Assembly: GCA_964537265.1 (NCBI GenBank)
Contig: CAZHZE010000009.1
Span: 1 to 31,025 of the forward strand
DNA from: an uncultured Gammaproteobacteria bacterium
GTDB lineage: Bacteria > Patescibacteriota > Patescibacteriia > Patescibacteriales > GWC2-42-12
Reading direction: 5' to 3'
Length of the DNA stretch: 31,025 nucleotides
The notes under the pieces are model-generated. The model had not been told where the DNA came from, did no database searches, and saw only the letters and a program-made list of their open reading frames with translations. This document shows positions 1 to 31,025 of the stretch, piece by piece (positions within the stretch are counted from its first letter, which is position 1; each line of letters begins with the position of its first letter). The position numbers were made by a program, and so were the translations under genes.

Positions 1-42
1 CATGCCATGGAAGCGCTCTAGCCAACTGAGCTAATGGCCCAA
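1..42 (-). tRNA. partial tRNA, 5' half only; anticodon GGC, probably tRNA-Ala. The 3' half lies beyond the left edge of the window.
   Basis: The reverse complement of 1-42 reads GGGCCATTAGCTCAGTTGGCTAGAGCGCTTCCATGGCATG. This gives a 7-nt acceptor strand, TA, and a D-arm GCTC/AGTTGGCTA/GAGC. The anticodon stem CTTCC is followed by the loop ATGGCAT, putting GGC at positions 34-36. Confidence 0.45.
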
Positions 43-146
43 AAATTTATTTAATATTAGCTAAAAAAATATATTTAGTCTAATTTTAGCCAAATTAGCT
101 AATATTAGCCAAAAATATTAAAATATCTCCTAAACTTTACTTACTG

Positions 147-218
147 TGTCCCCGAGAGGAATCGAACCTCTATCTAGGGCTTAGGAGTCCCTTGTTCTAT
201 CCATTAAACTACGGGGAC
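147..218 (-). tRNA. tRNA-Arg(CCT), 72 nt, no encoded CCA
   Basis: The reverse complement reads GTCCCCG TA GTTT AATGGATA GAAC A AGGGA CTCCTAA GCCCT AGAT AGAGG TTCGATT CCTCT CGGGGAC A. This folds as a cloverleaf with anticodon CCT and a canonical TTCGATT T-loop. Confidence 0.8.
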
Positions 219-529
219 TAAAAACTTACGAAATACCATATCAACAATAAACACCTCTAAAATAATAAAGTATTTATATTATAAAATTTTAAAAAAATAA
301 ACACCAGCATCCGGCGTTTGGTTTTTACCCCCATTAAATAATGAATGGTAATTTCTGTTAATATTATATTCAAAGAATGATAAAATAGCAAATTAAACTA
401 AAATAAAATGAAAAATTAAATTTAGCGGTGTGAATATTCATAATAACTTAAATATTTTATTTTGACAAACTGGCTGGACTTACATAAAATTAGTATATCT
501 AAAATAGCTTAATAATTTATATATACTTT

Positions 530-919
530 ATGTTTAACAAACAAGCACAAGGAGAAATTTTTAATGAATTTGAGACCGTTATAGGACCATCGGTCAAAGT
601 CAAGGGGGATTTTAACGGCCAAGGCAATATTATTGTCGAAGGCATAGTTGACGGCAGCCTAAAAACTAATGGCAACCTAGAAGTTGGCAAAACTGCCAAA
701 ATAACCGCTGATGTAGAAGCTAAGGAAGCAAAAATTGGCGGACAAATTTCCGGCAATGTAAAAATCAAAGGTTTTCTTGAGGTTACGGCTACGGCAAAAA
801 TTTCCGGCGATATTGAAACTTCTGGTTTATCAATTGAACGCGGAGCTGTTTTTAATGGCAAATGCGTTATGGTTAACAGCGGATCTGAAGAAGTTAAAAA
901 AATAAGTAAAGAAAAATAA
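530..919 (+). CDS. bactofilin-family cytoskeletal protein (CcmA-like)
   Basis: The 129-aa product is repetitive and rich in Gly/Val/Ile/Asn, with the periodicity of the bactofilin beta-helix domain (examples: VKGDFNGQGNIIVEG, GSLKTNGNLEVG, AKIGGQISGNVKIKG). The antisense ORF at 517..861 is treated as spurious. Confidence 0.7.
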   Translation: MFNKQAQGEIFNEFETVIGPSVKVKGDFNGQGNIIVEGIVDGSLKTNGNLEVGKTAKITADVEAKEAKIGGQISGNVKIKGFLEVTATAKISGDIETSGLSIERGAVFNGKCVMVNSGSEEVKKISKEK

Positions 920-953
920 ACCGCAGTAAAAAGTTTTAAAATTTTATATCTCC

Positions 954-1703
954 ATGAACATTTTTATTTATGATTCTTTTTTGAATCAAAAAAAATATAA
1001 TAGTTTATTGGCTCGTTTAGAAACACGAATAACCGACTTAGAATTAAACGGAAAAATTTTCCGGCTAAGCCCGACTATTAATGTACAGGAAATAATTAAT
1101 AACGAACTCAAACGCGGAGCTAAAACAATTATAGCGGTTGGCAATAATAAACTTGTTAATCAAGTTATAAATTCTTTAGCCGGTAGCGATATCCCTTTAG
1201 GCATTATACCGATCGGGGAAGATAATAATGACATTGCTAAAAGCCTGGGCATTGAATCGGTTGAGTCGGCCTGTGATATTTTATCGGCCAGATTATTAAC
1301 TAAACTTGATTTAGGCTTAGCTAACGAAAACTATTTTTTATCTAATATTAGCATAAATAATCAAGGGACTGTAATTGATATGAATAAAAATTATACGATT
1401 GAAACATCAGATAAAGGGTTTATTTATGTGTTTAATTTAGCGAGTGAGCGAATAAAACTCCCGACGAAAGTAAAATTTATTCCTGACGATGGACTCTTAG
1501 AGTTAGTTGTTAATACTCGCGATAATAAAAAGATATTTTCCTCTAAAACCTACCAATCAATTTTTAAAATAAAAAAAATTACCATTCATAATTTAAAAAA
1601 TAATTTAATTTTAGATAATGCGATTTATATCCCGGCGCCAGCTGAAATAACGGTAGTAAAAAAATGCTTGAATGTCATAGTGGGAAAAAATAAAAAATTT
1701 TAG
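954..1703 (+). CDS. diacylglycerol-kinase-catalytic-domain (YegS/DAGK_cat) like lipid kinase homolog, with degenerate motifs
   Basis: The 249-aa product contains IIAVGNNKLVNQVINSL and LGIIPIGEDNNDIAKSLGI. These resemble the GGDGT and PLGTGNDFAR motifs of DAGK_cat lipid kinases, but the glycine-rich motif is altered to GNNKL. Confidence 0.5.
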   Translation: MNIFIYDSFLNQKKYNSLLARLETRITDLELNGKIFRLSPTINVQEIINNELKRGAKTIIAVGNNKLVNQVINSLAGSDIPLGIIPIGEDNNDIAKSLGIESVESACDILSARLLTKLDLGLANENYFLSNISINNQGTVIDMNKNYTIETSDKGFIYVFNLASERIKLPTKVKFIPDDGLLELVVNTRDNKKIFSSKTYQSIFKIKKITIHNLKNNLILDNAIYIPAPAEITVVKKCLNVIVGKNKKF

Positions 1704-1755
1704 AGTAAAATAAAAAAACAGGCCTATAAAATAAGTCTGTTTTTTTTATATAATT

Positions 1756-2472
1756 TTATATTTTCTCTTTTTGTTTAAACAAATATAATTGTTGTAAAGC
1801 CGTTAACACGGTAGTGATCAACCAATATAGCGCTAGGCCTCCAGGAAAAGACAAACCGATAAAAACCGTTAACGCCGGCATAATATAAAGCATTTGTTTA
1901 TTCATCATCGCCATCATATCTTCATCTTTACTGGCTTCATTTTTAACTTCCGGTCGTTTAGTGGTCATCATTTTAGCTTGCCAAAATTGCGCTAAACCGG
2001 CTAAAACAGCTAACACAACATTAGGCTTGGCTAAATCTATAAAACCAAAAGATATGGTATTAATAGTTTCCGGACGATAAACAAAAGAATAAACAAAATT
2101 AAGATAGTGTCCACTTAATCCATCTCTAAAAACCATAAAAACTGCCCATAAAAAGGGGAGTTGTATTAAAAGAGGAAGACACGAAGAAAATGGATTTACT
2201 TTTTCTTCTTTATATAATTGCATCATTGCTCTGCCCTGTTCTTCTTTATTATTAGCATATTTTTTCTTAATTTCCTCTATTTTAGGTTGTAGTTCCTGTA
2301 AAGATTTTTGCGATTTTATTGACTGTTTTGACAATGGCAGTAAAACCAATTTTATAATAACGGTCATAATAATAATAGCTAAGCCAATATCATGACCAGG
2401 TATAATGTTATATAAAAAAATCAATAAATTAAGTATTGGTTGATAAAAAATAAGGTTAAAAATTGCTGACAT
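1756..2472 (-). CDS. yidC: membrane protein insertase YidC (short form)
   Basis: The 238-aa product is multi-TM and its C-terminal region (GGLALYWLITTVLTALQQ) matches the YidC/Oxa1 family. It sits in the conserved rpmH-rnpA-yidD-yidC context. Confidence 0.9.
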   Translation of the reverse strand: MSAIFNLIFYQPILNLLIFLYNIIPGHDIGLAIIIMTVIIKLVLLPLSKQSIKSQKSLQELQPKIEEIKKKYANNKEEQGRAMMQLYKEEKVNPFSSCLPLLIQLPFLWAVFMVFRDGLSGHYLNFVYSFVYRPETINTISFGFIDLAKPNVVLAVLAGLAQFWQAKMMTTKRPEVKNEASKDEDMMAMMNKQMLYIMPALTVFIGLSFPGGLALYWLITTVLTALQQLYLFKQKEKI

Positions 2473-2485
2473 AAAAATAAATTAT

Positions 2486-2734
2486 TTATTTAAGAGGATC
2501 AAAGCCTCCTGGATTAAATGGATTACAACGTAAAATTCGCCAAAAAGCTTTAATACCGCCTTTAATAAAACCATACTTTTCTACAGCTTGAATGGCATAT
2601 TCTGAGCAAGTTGGACGAAAACGACAAAAACCATGTGGATACAAAAATTTAAAAAAACCATGATCAAAAGAAAGTGTTTTTTGATAAAGTCTTAAAATTT
2701 TTATAGCAATATAGCGCGGATAAAACTTAAGCAT
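2486..2734 (-). CDS. yidD: membrane protein insertion efficiency factor YidD
   Basis: The 82-aa product carries the [11 protein letters not shown] motif typical of YidD. Its position between rnpA and yidC is the usual one. Confidence 0.85.
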
Positions 2735-2735
2735 G

Positions 2736-3086
2736 TTATTTTTTTGTTTTAAATAGCTTTAGGGTGAATAGCGATCTTTCTATCTCGCTTTTTATAAAAG
2801 CATATTTTTGGTTCAATGTTGCTGGCGAAACTATTATAACTAGATCAACACCGTTATTAATTTCTTTATCAAAATTTTTAATTATAGTTCTAATTTGTCT
2901 TTTAAGTTTATTTCTTACAACTGCTTTTTTGCTAACTTTAGTGCTAATTACAATACCATAACGATTAAATTTAAAACCATTAATAGAGGTCTTTACCTTA
3001 AACATCCTGGAAGAAAAAGATTTTCCCAGCTTAAAAACTTTTTTAAAATCTTTATCTTTTGTAAGACGAAATTTTTTAACTAACAT
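2736..3086 (-). CDS. rnpA: ribonuclease P protein component
   Basis: The 116-aa product is basic and carries the RNase P protein signature region ([12 protein letters not shown]...[14 protein letters not shown]). It lies immediately downstream of rpmH. Confidence 0.85.
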
Positions 3087-3143
3087 AAATAAAACACAAA
3101 ATGGTTAAAATTTACTTAACCGGCTAAAAATAGTATGCAACTT

Positions 3144-3284
3144 TTATTTGGTTAATTTTTTTCTGCCTTTAGCTCTTCTTCTTCTTATTACATTGCGTCC
3201 ATTTTTTGTTTGCATTCTTTTTCTAAAACCATGTTTCTTTTTAGCTCTTCTTTTGTTTGGTTGGTAAGTTCTTTTTGTTGACAT
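3144..3284 (-). CDS. rpmH: 50S ribosomal protein L34
   Basis: I translated this myself from the minus strand: [46 protein letters not shown], 46 aa. It matches the L34 consensus (KRTYQP..KR...HGFR.RM.T..GR.V...RR.KGR) and is absent from the ORF track because it is under 60 aa. Confidence 0.88.
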
Positions 3285-3486
3285 AAAATTATTTACCCTA
3301 TTAAAAATTTCTCTTGTTAAAAATTTAATACTGAAAAATTATTCAACAGGGGAATATACTTAATAAAAAAATAAATATTTAGATTTATCTCAAATAAAAC
3401 ATAACATTTTAACTTTTTAAAGTCAAACAAAAAAAATTTATTAGGCTAATTTTTACTATAAAACTATAAAAAATTTTTTCCACCAT

Positions 3487-3495
3487 TTATTCACA
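3487..3495 (+). promoter_or_regulatory. DnaA-box-like 9-mer TTATTCACA, 8/9 match to TTATCCACA, in the rpmH-dnaA divergent intergenic region
   Basis: The sequence ttattcaca lies about 145 nt upstream of the dnaA start. It is the only near-consensus box I see in this 353-nt spacer. Confidence 0.3.
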
Positions 3496-3637
3496 ACTTG
3501 TAAACACAATTGTCTATTTTATATTTATAATTTAGCTGTTATAATGCCTATTGCAATAAGTTCTTCAATTGTTTAATATTAATTTTATATTATTTTGTTA
3601 TATAAAAAATTAACATAAATCATAATTTTCTCATGCT

Positions 3638-4984
3638 ATGAATAATGAGCAACTTTGGCAAGCCGTTTTAGGTGAAATTGAATTAAGTTTATCTAAAGCC
3701 AACTTCACCACCTGGTTTAAAAACACTTTTATTTCTTCTATTGAAAACAGCCGGGCAATTATTTGTGTGCCAAACACTTTTACTAAGGCTTGGTTAGAAA
3801 AAAAATACCACAAAGAAATATGTGGCGCCTTTAAAAATGTTGGCTCAGCAGAAATTAAAGAAATTATTTATAAAGTTGAGGCTAAAAAAGAATTGGTTTC
3901 GGATAATTTAATAAAAAAATTTAAAAACGAAAGTGTTGTTGAAATAAAACCGAAAACTCTTAACCGCTTTGGTCTTAATAATCGATATATTTTTGAAAAT
4001 TTTATTGTGGGAAAAAATAATGAATTAGCCCATGCAGCCTGCCAGGCGGTTTCAGCCAACCCAGGCCATGCTTATAATCCTCTTTTTATTTATGGCGGGG
4101 TTGGGTTGGGAAAAACTCATCTCTTGCAAGCTATCGGCCACGAATTATCTAAAAAAACCGATAAAATTTTATATGTTTCTTCTGAAAAATTTACAAACGA
4201 CTATGTCCACGCAGTTAGAAATGGCCAAGCCAAAGAATTTAAAGATCATTATCGAAATGTTGATTTATTGCTAATTGATGATATTCATTTCATGGGCGGC
4301 AAAGATGGAACTCAAGAAGAATTCTTCCATACTTTTAACGAATTACACCAAACTAATAAACAAATAGTAATTTCTTCTGACCGACCGCCTAAAGCTATAC
4401 CGGCCTTAGAAAAAAGATTGCTTTCCCGCTTTGAATGGGGGATGATAGCCGATATAGGCTCTCCGGATTTAGAAACTAGAATAGCCATTTTAGAAACTAA
4501 ATGTCGAGAAAAAAATTATAAATTAGAAAGAGAAATTTTGGCTTACATTGCTAATAATATCACTAATAATATCCGCGAATTAGAAGGAGCTTTAAATCGC
4601 TTAATCGCTTATTACGAATTTAATAATTCTTTGCCTTCCTTAGACTCTACTAAAAGTATTTTAGCTGGCATAATCTCTAATTTTCAATCTAAATCAACTA
4701 CGCCTAAAACCATTATTGAAGCGGCGGCCAGGTTTTTTGATATTAATGTTAAAGATTTGATCGGCCAAAGCAGAAAAAAAGAATTAGTCGTGCCCAGACA
4801 AATTGTTATGTATTTAATGCGCAAAGAAATTAACGCCTCTTATCCATCTATCGGCCAAGAGTTGGGCGGACGAGACCATACTACAGCTATGCACGCATTT
4901 AATAAAATTGAACGCGAATCACAAGAGGATGAAAAAATAAAACAACACATAGATTCTATAAAACAAGTTCTTTATAGTAGTTAA
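3638..4984 (+). CDS. dnaA: chromosomal replication initiator protein DnaA
   Basis: The 448-aa product has the Walker A motif GGVGLGKTHL, Walker B LLIDDIHF and a sensor region. The C-terminal DNA-binding domain includes VPRQIVMYLMRK...HTTAMHA. Divergent from rpmH and followed by dnaN. Confidence 0.95.
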   Translation: MNNEQLWQAVLGEIELSLSKANFTTWFKNTFISSIENSRAIICVPNTFTKAWLEKKYHKEICGAFKNVGSAEIKEIIYKVEAKKELVSDNLIKKFKNESVVEIKPKTLNRFGLNNRYIFENFIVGKNNELAHAACQAVSANPGHAYNPLFIYGGVGLGKTHLLQAIGHELSKKTDKILYVSSEKFTNDYVHAVRNGQAKEFKDHYRNVDLLLIDDIHFMGGKDGTQEEFFHTFNELHQTNKQIVISSDRPPKAIPALEKRLLSRFEWGMIADIGSPDLETRIAILETKCREKNYKLEREILAYIANNITNNIRELEGALNRLIAYYEFNNSLPSLDSTKSILAGIISNFQSKSTTPKTIIEAAARFFDINVKDLIGQSRKKELVVPRQIVMYLMRKEINASYPSIGQELGGRDHTTAMHAFNKIERESQEDEKIKQHIDSIKQVLYSS

Positions 4985-5243
4985 TAAACCGGTGGAAAAA
5001 AACAAATTAACTGTTAATAATTTATTAAATTTTTTAAAACCAAAAAAATTAACCCCAACCAATTAACACATTAAACAAAAAATCCCACACCCAACACACA
5101 ACCACCAACCACAAAACAACCAACAAACACAACACATAACAAAAAATATTAACTTATTAACTCACCTTATTATTACTATTAGTTTTTAAAATATATAAAT
5201 AATTAAAAATAATTAACAACTCTTAATTTGTTAATAAAAAAAT

Positions 5244-6395
5244 ATGGCCAACCAAAATTCTAATGGATTAAAAATATTTAGTTTGCAAGAAAATTTAAAA
5301 CAAGGCTTAGCGCTGGTTAGTCATATTTCTGGTAAAAATATTAATTTACCAATATTAAATAATGTTTTAATAAAAGCAGAAGATGGAAAAATTAAATTAA
5401 TAAGCACAAATTTAGAGGTTGGGATAATAAGTTCTGTTCGCGGAAAAATTGAAAAAGAAGGTGTTTTTACGGTTAATGCTAAAATTATATCTGATTGTAT
5501 AAGCCTTTTACCAAATAAAAAAATAGGGTTAGAACAAAGCGGGACAGATTTTTTAGTAGATTGTGAAAACTATCAAGTTAAAGTAAGGGGTCAATCAGCC
5601 GAGGAATTTCCTTTAATCCCAGAGGTGGATAAAAAAAATTATTTTAGCGCGCAAGCCGAGGAAATAAAACAGGCTATCTCTCAGGTTATTTTTGCCACCG
5701 CCACTAGTGAAACAAGGTTAGAGTTGTCTGGTGTTTTATTTGTTTTTACTGCAAATTATTTAACTATGGTAGCAACAGATAGTTATCGTTTGGCAGAAAA
5801 AAAAGTAAAAATAAAATCTAATAGCGAAGAAGATAAAAAAATTATTGTACCGGCAAAAACTTTACAGGAGTTATTGAGAATTTTATCTTTAGGTTTAGGA
5901 GATGAAGTAGAAGATAAAAATCAAGAAATAAAATTTTATATTTCAGAAAATCAAATTTTATTTACTTATGGTTCGACCGAATTGGTTTCGCGATTAATTG
6001 AAGGTCAATACCCCGATTATCAACAAATTATTCCTACTAATAGTAAAACAAAAGTTTCTATTAATCAGCAGGAGTTGACTAGAGCTGTAAAAATGGCTTC
6101 TTTATTTTCTAAAACCGGAGTGAATGATGTTAATTTAGATTTTCCTGCCGGTAAAAACCAAGTGGTGATTTCTTCTGTTTCCGGACAAACCGGCGAAAAT
6201 ATAACTAATTTAGAAGCTAAAGTTTCCGGCGATGACAATGGTATGGTTATTAATTATCGTTATCTTTTAGAAGGTTTAAATAATATGGAAAAAGAAATGA
6301 TAAAAATTGATATAATAGATAGTAACACTCCTTGCTTAATTAGACCCGAACAAGATGAAAGTTATTTATATATTATCATGCCTATAAAACAATAA
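5244..6395 (+). CDS. dnaN: DNA polymerase III beta sliding clamp
   Basis: The 383-aa product lies immediately downstream of dnaA and has the three-domain clamp architecture (N-terminal LKQGLALVSHISGKNINLPILNNVLIKA; C-terminal NYRYLLEGL). Confidence 0.9.
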   Translation: MANQNSNGLKIFSLQENLKQGLALVSHISGKNINLPILNNVLIKAEDGKIKLISTNLEVGIISSVRGKIEKEGVFTVNAKIISDCISLLPNKKIGLEQSGTDFLVDCENYQVKVRGQSAEEFPLIPEVDKKNYFSAQAEEIKQAISQVIFATATSETRLELSGVLFVFTANYLTMVATDSYRLAEKKVKIKSNSEEDKKIIVPAKTLQELLRILSLGLGDEVEDKNQEIKFYISENQILFTYGSTELVSRLIEGQYPDYQQIIPTNSKTKVSINQQELTRAVKMASLFSKTGVNDVNLDFPAGKNQVVISSVSGQTGENITNLEAKVSGDDNGMVINYRYLLEGLNNMEKEMIKIDIIDSNTPCLIRPEQDESYLYIIMPIKQ

Positions 6396-6474
6396 ATTTA
6401 AAAGTTTATAAAAAATACCTCGCTTATTAAAGCGGGGTATTTTTATTGAAAAAGTTTAAAAGCAATTTTAATTA

Positions 6475-9432
6475 TTATTGAGAAGTTGCTGGAGTGGTGG
6501 TTGCGTTTATTGTAGATAAGTTATTAACATTAATAGAAATTTCTTTACTAGTATCTATCTGCCCATGCCAACCATGAGCTTCGGCGTAAATTTTATAAGA
6601 ACCGGCATTTAAAATTTTTGTTATTTGCGCCTCAGCTATTTTATCTATTATTTGGCTTTGGGCTATCTGTTGCGTGTTGCCACTTGAATCTTTTAAATAG
6701 AAGATAACCGCGGCTGTTTGTTCTGGGTTGGTCACTTCAGCTTTTATTGTTAAAGGAAAATCATATTTTAAAATATTTGTCTCGTTGGTTGGTTGAATTA
6801 TTGTCGCGCTTATTTTGCTGGTTTTCGGTCGGCTGTTTCTTATTAAATTAAATTCTATTTTTTGTTCAGAACAATTATCAACATCATCACAAGCTCGCGC
6901 AGTTAATGTGTGGTAACCATTAATTAAAGAGCTAACCGATTTATTAAGATTAAAGGGGGCGGTGGTTACGGTACTAAATAAATAACCATCAATATAATAT
7001 TCAACCCTATTAACTCCGCGCGTAGCCGTAGTGCTAACTTTTACATCTAGTGTTTGTCCGGGCAAAGTTTGTTTATTATTTGGATAGTCTATAGAAATTA
7101 CCGGGTTTAATTCTGGGCGATGAACATTATCATATTCAGTCGGCGGAGCAGCATTGATAATGCCTTGTTTTTTCGCCCATTCTTGGACGGCATTTTCCCA
7201 TAAATCAAATTGGGGGTCGCTTTTGGGGTTAGAAGGAATTTCACCACGCGGATCATCTTTGTTGACATAATATAAAATACAATGAGTTTGTTTAAATTGT
7301 TTTTCTATAATGGCGCTGGCCGGAGTAAATTCATTGGCTAAGAGTCCGGAAAATTTATCAATTTTAACCGTAGTCTCAGGATCGGTTACGCCGTCTAATA
7401 TAGGCTTACCGGTTGGAGCGTTTTCCGGGGCGTTAAAATATTCAATTGGAGTATTACCTAAAACTTTCGCCATATAATCATGCCAAATTGGTGCAGCTAC
7501 CACCGAACCATCTGCGCCGCGTTTCATTTCTTTATTATTGTTGTTGCCAACCCAAACCCCAGTAACTATGGATGGAGTATAGCCAATCGTCCAAGCGTCT
7601 CGATAATCATTGGTTGTTCCGGTTTTAGCCGCAACCGGGCGCGATCCTAAAGTTAACATATTGTTTGCGCCAAAAACATAAGCTCTGGCATTGTTATCTG
7701 ATAAAATACTATTGGTTAAGCGGGCAATTTTTGGTTCTAAAATTTTTTCATCTTGATTTTTAAATTCTTCTAAAATATTTCCGTCTTTATCTTCAATTTT
7801 TAAAATAACAGAAATTGGATGTTTAATACCTTCACGGGCAAAGGCGCTAAAAGCATTAGTATGCTCTAAGAGCTTTACTTCGCCGCCGCCTAAAACTAAA
7901 GACAAACCAAACCTGTCCCTATCGTTTAGCGTTGTATAGCCTAAACTTTGTGCCAGATTTAAAACATTGTTAATGCCGGTTAAATAAATAGCTTTAACAG
8001 CCGGTATATTTAAAGAACCGGCTAAAGCTTGCCTAATGGTTACTGGGCCATGTTCTTTTAAATCGTAATTATGAGGCTCATAAGGGTTAGCCGGATCAGT
8101 AGAAAATTTTGTTACCACATCGTAAAGCACGGTGTCTGGCGTATAGCCTTTTACAAAAGAAGCTGTATAAACAATTGGTTTAAAAGATGAGCCTGGTTGG
8201 CGTGGTTGCAAAGCTACGTTTACTTGTCCGTCAATATCATCATTAAAATAATCACGTGAGCCAACCATAGCCAATATTTGCCCTGTTTTTGGGTCAATTG
8301 AAACTAGGGCTGCGTTAGTGGCTTGATAATTTTTTTCATTATTAGTAGCTTTTTCATTAATTACTTCCTCAGCAATTTTTTGCTTATATAAATCTAAAGT
8401 AGTATAAATTTTTAACCCGCCTTGCTCGATCATTTTTTCTCCATATTTATCGGCTAACAATTCTTTTACATACATAATAAAATGAGGCGCTATCATATTG
8501 TCAGATCTTTGTTTAAAAACTAAAGTTGTCTTTTTAGCTTCAGCGGCTTGATCTTTTGTTATATAGCCATATTTAGCCATTAAATCTAAAATATATTGTT
8601 GTCTGGCGATTAACAAATCTTTATGCGAACCAAAAGGAGAATAGCGCGTTGGCGCTTGCGGTATGGCGGCTAAAATCGCCGCTTCAGCCAAATTTATATC
8701 ACGTACGTTTTTGCCAAAATAAAGCTGGCTAGCAGCCTCAACGCCATAAGCGGTCGAGCCGTAAGGTATTTCATTAAAATACATTTGCAAAATTTCATCT
8801 TTGGAAAATTTCTTTTCTATGCGATAAGCTAAAATAATTTCTTTAGCTTTTCTAATAAAAGATTTTTCATTGGTTAAAATGGCGTTTTTAACAAATTGTT
8901 GAGTTAAGGTTGAGCCGCCGGCTTTTTTACCAAATAAAATATCAGTAACAATGGTTCTAAAAATTGCCCAAAGGCTAAAACCTTTGTGTTTATAAAAATC
9001 TTTATCTTCAATAGAAATAGTGGCATTTTTTACATTTTCCGGTATATCTTTTAAATTAACTAAGGTCCTTTTTTGTTCGCCATAGATATCATAAAGAATA
9101 GTTTGTCCGCTACGATCATAAATTTTTGTGCTTTGGGCGATTTGTCGTTCAGTCAAACGATTAGGGTCTGGCAAACCATGGGATAACCATAAAAATCCAG
9201 CATAACCAAAAACAAACAAAGCTAAAAGGCCTATAAATATATTTTTAGGCGTTAAAAATTTGGATATATATTTATTAATATATTTATTTTTGCCGTTTGT
9301 ATATTGTTTAACGATTGTCCGGCTGCTAAAATTTGAAGAAGTTCTTTTAAATTTATTAAAAAAACTATTTTTTTTAGACCGGCGCCAACCTTGAGGAGAT
9401 TTTATATGATTTGAAGAATATGAAGCAGACAT
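6475..9432 (-). CDS. class A penicillin-binding protein (PBP1A-like transglycosylase/transpeptidase) with a long C-terminal extension
   Basis: The 985-aa product has an N-terminal TM, GT51 motifs (EDKDFYKHKGF, GGSTLTQQ), and transpeptidase motifs (SSFKP, SLN, KTGTT). About 250 C-terminal residues look beta-rich. Confidence 0.9.
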   Translation of the reverse strand: MSASYSSNHIKSPQGWRRSKKNSFFNKFKRTSSNFSSRTIVKQYTNGKNKYINKYISKFLTPKNIFIGLLALFVFGYAGFLWLSHGLPDPNRLTERQIAQSTKIYDRSGQTILYDIYGEQKRTLVNLKDIPENVKNATISIEDKDFYKHKGFSLWAIFRTIVTDILFGKKAGGSTLTQQFVKNAILTNEKSFIRKAKEIILAYRIEKKFSKDEILQMYFNEIPYGSTAYGVEAASQLYFGKNVRDINLAEAAILAAIPQAPTRYSPFGSHKDLLIARQQYILDLMAKYGYITKDQAAEAKKTTLVFKQRSDNMIAPHFIMYVKELLADKYGEKMIEQGGLKIYTTLDLYKQKIAEEVINEKATNNEKNYQATNAALVSIDPKTGQILAMVGSRDYFNDDIDGQVNVALQPRQPGSSFKPIVYTASFVKGYTPDTVLYDVVTKFSTDPANPYEPHNYDLKEHGPVTIRQALAGSLNIPAVKAIYLTGINNVLNLAQSLGYTTLNDRDRFGLSLVLGGGEVKLLEHTNAFSAFAREGIKHPISVILKIEDKDGNILEEFKNQDEKILEPKIARLTNSILSDNNARAYVFGANNMLTLGSRPVAAKTGTTNDYRDAWTIGYTPSIVTGVWVGNNNNKEMKRGADGSVVAAPIWHDYMAKVLGNTPIEYFNAPENAPTGKPILDGVTDPETTVKIDKFSGLLANEFTPASAIIEKQFKQTHCILYYVNKDDPRGEIPSNPKSDPQFDLWENAVQEWAKKQGIINAAPPTEYDNVHRPELNPVISIDYPNNKQTLPGQTLDVKVSTTATRGVNRVEYYIDGYLFSTVTTAPFNLNKSVSSLINGYHTLTARACDDVDNCSEQKIEFNLIRNSRPKTSKISATIIQPTNETNILKYDFPLTIKAEVTNPEQTAAVIFYLKDSSGNTQQIAQSQIIDKIAEAQITKILNAGSYKIYAEAHGWHGQIDTSKEISINVNNLSTINATTTPATSQ

Positions 9433-9545
9433 AAAGATTGTAAATATAAAAAATTATACCAGTTTTTAACTTATCTAGCAATTTTAGTAATACAATTTTA
9501 AATATATAAAAATTTATTATTAAACTATTGGCTGGCTTTTAATTT

Positions 9546-9557
9546 TTGTGGTAAAAT
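9546..9557 (+). promoter_or_regulatory. extended -10 element TGTGGTAAAAT upstream of the first pilin-like gene
   Basis: The element tgtggtaaaat lies about 95 nt upstream of the ATG at 9652. A strong RBS, gaagggaggtg, sits 6 nt before the start. Confidence 0.35.
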
Positions 9558-9651
9558 ATAAGTAATGTTAATAACCTATATTAATTAAAATTCGCATAAT
9601 GTCATGAATAATTTTTTATGCCTTTATGCTTTAATTGAAGGGAGGTGAAAA

Positions 9652-10059
9652 ATGAAAAAATCATTATTTAAAAAAGCAGTATTATTGGCCATGTCCGTTT
9701 TTGTTTTAATGCCTGTTTTAACTTTTGCTTTGCCGGTTGCAGCCGAAGATTTAAATCCTTGGGGCACTGACACTTTAAAAGAGAATGTTCAAAGCGAAAC
9801 AGGTTTAGGAGACAGAGATCCTCGCGATATCGCTGCTTCAGTGATTCGTGTTATTTTAGGATTTTTAGGCATTGTGGCCGTAATTATAATTTTATTAGGT
9901 GGTTTTAAATGGATGACTGCCGGCGGCAACGAAGATAAAGTTGGTGAAGCTAAAAAATTAATCATGGCCGGTGTTATCGGCTTGGTAATTATTGTGGCGT
10001 CTTTCGCTATTGCTACTTTTGTTTTAGATTCATTAATTAGTGCTACCAGCCAAAGTTAA
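9652..10059 (+). CDS. small secreted/membrane pilin-like protein (T4SS-pilin/TrbC-VirB2-like family expanded in CPR), paralog 1
   Basis: The 135-aa product has a signal peptide and a variable N-terminal segment. Its conserved C-terminal block is ILGFLGIVAVIIILLGGFKWMTAGGNEDKVGEAKKLIMAGVIGLVIIVASFAIATFV, a two-TM hairpin motif shared by nine ORFs in this window. Confidence 0.8.
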   Translation: MKKSLFKKAVLLAMSVFVLMPVLTFALPVAAEDLNPWGTDTLKENVQSETGLGDRDPRDIAASVIRVILGFLGIVAVIIILLGGFKWMTAGGNEDKVGEAKKLIMAGVIGLVIIVASFAIATFVLDSLISATSQS

Positions 10060-10063
10060 TATT

Positions 10064-10081
10064 CTTAATACCGGTATTAAG
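10064..10081 (+). terminator. perfect palindrome cttaataccggtattaag immediately after the paralog 1 stop
   Basis: A 9-bp stem hairpin starts 5 nt after the stop codon. There is no strong T-run, so terminator function is uncertain. Confidence 0.4.
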
Positions 10082-10195
10082 AGCCTGTTTGGAAAGTTCA
10101 TTTCTACTGCAATTTTAAAATTTTGGCATAATTTTAAAAAAATTCTATCCCAAATTTTAAAATTTCGTTGCGAAAGCAACTTTTCAAACAGGCTC
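10081..10195. repeat. structured intergenic element, copy A: 18-nt inverted repeat gagcctgtttggaaagtt / aacttttcaaacaggctc enclosing a 79-nt core
   Basis: The arms are complementary except for one G-T pair. The core begins catttctactgcaattttaaaatttt and ends aaatttcgttgcgaaagc. These core ends are shared with copy B at 29295..29453. Confidence 0.6.
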
Positions 10196-10288
10196 TTGAA
10201 AAAGTGGTGCCCGATTTTTCGGGACCACTGCCATAACCAGGAGTTTAAATTCATGTTTATGGCAGTGAGTTTATAAAAAATAAATAAT

Positions 10289-10726
10289 ATGTTTATCGCA
10301 AAATATCAAAAATTTATTATTTTTAGTTTGTTAATTTTCTTTTCTTTGTTTATGATAGCTCAAGTTGTTTCGGCCGCAATTTACGACCCGGCTGATCCGG
10401 TTGGAACTTCTGGTTTACAAGACACAGCCACTAAAGCGAAGCTGCCTACTAATGATGTTGATCCGTCTGCTTTAATTGGCAGAGTGGTTGGTTACGCATT
10501 ATCTTTTTTGGGTGTGGCTTTTTTTATTCTAATTATTTACGCCGGTTATTTATGGATGTTTTCTATGGGCAATGAACAAACCGTAACAAAAGCCAAAGAA
10601 ATAATTATTGCTGCTGTAATTGGTTTAATAATAGTTTTAATGGCTTATGCTATTACTTCTTACATTGGAGAAGTTTTACAACAAAAATCTTCTAATAGCA
10701 ACACGCAGCAACCAGCCACACCGTAA
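10289..10726 (+). CDS. pilin-like protein, paralog 2
   Basis: The 145-aa product has a signal peptide and the conserved block LSFLGVAFFILIIYAGYLWMFSMGNEQTVTKAKEIIIAAVIGLIIVLMAYAIT. Confidence 0.8.
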   Translation: MFIAKYQKFIIFSLLIFFSLFMIAQVVSAAIYDPADPVGTSGLQDTATKAKLPTNDVDPSALIGRVVGYALSFLGVAFFILIIYAGYLWMFSMGNEQTVTKAKEIIIAAVIGLIIVLMAYAITSYIGEVLQQKSSNSNTQQPATP

Positions 10727-10733
10727 AAAATTT

Positions 10734-11111
10734 ATGAAAAGAATTTTACATTTTTTATCGATTTTTATTGTATTGAGTATTTTTATATTTAATATAAATT
10801 TAATTAATTCTTCAGCCGCATCTTTTAGTGATGGTTTAAAAACAACTGGCGGAAAGATTGGTTATCCTGAAACTGGTCTAGATACATTTTTACCAGCTAC
10901 TATTGGTCAAATCATATCTTTGTCATTAGGATTTTTAGGCGTAGCTTTTTTAGGTATAATGATTTACGCCGGCTATTTGTGGATGATGGCGCGCGGCAAC
11001 GAGCAGGATGTAGAAAAAGCCAAAAATATTATAATTTATGCGGTTATTGGCTTGGTGGTGGTTTTATCCGCCTATGCCATAACCTTAATAATAGGAACTT
11101 TATGGACATAA
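10734..11111 (+). CDS. pilin-like protein, paralog 3
   Basis: The start was reassigned to the ATG at 10734 (MKRILHFL...), since the tracked ORF at 10647 overlaps paralog 2. The conserved block is LGFLGVAFLGIMIYAGYLWMMARGNEQDVEKAKNIIIYAVIGLVVVLSAYAIT. Confidence 0.75.
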   Translation: MKRILHFLSIFIVLSIFIFNINLINSSAASFSDGLKTTGGKIGYPETGLDTFLPATIGQIISLSLGFLGVAFLGIMIYAGYLWMMARGNEQDVEKAKNIIIYAVIGLVVVLSAYAITLIIGTLWT

Positions 11112-11548
11112 AAATAAATTTAAAAAGTAAAAAATTTTTATTATTATTTTTGATTTTATTATTTGGTTTTTTTAGTTTTTCTTTTTGTTTGGCTGATACT
11201 TCGAGCCAAAATTTAAATGATGCTTTTGGCAAACCATTGGAGGACGCGGCAAAAGGAGCTGGTTATGATCAAAGTCAAAAAGATATAACCTCGATAATTT
11301 CTATCATAATTAATTTGGCCTTAAGTTTTTTAGGCGTGATTTTTTTAGGTTTAATGATTTATGGCGGCTATTATTGGATGACGGCTAGGGGTGAAGAAGA
11401 AAAAGTTACTAAAGCTAAAGATACAATTACCAGGGCTATTGTCGGGCTAGTTATTGTTGTTGCCGCTTATGCTATTAGCGTTTTTGTTGTAAATAGCATA
11501 GAATCTAAGACGTTAAAAAATGAACAGCAAAAAGCGCAAATTAAATAA
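11102..11548 (+). CDS. pilin-like protein, paralog 4
   Basis: The start was reassigned to the ATG at 11102 (MDIKINLKSKKF..., a signal/TM segment), which overlaps the paralog 3 stop by 10 nt. The conserved block is LSFLGVIFLGLMIYGGYYWMTARGEEEKVTKAKDTITRAIVGLVIVVAAYAIS. Confidence 0.7.
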   Translation: MDIKINLKSKKFLLLFLILLFGFFSFSFCLADTSSQNLNDAFGKPLEDAAKGAGYDQSQKDITSIISIIINLALSFLGVIFLGLMIYGGYYWMTARGEEEKVTKAKDTITRAIVGLVIVVAAYAISVFVVNSIESKTLKNEQQKAQIK

Positions 11549-11573
11549 CGTAGATAATAAATAAAATAAAAAA

Positions 11574-11960
11574 ATGAATAAATATTTTAAAAAAGTTATA
11601 ATTTTAAGCTGTTTAATAATTTTTTTAGTCGTACCTTTTTTTGCTAACGCGGCTTTACCGTCAGAAAAATTAAAGGTTGTGGGAGAAGGCTCATACACCA
11701 CGGCCGATGAGAAAACTTTAGCAAAAATTATTGGAACTGTTATTCAAGCATTTTTAGGAGTTTTAGGCGTTGTCTTTTTAGCTTTAATGGTTTATGCAGG
11801 ATATTTATGGATGACCGCTAGAGGCGAAGAAGAAAAAGTTACTAAAGCTAAAGATACAATAATGAGAGCGGTTATCGGCTTAATTATAGTAATTGGCTCT
11901 TATGCTATTACTTATTTTGTAGTTGAAAATTTAGTAATTAGCAGTTCAGTTTTTAAATAA
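11574..11960 (+). CDS. pilin-like protein, paralog 5
   Basis: The 128-aa product has the conserved block FLGVLGVVFLALMVYAGYLWMTARGEEEKVTKAKDTIMRAVIGLIIVIGSYAIT. It shares a 35-nt identical DNA tract with paralog 4. Confidence 0.8.
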   Translation: MNKYFKKVIILSCLIIFLVVPFFANAALPSEKLKVVGEGSYTTADEKTLAKIIGTVIQAFLGVLGVVFLALMVYAGYLWMTARGEEEKVTKAKDTIMRAVIGLIIVIGSYAITYFVVENLVISSSVFK

Positions 11961-11965
11961 AAAAT

Positions 11966-12403
11966 ATGCTAAAAAAATATTTTAAAAAAATCACGTTATT
12001 GGTATTTTTATTTTTATTGCTTTTTAATTTTTATTTAGTTCAAACAATTAATGCTAGTACGCAAATTGATATGCAGCTGCAATTGCAAACTGCCGCTAAA
12101 CCATCTTGGGGAGAGCAAGTACCAATTGGAAATAGCAGTTTGGGCGGTATTGTCGCTAAAATAATTCAAGCCTTTTTAGGTTTATTAGGAATTATATTTT
12201 TAGTTTTAATAATTTATGCCGGTTTTCTTTGGATGACGGCGCAGGGTGATGAAGAAAAAGTTAAAAAAGCCAAAGAAATTTTACAACGAGCTGTTATTGG
12301 TTTAGTTATAATTGTTTCGGCTTATGCCATAACTTATTTTGTGTTTAGTAATTTACCTGGTGGAACGGGAAGTAGCAGCGGGGGCGGTTCAATGCCTTAT
12401 TAA
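11966..12403 (+). CDS. pilin-like protein, paralog 6, with a Gly/Ser-rich C-terminal tail
   Basis: The 145-aa product has the conserved block FLGLLGIIFLVLIIYAGFLWMTAQGDEEKVKKAKEILQRAVIGLVIIVSAYAIT, followed by the tail PGGTGSSSGGGSMPY. Confidence 0.8.
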   Translation: MLKKYFKKITLLVFLFLLLFNFYLVQTINASTQIDMQLQLQTAAKPSWGEQVPIGNSSLGGIVAKIIQAFLGLLGIIFLVLIIYAGFLWMTAQGDEEKVKKAKEILQRAVIGLVIIVSAYAITYFVFSNLPGGTGSSSGGGSMPY

Positions 12404-12418
12404 AATTTATAAATAAAT

Positions 12419-12459
12419 AGAGCGCCAGCTTAAAAGCATGGCGCTCTTTTGTTTTTTTT
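12419..12459. terminator. bidirectional rho-independent terminator between convergent genes
   Basis: The stem agagcgcc / ggcgctct (8 bp) has a 13-nt loop, an A-run before it and a long T-run after it. It overlaps the stop codon of the minus-strand lipoprotein gene. Confidence 0.75.
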
Positions 12460-13042
12460 AATCTCCAAACAACTTAACTCCTCCATGGTAATTTTTTTGT
12501 GTTTCAAGATCGTAGTAGTGAGGGGCTGTGGTCACATTAAAACTTGCCGGGCCATTTTCTGGAAAAATAGAATTATTATTTTCTATAATCCATGTGTAGG
12601 CATAGTAACCAGCCGGCAATTTAAATACAGCCTTCTCTTTTGGGGTTAATAAAATTTCAACACGTTGTCCATTCATAAATCCGCCAATTTTTGTGACTGT
12701 TATAGTTTTTTTCCGCCTACTATCATTAAAAAATAGACATTCAAATCCGCCAAGCACCCCGTCTTTACTTATTGTGGAGGCCGTAGTTGTTTGTTCATTT
12801 AATGACTTTCCTTGAATTTCAGCGATAGCAACTTTACCCCACTCGGTTTGTATGGCTTGAGTTATTCTTTCGTTTTCTATTCCCGTTATCGCGGTTTCTT
12901 TACCTAGGTTATTTTTTGCCACGATAAAGCCTTCAGAACTTCTGTAAACACTAGGACTTACCGCATATGGTAGAATTGAAGCGCAGCCATAAAAAACATA
13001 CAAAAATCCTAACAACAAAACTACAAAAGTAATTTTTTTCAT
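12458..13042 (-). CDS. putative lipoprotein of unknown function
   Basis: The 194-aa product has a signal peptide ending ...LYVFYGCAS, a lipobox-like Cys, and a beta-rich body with no recognised domain. Confidence 0.6.
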   Translation of the reverse strand: MKKITFVVLLLGFLYVFYGCASILPYAVSPSVYRSSEGFIVAKNNLGKETAITGIENERITQAIQTEWGKVAIAEIQGKSLNEQTTTASTISKDGVLGGFECLFFNDSRRKKTITVTKIGGFMNGQRVEILLTPKEKAVFKLPAGYYAYTWIIENNNSIFPENGPASFNVTTAPHYYDLETQKNYHGGVKLFGD

Positions 13043-13187
13043 GATTTTCCTCCTTGGATAATATTTTATTTTTTTGTTTTTTTAAATTTTTTGAAAGACC
13101 AGATTTTGCACTATACCATTAAATTTATAAAAAGTCAAGGTTGACTTAAGGGCATATCTGTGATAACATTAAAATATAACATAAGAA

Positions 13188-13232
13188 AATCCCTATCTTA
13201 AATTCCTGTGGAGGAAAGGATAGGGATTTTTT
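13188..13232 (+). terminator. intrinsic-terminator-like hairpin 28 nt upstream of the 3D-domain gene start; possible attenuator
   Basis: The stem aatccctatc / gatagggatt (10 bp) has a 21-nt loop and is followed by tttttt. A candidate promoter TTGACT(13141)-17-TAACAT with a TG extension lies upstream. Confidence 0.5.
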
Positions 13233-13259
13233 ATATAAAAATTATTTAATATTAGCTAA

Positions 13260-13811
13260 ATGGAAGCTTTAAAAAACAACTACAATAAAATAATTACGCT
13301 AAAACAAGCCAAAAAAGTTATTATTTTTTTGGTATTTGTCTTTTTCTTTGAATTTTTATTATTCCCTGCGCCAACGTTGGCTAGTGAAATTGACGAAAAT
13401 ACTAATATTAGCCAAGAAGAAATTATTATTTTTAACGACAATCAAACCCAAGGAGTTGAAATTATAGAATTTAATGGAAAATTGCCAGAAAGCGGAGATG
13501 CTGATATAGATTTTTCTCGCCATGTAGTTATTACCGCTTATAATTCAGAGATCGGCCAAACAGATAATTCTCCATGTATTACAGCTAACGGGTTTAATGT
13601 TTGTGAAAATGGAGTCGAGGATACAATAGCAGCTAATTTTTTAACCTTTGGAACAAAAGTTAAAATACCAGCCCTTTTCGGAGATAGGGTTTTTGTTGTG
13701 AGAGACAGAATGAATAAGAGGTTTTCTGATAGAGTTGATGTTTGGATGATAAATAAGCAAGATGCGGTTAAATTCGGCGTAAAAGTAGCCAAAATAGAGG
13801 TTCTAGAATAA
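13260..13811 (+). CDS. 3D-domain protein (MltA-like / YuiC-like cell-wall-binding or lytic protein)
   Basis: The 183-aa product has an N-terminal TM/signal. Its C-terminus (VVITAYNSEIGQTDNSPCITANGFNV...FGTKVKIPALFGDRVFVVRDRMNKRFSDRVDVWM) matches the 3D domain pattern TAY...G.T.SG...GT.V.IP..G...V.DTG..I.G.R.DV. Confidence 0.65.
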   Translation: MEALKNNYNKIITLKQAKKVIIFLVFVFFFEFLLFPAPTLASEIDENTNISQEEIIIFNDNQTQGVEIIEFNGKLPESGDADIDFSRHVVITAYNSEIGQTDNSPCITANGFNVCENGVEDTIAANFLTFGTKVKIPALFGDRVFVVRDRMNKRFSDRVDVWMINKQDAVKFGVKVAKIEVLE

Positions 13812-13832
13812 ACATTAAATATTTATTTATAT

Positions 13833-13876
13833 TTACCCCACATTTAAAATATTAAGTGTGGGGTAAACTTGTTTTA
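13833..13876 (+). terminator. rho-independent terminator after the 3D-domain gene
   Basis: The stem ttaccccaca / tgtggggtaa (10 bp) has a 13-nt loop and is followed by acttgtttt. Confidence 0.6.
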
Positions 13877-13929
13877 AGTAATTTTATTTGTTATATTTAT
13901 TAAATAAAGTATATTAAATTTTTATTTTA

Positions 13930-14001
13930 GGCCAGGTAGCCAAGTGGTAAGGCGAGAGTCTGCAAAACTCTTATTCATGGGTTCGATTCCCATTCTGGCC
14001 T
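13930..14001 (+). tRNA. tRNA-Cys(GCA), 72 nt, U73 discriminator, no encoded CCA
   Basis: The sequence reads GGCCAGG TA GCC AAGTGGTAA GGC G AGAGT CTGCAAA ACTCT TATTC ATGGG TTCGATT CCCAT TCTGGCC T. The anticodon is GCA, and U73 is the Cys identity element. Confidence 0.85.
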
Positions 14002-14004
14002 CAT

Positions 14005-14031
14005 TTATTTTAGTCTACATTTTTGTAGACT
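14005..14031. repeat. 27-nt direct repeat copy 1 (ttattttagtctacatttttgtagact), itself containing a 9-bp palindrome tagtctaca/tgtagacta
   Basis: This is identical to 14083..14109 and sits immediately 3' of tRNA-Cys. Confidence 0.8.
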
Positions 14032-14048
14032 AAAAATTATATATAAGC

Positions 14049-14077
14049 TGTGGATAAAAAGTGCTAAGTGTGGATAA
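14049..14077 (+). promoter_or_regulatory. two perfect consensus DnaA boxes in direct orientation with 20-bp spacing
   Basis: tgtggataa, the reverse complement of TTATCCACA, occurs at 14049-14057 and 14069-14077. The pair is bracketed by the two copies of the 27-nt repeat. Confidence 0.6.
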
Positions 14078-14082
14078 ATTTT

Positions 14083-14109
14083 TTATTTTAGTCTACATTT
14101 TTGTAGACT
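14083..14109. repeat. 27-nt direct repeat copy 2
   Basis: Identical to 14005..14031. Confidence 0.8.
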
Positions 14110-14172
14110 TAAATACTATAAAAAATAAATAAATAGCTAATATTAGTAAATTTATTATTTTATATTACATTA

Positions 14173-14201
14173 TTGACTTTTTATATTTTTGGTGGTATAT
14201 T
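14173..14201 (+). promoter_or_regulatory. near-consensus sigma70-type promoter (TTGACT-17-TATATT) with no downstream ORF
   Basis: ttgact lies at 14173-14178, followed by a 17-nt spacer and tatatt at 14196-14201. The next plus-strand CDS starts at 14668, and a strong terminator lies at 14522-14550. Confidence 0.45.
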
Positions 14202-14521
14202 AATAATAGGACATTTATAATATTTATAGAAAAGTTTTCCGAAGTGTTTATTTGGGAAAATTTTTCTTTTTTGCTGACTTAAAGTGTCAGAGTTCACATG
14301 GCAATTTTTAAAACAAAAATAAAATAACGGTAGGTTTTCTTTGCTAAATAAAAATTAAAGGAGATTTACCAATAGTTAGCAAAAATTCGCATTTTTAAAG
14401 TGAACACTAAATGCTTCAACCTTAAAGATTAGGGATTTTCTAGACTTATTTTCGAATGGGTCTGAAATAAGTCTTTAGGGATGGGGCTCAGTTACGGCCT
14501 ATATAATTTATTATTTTATAT

Positions 14522-14550
14522 AAAAAGGGGCCCGTTCTGGGCCCTTTTTA
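14522..14550. terminator. strong bidirectional intrinsic terminator
   Basis: The sequence is aaaaa ggggccc gttct gggccc ttttt. A 6-bp all-GC stem stands out in this AT-rich DNA, with an A-run before it and a T-run after it. Confidence 0.75.
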
Positions 14551-14572
14551 TATACTTAAATTTTTATTACTC

Positions 14573-14636
14573 TTGCAAAAATGCTTATTATGACGTATAT
14601 TATAAGTGATGATTTATCCTAATCTACGGGATAAAT
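14573..14636 (+). promoter_or_regulatory. promoter TTGCAA-17-TATATT plus inverted repeat atttatcc-N9-ggataaat in the dksA-like 5' region
   Basis: ttgcaa lies at 14573-78 and tatatt at 14596-14601. The inverted repeat at 14612-14636 sits between the -10 and the ATG at 14668; its half-sites resemble half DnaA boxes (TTATCC). Confidence 0.4.
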
Positions 14637-14667
14637 TTTAGTTTAAAGCAGGTATAAGTTAAATAAT

Positions 14668-15039
14668 ATGGATAAAAAAATTGTAGCAAAAATTAAAAAA
14701 GATTTGTTGTCTAGCAAAAAGCAGTTAATGGAAGATTTAAAAAGTTTTACAAAAAAAGACGAACACGCCAAAGATGAACATCATACTGAATTTCCAAATT
14801 ATGGAGACAAGAGTGATGAAAATGTTCAAGAGATAGATGAATACACAACCAACTTAGCTAAAGAGAAAGTTTTAGAAAGCGCTTTGCGCGATATTGATAA
14901 TGCTTTGGATAGAATTACTAAAGGAACTTATGGTATTTGTAAATATTGTAAACAAGAAATAGGCGAGAAGAGGCTTATGGCTAGACCGGTGGCTAATACT
15001 TGCATTTCCTGCAAAACCAGACTACAAAAAATGTCTTAA
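14668..15039 (+). CDS. DksA/TraR-family C4 zinc-finger protein
   Basis: The 123-aa product has the C-terminal motif CKYCKQEIGEKRLMARPVANTCISC (Cx2Cx17Cx2C) and an acidic coiled-coil N-terminus. Confidence 0.75.
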   Translation: MDKKIVAKIKKDLLSSKKQLMEDLKSFTKKDEHAKDEHHTEFPNYGDKSDENVQEIDEYTTNLAKEKVLESALRDIDNALDRITKGTYGICKYCKQEIGEKRLMARPVANTCISCKTRLQKMS

Positions 15040-15044
15040 GCTTT

Positions 15045-15506
15045 ATGTTTAAACATATTAAAAAAATGATAGCGATTAATATAGCTGTCATTTTTTTTAT
15101 ATCTTTGGATAGACTATTAAAAGTTTTTGCTTTTAAAAATGCATTTAAAGAATTTAATTTATTTGGAGAAATTTTAAAATTTAATTATGAAAATAATTAC
15201 AACATTGCTTTTTCTTTGCCCTTGTCAGGCGATATTTTAATAGTTGTGATTTTTATAATATTAATAATTTTAATATTTTTCACTTTGCGTTTTATAAAAA
15301 TGCAAGAATATAATAAAGGGACCGGGCTGTTTTTAATTATTCTAGGCGCTAGCAGCAATTTATATGACAGAATAAAATATGGTTTTGTTATTGATTATTT
15401 GGATTTAAAATATTTTACGGTCTTTAATTTGGCTGATATAATGATTGTAGTAGGAATTATTTTTTTTCTATTAATATCTATAAATGAAAAATCATATGTT
15501 AAATAG
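15045..15506 (+). CDS. lspA: lipoprotein signal peptidase (signal peptidase II)
   Basis: This is a membrane protein with the motifs NYNIAFSL, ASSNLYDRIKYGFVIDYLD and FNLADIMIVVG, matching LspA conserved regions. The start was moved to the ATG at 15045, just after the dksA-like stop; the tracked ORF begins at 15000. Confidence 0.8.
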   Translation: MFKHIKKMIAINIAVIFFISLDRLLKVFAFKNAFKEFNLFGEILKFNYENNYNIAFSLPLSGDILIVVIFIILIILIFFTLRFIKMQEYNKGTGLFLIILGASSNLYDRIKYGFVIDYLDLKYFTVFNLADIMIVVGIIFFLLISINEKSYVK

Positions 15507-16401
15507 CAATCCAGAAAATTATTTAATGAATAAAGAAAGACATCAAGGCAGTGAGAAAGGGAAACAAGAGCAAGAGAAATTATTTGAAGCAGCTTATTTA
15601 AAAGCTGTAGATTTATTATCTGGCGAAAGAATAGATATGGATAAATTTAAAGATTTATATGGAGATAAAATTATTACTAAAGATATGAATGAGGTTAAAA
15701 AAATGCAAGATAGATATGAAAAGACAGACACACCAGAACGGAAAAAAATGCAAAAATATGCCGTTGTTTTTGAAGCTATCGTACATGACATGATTGATAT
15801 GAATGGTTGGCTAGGCGATAATGCTATGGCTAAAAAAGCTTCTTTATATGATGATTTAAAAAATGGAGTAGATGAAATAATAAAATTTACAGAGCCAAAA
15901 ACTTCCGCCACGTCTTATTTAGCTTTGGGCGTTGACGTTACTTTTGGTAATGACATTATAAAAAAAATGGATAGAATAAAAACTCAAATTGAAAAAGGTG
16001 ATATGGGAGTAATAAAATATCTTTTAACTAATAATTATCGAGGTGAAATGAGAAATGTTCCTAGAGTAGTAATTGGCGCGGATATGAAAAATTTAGAAGA
16101 GATTACTAAATTATGGCTAGACGGAAAAAGGCGAGCCTTAGCTCAACATCAAGTAAAATTAATAATTCTTGATCAAATGATAATTCAATTAATGAATTTT
16201 TCTAGATATGCGGAAAATGTTGGCCAGCATTTAATCGCCGATAGTTTTAATAGGGTTTTGAAAATTGTAGAAAAAATTTACGACAAAGAATCAGAAGAAG
16301 AAAAGAATATTAATTTTAATCAAGACCGGGTTAACCAAGCGATTGATAAATATTGTGAAGATTTAGAAAAAGAAAATTTAAAATTAGAAACTAAAAAGTA
16401 A
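15484..16401 (+). CDS. hypothetical cytoplasmic protein, no recognised domain
   Basis: The 305-aa product is charged and predicted helical, with no TM. It overlaps the lspA 3' end by 23 nt. I cannot assign a family. Confidence 0.5.
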   Translation: MKNHMLNSNPENYLMNKERHQGSEKGKQEQEKLFEAAYLKAVDLLSGERIDMDKFKDLYGDKIITKDMNEVKKMQDRYEKTDTPERKKMQKYAVVFEAIVHDMIDMNGWLGDNAMAKKASLYDDLKNGVDEIIKFTEPKTSATSYLALGVDVTFGNDIIKKMDRIKTQIEKGDMGVIKYLLTNNYRGEMRNVPRVVIGADMKNLEEITKLWLDGKRRALAQHQVKLIILDQMIIQLMNFSRYAENVGQHLIADSFNRVLKIVEKIYDKESEEEKNINFNQDRVNQAIDKYCEDLEKENLKLETKK

Positions 16402-16810
16402 TTTTTCTAGAATTATTTTTTTGCAAATCTATCTTAATAATTTTTGTTTTTTTAGGCAAGATTTTTTTTATTTTATCAGCCCATTCGATAATAGTTATAG
16501 TGTCGGTCCTGTTAAAATATTCTTCCGCGCCAATAGTTATTAAATTTTTGACAGACTTAAGACGATAAGCGTCGATATGAACTAAAAATTTAATAGCCCG
16601 AGATTTAACGGGGTAAATTTTCATTAAAACAAAAGTTGGACTGGTAATATTTTTTTTAATACCCAAACCGGCGGCTAAACCTTTAGCAAAAATAGTTTTA
16701 CCGGCGCCTAAATTACCGGTTAGTCCAATAACAATGCCGCCGGTTAATTTTTTAGAAAATTTTTTAGCGAAATTAAAAGTTTGTTTTTCTGAAATAGAGA
16801 AGAATTTCAT
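16391..16810 (-). CDS. tsaE: tRNA threonylcarbamoyladenosine biosynthesis ATPase TsaE (YjeE)
   Basis: The 139-aa product has the P-loop GLTGNLGAGKT and the size and pattern of the TsaE family. Confidence 0.8.
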   Translation of the reverse strand: MKFFSISEKQTFNFAKKFSKKLTGGIVIGLTGNLGAGKTIFAKGLAAGLGIKKNITSPTFVLMKIYPVKSRAIKFLVHIDAYRLKSVKNLITIGAEEYFNRTDTITIIEWADKIKKILPKKTKIIKIDLQKNNSRKITF

Positions 16811-16811
16811 G

Positions 16812-16883
16812 TGGACAGTACAGGACTTGAACCTGTAACCCCTGCGATGTAAACGCAGTGCTCTACCATTGAGCTAACTGTCC
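16812..16883 (-). tRNA. tRNA-Val(TAC)
   Basis: The reverse complement reads GGACAGT TA GCTC AATGGTA GAGC A CTGCG TTTACAT CGCAG GGGTT ACAGG TTCAAGT CCTGT ACTGTCC A. Confidence 0.85.
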
Positions 16884-16891
16884 GCGACTAG

Positions 16892-16975
16892 TGCCGAGGA
16901 CAGGACTTGAACCTGCAAGGAGTTGCCTCCACCAGCACCTCAAGCTGGCGCGTATACCAATTCCGCCACCTCGGC
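16892..16975 (-). tRNA. tRNA-Leu(GAG), long variable arm
   Basis: The reverse complement reads GCCGAGG TG GCGG AATTGGTATA CGCG CCAGC TTGAGGT GCTGG, then a variable arm TGGAGGCAACTCC, then TTGCAGG TTCAAGT CCTGTCC TCGGC A. The discriminator is A73. Confidence 0.85.
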
Positions 16976-17000
16976 AGGCCGCTTATAAAGCGGATGAGTA

Positions 17001-17345
17001 TTAGGCAATTTTTACTTCTTTCATTTTTTTATTGTAGTCGCGCAAGAAATATAATTTAGCCCGTCTTACTTTATTTTGTTTTTTAATTTCAATTTTAGTA
17101 ATAGTCGGTAAATTTAAAGGGAATATTTTTTCTACGCCAACACCATCGGATATTTTTCTAACCGTTATTGTTCCGCCAGCTTCTTTGCCATGTTTTTTAG
17201 CAATAATTATACCTTCATAATATTGCACTCTTTCTTTTTCTTCGCCTTTAGAATTAAGCTCTTTAATTTTTTGATAGACTCTTACCGTCATGCCAGGCTT
17301 TAAATCGGCTGGATCAATTTTTTTAGCTATTGTTTCTTTTGCCAT
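17001..17345 (-). CDS. rplS: 50S ribosomal protein L19
   Basis: The 114-aa product matches L19 (IEKIDPADLKPGMTVRVYQKIKE...ERVQYYEGIIIAKK...TITVRKIS.GVGVEKIFPL). Confidence 0.9.
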   Translation of the reverse strand: MAKETIAKKIDPADLKPGMTVRVYQKIKELNSKGEEKERVQYYEGIIIAKKHGKEAGGTITVRKISDGVGVEKIFPLNLPTITKIEIKKQNKVRRAKLYFLRDYNKKMKEVKIA

Positions 17346-17355
17346 AGTAATTTAA

Positions 17356-17410
17356 ATCAAATGAAATTTAATGGCCATAGGGCTTTGCCCGCTATTAAAT
17401 TTCATTTGAT
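17356..17410. repeat. perfect 17-bp inverted repeat atcaaatgaaatttaat / attaaatttcatttgat around a 21-nt GC-rich loop, in the rplS 5' leader
   Basis: The repeat ends 11 nt upstream of the rplS start codon on the minus strand. The loop contains a gggc ttt gccc mini-hairpin. Confidence 0.7.
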
Positions 17411-17549
17411 ACATTATAATTTTTGAAAATATTAAAAACTTTTTCTAAAAAAGTTTTTAAGGGTTTTAAAAATAGAACATAAGCAGTTCTATTTTAAATA
17501 TGTTTAATATTTAATGATGATGTAATACTATAACAATTGGCTGGTTTTG

Positions 17550-18113
17550 TCAACTCGTTTTTAGCCTATTTTTAATGTAATTATAAACCTCATTAAAAAC
17601 CTGTTTTTTATCTAAATTTGTGGTATCTAAAATAAAATCATAATTTTTTTTGTTATAAAGATTAAAATGATAATATTTTTTATAACGTTTATAATCGCTT
17701 AATTTTCTCTGCTTATGACTTTTTAATACTTCAGCAATTGAATATAATTTTTTGTCTTCGTTTCTTTTATTGTGTTTTTTAAGTTCATTAAAGACTCTTT
17801 TAGCTCCTACTTTTTCATCTACATCAATGTATATTTTAATTGATTTTGGTATTAAGTGCCACGCCGTTCTACTTTCAATAATACATTTAGTATGTTTTTT
17901 AGATAATTTTTTTATATAATTATCAACTTCGCGGTCAGTAAAATTTTCTTTTTCCCCGAGTTTATTAAATTCAGATAAAGTTAGGCCCATTGCCTTAGCT
18001 TTCATTCTTCTAAAGCCGCCCCCGTAAAATCTCGGCCAGTTTAATTTTTTCGCTAATTTTTTCGCTACTGTTGATTTGCCGGACCCAGGCGTGCCGTTTA
18101 TGGTAATAATCAT
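17550..18113 (-). CDS. P-loop nucleotide kinase, cytidylate-kinase-like (archaeal/CPR type)
   Basis: The 187-aa product has an N-terminal Walker A (IITINGTPGSGKSTVAKKLAKKL) and the size of small NMP kinases. Confidence 0.55.
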   Translation of the reverse strand: MIITINGTPGSGKSTVAKKLAKKLNWPRFYGGGFRRMKAKAMGLTLSEFNKLGEKENFTDREVDNYIKKLSKKHTKCIIESRTAWHLIPKSIKIYIDVDEKVGAKRVFNELKKHNKRNEDKKLYSIAEVLKSHKQRKLSDYKRYKKYYHFNLYNKKNYDFILDTTNLDKKQVFNEVYNYIKNRLKTS

Positions 18114-18186
18114 AATTTTACCCCTACACTTAATTATTATTTTACCCTCGCACTAAAATATAAATATTTATATTAAGTGTGGGGGT

Positions 18187-19134
18187 TTATTTAACGATTT
18201 TTAAAATATTTTTTAAATCTTGATTTAGATTTATTTTATAATTTTTTTTAATATTTTTTAAATCAAGAAAAGAAAGTCGATCGGCGATTAAAAAAATTCT
18301 TTTTAAATTTAGTTTTTTATTTTGTATTCTGGTTTTAGCCGTGCCGTAAATATTGTCGCCGACAATCGGGTGGTCATAAGCAGCTAAATGAACTCTTATT
18401 TGATGAGTGCGGCCAGTTTTAATTTTTATTTTTAACAAGGTATAATTGATAAATTTTTTTAAAACATTAAATTCAGTTTCTGCTAAACGAGCATTTTCCG
18501 TTGGTTTGCCTTTGGTTGTAGCTGGTATGGCCGCCATCTTATAGCCATCTTTTGATCGTTTTATGGGGAAATTAATAGTAGAGTTATCTTTTATAATTTT
18601 TCCATAAACTAAAGCAGTATATTCTTTTTTAATTTGGCGTTTTTGAAATTGTTGTTTTAAGTTATCAAAAGAATTTTGTGTTTTAGCTATAACCATTAAG
18701 CCGCTAACGTCTTTGTCTAATCTATGGACTATGCCCGGGCGTTCAGGATCGTCGCCAATTTTTTTTATATCAGGATATTTTCTTATCAGCCAGTTAACCA
18801 AGGTATAATCAGGAGCTCCGTGCACGGCTATGCCCGCCGGTTTATTTATTACTAAAAATTCATCGGTTTCTTCAACTATTTTTATTTTATATTTTTGCGT
18901 TTGGGCGAAATTTTTTTTAATTTCTTTTTTTTCTTCAGAAATATTTTCAACAATATTTATTACATCGTTTGGTTTTAATGAGTAATGGGATGAAGATTCA
19001 AGGCCATTTATTTTAATTAAATTTTTTTCTATCAATTTTTGGATTTGGTTTCTAGAAATTTTTAAAATATTAGCATTAGTTAAAAATTTATCTAGCCTTT
19101 GCCCAGAATTTTTTTCGTCTATTTTTATATTCAT
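18187..19134 (-). CDS. RluA-family 23S rRNA pseudouridine synthase (RluD-like) with an N-terminal S4 domain
   Basis: The 315-aa product has the catalytic motif HRLDKDVSGLMVIAKT and an S4-like N-terminus (GQRLDKFL). Confidence 0.85.
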   Translation of the reverse strand: MNIKIDEKNSGQRLDKFLTNANILKISRNQIQKLIEKNLIKINGLESSSHYSLKPNDVINIVENISEEKKEIKKNFAQTQKYKIKIVEETDEFLVINKPAGIAVHGAPDYTLVNWLIRKYPDIKKIGDDPERPGIVHRLDKDVSGLMVIAKTQNSFDNLKQQFQKRQIKKEYTALVYGKIIKDNSTINFPIKRSKDGYKMAAIPATTKGKPTENARLAETEFNVLKKFINYTLLKIKIKTGRTHQIRVHLAAYDHPIVGDNIYGTAKTRIQNKKLNLKRIFLIADRLSFLDLKNIKKNYKINLNQDLKNILKIVK

Positions 19135-19138
19135 AATA

Positions 19139-20170
19139 TTAATTATTCAATACTTGAGCTAATTTTTCTAACATTATTTCTATGGTAAATAACCGGCTAA
19201 TTTGCTCGCGTCCATTTTTACCTAAAAATAAGCGTAAGCGTTTATCCTGATGCAATTTAATAATTTGGCGAGCCAGCATTTCGCTATTATCTCCTTCAAT
19301 CAAAGAACCGTTGTTATTTTCTATAATAAAATCTTCTAAGCCTATATTTCTTTGGCCCAAAACAGGTAAGCCGGTCGCCATAGCTTCTAAAACATTACTA
19401 TAATCATCAAGAGTTAAATTTTCACCCACGGCTATAAAAAGATCAAAACTATCCAGCCATTTTTTTACTTGTTCTTGTTCGCCGACTAACCAGATTAAAT
19501 TATCAATCTCCATTTTTTTGGCCAACCAAGTCAAATTTTTTCTCTCTTCGCCTTCGCCGACTATAATAAGCTGGATATTAGGTATAACCGGTAAGCTGAT
19601 TTTTATTGCTTGGAAAAGAGTTTCTATTTTTTGTTTTTGATTTAAAGCGGTTATAGCCCCAATGGTAAAGTATTTTCGGTGAAAATTTATTCGGCCGCTA
19701 TTTGCCAATTTATTAAAAATATTTTCTTGGTAGCTAATAGATTTTGCGCCAGGAGCCACCAATTCTATTTTGTCTATATCGCAGCCAATATTTTTTAATT
19801 TTAATTTTGTATAATTATTGAAAACAACTATTTTAGCCAGCCTGTAATTTATTTTATAAAAAGTTAATAGAAATTTATTAAATTTTTCATAATCTAACTC
19901 TGGGTTTTCTAGCCAAACAACTCTTATGGCTAATAAGCGAGCTAAAATGGTAAGAAAAATTTTTTCATATGTATTAACCAAAATGACCGTATTAATTTTT
20001 TTCTTAAATTTAAATTTTATTAATAATATTAAAAATTTAAATTGGCCGAGTATCGGTTTTTTAGAAAATAAAAAGCTGATGGAAAAATTTTTTTGTTTCA
20101 ATTCTTCAAAAATTTTTGTTAATAATAAATTTTTGCTGGCCAAGGAATTAATTACTAATATTTTTTTCAT
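19139..20170 (-). CDS. glycosyltransferase family 1 (GT4-type) protein
   Basis: The 343-aa product has C-terminal GT1 motifs (LIIVGEGEERKNL...EAMATGLPVL) and lies next to a flippase. Confidence 0.7.
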   Translation of the reverse strand: MKKILVINSLASKNLLLTKIFEELKQKNFSISFLFSKKPILGQFKFLILLIKFKFKKKINTVILVNTYEKIFLTILARLLAIRVVWLENPELDYEKFNKFLLTFYKINYRLAKIVVFNNYTKLKLKNIGCDIDKIELVAPGAKSISYQENIFNKLANSGRINFHRKYFTIGAITALNQKQKIETLFQAIKISLPVIPNIQLIIVGEGEERKNLTWLAKKMEIDNLIWLVGEQEQVKKWLDSFDLFIAVGENLTLDDYSNVLEAMATGLPVLGQRNIGLEDFIIENNNGSLIEGDNSEMLARQIIKLHQDKRLRLFLGKNGREQISRLFTIEIMLEKLAQVLNN

Positions 20171-20172
20171 AA

Positions 20173-21621
20173 TTAAAATATTTTAAAATCATCTTCACTG
20201 ATGCTTTTAGATAAATATAGTCCGATACAATAAATTAAGGCTGCTAATAAAACCGTATATATCAAGTTAATTTTAGGCGCTAAAAAATAAACGCCAATAC
20301 CCATAATCAAAGAAATAATAAGAGATTTAAAAAATATTGTAAAATTAGGCCTAAAATTAGCATATTTAAATATAATATAAAAAGAAAAAAGCATGATAGC
20401 TAATTCACTATAAACAGTCACCCAAGCGGCTCCATAATATGAAAAACGAGGGATAAAAATTAAATAGCCAACCAATGAAGTTATGGCGGTAAAAACATAA
20501 GCCGCAATAACATTTTTTTGTTTATCTAAGGCTATAACTGCATGTGCGAACAAACAGCCGATAAAAATAAAACCTATGGCCAAAATTAATATTTTTAAAA
20601 TTTCTCCTGATTGGGCAAAATTTTCTCCAGCTATTAAAATCATCAGCGGCTTAGCTGTAAAAATTGCTCCAATAATCAAGGGCATGGCTAACATTATCAT
20701 GGCATCCAAAGATTTTTGTAGAACCAGATTAAATTTAAATAAATTTTTATTATTCCATTCCATGGTTAATATCGGCAGGATCAGGCCAGCAAACATAAAA
20801 GGTATAGCAGTTAAAACATCGATTATTTTATAAGTAGCGCCGTAAAGCCCGACATCGGTTTGGGTTTTTAATAAAGATAAAATAAAGATATCCGCCCTTA
20901 GATAAATTAAATTAAAAAAAATGGTTAAGCCTAACGGCCAGGATTTTTTAATAATTTCTCGCCAGATATTTAAATCAATTTCCCAGCTGATTTTAATAAA
21001 ACGGCGAGAAAATAAATAATGCATAATAAAGCTGACAAAACTTGAGGCGACAGTGGCTATCATAATGCTTAATAAACCAGTATTAAAATAAACTGTAGCC
21101 ATAACCCCAATTAATAGAACTAAACGGCTAACTATTTCGGCCATGGCCACAACCGTCATGGTTAAATTTTTTTGGAAAAAGCCGACTAGAATTTGATTTA
21201 AAGCCATGAAAAAATAAGATAAGACAGTAACCGTTACGCCAATTTTAATAATTGGCTCATAAGGAAAAAATAAAACGATCAAAGGAGCTAGGCCTAAAAA
21301 AAAGATTGCGGAGATTAAACGTAAAGTAAAAAGATTATTTAATAATGAAGTTTGATTATTGCCCGGCTGGCTAATCATTTGCGTAGTTATTAGGGTTAGC
21401 CCAAAATCAGCTATAATGCCAAAAAACGATAAAAAAGTGATAATGGTAGTATATTGGCCAAAGCCAACCTCTTTTAAATATCTGGCCATAATCGCTATAG
21501 TGGCTAGACCTAAGACGGTTCCGACGGCTTTACCGATTATTTGAACAATGGTATTATATGCTACCATAGAAGAAAGTTTTTTTTCCACCCCGTTAGAAAT
21601 TTTATTTATTTTTTGCTCCAT
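20173..21621 (-). CDS. polysaccharide/oligosaccharide flippase (Wzx-like, MOP superfamily)
   Basis: The 482-aa product is a polytopic membrane protein with about 12-14 TM segments and the size and topology of Wzx/MOP exporters. Confidence 0.65.
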   Translation of the reverse strand: MEQKINKISNGVEKKLSSMVAYNTIVQIIGKAVGTVLGLATIAIMARYLKEVGFGQYTTIITFLSFFGIIADFGLTLITTQMISQPGNNQTSLLNNLFTLRLISAIFFLGLAPLIVLFFPYEPIIKIGVTVTVLSYFFMALNQILVGFFQKNLTMTVVAMAEIVSRLVLLIGVMATVYFNTGLLSIMIATVASSFVSFIMHYLFSRRFIKISWEIDLNIWREIIKKSWPLGLTIFFNLIYLRADIFILSLLKTQTDVGLYGATYKIIDVLTAIPFMFAGLILPILTMEWNNKNLFKFNLVLQKSLDAMIMLAMPLIIGAIFTAKPLMILIAGENFAQSGEILKILILAIGFIFIGCLFAHAVIALDKQKNVIAAYVFTAITSLVGYLIFIPRFSYYGAAWVTVYSELAIMLFSFYIIFKYANFRPNFTIFFKSLIISLIMGIGVYFLAPKINLIYTVLLAALIYCIGLYLSKSISEDDFKIF

Positions 21622-21895
21622 AGTAATATTTCAAACGATTTTTTAAATATTTTTTGCCCATGCCGCTTTTTAAATACTTTTCTCTAAAAAAAGCATCGTA
21701 TTTATTATATGATGATTCAAAATATATAAGTTTGAATGGTCTCCTGTTTTTAGTCGCGAACACTTTACCATCGTTATGTTCCTTTGTTCTTTTAGTTATA
21801 TTGTTTGTACAGCCAGTATACCATAGTTTGTCTTTTAAACTTTCTAAAACATAAACGTACCACAATATTTTTTGTAAATTTCTAACGGGGTCCAT
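21602..21895 (-). CDS. GIY-YIG nuclease-domain protein
   Basis: The 97-aa product has WYVYVLES...KLWYTGCTNNITKRTKEHN, which matches the GIY-YIG motif pair followed by a conserved Arg/Glu. It overlaps the flippase start by 20 nt. Confidence 0.7.
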   Translation of the reverse strand: MDPVRNLQKILWYVYVLESLKDKLWYTGCTNNITKRTKEHNDGKVFATKNRRPFKLIYFESSYNKYDAFFREKYLKSGMGKKYLKNRLKYYYGAKNK

Positions 21896-21958
21896 ATTTT
21901 TGCTTGAATTGCCTATTTTTTGTATAATTAAAGTATAATTAAATTATAGCAAAATAAT

Positions 21959-22402
21959 ATGTTTATGACTAAAAAGATTTTTAACTATGTTCTAAGCATT
22001 GTTTTTTTGTCCATGTGTCTAACCTTAATTCCGGCAAGTTTTGATTTTCAGCCGGTAAACCAAACTAAAGCTGCTGGTTGGTGGGATACGGTAAATAATA
22101 ACGAATTCAAACAAGTTGGTTCTGTTTATGGCAATAACACAACCAAGGATATAAGAATGGTAGTGGTAGATATTATAAAAAAAATTCTAGGTCTTTTAGG
22201 AGTTATAGCTTTAGTGATTATTTTATATGCCGGTTTTAAATGGATGACATCGGCTGGCAACGAAGAAACTATTACTTCCGCCAAAAAGACTTTAATCGCC
22301 GGCTTGATTGGTTTAGCTATTATTTTATTCTCTTATGCTATAGCCACTTTTGTTATAAAATATTTATCTGCCGCCAGTACTGGCCAGCAAGTAATTTGGT
22401 AA
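21959..22402 (+). CDS. pilin-like protein, paralog 7
   Basis: The 147-aa product has a signal peptide and the conserved block ILGLLGVIALVIILYAGFKWMTSAGNEETITSAKKTLIAGLIGLAIILFSYAIATFV. Confidence 0.8.
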   Translation: MFMTKKIFNYVLSIVFLSMCLTLIPASFDFQPVNQTKAAGWWDTVNNNEFKQVGSVYGNNTTKDIRMVVVDIIKKILGLLGVIALVIILYAGFKWMTSAGNEETITSAKKTLIAGLIGLAIILFSYAIATFVIKYLSAASTGQQVIW

Positions 22403-22438
22403 TAATGCTAATATATAAATTAATTTATAAATAAAATT

Positions 22439-22864
22439 ATGCAACAAAACATTTTTCAAAAAATCGTTTTAGCGACAATGATTTTTGCAGCTCTCACTTT
22501 GATTATGCTGCCAGTTTCTAAAACTATGGCCCTAGAAGCAGATGATTATTGGGGTGGCACTGAACAACGCCAGTATGTTGACCAAAACTCTGGTTTAGCC
22601 GGAGGGGAAACAGCCAGGGATCCTCGCTTAGTGGTGGTAGACGTAATAAAAACTATCTTAGGTTTTTTAGGTGTTATAGCTTTAGTGATTATTTTATATG
22701 CCGGTTTTAGATGGATGACTGCCGGCGGAAATGAAGAAAACGTTTCAACGGCTAAAAAAATATTAATTTCAGCTTTAATCGGTTTAGTTATTATTTTATC
22801 TTCCTACGCTTTAGCTACTTTTGTTTTAGATCAAATGGTAAAAGCTATTTCAGGAAATAGTTAA
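22439..22864 (+). CDS. pilin-like protein, paralog 8
   Basis: The 141-aa product has the block ILGFLGVIALVIILYAGFRWMTAGGNEENVSTAKKILISALIGLVIILSSYALATFV. A 47-nt tract is identical in 46 of 47 positions to paralog 7. Its N-terminal RDPR motif is shared with paralog 1. Confidence 0.8.
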   Translation: MQQNIFQKIVLATMIFAALTLIMLPVSKTMALEADDYWGGTEQRQYVDQNSGLAGGETARDPRLVVVDVIKTILGFLGVIALVIILYAGFRWMTAGGNEENVSTAKKILISALIGLVIILSSYALATFVLDQMVKAISGNS

Positions 22865-22908
22865 TATTGTATACAAAATTGAGCCAAATTAAAATAAGGA
22901 GGTTTGCT

Positions 22909-23913
22909 ATGTTAAAAACTCTTCATCGGTTTAAAATATTTTTTTTTATTTTAGTTTTGTCTTGTTTTGTTATTTTTTTATTTAGCCAAGGCCATGTTTA
23001 TAAAAAGGAAGATTTAAAATACGGCATAACTTTTTCTAAAAAACAGGCCGAAAGTCTGGATCTTGATTGGAAAAAAATTTATATTTCCATTTTTGAAGAT
23101 TTAGGAATAAAAAAAATAAGACTACCTGCTTATTGGGATGCAATTGAAAGTAGCGAAGGAAGTTATAATTGGGAAGATCTTGATTGGCAAATTAGCCAAG
23201 CTGGTCAGTATCAAGCGGAAATTATTTTAGCGGTTGGTGGGCGTTTACCGCGTTGGCCAGAATGCCATTTTCCAGATTGGACTAATAATAGATATAAAGC
23301 TCAAATTGAGAGCAGCACTTTAAATTATATTACTAAAGTAATTGAACGATATCGGGATAATAAAAATATTGTGGCCTGGCAGGTTGAAAACGAACCATTT
23401 TTATCCCATTTTGGAGATTGCCCAAAATTTGACGCTAAATTTTTAGATCAAGAAATTGCTTTAGCTAAAAGTCTTGATTCAAGGCCAATTATAGTAACTG
23501 ATTCTGGTGAATTATCTTATTGGGTAGGCGCAGCTAAGCGAGCGGATATTTTTGGCACCACCATGTATTTAAATACTTATTCTAATTTTTTTAAAAGCTA
23601 TATTCATTATCCGATTACTCCAGCTTTTTTTAAGTTTAAAAAAAATATAGCTAGTTTATTCGCTCAACCTAAAGAATGGATTGTTATAGAAATGCAGGCT
23701 GAACCATGGGGCCCAAAAGCTTATCAGGAATTATCGCAAGCCGATCGCGATCGCACTATGGATTTAGAAAAGTTTAAACAAATTATTGAATTTAGCAGCC
23801 AAACTGGTTTTCGTGAATTTTATCTTTGGGGAGTAGAGTGGTGGTACTGGGAAATGGGGCAAGGACGGCCGGAAGTTTGGCAATATGCTAAAACATTATT
23901 TGAAAAAAATTAG
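22909..23913 (+). CDS. secreted or membrane-anchored glycoside hydrolase (GH5-like clan GH-A fold)
   Basis: A strong RBS, aaggagg, lies 8 nt before the ATG at 22909; the tracked ORF starts at 22867. The product has an N-terminal TM and the motifs IVAWQVENEP (catalytic acid/base NEP) and a later ...EMQAEPWG. Confidence 0.65.
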   Translation: MLKTLHRFKIFFFILVLSCFVIFLFSQGHVYKKEDLKYGITFSKKQAESLDLDWKKIYISIFEDLGIKKIRLPAYWDAIESSEGSYNWEDLDWQISQAGQYQAEIILAVGGRLPRWPECHFPDWTNNRYKAQIESSTLNYITKVIERYRDNKNIVAWQVENEPFLSHFGDCPKFDAKFLDQEIALAKSLDSRPIIVTDSGELSYWVGAAKRADIFGTTMYLNTYSNFFKSYIHYPITPAFFKFKKNIASLFAQPKEWIVIEMQAEPWGPKAYQELSQADRDRTMDLEKFKQIIEFSSQTGFREFYLWGVEWWYWEMGQGRPEVWQYAKTLFEKN

Positions 23914-23930
23914 CATAACATAAAATATTT

Positions 23931-24794
23931 ATGAATAAAATAAATAAAAGTTATTCCATTGGCGTTGATATCGGCGGCACAAAAATGAGTGCTGTTTTAT
24001 TTGATGGGCAAAAAGTTATAGCCGATTATGTTTTAGCTACACCTAAAGATAGTTTAGAGCATTTTCTAATTATGCTAAAAGCTTTAATTGAACCATTGCA
24101 AGATAAAGCTAAAGCTAATGGGGCAGTAATAAAAGGTGTTGGCATAGGTATCCCAGGCATGCTTGACTATAAAGAAAATAAAGCTGTAGAAGTTCCCAAT
24201 TTACCATTTTTAAACGATTTAAAATTAATAGATATTTTTACTCCTAAATTAGGAGTAGAACAAATTAAGATTGATAATGATGGACATTGTTTTTTGCGCG
24301 CAGAAATGAAATTCGGCGCTGGCAAAAAATATAATAATGTTTTTAGCATAACTATTGGTACTGGTTTTGGTGGAGGTTGGTGGCACAATGGAGAAATTTA
24401 TAATGGTTCTCATGGCGGAGCAACTGAATTTAGTTGGTTAACAGTTGATTTTAAAGAGGGTATTAGGCTAGAAGAAGCTTATCATAAATTAACGCAGAAT
24501 AATCCGGCTAGCTTAGCCGAAGAAGCATATCGCGGTGATGTTTTAGCGCAAAAAGCTTATAATGAATTAGGGCATTATTTTGGCATTAGTTTAGCTAATA
24601 TGGTAAATCTTATTGATCCGGAATTAATTATTGTTGGCGGCAGTGTAGTAGAGTCTGATGATTTATTTTTACCGCAAGCGAAAAAAATTATGAGAAAATA
24701 TATAAAGTCGCCGGAAGCAAAAAATATTAAAATTGTTAAAGGTAAAGTTGGAAATAATGCCGGGGCGATTGGGGCGGCGTTATTAATAGGTTAA
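23931..24794 (+). CDS. ROK/glucokinase-like sugar kinase (ASKHA fold)
   Basis: The 287-aa product has the N-terminal motif IGVDIGGTK, then GIGIPGMLD and a C-terminal GNNAGAIGAA. The ROK zinc motif is not evident. Confidence 0.7.
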   Translation: MNKINKSYSIGVDIGGTKMSAVLFDGQKVIADYVLATPKDSLEHFLIMLKALIEPLQDKAKANGAVIKGVGIGIPGMLDYKENKAVEVPNLPFLNDLKLIDIFTPKLGVEQIKIDNDGHCFLRAEMKFGAGKKYNNVFSITIGTGFGGGWWHNGEIYNGSHGGATEFSWLTVDFKEGIRLEEAYHKLTQNNPASLAEEAYRGDVLAQKAYNELGHYFGISLANMVNLIDPELIIVGGSVVESDDLFLPQAKKIMRKYIKSPEAKNIKIVKGKVGNNAGAIGAALLIG

Positions 24795-24809
24795 AATTGA
24801 AAAATCAAA

Positions 24810-25181
24810 ATGAAAAATGACAATGCAAAGTTTAAAGTGGAATTTAAAAAACGCATTTATAATTGGGTTTTACAATTAATTAAATTTATTGATAAGTTAT
24901 CTAGAGATTCTGTTTGTTCAGTTATGAGTAAACAGTTGCTAAGAAGTGGCACTAGCGTATTAGCTAATTATATTGAAGCTAATTCAGCCAGTTCTAAAAA
25001 AGATTTTATTAATTTTTTTACTCATTCATTGAAATCAGCTAATGAATCAAAAGTTTGGCTATGTCTTTTAAGAGATACTAATAAAGGAGACAAAAAAGAA
25101 TTAGAATGGCTTTTAAATGAATTAGTGGAAATAGCCAATATTATTGCTTCAAGTATTCTAACTTTAAAGGGTAAAAAATAA
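24810..25181 (+). CDS. four-helix-bundle protein (family often encoded in 23S rRNA intervening sequences)
   Basis: The 123-aa product is all-helical and includes QLLRSGTSVLANYIEA and FFTHSLKSANESKVWL, typical of this family. Confidence 0.6.
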   Translation: MKNDNAKFKVEFKKRIYNWVLQLIKFIDKLSRDSVCSVMSKQLLRSGTSVLANYIEANSASSKKDFINFFTHSLKSANESKVWLCLLRDTNKGDKKELEWLLNELVEIANIIASSILTLKGKK

Positions 25182-25240
25182 TAATTTTTTATTTTAAATT
25201 GTCATTTTTAATTTTGAGATTTACATTTTACATTATAAAA

Positions 25241-25268
25241 AACACGGCTTTACCGTGTTTTTTATGTT
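25241..25268. terminator. bidirectional intrinsic terminator
   Basis: The sequence is aaaaa acacgg cttt accgtgt ttttt, lying between convergent genes. Confidence 0.7.
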
Positions 25269-25294
25269 ACGAGTTATGGGTTGCGAACTGTGAG

Positions 25295-25726
25295 TTATGA
25301 AGTCATCGCCGTTAAGACAAGTTTTACTAGGGCATATGAGCTAAAGATAATAAATAGGCCAACTGCTGCCCAGATTAAAATATTTTTTCCTTTAGTTACT
25401 TGTTCTTGGTTGCCGGCTGATAACATCCAAATAATACCGCCGTAGATAAACATTACTAAGGCCAATGAACCGATAACTCCCATAATAGCATTAATAACAT
25501 TGCCTAGAAGAGTTGGTATATCGGTTTTACCTTGACCCAGGGGGTTGTCGAGGGGGACGGCGCCGGAGGTTCCTGGGGCAATAGGTTCACAACCATCCTG
25601 ACACTTAGTGGTACCAGGAATAAATGAAGTGTCGCTACCCTCGGCGCACCAGCAATCAGCAGCAAATGAATAATTAGCTAATACGAATGAAGAAAGTATA
25701 ATTGTAAAAAATATTATTTTTTTCAT
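25295..25726 (-). CDS. pilin-like protein, paralog 9, with a cysteine-rich N-terminal module
   Basis: The 143-aa product has a signal peptide, then CWCAEGSDTSFIPGTTKCQDGCEP with four Cys. The conserved block is IMGVIGSLALVMFIYGGIIWMLSAGNQEQVTKGKNILIWAAVGLFIIFSSYALV. Confidence 0.8.
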   Translation of the reverse strand: MKKIIFFTIILSSFVLANYSFAADCWCAEGSDTSFIPGTTKCQDGCEPIAPGTSGAVPLDNPLGQGKTDIPTLLGNVINAIMGVIGSLALVMFIYGGIIWMLSAGNQEQVTKGKNILIWAAVGLFIIFSSYALVKLVLTAMTS

Positions 25727-25750
25727 ATTGTTTTTAAATTATATATTTAT

Positions 25751-25778
25751 ATAATATAATTTTTTAAAGTTTTAGTCA
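25751..25778 (-). promoter_or_regulatory. candidate promoter for paralog 9 (minus strand: TTGACT-16-TATTAT)
   Basis: On the plus strand, agtcaa at 25773-78 and ataata at 25751-56. The start codon is at 25726. Confidence 0.4.
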
Positions 25779-25780
25779 AT

Positions 25781-25813
25781 TAAAAAGAGCGGAAAGTAAA
25801 AAATTTCCGCTCT
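25781..25813 (-). terminator. intrinsic terminator for the upstream minus-strand operon
   Basis: The stem agagcggaaa / tttccgctct (10 bp) has an 8-nt loop and is followed on the minus strand by a T-run (plus-strand aaaaa at 25781-85). Confidence 0.7.
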
Positions 25814-25852
25814 TGTGTTTAACTTTAACAAAGTTTTTCACCCCGTACTTTT

Positions 25853-26689
25853 TCATACAGAGGGAAGAAACTGTATTGTTATTTGTCCTCCTTTTTTGTA
25901 TTTAAGGTTAAGTTCGTTAGCCCTTTCATTCGTTAAAATTACTCCCTGTGGTTTTATAACAAGTTGCGTTGAATCATCAACACGAGGAGCTTGGATTTCG
26001 TTTTTAGGCGCACCAGTGACGATATATCGCTGCTTTATTTTTAACTCCGTGATTGTTATAACTTCATCAGTATAAAAGTATACTTTCCAGGTTTCTCCGC
26101 TCTTATCCTTTAATTTTACTATGGAGAATTTTCCTGGAACAATATCACCGGCGTCTATCCAATAGAACATAGATGTTTCTACCCAAATTTTTTTATCAGA
26201 AGGAAAAATGCCATTTTCTTTTGGCAACATTATTTCTGTGTAAGCAATCCTCTGAACAATTTTGGATTTTTCTTCCGGCCTGACCTGTAAAACCGTATTT
26301 CCGGCATTAAGATAGTATTTATCCCAGCCCTTGTTTTGAGCTTGTTCAAAACCTTTTCTCGTCTGCCAGTAGAAACGATCTACCTTAGCTTTCGCTATAC
26401 CATAACTTCCTGCCGCCGCCGCTTCTGTTTTCAACGCTTGATTTGACCATCCGCGACCCTTAAGATCGGCGGTAGCGTTGAAGTTTCTTTTTGCGCTTTT
26501 TATATTTTGCCATCCCAATAAACCGAACACGATAAATAGGATAAGAAGCGCAAAACAAATTTTGGAAAATGTGATTTTTTTAAATTTTTCGGGCATTTTA
26601 GGCAAGCCAAATTTCGCTTTGTTTTCTTCTTCTTTTGGTTCGCCACCTAGTAATTTAAGCTTTTTTTCCTTTTTCTTTTCCGGTGCCAT
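25853..26689 (-). CDS. membrane-anchored protein of unknown function, operon partner of the SPFH protein (possible NfeD-like role)
   Basis: The 278-aa product has a Lys/Glu-rich N-terminus, one TM (ICFALLILFIVFGLLGW) and a beta-rich extracytoplasmic domain. It overlaps the SPFH gene end by 35 nt; an alternative start is the Met at 26596. Confidence 0.55.
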   Translation of the reverse strand: MAPEKKKEKKLKLLGGEPKEEENKAKFGLPKMPEKFKKITFSKICFALLILFIVFGLLGWQNIKSAKRNFNATADLKGRGWSNQALKTEAAAAGSYGIAKAKVDRFYWQTRKGFEQAQNKGWDKYYLNAGNTVLQVRPEEKSKIVQRIAYTEIMLPKENGIFPSDKKIWVETSMFYWIDAGDIVPGKFSIVKLKDKSGETWKVYFYTDEVITITELKIKQRYIVTGAPKNEIQAPRVDDSTQLVIKPQGVILTNERANELNLKYKKGGQITIQFLPSV

Positions 26690-27857
26690 CTTTTTTCACC
26701 TCCGCTGTTTTATCTTCTCCTAAAGATTGGTTTGTTAAATTCATGCCAGCAGCTAACTCAGCTCCCATTATAGGTGCCTCCGCTCCTTTACTGGCGATTA
26801 TTACACCCTTATTGTTTTTTATGGCTTCAAAATAGTTTTTGTTAAGTAGATATTGAGCAGCTGCCTTAGAATCAAGACCGGTAATATCCATTACTTTTTT
26901 AATTTCCTGGCCTATTGCTTCTCCTTCTACTGCTTGTTGGATTCTCTTTGCTTCCGCTGTTTTTTTAGCCGTTTCAATAGCAATTTCTGCTGCATCTCTT
27001 TCTTTTTCAGCAATAATGATTTTATCCCTTTGTTCTCGTATTTCCGGCGGCACAGCAATGTCAGTCACGGCGATACTTTCAATTTCGACTCCCCAGACTT
27101 TGAATTTATCAGCATCAGTATCTTTCTGGGTAATGATTGCATCAGCATTAGTATCGGATTTAGTTTCAATGGCTTTATCTAATTCCATTGTTCCATAATA
27201 AGCTCTAATGCCAGAATCAGTTTTTTCTCTAATGCCTTTAAATAAATTATCAATTTCGAAAGTTGCTCTGTGAGAGCCGTAGATACGGAAGAATATTTCA
27301 GCCGTAACAGCAGAAGTGGTGTTTTTGAAATTAATTGCCGCTTCTTTTATTCCATCTCTTTCGGTGCCATCCATATATAGTCTTAAACTCTGTGTATACA
27401 TGGGCACTTTTGCTTTAATGAACATAAAGAATGGAAATTTGATATGTAGGCCTGGCTCCCATGTTGTGAACCACTTACCAAACAATAAGATAATCCACTC
27501 TTCATTTTGTTCAACCTCATTCCAGCCGTTACGTATTACTAGAATGTTTAAAGCAATTGGAATAACAAAAAGAATTAGTAATTGGAGTATCCAAGATGGC
27601 CAAATAAAGAAACTAATACCGCTTAGGATAAACCCGGTTAAAATAGTTACAACAAATAACCCAAACCATAAAACGGGCGAGATTATTGCCGCTTCTTTTT
27701 GTTTTTCCTTTTTTTCTAATAAACAGTTGGTTTTAGCATGCTCCCGCTGTTTTTCTTCCACGCGTTTTATTTCTGTTTGTTCATCTGTTGTACCCTCTCT
27801 TTTTTTTAACTTCTTTATCTTTTCCCAAAAATTTTTTAATCCTTTCATTTTCTTCAC
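26655..27857 (-). CDS. SPFH/band-7 (stomatin/prohibitin/flotillin-like) domain membrane protein
   Basis: The 400-aa product has two N-terminal TMs. Its SPFH core (WNEVEQNEEWIILLFGKW...EPGLHIKFPF...VPMYTQSLRL) is followed by a long charged helical region with an AEA/EAK-rich repeat. Confidence 0.75.
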   Translation of the reverse strand: MKKMKGLKNFWEKIKKLKKREGTTDEQTEIKRVEEKQREHAKTNCLLEKKEKQKEAAIISPVLWFGLFVVTILTGFILSGISFFIWPSWILQLLILFVIPIALNILVIRNGWNEVEQNEEWIILLFGKWFTTWEPGLHIKFPFFMFIKAKVPMYTQSLRLYMDGTERDGIKEAAINFKNTTSAVTAEIFFRIYGSHRATFEIDNLFKGIREKTDSGIRAYYGTMELDKAIETKSDTNADAIITQKDTDADKFKVWGVEIESIAVTDIAVPPEIREQRDKIIIAEKERDAAEIAIETAKKTAEAKRIQQAVEGEAIGQEIKKVMDITGLDSKAAAQYLLNKNYFEAIKNNKGVIIASKGAEAPIMGAELAAGMNLTNQSLGEDKTAEVKKDGTGKEKGKKA

Positions 27858-28124
27858 CCTTTCCTTTCATTATATTTTTATTTTATTTTTTGTTTATTTA
27901 TTCGATTGTCAAAGTGCAACAATCGAACCTTCATATTTCCCTCTTGGTTTATCTAAAAATAGACAAACCAAGAGGGAAGAAAAAGGCTCGATTTTTATTC
28001 TATTTGGCACATAAATACCAAAAGAACTAATTTATTATAATAGCATAAAATTAAAAAAAAGTCAACTATTTTATAATAATTAACTTTTTTATTGCTAAAA
28101 TTAGGTAAATATAATTAAAAAACC

Positions 28125-28814
28125 TCACCCCAACCCTCTCCTTGTTAATGAGAGGGATTTTTTACTATTCCTTTCTCGCCATTCCTGTATTTTTTTATGA
28201 TTACCAGATAAAAGTACTTTTGGTACTTGGTATTTTTTATTATTAGTTTGAAAAATTTCCGGCCGCGTATATTGCGGATGCTCTAAAATTCCTGGCTTAG
28301 CATGCGATTCATATTTTGCGCTATCGGCATTGCCTAAGGCACCAGGTAATAATCTGGTGATAGAATCTACAATTGCCATAGCGCCAATTTCGCCGCCGGT
28401 TAAAACATAATCGCCGATAGAAATTTCTTCATCAATAAATTTAGCAATTCTTTCATCAACGCCTTCGTAGCGGCCGCAAATTAAAATAATATCATTTAAT
28501 TTAGTGTGTGACTTAGCTAGTTGTTGATTCCAAGTTTTACCTTTTGCAGAAAGAAGAATAATTTTTATTTTTTTATTTTTAATTTTTGATTTAATATTTT
28601 TTATAGCTTTATATAACGGTTCAATTTTCATAACCATGCCAGCGCCGCCGCCGAAGGGCGTGTCGTCTACGGTTTTATGTTTGTCGATTGTCCAATCGCG
28701 TAAGTTATAAATTTTAATGTTGATTAATTTATTTTTTTGCGCGCGCTTAAGAATACTCTCATTAAAATAAGAGTCAAAGATTTTAGGAAAAATTGTAATA
28801 ATGTGAAAAGTCAT
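28125..28814 (-). CDS. trmD: tRNA (guanine37-N1)-methyltransferase
   Basis: The 229-aa product has the SPOUT-fold motifs IITIFPKIF, DDTPFGGGAGMVMK and GRYEGVDERI. Confidence 0.9.
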   Translation of the reverse strand: MTFHIITIFPKIFDSYFNESILKRAQKNKLINIKIYNLRDWTIDKHKTVDDTPFGGGAGMVMKIEPLYKAIKNIKSKIKNKKIKIILLSAKGKTWNQQLAKSHTKLNDIILICGRYEGVDERIAKFIDEEISIGDYVLTGGEIGAMAIVDSITRLLPGALGNADSAKYESHAKPGILEHPQYTRPEIFQTNNKKYQVPKVLLSGNHKKIQEWRERNSKKSLSLTRRGLG

Positions 28815-28876
28815 AAATTTATTCTAATAAAAAAACCACATTGGTTTGTGGTTTTTTTATTTATATCTAATTAAAT

Positions 28877-29197
28877 TTAGATTTTTAAATCATCAACAGA
28901 TGAAGTGTCAATCCCTGAATCGCGTCTGGGTTGGCGTCTAGCGCCTTCCGGTTCATAGATTTTCAAGTTGACACGAGCATTGTTTTTAGCGCCAACGATC
29001 TTTAATAAAGTTCGGATGGCTTGGGCTGTCTGACCTTTTCGGCCAATGATATATCCCATGTCGGCCGGGTCGGTTTTGAGTGTTAACAAAACTCCCATTT
29101 CGTCTACTGTTCTATCCACTGATACAGCATCAGGGTTAGAAACAACTGACTTGGCGACGAATTCCAAGAATGCTTGATCGGATGCTTGAGCAGCCAT
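28877..29197 (-). CDS. khpA: KH-domain RNA-binding protein (KhpA-like)
   Basis: The 106-aa product has the KH motif IGRKGQTAQAIRTLL and lies between rpsP and trmD, as is usual. Confidence 0.75.
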   Translation of the reverse strand: MAAQASDQAFLEFVAKSVVSNPDAVSVDRTVDEMGVLLTLKTDPADMGYIIGRKGQTAQAIRTLLKIVGAKNNARVNLKIYEPEGARRQPRRDSGIDTSSVDDLKI

Positions 29198-29294
29198 AGT
29201 TTTCTTTCTCTTACAAAGCTGACTACAGAGGTAAATGCCTCATAAATATTTTCAGTCAGAATTGAAAGATCTCTTAATAATTAAACCCAATTGT

Positions 29295-29453
29295 GGGGTT
29301 ATCATAGAATACCATTTCTACTGCAATTTGAAAATTTTAGCTGCAAATTTTTTAAAGCTCCTCCGCTTATATTTCATAAACATCGTCGCTTTATAAAATT
29401 TTCGCTTTTAAATTTTCAAATTTCGTAACGAAAGCGTATTCTGTGATAACCCC
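29295..29453. repeat. structured intergenic element, copy B: 18-nt inverted repeat ggggttatcatagaatac / gtattctgtgataacccc enclosing a 123-nt core
   Basis: The arms are complementary except for one T-G pair. The core starts catttctactgcaatttgaaaatttt and ends aaatttcgtaacgaaagc, matching the core ends of copy A. It sits inside the rpsP-khpA spacer. Confidence 0.6.
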
Positions 29454-29497
29454 TTTGGGATTATGTTATTATAACATAAATCAAAATTTTGTCAATC

Positions 29498-29869
29498 TTA
29501 AGCAGTTGGTTGTTCTGTTTTTATTTCTTCTACTTGAGCCGGCGCAGTTTCAGTAGCCGCTGGTTGTTCGGTAGCTTTAGCCGGGGCTGGAGCTTTTTTA
29601 GCTTTTCTATTTTTTGAAGCTTTTAGCTTTTTACCTTCAATAATTTTTTTCTCAATCAATAAATTATTTACTGTATTAGACATGCCAGCGCCTTTAGAAA
29701 GCCAATACTTAGTTTTTTCGGCATCAATTTTTAATTCTTTGGTGTGCGGATTGTAAGAACCTAAAATTTCTAAAGAATCTCCATAAAGATCTTTATGTTT
29801 TTCTGATATGAGGACGCGATACAATGGTTTATTCTTTTTCCCCACCCTTGATAATCTGATAGTTAACAT
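29498..29869 (-). CDS. rpsP: 30S ribosomal protein S16 with an Ala/Pro/Lys-rich C-terminal tail
   Basis: The N-terminus MLTIRLSRVGKKNKPLYRV...YNPHTKE matches S16. The C-terminus is ...KNRKAKKAPAPAKATEQPAATETAPAQ. Confidence 0.9.
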   Translation of the reverse strand: MLTIRLSRVGKKNKPLYRVLISEKHKDLYGDSLEILGSYNPHTKELKIDAEKTKYWLSKGAGMSNTVNNLLIEKKIIEGKKLKASKNRKAKKAPAPAKATEQPAATETAPAQVEEIKTEQPTA

Positions 29870-29962
29870 AATTATTTAGTTTATTTATAAATATCTGTTT
29901 TGAGCATGACAGACGGTTTATTTAGTAGATGTTAGCTGACTAACATTTTTTTGTCAATCTGC

Positions 29963-30037
29963 TGGAGCGGGTAGCGGGAATCGAACCCGCCTCTCGACCT
30001 TGGAAGGGTCGCATAAAAGCCACTATACTATACCCGC
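29963..30037 (-). tRNA. tRNA-Gly(TCC) with encoded CCA
   Basis: The reverse complement reads GCGGGTA TA GTAT AGTGGC.. CGACC CTTCCAA GGTCG AGAG GCGGG TTCGATT CCCGC TACCCGC T CCA. The discriminator is U73. Confidence 0.8.
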
Positions 30038-30044
30038 CTTTGCT

Positions 30045-30195
30045 TTTATTATCGCAAAAGCTACGGCGGGCAAGCCCGCTTATTATGGCGGCTTGCACTA
30101 CGTAGCCTTGGCGAAGTAGTGTCGGGCTGCTCACGAATTGAAGGGGCGGAAGCCCCACGCCGACACGCTGATTTCGGCAAGCCCAACAACCTAAC
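30045..30195. ncRNA. GC-rich structured RNA candidate between tRNA-Gly and tRNA-Pro; identity and strand unresolved (SRP-RNA-like long hairpin is one hypothesis)
   Basis: The GC-rich core of about 140 nt contrasts sharply with the AT-rich flanks. It contains nested helices: gctacg...cgtagc, gcgggc-aa-gcccgc, gtgtcgg...ccgacac, and ggggc-GGAA-gcccc. The minus-strand reading contains GAGCAGCC, reminiscent of the SRP helix 8 motif, but the fit to SRP is imperfect. Tracked ORFs at 29940..30197 and 30061..30264 overlap tRNAs and are rejected. Confidence 0.35.
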
Positions 30196-30232
30196 AAAAA
30201 ATTCTAAAGTCGCAAGGACTTTATAATTTTTG

Positions 30233-30303
30233 TCGGGCTGCTGGGAATTGAACCCAGTCAACATGCTCCCAAAGCATGCGTACTACCGGTATACGACAGC
30301 CCG
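30233..30303 (-). tRNA. tRNA-Pro(TGG)
   Basis: The reverse complement reads CGGGCTG TC GTAT ACCGGTA GTAC G CATGC TTTGGGA GCATG TTGA CTGGG TTCAATT CCCAG CAGCCCG A. The C1:G72 pair and A73 are typical of bacterial tRNA-Pro. Confidence 0.8.
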
Positions 30304-30325
30304 GATTCAATTACTAATTGAAATG

Positions 30326-30397
30326 TGCCGGGGGTGAGAATCGGACTCACGACACAATGATTTTCAGTCATTTGCTCTACCACTGAGCTACCCCGGC
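30326..30397 (-). tRNA. tRNA-Phe(GAA)
   Basis: The reverse complement reads GCCGGGG TA GCTC AGTGGTA GAGC A AATGA CTGAAAA TCATT GTGTC GTGAG TCCGATT CTCAC CCCCGGC A. Confidence 0.85.
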
Positions 30398-30491
30398 AAA
30401 TTAGTCATAAAGTTAAAAGTTGAAAGTTAGAAAGTAGAAAATTTAAATCAAAACTTTTTAACTTTATACTTTTAACTTTTAACTATCTTTG

Positions 30492-30564
30492 TTGCGGGGG
30501 CCGGATTTGAACCGGCGACCTCCAGGTTATGGGCCTGGCGAGCTGCCAACTGCTCTACCCCGCG
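30492..30564 (-). tRNA. initiator tRNA-fMet(CAT)
   Basis: The reverse complement reads CGCGGGG TA GAGC AGTTGGCA GCTC G CCAGG CCCATAA CCTGG AGGTC GCCGG TTCAAAT CCGGC CCCCGCA A. It has the C1xA72 mismatch and A11:U24. Its acceptor and T arms are nearly identical to E. coli tRNAfMet as I recall it. Position 33 in the anticodon loop is C rather than U. Confidence 0.8.
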
Positions 30565-30699
30565 TCGCTTTGCGAAATTTTTAATTTCCAATTTTTAATT
30601 TTTAAATAAATTATAATTTTCAATGTTTGAAATATTGAAAATTAAAGCATTAAAAATTGTTTAAAAATTTAAAATTATAAAATTTAAAAATTATCCGAG

Positions 30700-30773
30700 T
30701 GGGCAACGGGGGAATCGAACCTCCGACCTCCACATTATCAGTGTGGCGCTCTAACCATCTGAGCTAGTTGCCC
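30700..30773 (-). tRNA. tRNA-Ile(GAT)
   Basis: The reverse complement reads GGGCAAC TA GCTC AGATGGTTA GAGC G CCACA CTGATAA TGTGG AGGTC GGAGG TTCGATT CCCCC GTTGCCC A. This is the typical rRNA-spacer tRNA. Confidence 0.85.
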
Positions 30774-30982
30774 AAAATAATAAAATAAAAAGACTGCTTC
30801 CGAATAATTTAGGACCAGTCTTTTTATACAAATAGGCCCATAAAACTATTTGCTTGTCCGCCATAGCTTTAGCGAAGGCGGGTTATTATTTTGTATTTCA
30901 ATGCTAACAGGCGCTAACTCTTTTTCACTTTGTTATTGCTAACAAAGGTCGACTATCGATTTTTCACCGATTATCTCCCTAG

Positions 30983-31025
30983 AAAGGAGGTGATCCATCC
31001 ACAGCTTCCGCTACGGATGCCTTGT
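30983..31025 (-). rRNA. 16S rRNA, 3'-terminal ~45 nt only; the gene continues beyond the right edge of the window
   Basis: The reverse complement of 30981-31025 reads ACAAGGCATCCGTAGCGGAAGCTGTGGATGGATCACCTCCTTTCT. This matches the universal 16S 3' end (ACAAGGTAaCCGTAgGGGAAcCTGcGGtTGGATCACCTCCTT), including the anti-Shine-Dalgarno CCUCC. Confidence 0.8.

Follow-up and report, generated by a model that had tools for sequence, protein, structure and literature searches.

The intergenic region between dnaA and dnaN in the stretch of DNA analysed here (31,025 nucleotides, hereafter the window) is probably the unwinding half of a Bacillus-type (incC-like) oriC, in which a long G-free A+C tract would serve as a linker that keeps the flanking parts in register; we put the probability of this reading at about 0.6. 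It is the combination of distal DnaA boxes, a proximal box pair, DnaA-trios and AT-rich DNA, with a segment of fixed length and unconserved sequence between the distal and proximal boxes, that leads us to read the tract as a register-keeping linker. In the proposed mechanism, DnaA would bind the distal reverse boxes (4979-4987 and 5012-5020) and the proximal pair (5146-5162), oligomerize from the proximal pair onto the minus-strand trios (5167-5181), and thereby open the AT-rich stretch (5183-5228). The tract would make up the ~125 bp that separate the distal boxes from the unwinding module, and would either loop out or be covered non-specifically by the DnaA oligomer; its sequence would play no specific role, and its fixed length would hold the distal boxes in helical register with the module. 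The same segment in relatives carries forward boxes, TTATC[A/C]ACA, on a ~11-bp lattice, followed by a box-poor linker. In the lineage of the window these forward boxes would have decayed, and slippage together with substitution would have homogenized the segment to G-free A/C sequence.

The spacer (4985-5243) is bounded by dnaA (3638-4984, plus strand; Pfam Bac_DnaA at 3.8e-69, Bac_DnaA_C and DnaA_N) and dnaN (5244-6395, plus strand; Pfam DNA_pol3_beta domains 1-3). The DNA-binding signature GGRDHTT is readable in the window's dnaA. The divergent genes rpmH-rnpA-yidD-yidC lie upstream of dnaA, and this gene order beside dnaA-dnaN is the classical origin neighbourhood. GC skew inside the 31 kb is weakly informative on the position of the origin. 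For comparison, a DnaA search (one genome per species) and a DnaN search (metagenome contigs) yielded 160 loci, to which two short contigs, L081 and L082, were added as the only matches of an exact-protein look-up with DnaN; the corresponding look-up with DnaA gave no match. All related loci belong to Patescibacteria, many of them labelled Candidatus Falkowbacteria or Parcubacteria group, and their DnaA proteins are 59%-93% identical to that of the window. Their dnaA-dnaN spacers measure ~205-310 nt in nearly all cases, and a few reach 382 nt. A full-text literature search found no published origin architecture for Patescibacteria.

The most conserved element of these spacers is TTATC[A/C]AC-N3-4-CTTATTATTA, a DnaA box joined through a short spacer to a trio array. 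Of the 73 long spacers in the first set of loci, 72 contain it, in 69 cases at a credible position (140 nt or more beyond the dnaA stop); over all loci, 126 have it at such a position, with DnaA identities as low as 59%. Among the 87 representative loci used for the lattice and trio profile, the box-to-trio spacer is C-rich (3 nt long in 59 loci, 4 nt in 28), and the [T/C]-T-A period is kept for 5-6 repeats, also outside the search pattern. The central T of the trios on the plus strand has a frequency of 0.83-0.99 over five repeats in the family profile, and the A+T content of the ~25 nt past the trios is mostly at least 0.85 (range 0.82-0.99).

In the window this module reads ATATTAAC-TTATTAACT-CACC-(TTA)3-CTA-TTA. 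Two co-oriented plus-strand boxes, ATATTAACT (5146-5154) and TTATTAACT (5154-5162), overlap by 1 nt and are followed by the 4-bp GC-rich spacer CACC (5163-5166). We note that this pair arises from an exact tandem duplication, two copies of TATTAACT across 5146-5162, and the tandem-repeat search (TRF) likewise reports an exact 8-nt duplication at 5147-5162. Next come five DnaA-trios (5167-5181), for which the plus strand reads TTA TTA TTA CTA TTA and the minus strand 3'-AAT AAT AAT GAT AAT-5', and then the AT-rich stretch (5183-5228), a candidate DNA unwinding element with an A/T-only run of 34 nt (5183-5216). Within this stretch, AAATAATTAA is present as an exact short tandem duplication (5197-5216). 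A reverse box, TGTTAATAA (5229-5237, minus strand), with no mismatch to the family motif TTAT-N-[A/C]-ACA, stands 7 nt ahead of the dnaN start codon and has its counterpart at +72/+73 in the relatives L001 and L002. The original prediction had recommended a search for DnaA-trio-like periodicity, and a trio array was indeed found, just 3' of the interval 5040-5150 and beside two boxes and the AT-rich stretch, the unwinding module beginning ~10 nt past the 3' end of that interval. The suggestion that the spacer is origin DNA is likewise upheld in its putative form, by the conservation of boxes, trios and AT-rich stretch across relatives.

Two further reverse boxes mark the distal side. The box AGTTAATAA (reverse complement TTATTAACT; 4979-4987, minus strand) overlaps the dnaA stop codon at lattice position -175 and has one mismatch to the family motif, with recurring reverse boxes at -176/-177 in relatives. 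The box TGTTAATAA (reverse complement TTATTAACA; 5012-5020, minus strand) lies at -142 with no mismatch, and a homologous reverse box is found at -143/-144 in relatives. The statement of the original prediction that there are no DnaA boxes stands for the tract itself, under strict criteria, and falls for the spacer as a whole, since boxes flank the tract on either side. The window's boxes diverge from the consensus TTATCCACA: TTATTAACT has three mismatches to it and one to the family motif, and ATATTAACT has four mismatches to it. In most relatives the proximal box is TTATCAACC, with two mismatches to TTATCCACA; a box within one mismatch of the family motif occupies the proximal position in 47 of the 69 first-set loci, and the proximal box anchor itself is present in nearly all relatives. 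Because the relaxed family motif is AT-rich and common in the genome (139 sites), box calls made from the window alone are weak, and it is conservation across relatives that backs them. For the same reason, the density of boxes along the window was uninformative as an origin locator.

The published definition of DnaA-trios is a repeat of NAN at least three times, with consensus 3'-GAT-5', located 0-16 bp from a DnaA box; the box has at most two mismatches to the species motif or to TTATCCACA, and an optional co-oriented second box has at most four (PMC8287927). The window offers an intergenic site beside dnaA, a 4-bp spacer, five trios and AT-rich DNA beyond them. In Bacillus subtilis, the basal unwinding system of incC comprises DnaA-boxes #6/#7, DnaA-trios and AT-rich DNA (Richardson 2016/2019, Pelliciari 2021), and its experimentally defined module, taken from oligonucleotides, is 5'-TTATCCACAAATCCACA-GGCC-CTACTATTACTTCTACTA (PMC8287927 supplement). 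The likeness covers the location between dnaA and dnaN, two co-oriented boxes at an 8-bp offset (as in #6/#7, TTATCCACAAATCCACA), a 4-bp GC-rich spacer (CACC here, GGCC there), trios on the strand complementary to the box strand with AT-rich DNA next, and distal boxes further upstream in helical register. The differences from B. subtilis are that the boxes follow the variant TTATTAAC(T/A) or TTATCAAC in place of TTATCCACA, most trios are AAT and not GAT, the distal cluster consists of reverse and then forward boxes on an 11-bp lattice, and the distal-to-proximal segment of the window is a G-free A/C low-complexity tract. Experiments in B. subtilis showed that unwinding needs only boxes #6/#7 and the trios, that at least one distal box is also required at normal DnaA levels, that this distal box functions in both orientations and over many distances, subject to helical phasing, and that the 101 bp upstream of box #6 can be swapped for artificial box-free DNA if one distal box stays (PMC6669920).

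The distal arrangement in the family was mapped by anchoring the loci on the proximal box and recording all sites with at most one mismatch to TTAT-N-[A/C]-ACA. Reverse boxes recur at about -188, -176, -165, -154, -143 and -132, and forward boxes at about -118, -107, -96, -84, -74 and -63; a linker from -55 to -12 contains very few boxes, and the proximal boxes follow at -8 and 0. Both orientations obey a ~11-bp period (Rayleigh R 0.45-0.49 at 11 bp in the 87 related representatives), and the forward lattice extrapolates exactly to the -8 box (5 x 11 bp), although the related loci share ancestry and are not phylogenetically independent, so that the lattice and length statistics are overstated. 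The window retains the reverse boxes at -175 and -142, the proximal pair and the reverse box before dnaN, and has no forward box within one mismatch of the family motif between -120 and -12. A degenerate forward box, TTAACCCCA (5049-5057, plus strand; -105), with two mismatches and a score of 6.2 bits, sits where relatives have a conserved -106 box (TTATCCCCA, TTATACACA) that scores 12.5-13.8 bits in most close relatives. The A/C-only run of the window covers the relatives' -74/-63 box positions and the box-poor linker. Within that otherwise box-poor linker, a motif, TTAGCCAAAATTTAA, is conserved at -27..-13 in L083, L084, L001, L121 and other close relatives, a clade with DnaA identity of at least 84%, and is absent from the window.

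The length of this segment is constrained while its sequence is not. The dnaA stop codon and the proximal box are separated by 169 nt in the window and by 168-172 nt in 33 of the 39 loci with DnaA identity of at least 80% (exactly 170 in 19 of them); three loci measure 158-159 nt, one helical turn less. In the same loci, the distance from the proximal box to dnaN ranges from 60 to 212 nt. Ungapped identity between the window and relatives across the forward-box cluster and linker is 0.22-0.49, somewhat lowered by a 1-nt register shift, and the mean pairwise identity among ten relatives is ~0.6, so that the window has diverged much further here than the relatives have among themselves; the tract sequence is unconserved even at ~90% DnaA identity. 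These comparisons indicate that the sequence has turned over inside a length-constrained segment. Since the segment length matches that of the relatives to within 1 bp (169 versus 170±2 nt), the tract is not an expansion.

The tract itself reads as the original prediction quoted it and is larger than reported. The interval 5040-5150 contains 63 A, 37 C, 11 T and no G on the plus strand (C 33%, 111 nt), and it is part of a G-free run of 168 nt (5014-5181, plus strand; A 86, C 43, T 39) that extends from the distal box through the tract and the proximal boxes to the end of the trios. The A/C-only core comprises 53 nt (5084-5136; A 28, C 25), corresponding to -70 to -18 from the proximal box, and the second-longest A/C-only run in the window measures 17 nt. 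By our own arithmetic with the window's G frequency of 0.165, the chance of a 168-nt G-free run is ~7e-14 per start site. In 118 co-directional intergenic regions of the window and the related loci, used as controls, G-free runs reach at most 88 nt and A/C-only runs at most 15 nt, which bears out the earlier view that the strand asymmetry is not due to chance. The 168-nt run is also the longest G-free run of the window, the runners-up being 101 and 81 nt. The 101-nt run (27791-27891) is C/T-rich on the plus strand and overlaps the 5' end and upstream region of a minus-strand SPFH/Band 7 gene, whose coding strand is thus purine-rich there; this run is of another kind than the A/C tract.

A Logan contig, L081 (run SRR29243440), matches the whole dnaA-dnaN spacer of the window base for base, although it may share the window's source, and because of this identity an assembly artefact is unlikely. 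It is the only available assembly that spans the tract, and it shows no length difference from the window. The second Logan contig, L082 (SRR29243436), starts within the A/C tract at approximately window position 5119, a sign that low-complexity sequence of this sort tends to interrupt short-read assemblies.

Tests for specific content in the tract were largely negative. With a DnaA-box position weight matrix (PWM) built from 188 family boxes, the best site of the tract is the degenerate 6.2-bit box, and the tract's maximum, summed score and site count are not above mono- or dinucleotide shuffles (P 0.24-0.44). Between the score profile of the window and the family lattice there is only a weak correlation (r = 0.14, P = 0.14; for -72..-12, r = 0.16, P = 0.09). 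A DnaA-box array was rejected on these values, the lattice phase being weak and not significant. No k-mer, including CAAC and CACA, is enriched beyond composition, CCAAC/CAACC being borderline, and TRF returns only weak arrays of period 7 (71% matches), 11 (79%) and 18 (85%, 2.2 copies); a specific repeat or protein-binding array was set aside with k-mers at most marginal and TRF scores low. The proposal of a protein-binding array is not supported: neither PWM content nor k-mer counts exceed composition-matched shuffles. The idea of an unwinding or single-strand-binding element fared no better. The core is 47% C (5084-5136), and AT-rich DNA is found at 5183-5228 instead; the tract has no 3-nt periodicity (autocorrelation lag-3 z = 0.6, with a weak lag-7 signal only) and lies 5' of the boxes, not on the trio side; and its complement cannot encode trios because it consists of G and T only, while trios need a central A. 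At the RNA level, there is no Rfam match to the tract even at E = 10, and the fold is no better than that of shuffles (z = -0.95), the tract being nearly structure-free, so a structured RNA was rejected. The G/T strand as DNA folds at -2.3 kcal/mol (z = +0.25), with no hairpin predicted, and has a weak two-tetrad G-quadruplex potential as judged by eye. Neither an intrinsic terminator after dnaA nor a strong promoter was found in the spacer, where promoter-like matches are at background level.

The composition of the tract is an extreme, lineage-specific state of a feature common to the family. In the first-set alignment (69 loci), G is 0.03-0.12 and C 0.09-0.32 from about -120 to +30, and in the zone of reversed boxes, beyond about -130 on the upstream side, G equals or exceeds C; the skew reverses where box orientation reverses, at about -125. 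Over -120..0, the value of (C-G)/(C+G) is +0.46±0.21 for the family versus -0.04±0.13 in the 118 control intergenic regions. The A+C fraction over -75..-15 has a family median of 0.65 and reaches 0.97 in the window. A/C-only runs of at least 20 nt occur in 9 of 126 spacers, and G/T, A/G or C/T runs of this length in none of the 126; the next-longest A/C-only runs are those of L013/L116 (40 nt), L020 (40 nt) and L142 (30 nt). Co-oriented boxes account for part of the bias, since TTATC[A/C]ACA contains no G, but the bias persists outside recognizable boxes (G 0.11 versus C 0.23). A purely passive linker does not explain such a strand-specific bias beyond the boxes.

Two loci bear on whether the bias depends on its gene context. 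In L027 (position 3538) and L033 (position 3610), a similar box-trio-AT-rich module is found in the rpmH-dnaA spacer, and the dnaA-dnaN gap is only 30 and 6 nt, respectively; the predicted origin module has switched sides of dnaA within the family. Very short dnaA-dnaN spacers are also seen in L030 and L040. The 120 nt upstream of the module in L027 and L033 still contain more C than G (24 versus 14, and 24 versus 11), as if the skew travels with the module and not with the 3' end of dnaA. These two cases suggest that the bias belongs to the putative origin module rather than to the dnaA-dnaN transcript.

One rival reading, which we hold to be unlikely, is that the tract is a cryptic low-affinity DnaA track along which DnaA oligomerizes in register from the upstream boxes to the proximal pair; its G-free strand would then be under selection and not incidental. 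A track of this kind would explain the residual strand bias, as G depletion continues outside recognizable boxes, and the forward lattice (-118...-63), if continued, hits the -8 box exactly; within the linker, the mean PWM score of the family oscillates at ~10-12 bp (maxima at about -52, -40, -28, -19 and -8), the best sites of the window lie near lattice positions -105, -94, -73, -62 and -52, and a shift scan of window versus family has maxima ~10-11 nt apart. Arrays of low-affinity DnaA sites with 2-bp gaps, and hence an 11-bp period, lie between strong boxes in E. coli oriC, and the family resembles it in having co-oriented sites at this period, with weak or unrecognizable ones between stronger anchors. 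Unlike in E. coli, the low-affinity sites of the window are indistinguishable from composition: the shuffled controls score equally, the lattice correlation is weak, the CAAC and CACA cores are at composition level, and L020, the other extreme A/C spacer, lacks any box-like sites. The E. coli origin, moreover, is not beside dnaA and scores weakly for the unwinding module. It is quite improbable, in our estimate, that the A/C tract is a selected substitute for the forward-box cluster, a flexible linker that does not pair with itself. Neither strand of the core can self-pair, and 17 of its 52 steps are CA/TG, which are flexible steps; a tract of this kind would ease a tight ~140-bp DnaA-mediated loop from the distal boxes to the unwinding module and would keep superhelical stress from being absorbed anywhere but in the adjacent AT-rich element. 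If true, this would explain why A/C-only runs of 30-53 nt arose at the same spot in several lineages (the window, L013/L116, L020 and L142), why such runs never occur on the opposite strand, and why the two spacers with the most extreme A/C content, those of the window and L020, have lost their forward boxes; of these lineages, box scoring covered the window, L020 and L013, and L013 kept its boxes.

An RNA-level role in the dnaA-dnaN co-transcript, either as an unstructured leader or as a Rho-loading (rut) site by which transcription running on into the origin and dnaN is attenuated, strikes us as very unlikely as a whole. In composition the tract does match rut sites, with C exceeding G over at least about 70-80 nt of unstructured, untranslated sequence; like them it is C-rich and G-poor in the sense transcript for at least ~80 nt, with 33% C and 0% G over 111 nt, an essentially unstructured predicted RNA, no intrinsic terminator after dnaA, and C above G family-wide. 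The bias, unlike that of rut sites, follows box orientation and the unwinding module and not the transcript: it is anchored to the module, reverses with the boxes at about -125, and is kept when the module is located on the upstream side of dnaA, beside divergent rpmH, as in L027 and L033. With its end ~100 nt short of the dnaN start, the tract is also too distant to act as a translational enhancer. The 31-kb window contains no rho gene, and a literature search found no paper tying Rho-dependent termination to Patescibacteria, neither of which is decisive. That the tract is a neutral low-complexity expansion, produced by replication slippage and irrelevant to the origin, is highly improbable and largely refuted by the length data. 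The original prediction had raised a slippage-prone tract, and the weak repeats of period 7, 11 and 18, the lack of sequence conservation at ~90% DnaA identity and the Logan contig that breaks inside the tract are in keeping with it; the expansion is what fails, as the segment measures 169 nt against 170±2 nt in relatives while the box-to-dnaN distance varies from 60 to 212 nt, and two assemblies are of identical length. Neutral slippage should also give G/T runs as often as A/C runs, and the counts are 0 versus 9 of 126 spacers for runs of at least 20 nt. The same prediction had tied neutrality to a tract unconserved in relatives and an origin located elsewhere: the tract sequence is indeed unconserved, whereas the putative origin is here and the A+C bias is family-wide.

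A counter-point to the register-keeping linker in a dnaA-dnaN origin is that two perfect TTATCCACA boxes lie elsewhere in the window. These are found on the minus strand just after tRNA-Cys (14049-14057 and 14069-14077), 20 bp apart, and are the only perfect consensus boxes in the window. The pair is flanked by two copies of a ~24-nt hairpin-forming repeat, ttttagtctacatttttgtagact, the whole lying within 14003-14110, and may represent a promoter under DnaA control, a DnaA titration site or what is left of a mobile element; the pattern TTATCCACA-N11-TTATCCACA had no match in any related locus fetched. The adjoining ~550 nt (14110-14667) are non-coding, end in a strong GC hairpin and T-run near 14525-14555, and sit upstream of a DksA/TraR zinc-finger gene (14668-15039). 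This region is a candidate for an unannotated small RNA, for which no Rfam family came near its gathering score (best E = 0.006).

The tract does not amount to a new kind of element and is probably of minor functional importance. The comparison across the family does provide a natural experiment, in that the DNA between distal and proximal boxes can lose all recognizable boxes and become low-complexity while its length is held to ~±1-2 bp, and such box loss at fixed length agrees with the replacement experiments in B. subtilis. For the family as a whole, the putative box-trio unwinding module would be extended to Patescibacteria with the geometry seen in B. subtilis, and the arrangement described here provides a concrete, testable origin map for a Patescibacteria (Candidatus Falkowbacteria-like) lineage.

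Follow-up and report, generated by a model that had tools for sequence, protein, structure and literature searches.

Tandem arrays of VirB2-like pilin genes are an established feature of Patescibacteria. A 2025 survey counts 441 arrays of 2-11 genes in 383 assemblies, describes pilin arrays and VirB4-centred T4SS as widespread in the group, finds T4SS genes near dnaA, dnaN and rnpA in most classes with the relaxase absent, and assigns these systems to MPF-FATA (Quinonero-Coronel et al. 2025, Microb Genom, PMC12102498). That T4SS genes lie close to dnaA is thus already published (PMC12102498; PMC10633639), and Southlakia epibionticum ML1 carries an essential pilin series within the T4SS cluster SEML1_0006-0019 (Wang et al. 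2023, Cell, PMC10633639; review PMC12857230). In this report we describe nine VirB2-like pilin genes near the replication origin of a tiny candidate-phyla-radiation bacterium. The array phenomenon itself is published, and in view of the survey counts an earlier note on this DNA overstated the case in calling nine copies in 31 kb remarkable. What the present locus adds is an ancient, collinear array in which P1 to P6 each have one-to-one orthologues. Its conserved lead pilin has a strong Shine-Dalgarno (SD) site and evolves at a housekeeping-like rate; behind it come a conserved, covarying RNA structure that matches no Rfam family and then five faster-evolving partner pilins. The available portion of the 2025 survey makes no mention of positional orthology, unequal rates, SD asymmetry or a 3' RNA element (PMC12102498).

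The window analysed is the entire 31,025-bp NCBI contig (GC about 31%), and therefore the findings do not extend to the rest of the genome. Its DnaA is 84-91% identical to that of MAGs titled Patescibacteria, Parcubacteria group or Candidatus Falkowbacteria, which identifies the genome as patescibacterial; it is Falkowbacteria-like (ABY1), whereas the surveyed arrays were most abundant in Microgenomatia and Saccharimonadia (PMC12102498). All nine pilin-like reading frames reported earlier were recovered at their positions (Table 1), six in tandem at 9652-12403, two in tandem at 21959-22864 and one solitary. Under the published definition of an array (at least two PF18895/PF04956 pilin genes in tandem, or with one non-pilin gene between them), both the group of six and the pair are arrays, and they resemble those of the survey in the PF18895 and PF04956 models involved and in consisting of tandem, highly divergent chromosomal pilin genes (PMC12102498). 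The proteins have 125-148 aa each; the range of 126-148 aa given previously holds at its upper end but not at its lower end, P3 having 125 aa. The 10-nt overlap of P3 and P4 (11102-11111) is real and is kept in two relatives, L005 and L007, where it measures 16 nt for the same gene pair. Canonical stem-plus-T-run terminators flank the P9 gene.

Table 1. Pilin genes and associated signals in the 31,025-bp window
Feature	Coordinates	Strand	Remarks
P1, lead pilin of six-gene array	9652..10059	+	135 aa; PF18895 35.9 bits
P2 pilin	10289..10726	+	145 aa; PF18895 34.3 bits
P3 pilin	10734..11111	+	125 aa, ATG at 10734; PF18895 40.1 bits
P4 pilin	11102..11548	+	148 aa; PF18895 34.9 bits; 10-nt overlap with P3
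P5 pilin	11574..11960	+	128 aa; PF18895 39.1 bits; TrbC E = 9.8e-5; NF045849 45.2 bits
P6 pilin, Gly/Ser-rich C-terminal tail	11966..12403	+	145 aa; PF18895 44.8 bits; NF045849 45.2 bits
P7 pilin, P1-like subgroup	21959..22402	+	147 aa; PF18895 35.8 bits
P8 pilin, P1-like subgroup (D.WG...RDPR motif in common)	22439..22864	+	141 aa; PF18895 32.9 bits
P9 pilin, solitary, Cys-rich N-terminal part	25295..25726	-	143 aa; PF18895 53.5 bits
Shine-Dalgarno site of P1, GGGAGGTGA	9640..9648	+	strongest in window; anti-SD duplex energy -15.9 kcal/mol
Hairpin A, palindrome TTCTTAATACCGGTATTAAGAG	10062..10083	+	directly 3' of P1 stop codon; single occurrence in window
Lineage-specific 116-nt long hairpin between hairpins A and B	10083..10198	+	inverted repeat I1
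Hairpin B, GC-rich stem GTGGTGCCCG/CGGGACCAC	10204..10228	+	stem covaries among relatives
Hairpin C (CACTGCC...GGCAGTG)	10226..10267	+	inverted repeat I12

In each pilin the signal peptide is followed by a variable N-terminal stretch and then by the conserved two-helix hairpin. The signal peptide and two-TM topology proposed for the family was borne out by hydropathy for all nine proteins, which gave three hydrophobic segments each, namely a K-rich N-terminal signal peptide (26-31 aa) with AxA-like sites and two TM-length helices, and by AlphaFold2 for P1, which placed helices at 2-26, 57-89 and 94-133 and joined the last two by a 4-residue turn (pLDDT 80 overall, 89-96 in the 57-133 helix-turn-helix part). 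Invariant columns of the nine-sequence alignment, in P1 numbering, are G73, G84, W87, M88, G92, K101, G110, L111 and A119. The predicted arrangement is a cleavable signal peptide, then an extracellular N-terminal part that is specific to each paralogue, two long hydrophobic helices with a tight, charged turn between them that faces the cytoplasm (W-M-x-x-G-N/E-E-E ... K), and a short extracellular C-terminal tail after the second helix; because the N-terminal part and the tail would both be extracellular around the hairpin, the mature pilin is expected to lie N-out/C-out in the membrane. Identity between paralogues is 33-74% in the conserved block and 12-30% in the mature N-terminal part, and as DNA the C-terminal block is a 192-nt unit in six copies of 61-74% identity; the C block of P7 is 55% identical to that of P1 and 74% to that of P8, which in turn is 59% identical to P1. 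The earlier note was right that the N-terminal segment diverges, but its figure of 40-70 aa counts the signal peptide, the mature part being about 25-50 aa; nor is the variation confined to this module, as the C-terminal tails of 4-18 aa differ between paralogues too. Small proteins with N-terminal hydrophobic segments might also be prepilin-peptidase-processed subunits of a type IV pilus or competence pseudopilus (PilA/ComGC type), systems that exist in CPR bacteria. This identity is refuted at the sequence level and carries practically no weight: a class III signal peptide (G/F-T-L-x-E) occurs in none of the nine, which have K-rich n-regions, h-regions and AxA-like sites instead; two further TM helices stand in the AlphaFold2 model in place of a globular beta domain; and no type IV pilin Pfam family is among the matches of the nine proteins.

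The proteins were proposed earlier to be small T4SS pilins of the TrbC/VirB2-like family that is expanded in Patescibacteria, and this assignment is supported. In a Pfam profile search all nine exceeded the gathering score of PF18895 T4SS_pilin (32.9-53.5 bits versus 26.6), which is also carried by 62/62 P9-type homologues and by the P1 homologues listed. P1 has about 1,600 database homologues, some of which NCBI names 'pilin'. None of the nine reached the curated TrbC/VirB2 PF04956 gathering threshold of 27.9 bits, the best being P5 at 22.9 bits (E = 9.8e-5), followed by P7 (21.1), P8 (19.4) and P4 (18.1), with no match for P1, P2, P3, P6 and P9; PF04956 was matched at E<=1e-3 by 49 of the 62 P9-type homologues. 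When six real VirB2 and TrbC/VirB2-family sequences from plasmid records, two of them annotated virB2, served as the target of an hhalign profile alignment, the P1 family gave P = 4e-5 (probability 70%), with DP...ILGxxG...WM in register, and the P9 family P = 4.5e-4 (probability 33%), again in register. P9, not P1, is the paralogue closest to classical VirB2.

Like the TrbC/VirB2/TraA pilins (PF04956; T-pilus, F-pilus), the present proteins have a signal peptide, two hydrophobic helices with a short basic or charged turn, a prepilin of about 120-145 aa and DP...I.G..G...W-M in register. They differ in a mature N-terminal extension of 25-50 aa, as against about 10 aa in VirB2, in a turn (G-N-E-E-x-V-x-K-A-K) that is 5-7 residues longer than the classical one, and in forming an array in a monoderm host, whereas classical conjugative systems carry a single pilin gene adjacent to virB1/virB3. 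The Mbov_0395/MMCAP2_0565 family of pilin-like conjugal transfer proteins (NF045849) likewise comes from a monoderm, wall-less source, and its 80-position model spans the two-helix block and matches all nine proteins (E 1e-4 to 5e-12), although seven of them, at 21.7-39.6 bits, fall under the equivalog cut-off of 40 that P5 and P6 exceed. Mycoplasma ICEs are classed as MPF-FATA, and their NF045849 protein is, as far as is known, ICE-borne and single-copy; our literature search found nothing on the function of this family. No solved structure was detectable for these pilins by sequence profile.

Genes for VirB4, VirB6 or TraG, which the earlier note hoped to find co-localised, are absent from the contig and from within 10 kb on either side of related arrays. 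The 31-kb contig has no gene for VirB1, VirB3, VirB4, VirB6, VirD4 or TrsD; in the 10-kb flanks of some 24 related arrays there was no P-loop ORF of at least 450 aa besides translation GTPases; and in 80 dnaA loci there was no VirB4-like P-loop ORF, but only DnaA and a few 590-612-aa ATPases, perhaps GspE/PilB-like. Homology is thus all that links these pilins to a secretion machine. In this respect the arrays of this lineage, which are not within reach of virB4, are unlike the family-level picture in the survey (PMC12102498). S. epibionticum is similar in being a monoderm Patescibacterium with about six sequence-divergent, structurally similar VirB2-like pilins near the replication origin (PMC10633639), yet its pilins lie beside VirB4, VirB3, VirB6 and cell-wall hydrolases, with Tn-seq essentiality, while those described here have no machinery on the contig. 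The lack of T4SS genes near the arrays of this lineage would suit a different role, independent of any T4SS, in which the hairpin serves as a membrane anchor or a small-oligomer module that presents short peptides, or large domains in some relatives, at the cell surface, or else belongs to another envelope structure. The same role would fit the generic hairpin fold (best Foldseek match ATP synthase subunit c, E = 0.58), the fusion of the domain in relatives to large extracellular parts (in one case in a protein of 635 aa that has a Big_5 Ig-like domain, in another in an ORF exceeding 2,500 aa) and the recurrence of envelope genes as neighbours (PBP1A, flippase, glycosyltransferases, solute-binding lipoproteins). 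We nevertheless consider it unlikely, in view of the apparent sequence homology to VirB2/TrbC and to the Mycoplasma ICE pilin-like conjugal transfer protein, of the presence of virB4 near pilin genes in 1,135 of 1,948 assemblies family-wide (PMC12102498) and of the S. epibionticum pilins, which lie within an essential T4SS cluster (PMC10633639).

Comparison with relatives indicates that the six-gene array is ancient and collinear. In both L005 and L007, P1 to P6 have one-to-one orthologues in the same order, each paralogue with N-terminal motifs of its own such as SFSDGLKTTGG.IGY of P3 and NLNDAF...GAGY of P4, and order and motifs persist in relatives whose DnaA identity is as low as about 76%; the largest intergenic gap, in this array and in relatives, is always that after the first gene. 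P1 is the most conserved paralogue, its C block being 95% and its N part 75-79% identical to the orthologues in L004 and L005, where DnaA is 91% identical. Against L005 the corresponding values are 75% (N part) and 95% (C block) for P1 versus 38-58% and 70-88% for P2-P6, with P2 at 38% and 88%, and the neighbour genes other than DnaA are 78-93% identical; by this measure P1 evolves like housekeeping genes and P2-P6 much faster. The part of the earlier proposal of a diversified repertoire that stands is the rate of P2-P6, which is far above that of the neighbour genes; the paralogues themselves are old and fixed in place. A variant repertoire, in which interchangeable major pilins each form a homopolymeric filament and provide antigenic or host-range variation, is also speculated on in the survey, which draws the parallel to the virB2 arrays of Bartonella and Anaplasma (PMC12102498). 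Bartonella and Anaplasma phagocytophilum do have tandem divergent virB2 paralogues for which exposed-surface variation was proposed (cited in PMC12102498), but they are diderm pathogens that target host cells, with arrays inside virB operons, whereas here the orthologue order is fixed and the expression signals are asymmetric. The unalignable N-terminal parts and tails of the paralogues, the fast evolution of P2-P6 relative to flanking genes, and a copy number of 5 to 14 pilin genes among relatives, with P1-type duplications, would all agree with variation. We think it improbable nonetheless, because order and motifs are kept over such distances, the repeat copies, at only 61-74% identity, show no trace of recent gene conversion or shuffling, and the translation signals are very unequal, with an RNA element behind P1 only. 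In addition, the pilin series of S. epibionticum is reported to be essential (PMC10633639) and therefore argues against redundancy, polar effects in Tn-seq being possible.

The asymmetry of translation signals is pronounced. Among the other 33 genes tested in this almost SD-less contig, 31 have SD energies weaker than -7 kcal/mol, and strong values occur in only two (-11.2 and -13.8 kcal/mol). For the pilins apart from P1 the energies lie between +2.1 and -4.2 kcal/mol, and P2 has no SD. The strong site of P1 is kept at -15.3 to -16.3 kcal/mol in the P1 orthologues of 12 of 13 related loci.

The whole P1-P2 intergenic region has a folding energy of -80.6 kcal/mol (z = -9.6) and contains a three-hairpin element of about 100 nt that is always present behind P1-type genes, in 26 independent instances that start 0-19 nt past the stop codon; the exception is the metagenome contig L127, where the offset is 165 nt and the same long-hairpin insert as in the window occupies the same site. 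This insert is absent in L004, L005 and L007. In the element alignment (A7, which was itself fitted to the model) 95% of cells are paired, as against 43-53% in slid controls, and double-sided changes occur in 23 of 28 pairs, as against 5-9; the observed values were reached in 0/500 shuffles, and an independent MAFFT alignment of nine sequences (A3) gave the same covariation picture. For hairpin C alone, 12 of 15 pairs show double-sided changes among 26 sequences, and its 3' arm ends 2 nt ahead of the gene 2 ATG in distant relatives. Hairpins B and C have no U-tract. In dnaA-anchored loci the core of hairpin A is confined to the 3' side of P1-type genes, and the search of about 1.5 Mb of DNA gave no match to the three-hairpin element elsewhere. 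None of 4,227 Rfam models reached its gathering score in the hairpin region, the only gathering-level matches of the window being tRNAs; matches of miRNA-precursor type at E<=1 after P1 are spurious and far under gathering.

Taken together, the collinear orthologues, the rate gap between P1 and P2-P6, the P1 SD site and the RNA element behind P1 suggest one abundant lead pilin accompanied by less abundant specialised ones, and not a repertoire that is free to vary. On balance we lean, with some reserve, towards regarding the nine proteins as Sec-exported VirB2/TrbC-type subunits (PF18895) that work as a fixed team of a lead pilin and specialised partners. By homology with conjugative pili, a VirB4-type T4SS whose genes lie elsewhere in the genome would extract the hairpins from the membrane and assemble them into a filament on the cell surface, with the variable N-terminal parts and tails on the outside; we know of no filament of PF18895 proteins that has ever been seen. 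Comparative anatomy favours a six-gene operon whose products are a fixed team and not interchangeable variants, and P1, with the strongest ribosome-binding site and a housekeeping-like rate, is the candidate for the abundant lead subunit. The RNA element may lower or uncouple the expression of P2-P6; attenuation, stabilisation of the P1 message at its 3' end and, in distant relatives, occlusion of the gene 2 start are possible routes. P2-P6, without SD, tightly packed or overlapping and fast-evolving, would then be less abundant subunits with special tasks, such as priming, a role at the tip or contact with the host. The same organisational logic is found in major/minor pilin operons (type IV pili, T2SS pseudopili, chaperone-usher pap/fim), where folds and assembly machines are unrelated and the analogy is of regulation only; in pap and fim the gene of the lead subunit is highly expressed, an RNA stem-loop comes next, and the specialised subunits encoded beyond it are expressed at a lower level. 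P7 and P8, which are P1-like, and P9, which is the most VirB2-like and monocistronic, are probably separate, syntenically fixed members: their sites are conserved in L084, L086 and L167, and P9 is 83% identical to its L167 orthologue.

All nine pilin genes, P1 to P9, are open reading frames where the earlier note had placed them, with products of 125-148 aa (see the table). Its description of the proteins required some revision: P3 has 125 aa and thus falls below the 126-148 aa reported, the variable N-terminal part of the mature proteins spans about 25-50 aa and not 40-70 aa, and variation is not confined to that part, the C-terminal tails varying too. The VirB2/TrbC-type T4SS-pilin identification was right. 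All nine proteins pass Pfam PF18895 (T4SS_pilin) with 32.9-53.5 bits at a cut-off of 26.6, and NCBIfam NF045849, a 'pilin-like conjugal transfer protein' of Mycoplasma ICE, matches 9/9, with P5 and P6 above its cut-off. TrbC/VirB2 matches lay below threshold in four of the nine paralogues (best E = 9.8e-5), and PF04956 was matched at E<=1e-3 by 49 of 62 P9 homologues. When the P1 and P9 families were compared by hhalign with six real VirB2 and TrbC/VirB2-family sequences from annotated plasmids, both aligned in register (P = 4e-5 and P = 4.5e-4, respectively) and shared the motif DP...I.G..G...W-M with the plasmid set. PDB sequence-profile searches with two of our numbered alignments (A1 and A2) found no pilin. 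A type IV pilin identity was ruled out by the type of signal peptide.

Each protein carries three hydrophobic segments, namely a K-rich signal peptide with an AxA-like site followed by two TM-length helices. An alignment of the nine pilins contains nine invariant positions in a 67-residue block, which at the DNA level appears as a 192-nt unit in six copies of 61-74% identity. AlphaFold2 modelled P1 from 61 sequences with a mean pLDDT of 80, rising to about 89-96 across a helical hairpin (one helix at 57-89, a 4-residue turn and a second helix at 94-133), and the N-terminal part was of low confidence except for one short helix. In the predicted topology, the G-N-E-E...K turn faces the cytoplasm, and both the C-terminal tail and the variable N-terminal part are extracellular, irrespective of signal-peptide cleavage. 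The conserved hairpin might be a membrane anchor and not part of a pilus, a reading favoured by the fusion of the same domain to large extracellular parts in relatives, including one with a Big_5 Ig-like domain; we consider it less likely than a pilin.

The contig (31,025 bp, roughly 31% GC) is the complete NCBI contig recording these proteins, and exact-protein look-ups beyond it returned short Logan contigs only. It encodes rnpA, yidD, yidC, dnaA, dnaN and a class A PBP and, farther on, ribosomal proteins and nine tRNAs, and therefore represents a chromosomal origin region; the interval between rnpA and dnaA probably holds rpmH and/or the replication origin. DnaA is 84-91% identical to that of MAGs titled Patescibacteria or Parcubacteria group or Candidatus Falkowbacteria, which we take to belong to GTDB class ABY1. 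Pilin arrays of this kind have been described before. A series of essential predicted pilins lies within the T4SS cluster of Southlakia epibionticum (Wang et al. 2023, PMC10633639), and a survey that used PF18895 and PF04956 to screen 3,035 Patescibacteria genomes (Quinonero-Coronel et al. 2025, PMC12102498) reports 441 arrays, spread over 383 assemblies and made up of 2-11 pilin genes (mean identity 25%). According to this survey, T4SS genes are often near dnaA, dnaN and rnpA and relaxases are almost absent, and in ABY1 the T4SS genes are near comF, recG and radA and not near dnaA; a 2025 review (PMC12857230) restates the published picture. Thus, to call nine copies 'remarkable' was an overstatement, and the locus is a correctly identified member, in a new lineage, of a kind already described.

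The earlier note had suggested a search for co-localised VirB4, VirB6 or TraG-like genes, and this expectation was not borne out: no VirB4-like gene was found on the contig, in 80 dnaA loci, in the 10 kb that precede dnaA in close relatives, or up to 10 kb from any of about 24 related arrays on long metagenome loci. The P-loop ORFs seen in this search were only DnaA, translation GTPases and a few ATPases of 590-612 aa, for which a GspE/PilB-like function is a guess. The assignment of a conserved neighbour (13260-13811) as a 3D-domain (VirB1-like) cell-wall hydrolase was dropped, as it had no Pfam or NCBIfam support.

The array is old and its order is stable. Scanning genomes with DnaA retrieved the 80 loci, 15 of which carry at least three pilin genes on the downstream side of dnaA; arrays not cut off by the locus end have 5-8. 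Metagenomes were scanned for arrays with the P4-P6 sub-alignment (A4). Where close relatives were examined, the array is flanked by the PBP gene and a lipoprotein gene, P1 to P6 are collinear, one-to-one orthologues matching in both the N-terminal part and the conserved two-helix block (C block), and each paralogue keeps its own N-terminal motif. The P7/P8 site, flanked by a GIY-YIG/flippase block and a glycosidase/ROK kinase block, and the P9 site, which adjoins trmD and rpsP, are kept in more distant relatives. The paralogues evolve at unequal rates. Relative to the related locus L005 (DnaA 91%, other neighbours 78-93% identical), P1 is 75% identical in the N-terminal part and 95% in the C block, and P2-P6 are 38-58% and 70-88% identical, with C-terminal tails that are nearly unalignable. 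Orthologue identity is 83% for P9, 62% for P7 and 55% for P8, the last rising to about 63% (an estimate) without the extra N-terminal extension of the gene called as its orthologue. Synonymous sites are probably saturated at a DNA identity of about 79%. The 2025 survey (PMC12102498) suggests host-range or antigenic versatility for pilin arrays, and the earlier note likewise saw a diversified surface filament or adhesin repertoire. That the array paralogues are interchangeable alternative pilins has the fast-changing N-terminal parts of P2-P6 on one side and the collinear, paralogue-specific orthology on the other, and appears less likely to us.

P1 also differs from the other pilins in its translation signal. 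The contig is nearly SD-free, 31 of the 34 genes tested (including rplS, rpsP and dnaA) being weaker than -7 kcal/mol in anti-SD duplex energy. The strongest site is that of P1, GGGAGGTGA, at -15.9 kcal/mol, and the other eight pilins have no SD; the strong site is kept in the P1 orthologues of 12 of 13 loci, and where the P1 type has been duplicated each copy has it. Only two further genes are strong, those for the lipoprotein (-11.2) and the 278-aa membrane protein (-13.8).

A conserved structured RNA follows P1-type genes. The largest gap of the array always comes after the first gene (53-229 nt), and later gaps in close relatives are mostly -16 to +60 nt; the P1-P2 gap of the window has a folding energy of -80.6 kcal/mol (z = -9.6). 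When nine sequences were aligned with MAFFT, 15 of 28 pairs showed compensatory changes. A covariance model then identified 26 plus-strand instances in the fetched genome and metagenome DNA, starting 0-19 nt past a P1-type stop codon except in L127 (165 nt), which carries the same insert as the window, and found none in that DNA away from P1-type genes. In the 26-sequence alignment, which was fitted to the model and so favours structure, 95% of cells are paired versus 43-53% with slid partners, double-sided changes occur in 23 of 28 pairs versus 5-9 in slid controls, and none of 500 shuffles reached the observed values. No Rfam family matches the element. A pattern scan found no canonical intrinsic terminator among its hairpins; B and C have no U-tract, while P9 has ordinary stem-plus-T-run terminators, so the element does not qualify as a canonical terminator. 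Hairpin C of more distant relatives has a 3' arm that stops 2 nt ahead of the gene 2 ATG, so that initiation of gene 2 would be occluded there. The insert of the window, a lineage-specific long imperfect palindrome between hairpins A and B, was considered as a mobile element (MITE); its sole other copy is at the orthologous site in L127, and it therefore looks like a local hairpin expansion.

We tentatively propose that the ABY1-type array may be a stoichiometrically controlled heteropolymer kit, in which a lead pilin with a rare strong SD is followed, after its stop codon, by a covarying three-hairpin cis-RNA of ~100 nt setting its ratio to five or more specialised minor pilins. P1 would lead as the abundant subunit of a single assembly, to which P2-P6 would contribute specialised subunits in lower amounts, with the RNA element setting the P1 : P2-P6 ratio; homology and published family-level context suggest that a VirB4-type machine, with its genes at another place, would draw out the subunits and polymerise them. 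If so, the division into major and minor pilins and the dedicated regulatory RNA would both be firsts for a T4SS-type pilus, in a monoderm host with the genes of its secretion machine far away from those of its pilins. As far as the literature searched and Rfam show, the lead-pilin asymmetry, the P1-type-specific RNA element and the Mycoplasma ICE family link are undescribed. Few functions have been shown to be indispensable to a cultivated Patescibacterium for living as an epibiont; the T4SS and its pilin series belong to these few, and their role is described as unknown (PMC10633639, PMC12857230). The locus adds no new kind of system, and its comparative anatomy offers testable handles: a likely bulk subunit (P1-type), likely accessory, host-facing and fast-evolving subunits (P2-P6), and a conserved RNA element open to sequence searches, to mapping by RNA-seq or Term-seq and to mutation. 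The 2025 survey (PMC12102498) left open the co-option of Patescibacteria pilins from diderm systems; the NF045849 link bears on pilin origin and hints at a possible arrival with monoderm-type machinery.

Positions of features in the window and in related genome or metagenome loci (L numbers), with conserved motifs and stems
Feature	Position	Strand	Remarks
rnpA-dnaA interval	3087-3637		550 nt without a listed ORF of at least 80 aa
dnaA	3638-4984		
P1-P6	9652-12403	+	tandem
P1 N-terminal motif			DPWG...GLG..DPR
P3 N-terminal motif			SFSDGLK.TG
P4 N-terminal motif			NL.DAF...GAGY
P5 N-terminal motif			KL..VG
Three-hairpin RNA element	10060-10288		about 100 nt; directly 3' of P1-type stop codons only; also after P1-type genes in L004, L005, L007, L012, L016, L023, L062, L090, L092, L095, L097, L105, L107, L111, L112, L115, L117, L118, L127, L131, L134, L157, L163
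Hairpin A			sequence-conserved palindrome at P1 stop codon
Hairpin B			GC-rich stem
Hairpin C			stem CACTGCC...GGCAGTG
Long imperfect palindrome	10083-10198		116 nt
Long imperfect palindrome, L127	about 333-493		about 160 nt
Predicted lipoprotein	12458-13042	-	lipobox FYGC; convergent to array
Conserved neighbour	13260-13811		
tRNA cluster Val, Leu	16811-16975	-	adjoins tsaE/rplS
GIY-YIG nuclease gene	21602-21895	-	among pilin sites; at varying places in L086, L167
P7/P8	21959-22864	+	
Free-standing '23S rRNA intervening sequence protein'	24810-25181	+	four-helix bundle, PF05635; among pilin sites
Hairpin downstream of P9	25182-25294		CACGGCTTTACCGTG
P9	25295-25726	-	
P9-unk278-SPFH-trmD block	25308-28831		
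Hairpin upstream of P9	25727-25852		GAGCGGAAA...TTTCCGCTC
278-aa membrane protein	25853-26689		
tRNA cluster Gly, Pro, Phe, Met, Ile	29963-30773	-	right contig end
'DDPYYHA' protein	L012 17211-18779; L090 5200-6771; L097 5511-7082; L117 804-2369; L158 3485-5056		
Pilin-domain fusions	L156 978-2885 and 2939-10456		

Both non-pilin genes with a strong SD directly adjoin pilin genes. The lipoprotein slot is kept in relatives; its product matches no Pfam or NCBIfam family and is 19-26% identical to theirs versus 78-93% for the neighbours, and is therefore hypervariable or replaced. Canonical hairpins with a GC stem and a T-run stand on both sides of P9, which is probably transcribed as a monocistronic unit from a promoter of its own. 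The block that begins with P9 is 92% DNA-identical to L167, most other aligned blocks being about 74-85% identical, and its 400-aa SPFH protein does not differ at all (100% identity); this could be due to a recent exchange, to strong constraint or to an artefact of assembly.

In several relatives, the gene for a 520-550-aa protein with 7-10 TM segments and 'DDPYYHA' as an N-terminal motif stands between the PBP gene and the array; it is absent from the window, its L090 copy has no Pfam hit, and a GT-C-type glycosyltransferase is our guess. Metagenome contigs (L156, L121, L123 and L126) fuse the pilin domain to large extracellular parts, and their arrays reach 11-14 genes, some 'pilins' having 200-380 aa; the fusions include a 635-aa protein with the Big_5 domain and an ORF of >2,500 aa. 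In another lineage (L121, L123, L126, L132, L137, L142 and L159), an ABC-type solute-binding lipoprotein of about 457-489 aa regularly precedes the arrays, and Pfam SBP_bac_1/8 confirmed this assignment for those of L121 and L159.

Follow-up and report, generated by a model that had tools for sequence, protein, structure and literature searches.

In the pilE/pilS system of Neisseria, which concerns a type IV pilin, the variable region is diversified by conversion from silent cassettes, donors that are truncated and lack a promoter. In the R64 shufflon, C-terminal segments of PilV are inverted by Rci, a reaction that depends on inverted repeats and on a site-specific recombinase. For VirB2-type pilins, a described case is that of Bartonella, in which trwL, a VirB2 homologue, and trwJ of the Trw type IV secretion system (T4SS) are present in tandem copies (Nystedt et al. 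2008, Mol Biol Evol 25:287, through PMC2883598).

In Patescibacteria, Quinonero-Coronel et al. (2025, PMC12102498) described 441 pilin arrays of 2–11 tandem genes in 383 assemblies, using the same families that are used here, PF18895 and PF04956. According to that source, T4SS genes lie close to dnaA, and the variability is suggested to aid host adaptation. Identity within arrays is low there (mean 25%, maximum 54%), and the passages on the arrays describe no analysis of recombination or concerted evolution. In Southlakia epibionticum, the T4SS locus, with a six-pilin cluster, is essential (Wang et al. 2023, through PMC12857230).

Here, we consider two tracts of near or complete nucleotide identity shared by neighboring pilin genes of a further array, called p4/p5 and p7/p8. 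The reading that we consider probable is a joint one, as follows. The p7/p8 conversion is real, and the p4/p5 identity is that of a conserved motif written in biased codons.

The pilin genes and their shared tracts

The window, that is, the whole 31-kb stretch of DNA analyzed (31,025 nt), comes from a host genome that is Falkowbacteria-like Patescibacteria; arrays are most abundant in Microgenomatia and Saccharimonadia (PMC12102498). The gene order is dnaA, dnaN, PBP1, p1–p6, then p7–p8 and p9, with dnaA and dnaN found by a Pfam scan of ten non-pilin ORFs, and it places tandem pilin arrays near the replication origin (Table 1). All nine paralogs pass the gathering score of PF18895, T4SS_pilin (26.6 bits), at 32.9–53.5 bits. 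None reaches that of the canonical TrbC/VirB2 family PF04956 (27.9 bits); the best score is 22.9 bits, for p5, four further paralogs score 18–21 bits, and the rest give no match. The p1 orthologues in L082 and L085 have 81–83% nucleotide identity to it. The p3 start, the ATG at 10734, was chosen from the ORF scan and the orthologues. Besides the pilins, no VirB4, VirB6, VirD4, or other T4SS gene was found in the 31-kb window (ORF list and ten non-pilin ORFs scanned with Pfam).

Table 1. Coordinates of the pilin genes, modules, and shared tracts in the window.
Feature	Position	Strand	Evidence or remark
p1, VirB2-like pilin, 135 aa	9652..10059	+	PF18895 35.9 bits
p2, pilin paralog, 145 aa	10289..10726	+	PF18895 34.3 bits
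p3, pilin paralog, 125 aa	10734..11111	+	PF18895 40.1 bits; 10-nt overlap with p4
p4, pilin paralog, 148 aa	11102..11548	+	PF18895 34.9 bits
p5, pilin paralog, 128 aa	11574..11960	+	PF18895 39.1 bits
p6, pilin paralog, 145 aa	11966..12403	+	PF18895 44.8 bits
p7, pilin paralog, 147 aa	21959..22402	+	PF18895 35.8 bits; orthologues in L089, L091, L092
p8, pilin paralog, 141 aa	22439..22864	+	PF18895 32.9 bits
p9, pilin paralog, opposite strand	25295..25726	-	PF18895 53.5 bits
35-nt tract, p4 copy	11393..11427	+	exact repeat; codes EEEKVTKAKDT(I)
35-nt tract, p5 copy	11826..11860	+	exact repeat, offset 433 nt
p7 C-terminal module, 62 codons, helix-loop-helix	22160..22345	+	concerted with p8; site patterns, NJ bootstrap
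p8 C-terminal module, 62 codons	22631..22816	+	site patterns, NJ bootstrap
47-nt tract, p7 copy	22202..22248	+	codes VIALVIILYAGF(K)WMT, C-terminal part of helix 1
47-nt tract, p8 copy	22673..22719	+	one mismatch, AAA/AGA; corrected coordinates, offset 471

Behind the signal peptide, each pilin protein has a variable N-terminal segment, followed by a conserved helix-loop-helix hairpin and a short tail. The hydrophobic N-terminus of p5 ends in ANA|A, and comparable motifs are present in the remaining paralogs. In an AF2 model of p5, the helices span residues 4–24, 46–81, and 86–126, with pLDDT of 87–96 (means of 10-residue blocks) in the hairpin. Together, the model and the sequence give the traits of PF18895, that is, a small secreted protein with a signal peptide and two long hydrophobic helices separated by a short charged turn. 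As to a likeness with solved structures of conjugative pilins, a profile of 57 sequences matched no PDB chain at E ≤ 10, and Foldseek against the PDB returned only generic helical hairpins (best E = 0.65); the fold is too simple for such comparisons to be decisive.

The exact repeat of p4 and p5 that the earlier note described, GAAGAAGAAAAAGTTACTAAAGCTAAAGATACAAT, occurs just twice in the window, and a match was found in 0 of 100 shuffles. In the model of p5, it codes for the last part of the turn between the helices and the first, charged part of helix 2. The peptide common to the two genes at this place, WMTARGEEEKVTKAKDTI, is indeed the same in both, with a length of 18 residues instead of the 19 claimed; the residue before the W is Y in p4 and L in p5. 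For p7/p8, a 47-nt tract with a single difference is also real, and the partner of the p7 copy had been misplaced: the segment given for p8, 22712–22758, differs from the p7 copy in 31 of its 47 nucleotides. Exact identity extends over 37 nt (22202–22238 equals 22673–22709). The paralog p9 has no long tract in common with the others, the longest exact runs being 7–9 nt.

Since the contig was assembled from a metagenome, and assemblers can be confused by repeats as long as a k-mer, the identical tracts might be thought to result from chimeric joining or from collapse of paralogs. L001 (ERZ2648158), an independent assembly from another sample and a strain 99% identical, has both p4/p5 copies unchanged, and their diverged flanks too. 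Its contig, of 1.4 kb, was the only match in a look-up of the exact p4 protein; the same look-up with p5 found nothing. Moreover, assemblers can mis-join at repeats but do not create identity inside genes that are otherwise 70% identical, and comparable tracts are present in many independent assemblies of other species. We consider an assembly artefact extremely improbable.

A further possibility is that no recombination took place and that both tracts are chance runs, the result of amino acid conservation and AT-biased codons. The genome has 32% GC, and within their codon families AAA accounts for 92%, GAA for 84%, and TTT for 88%. The C-terminal block as a whole is not above 95% identical in either pair; its nucleotide identity is 70% for p4/p5 and 75% for p7/p8. 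Outside the runs, synonymous differences are many, as the earlier note stated, and the counts of identical codons match the saturation expectation (21/39 against 19.7 expected for p4/p5; 25/50 against 24.0 for p7/p8). Therefore, the tracts exceed what codon usage would give. With the amino acids fixed, codon resampling gave P = 0.004 for a run of at least 35 nt in p4/p5 and P = 0.0007 for a run of at least 37 nt in p7/p8, with a family-wise P of about 0.005 for a maximum of at least 35 nt; two runs of at least 35 nt arose in fewer than 1 in 3000 simulations. The product of the same-codon probabilities is 0.002 for p4/p5 and 8.5e-5 for p7/p8, whose run includes the minor codons GTG, ATA, GCC, and GGT. 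The GENECONV-style check that had been proposed gives a divided answer. When all polymorphic sites are permuted, P < 0.0002 for both pairs, but with silent codons only the values are 0.066 (p4/p5) and 0.023 (p7/p8), which are uncorrected and fail correction for 36 pairs. That is, the tracts surpass the codon-usage null yet are not significant by silent-site permutation. Codon bias is also unable to yield the incongruent clades of the p7/p8 N-terminus and C-module described below. Chance runs are thus refuted for p7/p8. For p4/p5 alone this explanation is viable, and there it merges with the joint reading; as an account of both tracts, we regard it as very improbable.

Concerted evolution of the p7/p8 C-terminal module

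The p7 and p8 genes were compared in four species, as follows: the window, L089, L091, and L092. The N-terminal part is orthologous, and the split of p7 from p8 orthologues has 100% NJ bootstrap support. In the C-module, the same four species group by species instead, with bootstrap values for the species pairs of 82% (window), 82%, 87%, and 99%. The site patterns agree. The ratios of orthologous to concerted to control sites are 46:2:1, 31:3:6, 34:7:4, 44:1:5, 48:5:5, and 49:2:1 for the N-terminus, and 2:13:4, 5:14:1, 1:21:1, 2:18:3, 1:20:0, and 2:20:0 for the C-module. One part of the gene thus groups by species while another part remains orthologous, as concerted evolution would have it, and the module evolves in concert in all species examined. 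Gene conversion between p7 and p8, which the earlier note had suggested, is therefore strongly supported.

Within L089, L091, and L092, the p7 and p8 modules are 0.87–0.91 identical, against 0.76–0.81 between orthologues, and the exact runs in the four species are 37 (window), 83, 34, and 109 nt. Residues common to p7 and p8 are specific to the species, e.g., NVAGAKKM, NVTSAKKM, and NITSAKNM. In the window, the module identity is 0.77, which is no higher than that between orthologues; therefore, conversion in the window lineage is either old or limited to helix 1. The 37-nt tract contains four of the seven shared-derived sites that are private to the window (Fisher P = 0.015). These sequence comparisons make conversion between p7 and p8 a well-supported reading, in which the tract is a conversion product and the 37/47-nt stretch of helix 1 the clearest remnant in the window genome.

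Exact runs of at least 30 nt were found in 13 of 76 adjacent pairs and in 0 of 161 non-adjacent pairs, and isolated events in other lineages have exact runs of 61–109 nt. Array sizes are 6, 7, 8, and 9 genes. The ongoing conversion that the earlier note suggested finds no evidence for or against it in the strain variants available for species A and B (L083, L084, L086, L087, L088, and L090), which have 0–8 differing sites, none of them in a C-module. For a cluster of substitutions in p3 of L001, a search found no donor within the window. The closest homologues of p4 among 5.8 billion proteins are 61–62% identical, and no genome 85–98% identical to the window, of use for dating events, was found. 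The nearest relatives are only about 79% identical in housekeeping genes and, therefore, the ages of the events are poorly resolved.

We suggest that the hairpin module is homologous enough between neighbors for occasional short-patch, non-reciprocal homologous recombination. The variable N-terminal parts, about 40–45% identical between adjacent copies, remain orthologous. The mechanism would be RecA-type recombination limited by homology, possibly with a selective benefit from a uniform assembly core.

The 35-nt tract of p4 and p5

The p4/p5 tract had been read as the product of recent recombination between the two copies. Comparison with related genomes does not support this reading: the loop motif is widespread, the tree groups orthologues, and the tract holds no window-private shared-derived site. 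The 29-nt core of the tract recurs in at least five separate contigs of other sources, and GAAGAAGAAAAAGTTACTAAAGCTAAAGA is present in both window genes and in L111, L112, L125, and L131. At the same place, p4 and p5 of five other species have exact runs of 23, 23, 21, 20, and 11 nt. In the loop, window p4 is 0.90 identical to p4 of L085 and 0.88 identical to each of window p5, L082 p4, and L108 p4. The C-modules of p4, p5, and p6 group by orthologue across species, with bootstrap values of 89% for all p4 and 81% for all p6. Window p4 and p5 pair in only 5–8% of bootstraps, even with the loop alone, whereas p5 and p6 of L112, a genuine conversion, pair in 100% in the same test.

Among the 11 motif codons, seven (GAA, AAA, GAT) belong to two-fold families with a strong bias, and of the other four, three are the commonest for their amino acid; thus, p4 and p5 both retain a modal sequence, one shared with other species. 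In this reading, EEEKVTKAKDT is a charged loop motif of ancient standing in the subfamily, and the tract is most likely not a recent conversion.

We consider it possible, though unlikely, that the identity did arise by recent gene conversion between the adjacent genes in the window lineage. Over 33 nt, window p4 and p5 have 0 differences, while other pairs within a lineage have 2–5 and pairs from different lineages have 4.8 on average; zero is seen in 0.4% of between-lineage pairs, and it is the lowest of 16 within-lineage pairs (duplicates collapsed). The codon-resampling value and the synonymous saturation outside the run point in the same direction, synonymous differences bound the tract at both ends, and the process is demonstrable elsewhere in the pilin family. 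On the other side, for 29 of its 35 nt the tract has the modal encoding of other lineages, and sister species already hold runs of 20–23 nt at this place, so that just about three differences would have had to be erased. The lack of private derived states, the low bootstrap pairing, and the equal nearness of orthologues in the loop also argue against conversion, as does the uncorrected silent-site value. In addition, given minimal homology lengths, a 35-nt patch with flanks about 65% identical is a poor substrate for RecA-type recombination. A small recent homogenizing event on top of the conserved motif stays conceivable because zero differences are so rare. Across species, concerted site patterns exceed control patterns in p4/p5 by about 2–3:1, an excess that either conversion at a low level or a shared drift in composition could have caused. 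Similarly, the four-taxon counts for p1–p6 show a weak concerted excess (113 against 74 control; 5:1 and 4:1 for p4/p5), which shared compositional drift could explain.

Two candidate histories of window p4 were considered, the first of which was dropped. The first was that its GAT ACA had been copied from p5, as p4 of L082 and L085 reads GAG ACy; this p5-like codon encodes an Asp that is also found in p4 of L112, L120, and L108, which speaks against conversion. The second was that p4 is a 4a/4b hybrid formed by unequal crossover. The segment identities to the 8-gene arrays suggest such a mosaic, with the N-terminal part and TM1 nearest 4a and TM2 nearest 4b, but the more distant arrays of L019 and L068 have a p4-like gene with an EEE-type loop. 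An alternative of at least equal likelihood is a conversion of the 4a loop by p3 in L002, L003, L005, and L021.

Finally, the tracts might be kept by a signal at the nucleotide level, e.g., a structured RNA element, a site of regulation, or the target of a recombinase. In its favor, the p4/p5 core is near-invariant at synonymous sites when p4, p5, and p6 are compared in the three closest species. In a scan with a degenerate pattern, which yielded 41 unique motif instances, the window and L082 copies included, synonymous positions nevertheless vary freely (4 Val, 4 Thr, and 3 Ala codons). The fraction of identical codons in housekeeping genes of the window and L082/L085 is already 0.61–0.68 and, therefore, a count of 9–10 out of 11 is nothing unusual for a stretch rich in Glu and Lys. 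No Rfam match falls in the pilin region (all nine window matches are tRNAs elsewhere), the repeats are direct throughout, and no recombinase gene is found in the ORF list or among the ten non-pilin ORFs scanned with Pfam. We hold such a signal to be highly improbable; the conserved, codon-biased motif is the explanation of p4/p5 that we prefer.

Modular pilin arrays and known systems

VirB2-like pilin arrays are widespread in Patescibacteria, and in one genetically tractable member the T4SS, with six VirB2-like pilins in its locus, is essential for growth on the host (PMC12857230, PMC12102498). The picture that emerges is of modular arrays, in which the exposed, variable N-terminal parts are stable orthologues, while the membrane and assembly core is sporadically homogenized between neighbors. 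This affects the classification of paralogs, as trees of the conserved domain mis-assign orthology, and it bears on the origin of copy-number changes and on the plausibility of mixed pili. A caution also follows: in an AT-rich genome, an exact 35-nt match in a Glu/Lys-rich conserved motif is, alone, no evidence of recent recombination.

It is tempting to propose that recurrent conversion between neighbors keeps the helix-loop-helix core uniform on purpose, providing a common assembly interface, although we regard this as rather doubtful. If it were true, paralogs with different exposed N-terminal segments could co-polymerize into one mixed filament, and the episymbionts could vary their surface or host contact in a modular way with pilus assembly intact. 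The species-specific residues of p7 and p8 would then be co-adapted interface states and not neutral hitch-hikers.

The earlier note had also raised a cassette-like shuffling of the N-terminal modules, and this finds no support. Across four to six species, the N-termini keep to their orthologue groups; none of the nine copies is truncated, each having a start codon and a signal peptide, and it is the conserved part that the exchange homogenizes, with no diversification of the variable part. The hallmarks of programmed pilin variation by pilE/pilS cassettes or a shufflon are not seen in the window, where the repeats are direct, the copies are complete, and no recombinase gene was found in the ORF list or among the ten non-pilin ORFs scanned. 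As in Neisseria pilE/pilS, short non-reciprocal transfers would occur between pilin copies that share conserved segments; unlike there, the pilin family is an unrelated one, the genes are complete, and the conserved region is homogenized. As in the R64 shufflon, short repeats in pilin-related coding segments would permit reassortment of modules. In contrast to it, the repeats are direct, with offsets of 433 and 471 nt, and p9, the only inverted paralog, shares no tract longer than 9 nt.

There is a likeness with trwL of Bartonella, which likewise forms tandem VirB2-type pilin arrays with a copy number that varies between species, and for which recombination or concerted evolution among copies is described along with diversification (PMC2883598). 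Bartonella, a diderm alphaproteobacterium, has a system of the pathogenicity-associated MPF-T type. Here, the host belongs to the monoderm Patescibacteria, the pilins are of PF18895 and lie beside dnaA and dnaN, not virB4, and homogenization is limited to the helix-loop-helix module, with N-terminal parts that are strictly orthologous. By this analogy, gene conversion among VirB2-like pilin copies is a known kind of process, which would here be placed in a new host group.

The pilin locus and its products

The GC content of the 31-kb window is 32%. The origin genes dnaA and dnaN and then the PBP1 gene (together at 3638–9432) directly adjoin the pilin array, which agrees with the published remark that Patescibacteria T4SS components are often near dnaA. 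No VirB4, VirB6 or VirD4 gene was found in the 31-kb window. Relatives found with the PBP as anchor are Falkowbacteria-like and other Patescibacteria MAGs. All nine pilin products pass the Pfam gathering score of PF18895 (T4SS_pilin), and their matches to canonical TrbC/VirB2 (PF04956) are all sub-threshold. The highest PF18895 score belongs to p9, which has a four-cysteine N-terminal segment (CWCAEGSDTSFIPGTTKCQDGC) absent from the other paralogs and no tract in common with them.

The AlphaFold2 model of p5 (pLDDT 81) has a signal-peptide helix (residues 4–24) and, after a variable segment of poor order, two long helices (46–81 and 86–126) that form a hairpin with a four-residue turn. The p4/p5 tract codes for the last part of this turn and for the beginning of helix 2, which is charged (E85–I96); the p7/p8 tract encodes the C-terminal portion of helix 1. 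The p3 and p4 genes overlap by 10 nt in the window and by 16 nt in contigs L082 and L085 of two other species (both 6001–6016), suggesting that translation may be coupled in a p2–p6 operon. The window has nine tRNA genes, some of which are listed below.

Coordinates of pilin genes, shared tracts and neighbouring features in the window
Feature	Position	Strand	Remark
tRNA site	146–218	−	
dnaA	3638–4984		
dnaN	5244–6395		
class-A PBP (PBP1)	6475–9432	−	between dnaN and pilin array
p1–p6	9652–12403		tandem array of six small genes after PBP
p1	9652–10059		
p3/p4 overlap	11102–11111		
p4/p5 tract	11393–11427; 11826–11860		35 nt, exact
tRNA-Cys	13930–14002	+	88% conserved island in alignments with L082 and L085
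tRNA site	16811–16975	−	
GIY-YIG nuclease gene	21602–21895	−	stand-alone, 97 aa, directly upstream of p7
p7–p8	21959–22864		about 9.5 kb downstream of p1–p6
p7/p8 tract	22202–22248; 22673–22719		47 nt, one mismatch
p8	22439–22864		
p9	25295–25726	−	lone copy, inverted relative to other paralogs
five-tRNA cluster	29963–30773	−	Gly, Pro, Phe, Met, Ile; 3′ end of window

Shared tracts within the genome

The earlier note had read two tracts as signs of gene conversion between neighbouring paralogs. The p4/p5 string does occur exactly twice, where it had been placed, and L001, a 99% identical strain that was assembled independently, has both copies; the common peptide, given as 19 residues, has 18 (WMTARGEEEKVTKAKDTI). 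The p7/p8 tract is also real, with its p8 copy at 22673–22719 and not at 22712–22758; at the corrected position one base differs (AAA/AGA) and 37 nt are exact. Beyond the tracts the paralogs are diverged at synonymous sites, as had been claimed: outside the run, identical residues have the same codon at 21 of 39 positions in p4/p5 (19.7 expected from codon usage) and at 25 of 50 in p7/p8 (24.0 expected). The C-terminal blocks are 70% and 75% identical, respectively.

When codons were resampled with the amino acids fixed, P was 0.004 for p4/p5 (run of at least 35 nt), 0.0007 for p7/p8 (at least 37 nt) and, family-wise, 0.005 for any run of at least 35 nt; two such runs arose in 0 of 3000 simulations. 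A GENECONV-style permutation gave P < 0.0002 for both pairs with all polymorphic sites, a test that also scores amino-acid motifs possibly common to two paralogs by descent. With silent codons only, P was 0.066 for p4/p5 and 0.023 for p7/p8, uncorrected for 36 pairs. The p4/p5 run encodes EEEK-V-T-K-A-K-D-T, in which 7 of 11 codons are two-fold with 82–92% bias, and its same-codon probabilities multiply to 0.002. The p7/p8 run lies in a hydrophobic helix whose codons are three- to six-fold, with several minor ones among them; here the product is 8.5e-5. Judged from this genome alone, the case for conversion is stronger in p7/p8 than in p4/p5, and conclusive for neither pair.

The two tracts in related genomes

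Orthologous p7–p8 pairs were obtained from three other species (contigs L089, L091 and L092) in the same setting: a minus-strand polysaccharide-synthesis gene, p7, p8 and a glycoside hydrolase. The N-terminal halves are clearly orthologous across species, both in p7 (MFMTK...AAGWW) and in p8 (M.QNIF...DDYWGG..QRQYV..ARDPR). Across the hairpin, p7 and p8 of every species have species-specific residues and codons in common: LGFLGIIATVIILFAGFKWMTSGGNEENVTSAKKML in L089, ...NVAGAKKMLIAGIIGLVIILSSYAL in L092, ...AAGNEENITSAKNMLIAGIIG in L091 and GVIALVIILYAGF in the window. Counts of orthologous:concerted:control site patterns, where concerted means that paralogs of one genome agree, include 46:2:1 to 49:2:1 in the N-terminus, and 1:21:1, 1:20:0 and 2:20:0 in the C-module. 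By NJ bootstrap, the N-terminus splits p7 from p8 at 100%, and the C-module pairs them by species at 82% (window), 82%, 87% and 99%. The 37-nt tract contains four of the seven window-private shared-derived sites (Fisher P = 0.015). By these sequence comparisons, p7/p8 gene conversion is established at the level of the clade. Across the whole module in the window, p7/p8 identity is 0.77, not above orthologue identity, and conversion in this genome is best described as a helix 1 patch that is either short or old. The N-termini are not reassorted, and the cassette-like shuffling that had been envisaged is not supported.

The GIY-YIG gene upstream of p7 is kept in L089 (2077–2361) and absent in L091 and L092. 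A further GIY-YIG gene is found in L085, downstream of its p1–p6 array (9188–9433). Such nucleases might initiate the exchange, yet L092 has the longest p7/p8 tract and no such gene at the locus.

For p4/p5, arrays that are fully or largely syntenic were available from five further species: the nearest p4 homologues led to L082 and L085, and a degenerate-pattern scan to L112, L120 and L108; the collections searched held no genome closer than about 79% housekeeping nucleotide identity. In all five, p4 and p5 contain ARGEEEKVTKAK(D/E)T, with exact p4/p5 runs of 23, 23, 21, 20 and 11 nt at the equivalent place. EEEKVTKAK(D/E)T, in any codons, has 41 unique instances in metagenome contigs (window and L082 copies included), and at least five separate contigs (the window, L111, L112, L125 and L131) carry the 29-nt GAAGAAGAAAAAGTTACTAAAGCTAAAGA. 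Taken over all instances, the synonymous positions of the motif vary freely, which is evidence against a nucleotide-level signal.

Could the p4/p5 identity stem from a recent homogenising event of small size? Two points speak for it: a stretch of 33 nt with no difference is rare, being found in 0.4% of between-lineage pairs and being the lowest count among the within-lineage pairs, and concerted site patterns exceed control patterns by about 2–3:1. However, orthologues are as close in the loop, where window p4 has an identity of 0.90 to p4 of L085 and 0.88 each to window p5 and to p4 of L082 and L108, and window p4 and p5 pair in 5–8% of NJ replicates, the loop alone included. The 66-codon module groups by orthologue (all-p4 89%, all-p6 81%). 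No window-private shared-derived site was found within the tract. Weighing the residual points with this comparative evidence, we therefore consider a recent event unlikely; the identity is probably that of a retained, conserved and codon-biased motif.

Exchange across arrays and comparison with known systems

Over all arrays retrieved, an exact run of at least 30 nt is shared by 13 of the 76 adjacent pairs and by 0 of the 161 non-adjacent pairs. Some of these pairs are recent tandem duplicates (p1 copies in L003 and L005); in others, the N-termini of the two genes are unrelated (L021 genes 3/4, 98 nt; L002 genes 6/7, 61 nt; L112 p5/p6, 83 nt). In L112 (6458–7297), p5 carries p6-type residues (TAQG...DTLQRAVIG), and the loop-region NJ test, a positive comparison for p4/p5, pairs p5 with p6 at 100%; this is a clear lineage-specific conversion. 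The gene conversion reading holds for p7/p8 and for the pilin family; for the p4/p5 tract originally flagged it is not supported.

Relatives have arrays of 6, 7, 8 or 9 genes. The 8–9 gene arrays L002, L003, L099 and L106 contain a (p4,p5)-like unit in duplicate, and the six-gene arrays (window, L082, L085, L112, L120) do not. In larger arrays the first p4-like gene (4a) has a p3-like loop whose species-specific states are common to p3, with exact p3/4a runs of 37 nt in L002 and 98 nt in L021 (genes 3/4 in each). The N-terminal part and TM1 of window p4 are like those of 4a, and its loop and TM2 like those of the other copy, 4b, which may reflect either unequal crossover or p3-to-4a conversion. 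The p1 and p8 genes, 12.8 kb apart, belong to one subfamily (DPR...KWMTAGGNE) and have identical codons at 36 of 56 positions (26.5 expected at saturation), with exact runs of 17–18 nt; this excess may reflect older exchange or younger duplication. Strain L001 differs from window p3 by five substitutions in 23 nt of the variable N-terminal part (10856–10878; K to N, E to K and synonymous changes), with no donor found within the window. The cluster could mark strain-level recombination or diversifying selection; L001 p3 also has frameshifting indels, and L001 coverage is low.

The simplest mechanism would be homologous recombination between direct-repeat modules spaced about 430–470 nt apart. 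Short non-reciprocal patches would form where module identity peaks, occasional unequal exchange would change copy number, and the N-terminal parts, about 40–45% identical, would be beyond reach of exchange. There are no silent cassettes or inverted repeats among the pilin copies, and neither the Pfam scan of ten non-pilin ORFs nor the ORF list showed a recombinase; nothing found supports programmed pilin variation.

Tandem VirB2-like arrays of 2–11 genes, often near dnaA, have been catalogued in Patescibacteria, and the portions of that catalogue drawn on here describe no recombination analysis (PMC12102498). Southlakia epibionticum is described as having a six-pilin cluster within an essential T4SS locus (PMC12857230). 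In Bartonella Trw, the tandem VirB2 homologues (trwL) are reported to show concerted evolution and diversification (Nystedt et al. 2008, as cited in PMC2883598). Judged against that summary, the concerted evolution of tandem VirB2-type pilin genes seen here is a known process that in this case involves another phylum and another pilin family and has a sharp module boundary.

Follow-up and report, generated by a model that had tools for sequence, protein, structure and literature searches.

A clade-wide, stand-alone gene for a highly structured, predicted non-coding RNA next to paired DnaA boxes in Patescibacteria

OLE, GOLLD, ROOL, raiA and HEARO RNAs are several hundred nucleotides long and combine a multi-domain, covarying structure with a loop-loop or pseudoknot contact. 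Each occurs in a single lineage, is encoded by a stand-alone gene and has no obvious target; their functions are unknown or have begun to emerge only recently. The predicted RNA described here resembles them in all these respects and would be a new member of this short list of large, complex bacterial RNAs of unknown biochemistry. It differs from them in its host, which belongs to Patescibacteria, and in sequence and structure, their family models giving no match in our Rfam 15 scans. Further, it is preceded by a module of DnaA boxes and inverted repeats that, to our knowledge, has no equivalent in any of these systems. Full-text search of the literature retrieved no description of this ~340-nt RNA or of Patescibacteria origins. 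Genomes of Patescibacteria are tiny and contain very little non-coding DNA; an RNA of such length, with a kissing loop and a consensus promoter, that is kept clade-wide is therefore likely to be important.

The window, i.e. the whole stretch of DNA that was analysed (31,025 nt), belongs to a genome with 30% G+C, the intergenic DNA of which is A+T-rich in general. Its largest unexplained gap comprises 666 bases between the end of tRNA-Cys at 14002 and the start of a DksA/TraR-type ORF at 14668. The original prediction described this gap as free of ORFs, and no ORF of at least 60 aa is indeed present between 14002 and 14668; the longest ones comprise 42 aa on the plus and 38 aa on the minus strand. 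The same prediction read the gap as an orphan promoter followed by a ~340-nt non-coding transcript and a terminator. Comparison with relatives strongly supports this reading at the sequence level: the gap appears to be a stand-alone gene for a highly structured, predicted non-coding RNA of about 340 nt, conserved in a clade of ultra-small Patescibacteria. The following elements were located in the gap and at its border.

13930-14002, plus strand: tRNA-Cys (GCA), detected by ARAGORN and Rfam; conserved upstream neighbour
14173-14201, plus strand: promoter, consisting of -35 TTGACT (14173-14178), 17-nt spacer, TG (14193-14194) and -10 TATATT (14196-14201)
14208-14550, plus strand: predicted non-coding RNA, ~343 nt, its 5' end placed from the -10 and its 3' end from the U-tract
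14573-14601, plus strand: separate promoter of the dksA-like gene, TTGCAA-17-TATATT
14612-14636, plus strand: hairpin or inverted repeat (ATTTATCC / GGATAAAT) in the dksA 5' leader, outside the RNA gene

In 36 of 80 related genome loci, dksA is preceded by tRNA-Cys at a distance of 600-1300 nt. Relatives with DksA proteins of 57-89% identity share 66-81% identity over the entire gap. Arms of the repeat in the dksA leader co-vary among relatives (TCC/GGA, TCTC/GAGG, TCTTG/CAAGA). Neighbours of the RNA gene in the window, namely a secreted 183-aa protein, tRNA-Cys, dksA and lspA, provide no functional clue. The 183-aa protein, encoded upstream, has a hydrophobic N-terminus and no significant match in Pfam, NCBIfam or PDB.

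Homologues of the predicted RNA, including full-length ones found by nhmmer, occur in about 70 Patescibacteria loci, always one per locus. In one relative, the locus is placed near 322 kb of the 1.27-Mb contig CAWFCE010000002.1. Covariance models (CMs) matched 70 times for the 3' domain and 68 times for the middle domain, the two being adjacent and again single in each locus. Promoter, RNA body and the terminal stem with its U-tract are conserved together in about 70 related loci, and the stem and U-tract are present in all CM matches. The promoter, previously claimed to be near-consensus, deserves this description (TTGACT-17-TATATT at 14173-14201, TG extension, 10 of 12 matches); a TTGNNN-17-TANWNT promoter was detected in 57 of 62 distinct homologues, mostly in the form TTGACx-17-TGnTATAxT. 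It adjoins the RNA both with and without its first hairpin, P1: in homologues lacking P1 (L008, L124, L171 and L183), the promoter is situated 6 nt before P2. The RNA has a conserved promoter and a conserved terminator of its own, one of the hallmarks of a stand-alone non-coding RNA gene. Transcription of the gene and both ends of its transcript are predictions. The candidate transcript has a fold energy of -98.9 kcal/mol, compared with -64.8 +/- 4.3 kcal/mol for shuffled sequences (z = -8.0).

Alignments of the homologues define the following structural elements.

14228-14267, plus strand: P1, peripheral hairpin, missing from some homologues
14268-14385, plus strand: P2 three-way junction, with P2 (14268-14279 with 14374-14385) and P2a (14285-14289 with 14299-14303)
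14329-14342 with 14357-14370, plus strand: P2b, part of the P2 three-way junction
14310-14327, plus strand: A-rich junction AAAACAAAAAYAAAAUAA, nearly invariant
14389-14414, plus strand: P3 hairpin
14400-14405 with 14292-14297: kissing loop between P3 loop (GUGAAC) and P2a loop (GUUCAC)
14420-14480, plus strand: P4 long hairpin, with P4a (14420-14429 with 14471-14480), P4b, and P4c with UUCG loop
14430-14436, plus strand: conserved internal loop UAGGGAU of P4
14483-14549, plus strand: P5 long hairpin and intrinsic terminator, with P5a (14483-14491 with 14537-14545) and P5b (14496-14500 with 14528-14532)

All these helices (P1, P2/P2a/P2b, P3, the P2a-P3 kissing loop, P4 and P5) are backed by compensatory changes. 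Overall, 88-98% of cells are paired, none of 500 shuffles is as good and slid controls score far lower; these controls do not amount to formal probabilities, and the homologues are related by descent. In the 3' domain, 88.7% of cells are paired and 32 of 37 pairs are changed on both sides, with a covariation score of 0.433 against 0.202 for shuffled and at most 0.136 for slid controls. The middle domain reaches 90.6% paired and 0.427 against 0.220 in an alignment made by MAFFT only (A7), and 92% paired, 37 of 42 pairs compensatory and 0.538 against 0.224 in the CM alignment (A8). P4a is 93% paired with compensatory changes in 9 of 10 pairs; P4b and P4c are jointly 78% paired. The pseudoknot formed by the kissing loops was left out of the CM. 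Nevertheless, all 6 of its pairs have changes in both partners, with 93% of cells paired; variants include GUUCAC/GUGAAC, CCCAC/GUGGG, CCGAC/GUCGG, CUGAC/GUCAG and CUCGAC/GUCGAG. Besides the loss of P1 in some homologues, extra hairpins are inserted in P2b and P4 loops; such peripheral variation is typical of functional RNAs.

Several repeats singled out in the original prediction can be assigned to this structure, with differing outcome. The ttttcc/ggaaaa repeat is real and represents P1, which is 89% paired, has 15 of 16 pairs changed on both sides and is equalled by 0 of 500 shuffles. The AAGGAG sequence was correctly said to have no start codon; at 14358-14363, it is the 3' strand of P2b. 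The agacttatttt/aaaataagtct repeat does occur in the window, but the pairing of AGACTTATTT with AAATAAGTCT finds no support among relatives, the conserved pairings in this place being P4a, P4b and P4c. The sequence gcaatttttaaaac at 14301, taken for a possible relative of "copy A/B", is not related to the 32-nt repeats described below and consists of the P2a 3' strand and the A-rich junction. Similar 14-mers (up to 2 mismatches) are weakly enriched, with 10 matches against 4.6 +/- 2.0 expected, a number reached by 2 of 100 shuffles. As for the terminator, a G+C stem and a T-run do exist at 14527-14549, but the short GGGCCC hairpin is not the covarying stem: it is 74% paired, 210 of 500 shuffles are as good, and it was discarded as the conserved terminator. 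Its 3' arm also pairs with 14483-14491 to form the long-range stem P5a (GGGGCUCAG/CUGGGCCCU), which has 98-99% of cells paired and compensatory changes in 7 of 9 pairs and is equalled by 0 of 500 shuffles. P5a is followed by UUUUU at 14545-14549, as in intrinsic (Rho-independent) terminators. This U-tract is conserved and the apex of P5 is A+U-rich.

Between tRNA-Cys and the promoter, a second conserved unit was found.

14012-14031, no strand: inverted repeat IR-A, AGTCTACA-N4-TGTAGACT, inside the 32-nt direct repeat 14004-14035
14049-14057, minus strand: DnaA box 1 (TTATCCACA), perfect 9-mer, conserved in relatives
14069-14077, minus strand: DnaA box 2 (TTATCCACA), perfect, 20 bp start-to-start from box 1
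14090-14109, no strand: inverted repeat IR-B, the second copy, within direct repeat 14082-14113
14110-14172, no strand: A+T-rich spacer with conserved palindrome CTAATATTAG (14137-14146)

This module, in which two DnaA boxes between a pair of inverted repeats are followed by the A+T-rich spacer with CTAATATTAG, is shared by the whole family and occurs once per locus. The consensus built from 57 distinct homologues shows an A+T-rich stretch of variable sequence and, after it, the conserved TAAtaTTAg. The two perfect DnaA boxes, which went unnoticed in the original prediction, are the only ones in the 31-kb window, and in 399 kb of RNA-positive related loci, 110 of 111 perfect boxes are located within 420 nt upstream of the RNA. 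Their orientation and 20-bp spacing are constant among homologues, and in locus L034 they move together with the RNA. No further box within one mismatch was seen in the module. Consensus DnaA boxes conserved beside a promoter would suit a DnaA-regulated promoter or a DnaA-binding locus. Box 2 is separated from the -35 by 104 bp in the window and by 100-126 bp across homologues, in clusters about 10 bp apart; the distance is unchanged where P1 is absent. A position at least 100 bp upstream of the -35 is far for a classical repressor or activator.

The inverted repeats follow the consensus AGTCYAS-N6-STRGACT, which matches only twice in the window (0 expected) and is found in the same place in most homologous loci. 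Each arm varies on its own (Y/S positions), and mismatches are not biased towards either strand. The repeats are thus unlikely to be RNA hairpins and rather resemble a protein-binding site.

The explanation we favour, and regard as fairly probable, is that of a stand-alone gene for a structured non-coding RNA that acts in trans and is coupled to DnaA through the upstream module. A strong sigma-70-type promoter with extended -10 (14173-14201) would start the transcript near 14208. The RNA would then fold into P1, the P2/P2a/P2b three-way junction, the A-rich junction strand, P3 with its loop kissing that of P2a, P4 with its UAGGGAU internal loop, and the long terminal hairpin P5. Together, the U-tract and the G+C-rich base of this hairpin would end transcription near 14549. 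The product may be a compact, trans-acting RNA with a structural or protein-binding role, and neither an mRNA leader nor an antisense regulator. DnaA and a dimeric factor bound to the inverted repeats could occupy the module and so link synthesis of the RNA to the state of replication initiation in the cell; such binding, like any regulatory effect and trans action itself, is proposed here.

The main alternative is that the module is the chromosomal replication origin, or a DnaA-assembly region with an unwinding element, and that the RNA gene is an origin-flanking unit. Its strong outward transcription may then help unwinding, as with gidA and mioC at E. coli oriC, and the function of the RNA itself would be either unrelated or linked to initiation. 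The module is single in each locus, and no other perfect DnaA boxes exist in the 31 kb surrounding dnaA; two 20-kb relatives likewise have none beyond the module, and in the window the rpmH-dnaA and dnaA-dnaN spacers are devoid of them. The boxes are followed by an A+T-rich stretch of variable sequence, and the distance to dnaA is 9 kb in the window and only ~1.1 kb in locus L035, where dnaA is divergent. On the contrary, there are only two strong boxes, a DnaA-trio-like repeat after them was not seen by eye, and A+T-richness of the spacer is ordinary for intergenic DNA of this genome. Cumulative GC skew has its minimum near 3-5 kb, at the dnaA region and not at the module (14 kb), but skew is here mostly a reflection of gene strand, and a stretch of 31 kb is not long enough to place the origin by it. 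Taken together, we consider an origin possible but doubtful. Co-conservation could instead stem from an origin or DnaA-titration site that simply happens to lie beside the RNA gene.

Less plausible by far is a very divergent housekeeping RNA (RNase P RNA, tmRNA, SRP RNA or 6S RNA), a reading we hold to be very improbable. A length of ~340 nt fits the size range of RNase P RNA and tmRNA, and the RNA is retained in a streamlined genome behind a strong promoter. The window contains rnpA, which means that the genome must encode an RNase P RNA in some place. The Rfam scan proposed in the original prediction was run, and the predicted RNA matches no family of Rfam 15. At gathering threshold, only tRNAs were detected in the window and 20 related loci. 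Permissive scans of the RNA region of the window (E <= 10) and of 12 diverse homologues (E <= 1) yielded nothing but sub-threshold noise driven by the terminator, for instance SraG and CncR1. The same limits apply to bacterial and archaeal RNase P RNA models; tmRNA was detected neither by ARAGORN nor by Rfam, and 6S and SRP RNA had no Rfam match. By inspection, the RNA has no conserved regions of RNase P RNA, no SRP domain IV motif and no tRNA-like end. Similarity to 6S RNA (RF00013 in Rfam) is limited to a stable non-coding transcript running from promoter to terminator in a housekeeping context; the adjoining gene of the DksA family, encoding an RNA-polymerase-binding factor, would suit a 6S-like role. 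However, the RNA is longer than 6S RNA, and its covarying architecture of three-way junction, kissing loop and two long hairpins is unlike the 6S rod with central bubble.

A role of the RNA as cis-acting 5' leader, whether riboswitch or attenuator, that controls read-through into dksA-lspA is extremely unlikely in our view. In most loci it is located directly upstream of dksA on the same strand, and the 3' arm of its terminator can form two alternative hairpins. Both hairpins, however, share this arm and end at the same U-tract, so neither is an antiterminator, and only the long one covaries. Riboswitch families in Rfam gave no match. Further, dksA has its own conserved promoter downstream of the RNA terminator, CTTGCAAAA...TATATTATAA being kept in close relatives, and the gene following the RNA is not dksA in three loci: it is convergent in L194, a 121-aa ORF followed by ychF in L193, and rplS in L034. 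With different genes downstream in some genomes, the RNA is not a dksA leader, and this reading was rejected on account of both the separate promoter and the varying neighbours; the RNA gene is independent of dksA. Mobile or viral origin of the gene is likewise without support, as it matches no viral contig or phage record.

Finally, a conserved protein of less than 60 aa, named in the original prediction as a finding that would overturn it, is hardly credible and already largely refuted: short ORFs do exist (19-42 aa in the window, up to 64 aa on the plus or 67 aa on the minus strand in some homologues), but none is conserved, and the longest one differs in position, frame, start codon and length even among close relatives and within the RNA of the window has 19 aa and a TTG start. 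The SD-like GGAG is engaged in P2b pairing and, in the window, precedes a stop, and substitutions are pairwise-compensatory, not codon-like.

For the favoured reading of a trans-acting RNA coupled to DnaA, the nearest parallels on the DNA side are DnaA-controlled promoters and DnaA-box clusters outside oriC, such as those of mioC, dnaA and nrdAB, datA and DARS in E. coli and the clusters of B. subtilis. These also consist of TTATCCACA boxes in intergenic regions near the origin and beside a promoter, and several flank sites of accessory proteins (IHF, Fis), similarly to the inverted repeats described here. Unlike in these systems, the neighbouring gene encodes a structured non-coding RNA, there are two boxes only, always spaced by 20 bp, no binder is known for the 20-bp repeats on either side, and the DnaA sites are predicted. 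The strict association of the RNA with the sole consensus DnaA boxes of the origin-proximal region offers a testable handle on the start of replication in uncultured Patescibacteria and on whether the RNA takes part in it. Covariance models and alignments would moreover allow annotation of a currently blank region in hundreds of metagenome-assembled genomes.

On the RNA side, transcripts of gidA and mioC at E. coli oriC and of ColE1 RNA II likewise start from strong promoters next to initiator sites and an A+T-rich stretch, and RNA II is also a structured RNA of several hundred nucleotides, the fold of which matters. In contrast, the RNA described here is predicted to end at an intrinsic terminator, with transcription leading away from the boxes; its gene resides on the chromosome and is inherited vertically, and nothing suggests R-loop or primer formation. 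Joint action of RNA gene and DnaA-box module as a single functional unit that controls replication is a speculative proposal, to which we assign a low probability; such a unit could be either the origin of the clade with a built-in structured RNA gene or a DnaA-driven RNA feeding back on initiation or the cell cycle. If true, it would represent a chromosomal counterpart, in bacteria, of RNA-dependent control of initiation, so far known from plasmids (ColE1 RNA I and II) and from eukaryotic Y RNAs.

The window is a Patescibacteria fragment of 30% G+C. Its genes follow, from left to right, the order yidC-yidD-rnpA, dnaA, dnaN, a PBP gene, an array of T4SS-pilin paralogues, tRNA-Cys, the gap, a DksA/TraR-family gene, lspA, tsaE and rplS. 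The longest ORFs in 14003-14667 are 42 and 38 aa. Relevant features are:

3638-4984, dnaA
13832-13867, hairpin with 16-bp stem, 3' of a 183-aa ORF
13930-14002, tRNA-Cys
14012-14031 and 14090-14109, 20-bp inverted repeat, one copy on each side of the DnaA boxes
14049-14057 and 14069-14077, minus strand, perfect DnaA boxes (TTATCCACA)
14137-14146, perfect 10-bp palindrome (CTAATATTAG)
14173-14201, RNA promoter TTGACT-17-TATATT with TG extension (promoter scan)
14527-14549, G+C stem with T-run
14668-15039, DksA/TraR-family gene

The original prediction described a gap free of ORFs of at least 60 aa, with a near-consensus promoter and a G+C stem followed by a T-run; ORF and promoter scans recovered all of these. 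Folded as RNA, 14208-14552 reaches -98.9 kcal/mol versus -64.8 +/- 4.3 in dinucleotide shuffles (z = -8.0). Given this fold, the promoter and the stem, the predicted feature is real and not due to chance.

Patescibacteria contain hundreds of relatives of the DksA-like protein, and 80 genomic loci around these relatives were taken for comparison. tRNA-Cys is located 600-1300 nt upstream of dksA in 36 of the 80. Alignment of the tRNA-Cys to dksA interval, proposed along with the prediction, revealed that the gap is conserved, with 66-81% DNA identity over its whole length in closer loci. Full-length RNA homologues were retrieved from 37 of the 80 loci by an nhmmer profile. A degenerate DNA pattern built from two conserved RNA motifs yielded 120 metagenome stretches, 32 of them with true homologues; none was found in the viral contigs and phage genomes searched.

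An initial multi-helix model was obtained by RNAalifold from 11 close sequences, refined by hand to window coordinates and tested in three pieces. The covariance model of the 3' domain has 70 matches, one per locus. In their alignment, 88.7% of cells are paired and 32 of 37 pairs show two-sided changes; the covariation score is 0.433 versus 0.202 in column shuffles (0/500 as high), and at most 0.136 with slid partners. The first test of the middle domain used a plain MAFFT alignment, which is not fitted to any structure (90.6% paired; 0.427 versus 0.220; 0/500 shuffles as high). A second covariance model, built for this domain, has 68 matches, every one abutting a 3'-domain match; here 92% of cells are paired and 37 of 42 pairs are compensatory (0.538 versus 0.224). 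Helix P1 covaries too; several homologues lack it, and their promoter lies 6 nt before P2.

The P2a loop (GAGUUCACA) is complementary to the P3 loop (AAAGUGAACA). Although the model did not include this kissing helix, each of its six pairs has changed on both sides and 93% of cells are paired, with variants such as GUUCAC/GUGAAC, CCCAC/GUGGG, CCGAC/GUCGG, CUGAC/GUCAG, CUCGAC/GUCGAG and GCCAAU/AUUGGC. The nearly invariant unpaired elements are AAAACAAAAAYAAAAUAA, at the three-way junction, and UAGGGAU, in the internal loop of P4. Some members carry extra, lineage-specific hairpins in the apical loops of P2b or P4 (related loci L007:~2130-2180 and L008:~2300-2335; also L115, L194, L066 and L043). 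Because these insertions are variable, the two loops are presumably solvent-exposed and non-essential.

The 3' arm of the terminator, CUGGGCCCU, is followed by UUUUU and has two possible partners: the adjacent GGGGCCC, which forms the short hairpin originally noticed, and GGGGCUCAG, 46 nt upstream of the arm. Across 60 sequences aligned with MAFFT, the long-range stem reaches 98% pairing, and 7 of its 9 pairs are compensatory (0/500 shuffles); the short hairpin reaches 74% and stays at shuffle level (210/500 as good). Conservation therefore places the terminator at the foot of P5, a hairpin of ~63 nt. Since both alternative hairpins end at one U-tract, a terminator/antiterminator switch is rejected.

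For the RNA, neither the window nor 12 diverse homologues show an Rfam 15 family at threshold or close to it, in a scan suggested with the original prediction, and ARAGORN finds no tmRNA. The conserved small ORF envisaged there as another explanation is likewise not seen: the homologues checked hold no ORF constant in position, frame or length, and AAGGAG is the 3' strand of P2b. No description of the RNA was found in the full-text literature searched.

A dksA leader is rejected as well; dksA has its own conserved promoter (TTGCAA-17-TATATT, within 14573-14636) and the downstream gene differs among loci. The RNA is followed by a convergent glycogen-synthase gene in L194 and by a 121-aa ORF and then ychF in L193, and in L034 it is found across the block, upstream of rplS. 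In its leader, also within 14573-14636, dksA has a conserved hairpin or inverted repeat, ATTTATCC...GGATAAAT, whose arms co-vary among relatives and which may be a regulatory element of dksA.

The 183-aa ORF and the hairpin that follows it lie upstream of tRNA-Cys, in 13260-13867. The N-terminus of its product is hydrophobic, and searches of Pfam, NCBIfam and PDB sequences gave no significant match. Among the protein neighbours of the RNA this ORF is the most constant, kept even at loci without dksA. Tandem T4SS_pilin (PF18895) paralogues of 128-189 aa form arrays of six (9652-12403) and two (21959-22864) that have a 192-nt repeat family in common, and relatives possess the same arrays between dnaN/PBP and the RNA locus. 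In several relatives, the 3' part of tRNA-Cys is duplicated ~40-100 nt after the intact gene, between it and the inverted repeat IR-A, and is preceded by unrelated G+C-rich hairpins (L004:1737-1789, aaaactcttatgcatgggttcaattcccatcctggcctc; L015:1750-1771; also L006 and L007). Such a duplicate looks like the footprint of a past integrase-mediated insertion at the tRNA; the window has none.

The two DnaA boxes, overlooked originally, are the sole perfect ones in the window, and AGTCYAS-N6-STRGACT matches only the two flanking repeats (0 expected). Relatives usually have a pair of boxes that point the same way at a spacing of exactly 20 bp. The distance from box 2 to the -35 is 100-126 bp, its values grouping at intervals of about one helical turn, and this distance to the promoter is maintained even without P1. 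In L034 the RNA and the boxes have moved together, away from dksA. The inverted repeats are almost confined to the module site across relatives. The sequence of one arm varies independently of the other, and mismatches favour neither strand, as would be expected of a site for a dimeric DNA-binding protein and not of an RNA hairpin. The consensus of 57 modules further includes an A+T-rich stretch whose sequence varies and, ~30 bp upstream of the -35, a conserved TAATATTAG; the palindrome CTAATATTAG, at this distance in the window and retained as TAAtaTTAg in the 57 homologous modules, may be a further protein-binding site. One metagenome homologue (L098:1210-1350, minus strand) retains boxes and RNA body and has seemingly lost the promoter by deletion between two ATTAG motifs (GGCTAAAATTAG|AACATT); an assembly artefact would explain this, as would a natural variant without the promoter.

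RNA-positive loci totalling 399 kb contain 111 perfect DnaA boxes, of which 110 lie at most 420 nt upstream of the RNA and one at 435 nt. The main rival explanation is that the module is a replication origin or DnaA-titration locus and the RNA gene simply lies alongside. Such exclusivity of the boxes favours an origin, as does the nearness of dnaA (9 kb upstream of the module in the window; in L035 divergent, at a distance of just ~1.1 kb). As an origin, however, it has few boxes and no trio-like repeat, and the local GC-skew minimum is near dnaA. The usual oriC positions look atypical in this genome, because the flanks of dnaA (3286-3637 and 4985-5243) contain no perfect box, as in two 20-kb relatives, and the spacer between dnaA and dnaN is an unusual low-complexity sequence rich in C and A (ccaaccaa..., cacacaacc...).

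Computation establishes a conserved stand-alone unit, from promoter to terminator, for an RNA of ~290-345 nt that combines a three-way junction with a kissing loop and two long hairpins, and it shows this unit to be tightly tied to a unique module made up of DnaA boxes and inverted repeats. We infer that the RNA is transcribed and stable. It would act in trans, in a structural role or by binding protein, as suggested by its complex tertiary fold, invariant unpaired motifs and lack of a fixed downstream gene or obvious antisense target, and DnaA bound at the boxes would modulate its promoter. If the RNA does take part in initiation control, it is of high interest; we know of no precedent for a fixed association of such an RNA with consensus DnaA boxes. 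The RNA itself is a new class among the large structured bacterial ncRNAs, a known kind.

Follow-up and report, generated by a model that had tools for sequence, protein, structure and literature searches.

Between a tRNA-Cys gene and the predicted promoter of a structured RNA gene, a Patescibacteria genome carries a compact element in which two perfect DnaA boxes are bracketed by two copies of a palindrome-bearing repeat. The element is real, it is conserved across many Patescibacteria, and it is not a product of chance. With moderate confidence, we propose that it is an origin-proximal, non-origin DnaA-box cluster that would couple the occupancy of DnaA to the promoter of the RNA.

The stretch of DNA that we analysed (31,025 nucleotides in all, hereafter the window) belongs to a genome of the Patescibacteria (CPR). 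Its GC content is about 31%, it carries many T4SS_pilin genes, and the best homologues of its DksA-like protein are found in named Patescibacteria, Falkowbacteria or Parcubacteria MAGs. The gene order begins with yidC-yidD-rnpA-rpmH on the minus strand, followed by dnaA (3638-4984, plus strand), dnaN (5244-6395, plus strand), a class A PBP gene on the minus strand and the pilins, and continues with a gene for a 183-aa wall-protein-like product, tRNA-Cys, the element, a DksA/TraR zinc-finger gene (14668-15039) and lspA. The features that matter for the argument are the following:

5154-5240, plus strand: likely oriC unwinding module in the dnaA-dnaN spacer, with a degenerate box, a GC cluster, trios and AT-rich DNA
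13930-14002, plus strand: tRNA-Cys (GCA), found by ARAGORN and Rfam, directly upstream of the element
14008-14035, no strand: distal palindrome, core AGTCTACA-N4-TGTAGACT at 14012-14031, within repeat copy 1 (14004-14031)
14049-14057, minus strand: DnaA box 1, a perfect TTATCCACA, kept in relatives
14060-14068, minus strand: possible weak middle box, AGTGCTAAG, a match at only 4 of 9 positions, 11 bp after box 1
14069-14077, minus strand: DnaA box 2 (promoter-proximal), a perfect TTATCCACA, its start 104 bp before the -35
14084-14115, no strand: proximal palindrome, core AGTCTACA-N4-TGTAGACT at 14090-14109, within repeat copy 2 (14082-14109)
14136-14147, no strand: inverted-repeat motif copy GCTAATATTAGT, matching the conserved GGCTAAWATTAGCC, within an AT-rich tract
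14173-14201, plus strand: predicted strong sigma-70-type promoter, TTGACT-17-(TG)-TATATT, 10 of 12 positions plus the TG
14202-14549, plus strand: structured RNA gene of about 340 nt, with a pseudoknot and a GC-rich terminator domain at 14527-14549; homologues in at least 36 loci

Boxes, palindromes and their conservation

The two boxes match TTATCCACA perfectly on the minus strand (TGTGGATAA on the plus strand), and their starts are 20 bp apart. The composite TGTGGATAA-N11-TGTGGATAA at 14049-14077 contains the sole perfect DnaA boxes of the 31-kb window. Shuffled windows held 0.16 perfect boxes on average and reached two in 1 of 100 shuffles, and the box-N11-box composite appeared in none of the 100, even when 2 mismatches were allowed. 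The first-pass annotation of this DNA had pointed to two perfect boxes in direct orientation, 20 bp apart and beside tRNA-Cys, all of which stands: the positions are right, the pair is unique in the window, and the tRNA gene lies directly upstream. It had also taken the spacing for two helical turns; the actual value is 1.9 turns.

The repeat reported on both sides of the pair is real, and identical over 28 nt where 27 had been counted: TTTATTTTAGTCTACATTTTTGTAGACT at 14004-14031 recurs at 14082-14109. When 14004-14035 is compared with 14082-14113, 31 of 32 positions are equal, and the window has no third copy of the 28-nt repeat at up to 3 mismatches. The copies do bracket the boxes, but the symmetry claimed for them is only rough, with a gap of 17 nt on the side of copy 1 and of 4 nt on the side of copy 2; the palindrome centres lie 41.5 and 36.5 bp away from the centre of the box pair. 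Similarly, the 9-bp palindrome described for each copy is true of copy 1, which reads TAGTCTACA-TTTT-TGTAGACTA at 14011-14032 and whose 9-bp stem grows to 12 bp if extended over 14008-14035, but not of copy 2 (14089-14110), where the perfect stem is 8 bp long and the ninth pair is T/T. The proximal core starts 12 bp past the last box in the window, and no open reading frame of at least 60 aa overlaps 13812-14667.

The DnaA of the window should recognise TTATCCACA, because the contact motif of its domain IV is canonical (VVPRQ...GGRDHTT.MHA, with PRQ...GGRDHTT..H conserved). A third, weak box is possible between the two consensus boxes. In fact, the 11-nt spacer carries GTG at positions 4-6 in 12 of the 15 loci with a 20-bp pair, one helical turn past box 1; in several loci it follows the pattern nnAGTGGATTn, and in several relatives the middle-box position is AGTGGATTG, a 6/9 match to the DnaA box. 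It is this conserved GTG that suggests a third site, poor as the match (4/9) is in the window itself.

To follow the element in other genomes we used 80 loci fetched around DksA-like homologues in species-representative genomes, seeing 20-31 kb of each, so further box clusters may lie elsewhere in these genomes. The 20-bp pair is found again in relatives, at about 620-650 bp upstream of the dksA-like gene (L005-L009, L012, L014-L016, L023, L031, L042, L058 and L062). These loci span DksA identities from 88% to 54% and GC contents of 0.32-0.42, and the pair usually holds the only perfect boxes in 20 kb. Other lineages have a single box, or pairs at 57, 31-32, 21 or 12 bp. Among the 36 loci with the RNA gene, 33 have a perfect box at most 300 bp upstream of it, always as TGTGGATAA on the RNA sense strand, and 29 have at least two boxes (at most 1 mismatch), relatives carrying 2-4 boxes. 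The remaining 510,331 bp of these 36 loci contain 2 perfect boxes as background. Conservation in related genomes, a question that the first-pass annotation had itself raised, thus goes beyond chance for the boxes (a perfect box in 33/36 loci against 2 in 510 kb).

The 20-bp pair alone is not specific, since a search of metagenomes for box-N11-box gave mostly unrelated bacteria: of its 80 loci, with GC contents of 0.27-0.75, 11 adjoin dnaA and only 1-2 are the present element. An exact-protein look-up returned near-identical contigs only and had no comparative value.

Nearly all window-type relatives have a tRNA-Cys gene on the same strand upstream of the boxes, with 44 to 434 bp from the tRNA end to the first box. 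No canonical terminator follows the tRNA-Cys; the first palindrome is only a weak terminator-like match in the window, with a T-rich tail in only some relatives. One relative (L022) has the block in inverted orientation, some 5 kb away from dksA and complete from tRNA-Cys through palindrome, boxes, second palindrome, motif and promoter to the RNA; it is the one clear case in which the boxes have moved with the RNA gene through a rearrangement. In another (L017), the tRNA has been lost, and one box, the proximal palindrome and the RNA are retained. The Magasanik-type loci (L071-L084) are likewise without an upstream tRNA, and their boxes and palindromes are still there. Taken together, the inversion in L022 and the loss of the tRNA in L017 argue that the boxes belong with the RNA promoter.

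The palindromes recur in relatives as a family, AGTCYACA-N4-TGTRGACT, with 50 of 51 instances at most 300 bp from the boxes and a half-site gap of N4 without exception. Wherever a relative has the proximal palindrome, 19-21 nt (in most cases 21) separate the start of the last box from the start of the core; the offset of the distal copy from box 1 is variable, and some genomes carry 1-3 additional copies. It had been suggested that each copy could form a hairpin or a cruciform, an idea that the relatives weaken. The Y position of the two arms is C/C in 17 instances, T/T in 16 and mixed in 18, so the arms vary independently in 18 of 51, and double-stranded half-sites fit better. Of the mixed cases, 11 would be compatible with a wobble pair on one strand and 7 on the other, which argues that base pairing is not the conserved property. 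T-runs stand before the stems and A-runs after them in both reading directions, and the palindromes are thus not intrinsic terminators in either direction; no U-tract follows, nor do the stems show the compensatory changes of an RNA hairpin.

The Magasanikbacteria/Uhrbacteria-like loci (L071-L084) have a different palindrome around their boxes, TTTGTATACAC..GTGTATACAAA. The fixed N4, the clustering near the boxes, the independently varying arms, the missing U-tract and this second palindrome family together indicate that the palindromes probably serve a dimeric DNA-binding protein specific to the lineage and do not act as a hairpin or a cruciform. The arms of both families are 6/9 matches to the DnaA box, so that DnaA itself may also bind the palindromes weakly. 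As identities of the palindromes we rejected parS, dif, a CtrA box, a CRISPR-like repeat, a MITE and an att site, on misfits of sequence, spacing or single-locus conserved position. We also rejected two neighbouring gene products, of 183 and 194 residues, as binders of the palindromes; they resemble a secreted 3D/DPBB-like wall protein and a lipoprotein.

The predicted promoter and the structured RNA

An AT-rich tract (14110-14172) follows the proximal palindrome. The GGCTAAWATTAGCC motif within it has its centre at about -68 relative to the predicted RNA start, and the window has 7 matches to this motif at up to 1 mismatch against 1.5 expected. Past the boxes, the proximal palindrome, this motif and the -35/-10 succeed one another at essentially fixed distances. 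The RNA-gene promoter predicted just beyond is conserved in relatives, and its distance to the boxes recurs: 113-114 bp separate the last box from the -35 in 9 of the 13 two-box loci, at genome GC contents of 0.32-0.44. Elsewhere the distance is 104 bp (the window), 102 bp (L042) or 120 bp (L058 and L062), and values of 126-147 bp and longer also occur. Relative to the predicted RNA start, the boxes are centred at about -145 and -165.

The RNA has a fold z-score of -7.3. In an alignment of 27 homologues, 92.9% of the cells are paired, against 34-52% in slid controls, and 40 of the 50 pairs have changed on both sides; the pseudoknot, in which the hairpin loop GUUCAC pairs with a downstream GUGAAC, covaries at 6 of 6 pairs. 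Rfam searches of the window and 12 relatives, at gathering and E-value thresholds, returned only tRNAs and noise and no family for the RNA. By the evidence of this alignment and these searches, the RNA gene is real, unclassified and strongly covarying.

The homologues were collected by nhmmer, regex extraction of the RNA ends being too strict; with nhmmer, the RNA-like region of the Magasanikbacteria-type loci showed no link to the window RNA. A duplex search of the RNA against gene starts, dnaA included, gave only meaningless long-loop duplexes. Two known identities were tried and rejected. The RNA is not a tmRNA, as ARAGORN puts the tmRNA elsewhere in L041 and L055 and no reading frame is conserved, and it is not RNase P RNA or SRP RNA, the universal motifs of which are absent by eye.

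The position of oriC

The raw GC skew of the window follows the gene strand and was for this reason replaced by a per-gene skew at third codon positions (GC3) and a strand-corrected estimate. An unweighted pooled skew was ambiguous because it mixed two gene arrangements, which was resolved by splitting the loci by type. In the window, all six genes between 530 and 4984 have a negative GC3 skew, on both strands and with dnaA included, and 24 of the 31 genes from dnaN onward have a positive one. The same sign switch between dnaA and dnaN is found in L022, L061 and L070. L071 and L074 have dnaA on the opposite side of the element, and there the switch falls within one gene of the dnaA-dnaN spacer. 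At the element itself, the skew does not reverse: in 23 window-type loci the strand-corrected, length-weighted value is +0.075 (0.057-0.091) on its left and +0.081 (0.065-0.095) on its right, neither confidence interval including 0. Nor do the genes change to divergent orientations at the element.

The dnaA-dnaN spacer also holds a module with the basal unwinding layout of oriC, in which a box, a GC cluster, DnaA-trios and AT-rich DNA follow each other (PMC8287927). In the window this module reads TTATTAACT (5154-5162)-CACC-TTATTATTACTATTA, with the trios TTA TTA TTA CTA TTA at 5167-5181 and then AT-rich DNA. The corresponding modules are ATATCCACA-CCCC-TTATTATTACTATTA in L061, TTATTAACC-CCC-TTATTACTACTATTACTA in L022 and TTTTCCACT-CCC-TTATTGTTATTATTA in L070. 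A BUS calls for a box followed by at least three DnaA-trios (of the 3'-GAT-5' type) within about 16 bp and an AT-rich DUE, on the side that the orientation of the box dictates (PMC8287927). The element has consensus-type DnaA boxes in tandem, like a BUS, but there the boxes are at most 3 bp apart and the trios and the AT-rich DUE follow within about 13-16 bp, an arrangement present at 5154-5240 and not at 14049-14077. By eye, no DnaA-trios stand 5' of TGTGGATAA at the element; the 10-25 nt found there vary in length and sequence. Of the attributes of an origin, the element has the box cluster, with its two perfect boxes, but neither the skew switch nor, by eye, the trios.

The origin itself has degenerate boxes only, and the element's boxes are the strongest sites near it. 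In keeping with what the first-pass annotation had noticed, the spacers flanking dnaA are without a perfect box and have a single 8/9 box (TTATTCACA at 3487). Since the skew keeps its sign across the element, while the switch and the unwinding module lie at dnaA-dnaN, the evidence of skew and layout is that oriC is the dnaA-dnaN spacer, 9 kb from the element, and that the element is not oriC. The element lies about 9 kb into one replichore, and 8-13 kb from the skew switch in the window-type, L022 and L071/L074 arrangements.

What the element may do

We envision that DnaA, with its canonical domain IV residues, would occupy the high-affinity boxes, and that a dimeric factor would bind the adjoining palindromes as double-stranded half-sites, not as hairpins. 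Together they would build an upstream nucleoprotein complex in a fixed register with RNA polymerase, and this complex could tune transcription of the RNA by the level or state of DnaA, with either sign. In addition, lying 8-13 kb from oriC, the element would be copied immediately after initiation and may serve as a small sink for DnaA. The coupling to the promoter is supported by the near-fixed distance from the boxes to the -35, as opposed to the variable distance from the tRNA to the boxes (44-434 bp). Against it, boxes near -145/-165 are far upstream for a classical activator or repressor, and the box-to--35 spacing is not universal (102-104, 120, 126-147 bp and longer). The fixed spacing may also partly reflect the packing of several independent sites, and the genes next to the element encode the 3D/DPBB-like wall protein and the lipoprotein, not DNA binders.

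CcnA of Caulobacter crescentus is encoded at the origin region. Like the present RNA, it is the product of a non-coding RNA gene near the origin whose promoter has sites for a master regulator of replication or the cell cycle, but it is a short sRNA under CtrA (PMC8959179), whereas here a pseudoknotted RNA of about 340 nt has DnaA as its candidate regulator. One-orientation boxes upstream of a promoter and near the origin are also found at oriCII/gidA of Pseudomonas aeruginosa (PMC13438810) and in the DnaA regulon of B. subtilis (PMC4447404). Unlike those DnaA-regulated promoters, the element would serve a structured non-coding RNA, from boxes at about -145/-165 that lie between palindromes.

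The first-pass annotation had offered both a DnaA-controlled promoter and a site of the datA/DARS type. Both survive, on the strength of the deep conservation, the invariant orientation, the fixed promoter distance and the adjacency to a tRNA gene as in datA, except for the head-to-head boxes I and II of DARS, which are absent. The main alternative, clearly less probable than the promoter coupling, is that the element regulates DnaA itself in the manner of datA or of a DBC. It would act by titration or by DnaA-ATP hydrolysis after its early duplication, and its place beside the RNA promoter would be of secondary importance; an IHF-like accessory factor would bind at the palindromes, and read-through from tRNA-Cys would modulate occupancy. 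Three gene arrangements place the element 8-13 kb from the skew switch, which suits such a role, as does the contrast between its strong boxes and the degenerate ones of the origin. However, proximity to oriC may simply be a conserved gene neighbourhood, and titration alone leaves the near-invariant promoter distance unexplained.

The resemblance to E. coli datA is notable. The latter lies downstream of glyV-X-Y, and read-through controls the binding of its accessory factor (PMC10950094). In both cases a box cluster with sites for an accessory DNA-binding protein (predicted to flank the boxes here) comes right after a tRNA gene or operon without a tight terminator, fairly near oriC. Yet minimal datA consists of boxes 2, 3, 7 and 4 plus one IHF site (PMC10950094, PMC11724364), with at least three boxes being essential and the cluster supporting oligomerisation of ATP-DnaA, while the element has two perfect head-to-tail boxes, two palindromes and a weak middle site in which only GTG is conserved. 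By eye, no IHF-consensus-like site is found at the element, the accessory sites being the 8-N4-8 palindromes, and some lineages (L017 and the Magasanik-type loci) have the boxes without an upstream tRNA.

Outside oriC, B. subtilis has oriC-proximal DBCs, which restrain initiation and some of which regulate neighbouring genes (Okumura et al. 2012; PMC3245932). These, too, are non-origin clusters of consensus boxes, intergenic and near oriC, some of them regulating neighbouring promoters, in an organism whose origin, too, is a dnaA-dnaN (incC) one and contains a basal unwinding module. As in a DBC, the element has at least two conserved intergenic boxes outside the origin, enriched over the background, and a recurrent distance and invariant orientation towards a promoter (here a predicted one). 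It differs in having only 2-3 boxes, fewer than the B. subtilis clusters, in its bracketing palindromes, in the fixed distance to the promoter of a non-coding RNA and in belonging to Patescibacteria. E. coli DARS1 and DARS2 are, similarly, short clusters of about three boxes, with flanking accessory sites in DARS2 (PMC11724364). The DARS core combines head-to-head boxes I and II with box III (PMC11724364), but the element's consensus boxes are all head-to-tail, in a single orientation at every locus examined, and only the 6/9 palindrome arms are oppositely oriented.

Going further than the promoter coupling, a reading that we hold rather doubtful makes the element part of a lineage-wide cell-cycle module of the Patescibacteria, in which DnaA and the palindrome partner would control the RNA of about 340 nt and the RNA would feed back on replication or growth. 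In a variant, the palindrome arms TGTGGACTT and TGTATACAA, oppositely oriented 6/9 matches to the box, may be weak DnaA sites themselves, making the element a compact hybrid of DARS-like (head-to-head) and datA-like (head-to-tail) DnaA assemblies gated by tRNA-Cys read-through.

That the element is a protein roadblock or insulator, where DnaA and the palindrome factor would stop or attenuate tRNA-Cys read-through before the RNA promoter, appears improbable. The tRNA gene does lack a canonical terminator, with a first palindrome that is only weakly terminator-like, and E. coli offers precedents in which bound DnaA hinders RNA polymerase, one close to the asnC terminator and one at datA box 2 (discussed in PMC10950094). 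But the tRNA-less lineages (L017, L071-L084) keep boxes and palindromes, the fixed register is with the downstream promoter and not with the tRNA, and a roadblock would not need two palindromes.

Much less probable still is the reading that oriC is displaced from dnaA, with the element as the true origin (the first-pass annotation had suggested a part of it) or as one half of a bipartite one. It would account for the sole consensus boxes in 31 kb, for the adjoining AT-rich tract (14110-14172) and for the lack of such boxes in the spacers flanking dnaA. It is contradicted by the unchanged skew at the element in 23 loci, by the skew switch at or beside the dnaA-dnaN spacer in six and by the conserved box/GC-cluster/trio/AT-rich module of that spacer. 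The side required by the box orientation shows no trios by eye, gene orientation is undivided at the element, and 9 kb far exceeds the known spacings of bipartite origins. A chance or neutral local duplication without function we consider next to impossible: a recent tandem duplication could give both boxes and repeats, and the repeats are identical here, but the architecture is kept in dozens of species-level genomes at DksA-like identities down to about 50%, the surrounding intergenic sequence has diverged, and shuffles yield no such pair.

In full-text searches, we found no description of DnaA-box elements, oriC architecture or the RNA of about 340 nt in Patescibacteria; one CPR paper goes no further than to mention, near an origin defined by skew, short repeats and sequences resembling DnaA boxes (PMC4736985). 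Non-origin DnaA-box clusters as such are already known, and what appears to be new here is that palindromes bracket the boxes, that the cluster is probably coupled to the promoter of a non-coding RNA and that it occurs in this part of the phylogeny.

Patescibacteria make up a large, mostly uncultured part of bacterial diversity, they have tiny genomes, and their replication control is essentially unstudied. Our analysis assigns oriC and an unwinding module to the dnaA-dnaN spacer in several lineages, and it places the strongest DnaA sites near the origin outside of it, in a conserved accessory element with partner sites of its own. It also identifies an unclassified, strongly covarying RNA gene that is wired to this element. 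If the element buffers or inactivates DnaA, control of the datA/DBC type would have arisen, or persisted, far outside the model phyla. And if DnaA controls the RNA, the initiator would be linked to a regulatory RNA in bacteria from which most known cell-cycle regulators are missing.

A structured RNA gene and its dksA-like neighbor

Between the paired DnaA boxes (14049-14077) and the dksA-like gene lie the following features:

14202-14549, + strand: structured RNA gene of about 340 nt, with a predicted strong promoter of its own and a GC-rich terminator domain
14573-14601: conserved promoter of the dksA-like gene
14610-14640: conserved hairpin in the leader of the dksA-like gene

The RNA gene at 14202-14549 matches no Rfam family, and its homologues are kept in at least 36 Patescibacteria loci. 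Covariation supports 50 base pairs, including a pseudoknot between a loop and downstream sequence (GUUCAC/GUGAAC), and an A-rich linker, AAAACAAAAAUAAAAUAA, is conserved. The dksA-like gene has its own conserved promoter, TTGCAA-17-TATATT, separate from that of the RNA, and this promoter is followed in the 5' leader by a small conserved hairpin (ATTTATCCTAATCTACGGGATAAAT).

In Magasanikbacteria/Uhrbacteria-like loci (L071-L084), the same position, upstream of the dksA-like gene by roughly 150-550 bp, is taken by a different RNA-like region of about 400 nt, which has both promoter and terminator. Nhmmer found no match between this region and the RNA of the window, and an Rfam search of three loci (L072, L077 and L078) found nothing. 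It may be a diverged homologue.

Motifs and insertions beside stable-RNA genes

An inverted-repeat motif, GCTAAWATTAGC / TTAGCC, forms a cluster at 50-115, where the window begins, with a - strand tRNA gene on either side, and recurs at 14136-14147, at about -68 of the predicted RNA promoter. Allowing at most one mismatch, the window holds seven matches against 1.5 expected; the motif might serve as a site for a regulator of stable-RNA promoters.

In four comparison loci (L005, at 9201-9300, L007, L008 and L016), an insert of about 100 bp separates tRNA-Cys from the boxes, and after it the tRNA-Cys 3' half is repeated (…CAAAACTCTTATGCATGGGTTCAATTCCCATCCTGGCCTCA). This arrangement resembles a scar left where an element inserted at the 3' end of the tRNA; alternatively, the insert is possibly an intervening sequence.

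DnaA-box pairs and the origin

Direct-orientation pairs of perfect DnaA boxes, 20 bp apart, are common across bacteria. A metagenome scan returned at least 120 matches, and the 80 loci listed (L085-L164) span a GC content of 0.27-0.75. The pair adjoins dnaA in 11 of these 80, and many of the metagenome loci have a third, overlapping box inside the spacer (e.g. TGTGGATAAGTGGATAAC).

5154-5240, dnaA-dnaN spacer: candidate oriC unwinding module

Here a degenerate box, TTATTAACT, precedes a CACC cluster and a run that resembles DnaA-trios, TTA TTA TTA CTA TTA, with AT-rich DNA after it. A near-identical run occurs in three comparison loci (L061, L022 and L070), and third-codon-position GC skew changes sign at this spacer.

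The same spacer contains a tract of about 100 nt (5040-5140) whose + strand lacks G and is nearly all C and A (ccaacacacaaccaccaaccacaaaacaacc...), with a weaker counterpart in L022. Also near the origin are seven small tandem genes with a T4SS_pilin domain (PF18895; 9652-12403 and 21959-22864), an arrangement typical of Patescibacteria.

The segment at 5154-5240 is likely the unwinding module of oriC, and the origin in this lineage seems to use only degenerate boxes, of the TTATTAAC type.

Follow-up and report, generated by a model that had tools for sequence, protein, structure and literature searches.

A probably mobile, non-autonomous foldback element in the khpA leader of a patescibacterial rpsP-khpA-trmD locus

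In the 31,025-nt stretch of DNA analysed here (the window), 300 nt lie between the gene for ribosomal protein S16 (rpsP) and khpA, which raises the question of what this spacer is made of and whether it affects the genes behind it. The open reading frames of the locus and their Pfam matches are as follows.

29498..29869, minus strand: rpsP, ribosomal protein S16, 123 aa, with a K/A/E-rich C-terminal tail (ORF and Pfam PF00886, E=5.8e-16)
28877..29197, minus strand: khpA, KH-domain RNA-binding protein, 106 aa (Pfam PF13083, E=1.6e-21)
28125..28814, minus strand: trmD, tRNA m1G37 methyltransferase (Pfam PF01746, E=2.2e-53)

Since these matched reading frames fix the gene ends, the spacer is real and runs exactly from 29198 to 29497. 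A first-pass annotation of this DNA had described the spacer, its inverted repeat and the core that it shares with a second place in the window, and this description is accurate. It had also taken rpsP and khpA to be a normally tight pair, and proposed either an insertion bringing RNA structure into the operon or an antisense regulator.

We examined the spacing in relatives, in which the same locus was retrieved through exact and homologous KhpA and TrmD proteins.

L024, KhpA 100% identical to that of the window: rpsP-khpA spacer of 140 nt
L056-58, TrmD in the window's 90%-identity cluster: spacer of 140 nt
L026, KhpA 92% identical: spacer of 142 nt
L027, KhpA 84% identical: spacer of 131 nt
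L049 and L050, KhpA 82% identical: spacer of 140 nt
L051, KhpA 85% identical: spacer of 165 nt

The comparison covers nine loci without the element, from six related lineages, and their spacers of 131-165 nt carry a promoter and leader of their own; a tight pair is therefore the wrong expectation for this clade. The promoter scan found a predicted khpA promoter in the window that matches the sigma-70 consensus at 12 of 12 positions and begins 2 nt past the rpsP stop codon. It is kept at the same place in all nine relatives (TTGACA, 16-17 nt and TATAAT, or TAAAAT in the L024 group, right behind the rpsP stop codon), and we infer that it is active in the window. The relatives also share the arrangement behind the promoter. 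A 5′-proximal hairpin (P1, UAAUCCC...GGGAAUUA, with a loop of 4-22 nt) comes first, then a stretch that is conserved and single-stranded and then a second hairpin whose tip varies; purine-rich sequence leads up to the AUG. In the window, these parts and the element are placed as follows.

29468..29495, minus strand: predicted khpA promoter (TTGACA 29495-29490, 16-nt spacer, TATAAT 29473-29468, TG extended -10)
29454..29463, minus strand: 5′ half of leader hairpin P1, UAAUCCCAA, the predicted 5′ end of the khpA mRNA, conserved in relatives
29295..29453, plus strand (the strand of the family's CATTTCTACTGC core): element copy B, 159 nt, in the apical loop of P1
29282..29294, minus strand: 3′ half of P1 with junction nucleotides, UUGGGUUUA
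29198..29281, minus strand: rest of the khpA leader, with single-stranded AUUAUUAAGAGA, hairpin 2 and the purine-rich ribosome-binding region
about 29209-29269, minus strand: leader hairpin 2, UCUUUCAAUUCUGACU...AGUCAGCUUUGNAAGA

The 5′ half of P1 pairs with 29282-29290 in the predicted folds whether the element is present or absent, and the predicted leader architecture is the same in the window, with the element, and in L024, without it. The rest of the leader is conserved in six lineages, variation being confined to the hairpin tips. The element, which starts 14 nt downstream of the khpA -10 box, takes the place of the P1 loop in the window, and promoter and leader are otherwise as in the relatives. 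Copy B itself is composed of five parts.

29295-29312, plus strand: 5′ arm, GGGGTTATCATAGAATAC
29313-29340, plus strand: 5′ core
29341-29410, plus strand: variable apical domain
29411-29435, plus strand: 3′ core
29436-29453, plus strand: 3′ arm, GTATTCTGTGATAACCCC

The arms are complementary at 17 of 18 positions, the lone exception being a U-G on the plus strand. The folding z-score of copy B is -7.9 for the plus and -8.9 for the minus strand, with none of 200 shuffles equally stable, and its covariance-model score is 168 bits. The claim that the spacer is largely copy B holds in so far as this foldback is there at 29295-29453; it makes up only 159 of the 300 nt, and the remainder is the native promoter and leader. 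Outside the window, the filled state was seen only in three contigs with an identical spacer, and copy B is absent from all nine loci listed above. Since all outgroups are empty, copy B is a gain, and the proposed insertion is borne out by close relatives, including one with an identical KhpA, that have the locus without the element. In summary, the spacer is on balance probably the usual intergenic region of this clade, of ~140 nt, into which one copy of a small, non-coding, non-autonomous mobile foldback element has recently been inserted. The unusual length of the gap would then be due to the insertion of this 159-nt hairpin-forming element just behind the khpA promoter.

The core blocks of the element, CATTTCTACTGCAATTT and AAATTTCGTNNCGAAAGC, are found at one other place in the window.

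10081..10197, plus strand: element copy A, 117 nt, a short form with the arms GAGCCTGTTTGGAAAGTT / AACTTTTCAAACAGGCTCTT and the core as in copy B

Copy A lies between two T4SS-pilin genes, 21 nt past the stop of the first, lacks about 46 nt of the apical domain and scores 127 bits with the covariance model; a long form of the element occupies the same site in the metagenome contig L035. The two copies of the window share the core CATTTCTACTGCAATTT[T/G]AAAATTTT ... AAATTTT[A/C]AAATTTCGTNNCGAAAGC, have wholly different arms and differ by one compensatory change, from T-A to G-C, in the AT-rich inner stem.

We then scanned one collection of species-representative genomes and one of metagenomes for the exact 21-base core pattern, which gave 5 and 10 true copies, respectively; with an exact pattern and one scan per collection, these results set only a minimum for the size, copy number and host range of the family. 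The family comprises at least 13 distinct copies in Patescibacteria. These come from a Falkowbacteria MAG (L028), a Kuenenbacteria MAG (L033) together with four identical metagenome contigs, other Patescibacteria or bacterial MAGs (L029/L041, L032 and L034) and further metagenome contigs (L035, L038, L042 and L045-L048), and one carrier would be placed near Magasanikbacteria, judging by its nearest KhpA relatives. There was at most one exact-pattern match per representative genome, and the 31-kb window holds two copies. Family members have strongly covarying terminal arms of 18-20 bp, an asymmetric core that is conserved (UUUCUACUG... / ...CGAAAG) and a tip that varies. They are AT-rich (GC 0.23-0.44) and 75-179 nt long; among the pattern copies, the length runs from 75 nt in a minimal form (L034) up to about 166 nt, and the apical domain is dispensable.

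The pattern scans distinguished type 1 arms, GGGTCTGTCGCCGAATAC, from type 2 arms, AGAGCCTGTTTGGAAAGTT. Copy A belongs to type 2, and the arms of copy B are a type-1 variant with six changes, the opposite arm restoring the pairing at each of them, in one case as a U-G wobble. In an alignment of 10 copies, 14 of the 19 pairs of the outer stem have changed on both sides and 95% of the cells are paired; this level was reached by none of 500 shuffles, and no slid register came close. The arm sequence drifts while its pairing is kept, and it is not conserved between subtypes. The 5′ core served as the search pattern, so that its invariance among the pattern matches is by construction. However, a covariance model built from the pattern copies detected two further, diverged types in the window's clade that were beyond the reach of the pattern. 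One is the L056 copy (arms GAGATAGTTATAAAACTA, core TTTCTACTGTAATTT...AAATTTCGCTACGAAA), and as its core was found without the pattern, it independently confirms the conservation of the core. The other is formed by the L059-L068 copies, which have the arms GGGGCTATTGATAAAGACC. Their core has diverged further and pairs UUCGG with CCGAA, in support of a long-range helix that joins the core blocks. All types, including those detected free of pattern bias, have a single motif in common, CGAAAG of the 3′ core.

A covariance-model search of about 245 kb of retrieved loci gave no copies beyond those listed, and neither strand of the element has a conserved ORF. The window and four other loci matched no Rfam 15 family at gathering or permissive thresholds, apart from generic long-hairpin microRNA precursors at 20-34 bits, against thresholds of 90-230. 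There was no blastn match of the element to plasmids and phages, and in viral contigs a 17-nt core scan gave 21 matches, all coding-sequence noise, while the 3′ core plus arm gave one false match and otherwise nothing. In the literature on repeat elements or RNA motifs of Patescibacteria or Parcubacteria, we found no description of this family.

The evidence for mobility comes from five pairs of filled and empty sites between close relatives.

rpsP-khpA leader (copy B): filled in the window and the three contigs with an identical spacer; empty in L024, L056-58, L026, L027, L049/50 and L051
downstream of pilin-1 (copy A): filled in the window and L035; empty in L059, L060, L064 and L065 (...GGTATTAA/GAAAAAG...)
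second, independent khpA leader: filled in L047 (317-nt spacer); empty in L069, L070 and L077 (159 nt), whose KhpA proteins are 93-95% identical to that of L047
5′ UTR of the PBP1 gene, in the PBP1-pilin region: filled in L059-L068; empty in the window
spacer between the GIY-YIG gene and the pilin gene: filled in L056; empty in the window

The direction of change is clear for copy B and L047, as gains, and less so for the other three sites. Four of the five sites lie within about 30 kb of gene order shared between the window and GCA_964431805.1. Patescibacteria genomes are tiny, tightly packed and generally thought to be poor in mobile elements; the gain or loss of the element at four sites in such a short stretch suggests that they are less static than assumed. 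In addition, type-2 copies that are about 95% identical occur at unrelated loci (pilin, the mraZ 5′ UTR and upstream of a sugar transferase gene).

A target-site duplication, which the first-pass annotation had suggested looking for around the inverted repeat, is absent from all five pairs, with at most an ambiguous 2-nt GA microhomology at copy A. The target of copy B was the loop of a small hairpin and that of copy A the 3′ foot of a perfect 9+9 palindrome, CTTAATACC/GGTATTAAG. The insertions at the copy B, PBP1 and GIY-YIG sites lie 8-14 nt downstream of extended -10 promoters, in the same orientation in all three, and the left flanks share no target motif (TTGT, TTAA, GAGA, TTCT, GCCT, AAAA and others). 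Taken together, the element appears to behave as a non-autonomous mobile element that makes no target duplication and often inserts at or beside small hairpins and just downstream of promoters. Transposition of this kind, favouring promoter-proximal or hairpin DNA, would be of mechanistic interest.

The analysis turned up no transposase, recombinase or autonomous parent element, and the window has no transposase or recombinase gene. In the case of the truncated L032 copy, the missing 3′ half, which a parent carrying cargo would have displaced, was not found within 8 kb. The sole nuclease-like gene of the window encodes a 97-aa GIY-YIG protein (21602-21895), with nothing tying it to the element, and a Transposase_mut gene lies near L070/L072. 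A likeness between flank and arm was seen in the 8-mer CGACAGAC beside the L047 copy and in a 12/18 match at copy B; it was noticed post hoc and is not significant when the number of comparisons is allowed for. Where orthologous sites are filled, arms and core differ at 1 of 119 nt between the window and L035, in flanks that differ by about 10-25%, and at none of 47 positions between L046 and L042. This far better conservation of arms and core suggests either selection on the element or its very recent spread.

We next considered which strand of the element is likely to be transcribed. The proposal of an antisense RNA was based on a plus-strand wobble polarity, in that the lone arm mismatch of each window copy is a G-U on the plus strand. 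A further point in its favour is that the same strand is mRNA-sense in about 10 other loci. The wobble polarity rests on one mismatch per copy and vanishes across the family, the paired positions of the 10 aligned copies holding 6 G-U against 8 A-C on the favoured strand. There is no sigma-70-like site reading into the plus strand within 70 nt of copy B and no terminator-like site after the plus-strand element, and the element lies clear of any coding sequence or ribosome-binding site to which an antisense RNA might pair. Copy B also folds better as the minus strand (-62.0 kcal/mol) than as the plus strand (-52.5 kcal/mol). Hence, it is highly improbable that plus-strand element RNA acts as an antisense regulator of rpsP-khpA-trmD. 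The better fold of the strand opposite to the core strand extends to the family (9 of 10 copies with RNA parameters, 10 of 10 with DNA parameters), in part because the type-1 apical internal loop, by our own reading of the sequences, forms two tandem G-A/A-G pairs on the minus-type strand, round a central pair that covaries between C-G and G-C. For copy B, this better-folding strand is the khpA mRNA strand, the expected transcript of the khpA promoter. The scan found no intrinsic terminator on either strand of the element, and no copy is followed by a T run. Such spacers should not be read as regulatory RNAs or antisense genes in annotation.

A bias of the core strand towards mRNA sense, 10 of 11 loci at first, fell to about 10 of 13 when the diverged copies were included (the complement being in mRNA sense in 3), and with the bias so weakened, orientation is not used as evidence. 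Genes in an origin-type order, rpmH-rnpA-yidD-yidC / dnaA-dnaN, are present in the window. An account of orientation by the direction of replication was set aside, since GC skew tracks the strand of the genes and two perfect DnaA boxes are situated away from this region, which makes replichore assignment unsafe.

In the preferred reading of an inserted mobile element, the khpA promoter would transcribe the minus strand of copy B from a start near 29461, and the khpA-trmD mRNA would begin with P1 extended to a rod-like stem-loop of about 75 pairs, with the leader beyond it unchanged. The predicted energies are about -62 kcal/mol for the element alone and -86 kcal/mol for the whole leader. The earlier suggestion that the element brings RNA structure into the operon agrees with the large structure predicted to be added to the khpA-trmD transcript. 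Co-transcription as a long 5′-terminal stem-loop of this mRNA is the most likely fate of the element, and by inference from the sequence a duplex of about 20 bp or more would stand near the transcript 5′ end, the predicted fold extending P1. The likeliest consequence would be an altered 5′-end-dependent mRNA decay, an RNase III entry site or mere tolerance. By analogy with 5′ stem-loops that slow mRNA decay from the 5′ end, and with the co-transcribed Correia and ERIC repeats discussed below, the element could raise or lower the stability of the khpA-trmD mRNA. It might just as well be carried along and tolerated, in a loop whose length differs between lineages anyway. As insertions in the first nucleotides of housekeeping transcripts (khpA-trmD and PBP1), the copies are natural experiments from which the effect of a long 5′ stem-loop on expression could be read. 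A gene-specific leader or riboswitch is not what we see, the downstream genes being diverse and the orientation relative to the mRNA variable.

We also weighed whether the element serves the host as a portable RNA module of 5′ UTRs and intergenic regions, its core loop being a putative site for RNase III, KhpA/KhpB or an RRM protein, with khpA-trmD under its control. Such a role is unlikely, even though orthologous sites show much less divergence in arms and core than in the flanks, the CGAAAG of the 3′ core does not vary between types, the tandem G-A/A-G pairs of type 1 agree with the better-folding minus-type strand and almost every copy is placed in a 5′ UTR or an operon spacer, at 8-180 nt from a promoter-like site and 10-120 nt from a start codon. 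A hint at function comes from the downstream genes, which at three of about 13 loci encode small RNA-binding proteins (KhpA at two independent insertions and an RRM protein at one). However, the other neighbours are unrelated (pilin, IMPDH, mraZ, sugar transferase, PBP1, GIY-YIG and DUF5661), the mRNA strand is inconstant (the core strand at about 10 loci, the complement at 3), no G-U polarity is seen and each site examined is empty in very close relatives; the low divergence is explained as well by the recent spread of a selfish element. It is very unlikely, too, that the element works as DNA, folded as a single strand or cruciform in recombination, replication or transposition and drawn to transiently single-stranded DNA, with its site in the khpA leader incidental to any RNA role. 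Pairing kept without an RNA-type wobble polarity, the better fold of one strand in 10 of 10 copies with DNA parameters and the lack of a target duplication at five sites would be expected of such an element, as would the three insertions of the clade 8-14 nt downstream of extended -10 promoters in one orientation and the choice of a hairpin loop (copy B) and the foot of a 9+9 palindrome (copy A) as targets. Yet no associated enzyme gene was found, the left ends have no conserved target motif and promoter proximity may come simply from the distribution of non-coding space in a compact genome. Moreover, this account overlaps with the insertion of a mobile element, as it concerns the mode of movement and not the nature of the spacer.

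Barely credible is a small protein gene hidden on the operon strand of the spacer, MFMKYKRRSFKKFAAKIFKLQ, ending at a conserved TTGCAGTAG. The minus strand of copy B does have an in-frame ORF from ATG to TAG, with a similar ORF behind GGAGG in L028, but the frame is broken by stops or without a start in L033, L038, L045, L047 and all type-2 copies, and the peptide similarity between copies follows from nucleotide homology. A bolder proposal would combine movement and function in a class of hairpin mobile elements of Patescibacteria, in which a folded single strand integrates without target duplication at unpaired promoters or hairpins and, as a 5′ stem-loop read by RNase III, KhpA/KhpB or an RRM protein, becomes a portable post-transcriptional module; we consider it distinctly unlikely in this full form.

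Finally, the inserted element was compared with known systems. Elements of the IS200/IS605 type make no target duplication, require folded DNA hairpins and are expected to show orientation effects from single-strand exposure; they have no terminal inverted repeats, carry a different hairpin at each end and adjoin a fixed 4-5-nt target. The element is like them in the lack of a duplication and unlike them in forming one long foldback with terminal arms, with no left-flank motif and no TnpA gene seen. REP/BIME sequences, which are associated with RAYT, are highly repeated GC-rich palindromes of 20-40 nt with a 5′ GTAG head, whereas the element is AT-rich, 75-179 nt long and has GTAG only inside the core, on the complementary strand. 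The ompA 5′ UTR and the R1.1-type sites of phage T7 represent 5′-terminal stabilising stem-loops and RNase III processing hairpins. As predicted for the element, these hairpins place a stem-loop right at the start of an mRNA and have a long duplex with a conserved asymmetric internal loop, but they are fixed features of particular transcripts, not mobile and much shorter.

The closest in behaviour are the bacterial MITE-like palindromic repeats (Correia, ERIC and YPAL). The element is small, non-coding, bounded by terminal inverted repeats and polymorphic in presence and absence, as MITE-like elements of the Correia/ERIC/RUP type are, but lacks their target duplication (often TA). It appears unlike classical MITE families in the low number of copies seen here and in that no parent enzyme was found. 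Correia repeats (CREE/NEMIS) of Neisseria have conserved terminal repeats of 24-26 bp and TA termini, duplicate their target and number in the hundreds per genome (PMC2229807); RNase III binds or cleaves their RNA hairpins, which can change how neighbouring genes are expressed (PMC2649163, PMC2229807). Correia repeats (100-155 bp) and the element are alike in being non-coding and intergenic, with terminal inverted repeats round a conserved core, filled/empty polymorphism and a long and a short form set apart by an internal segment, and Correia repeats are co-transcribed. The element is unlike them in that its arms differ completely between subtypes, no duplication is present at five sites and its copy number is apparently low. 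ERIC/IRU and YPAL/RU-2 of enterobacteria and Yersinia are imperfect palindromes of 127-168 bp in transcribed intergenic DNA, with internal insertion and deletion variants, and both ERIC and YPAL produce target duplications (PMC2229807). ERIC affects mRNA stability in an orientation-dependent manner, and YPAL targets sites on or beside dyad symmetries, its mobility having been shown by comparison of filled and empty sites (PMC2229807). Unlike the element, ERIC and YPAL have no conserved asymmetric core with freely drifting arms; they are present in high copy number, and their sequence is unrelated to that of the element. The absence of a target duplication and of a known parent insertion sequence places the element outside the named MITE-like families, and we regard it as a small non-autonomous palindromic mobile repeat outside any named family. 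Co-transcribed Correia and ERIC repeats are substrates of RNase III or RNase E (PMC2649163, PMC2229807).

The khpA gene is preceded by its own consensus promoter and by a leader that is kept in at least six lineages (the window and the related loci L024, L026, L027, L049, L051 and L056). Insertions of the element family in a khpA leader were found in two places:

Window 29198-29294 and 29454-29497, minus strand: khpA promoter and leader, on either side of copy B (29295-29453)
L047 466-631: insertion of the element family in the khpA leader of another lineage

The leader forms two hairpins, whose stems and linker are invariant (UUAUUAAGAGAUCUUUCAAUUCUGACU...AGUCAGC) and whose tips are freely variable, and a comparison with Rfam gave no match. 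It appears to be a hitherto undescribed cis-regulatory leader of khpA-trmD. The L047 insertion is independent of copy B and has the opposite orientation; it belongs to a distant lineage; by KhpA, the closest relatives of that lineage carry the label Magasanikbacteria. In the relatives of L047 with 93-95% identical KhpA (L069, L070 and L077), the element is absent. About 1 kb downstream of khpA, element-free relatives of L047 carry a Transposase_mut (IS256-type) gene (L070 2293-2412 and L072 1674-1793).

Further members of the element family are present in relatives, at two sites that are empty in the window:

L059 2124-2289 and L065 2136-2301, also in L060-L068: diverged member at the PBP1 site (empty site: window ~9433-9447)
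L056 9335-9513 (close relative, assembly GCA_964431805.1): member with a third arm type (empty site: window ~21896-21958)

The PBP1-site element is preceded, at a distance of 11 nt, by a TGTTATAAT promoter and followed after 9 nt by the start codon of PBP1, a transglycosylase/transpeptidase. The L056 element lies 8 nt downstream of TGCTATAAT, the promoter belonging to a gene for a small GIY-YIG nuclease. A type-2 element is found inside the mraZ 5′-UTR (~370 nt) of two loci. There, a consensus promoter upstream of mraZ is followed by repeated GTGG/TGGGG motifs, which resemble MraZ operator repeats. In the window, copy A (10081-10197) follows the first gene of the larger of two pilin arrays.

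L046 ~11100-11200 (minus strand) and L042 ~7540-7640: mraZ upstream region
Window 9652-12403 (six genes) and 21959-22864 (two genes): arrays of T4SS-pilin-like paralogues
L056 654-890 and L057 5555-5791: 78-aa GIY-YIG gene, ~580 nt upstream of rpsP

This 78-aa nuclease gene is itself variably present, as it occurs in close relatives and the window leaves just 93 nt between rpsP and tRNA-Gly.

Other regions of the window were also noted:

1756-6395: origin-type gene order
30038-30232, minus strand: 195 nt of GC-rich sequence, flanked by tRNA-Pro and tRNA-Gly

The first of these has yidC, yidD, rnpA and rpmH (3144-3284) on the minus strand and, facing them, the plus-strand genes dnaA (3638-4984) and dnaN. 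The gap between the two groups, 350 nt of AT-rich sequence, contains a single near-match to a DnaA box. A pair of perfect boxes (TTATCCACA), 20 nt apart, occurs at 14049-14077 on the minus strand, in the spacer from tRNA-Cys to a dksA/traR-type zinc-finger gene, and a box with one mismatch lies at 14667. The GC-rich stretch matched no Rfam family; it folds well (z = -4.7) within an otherwise AT-rich tRNA cluster and possibly represents a structured RNA missing from the annotation.
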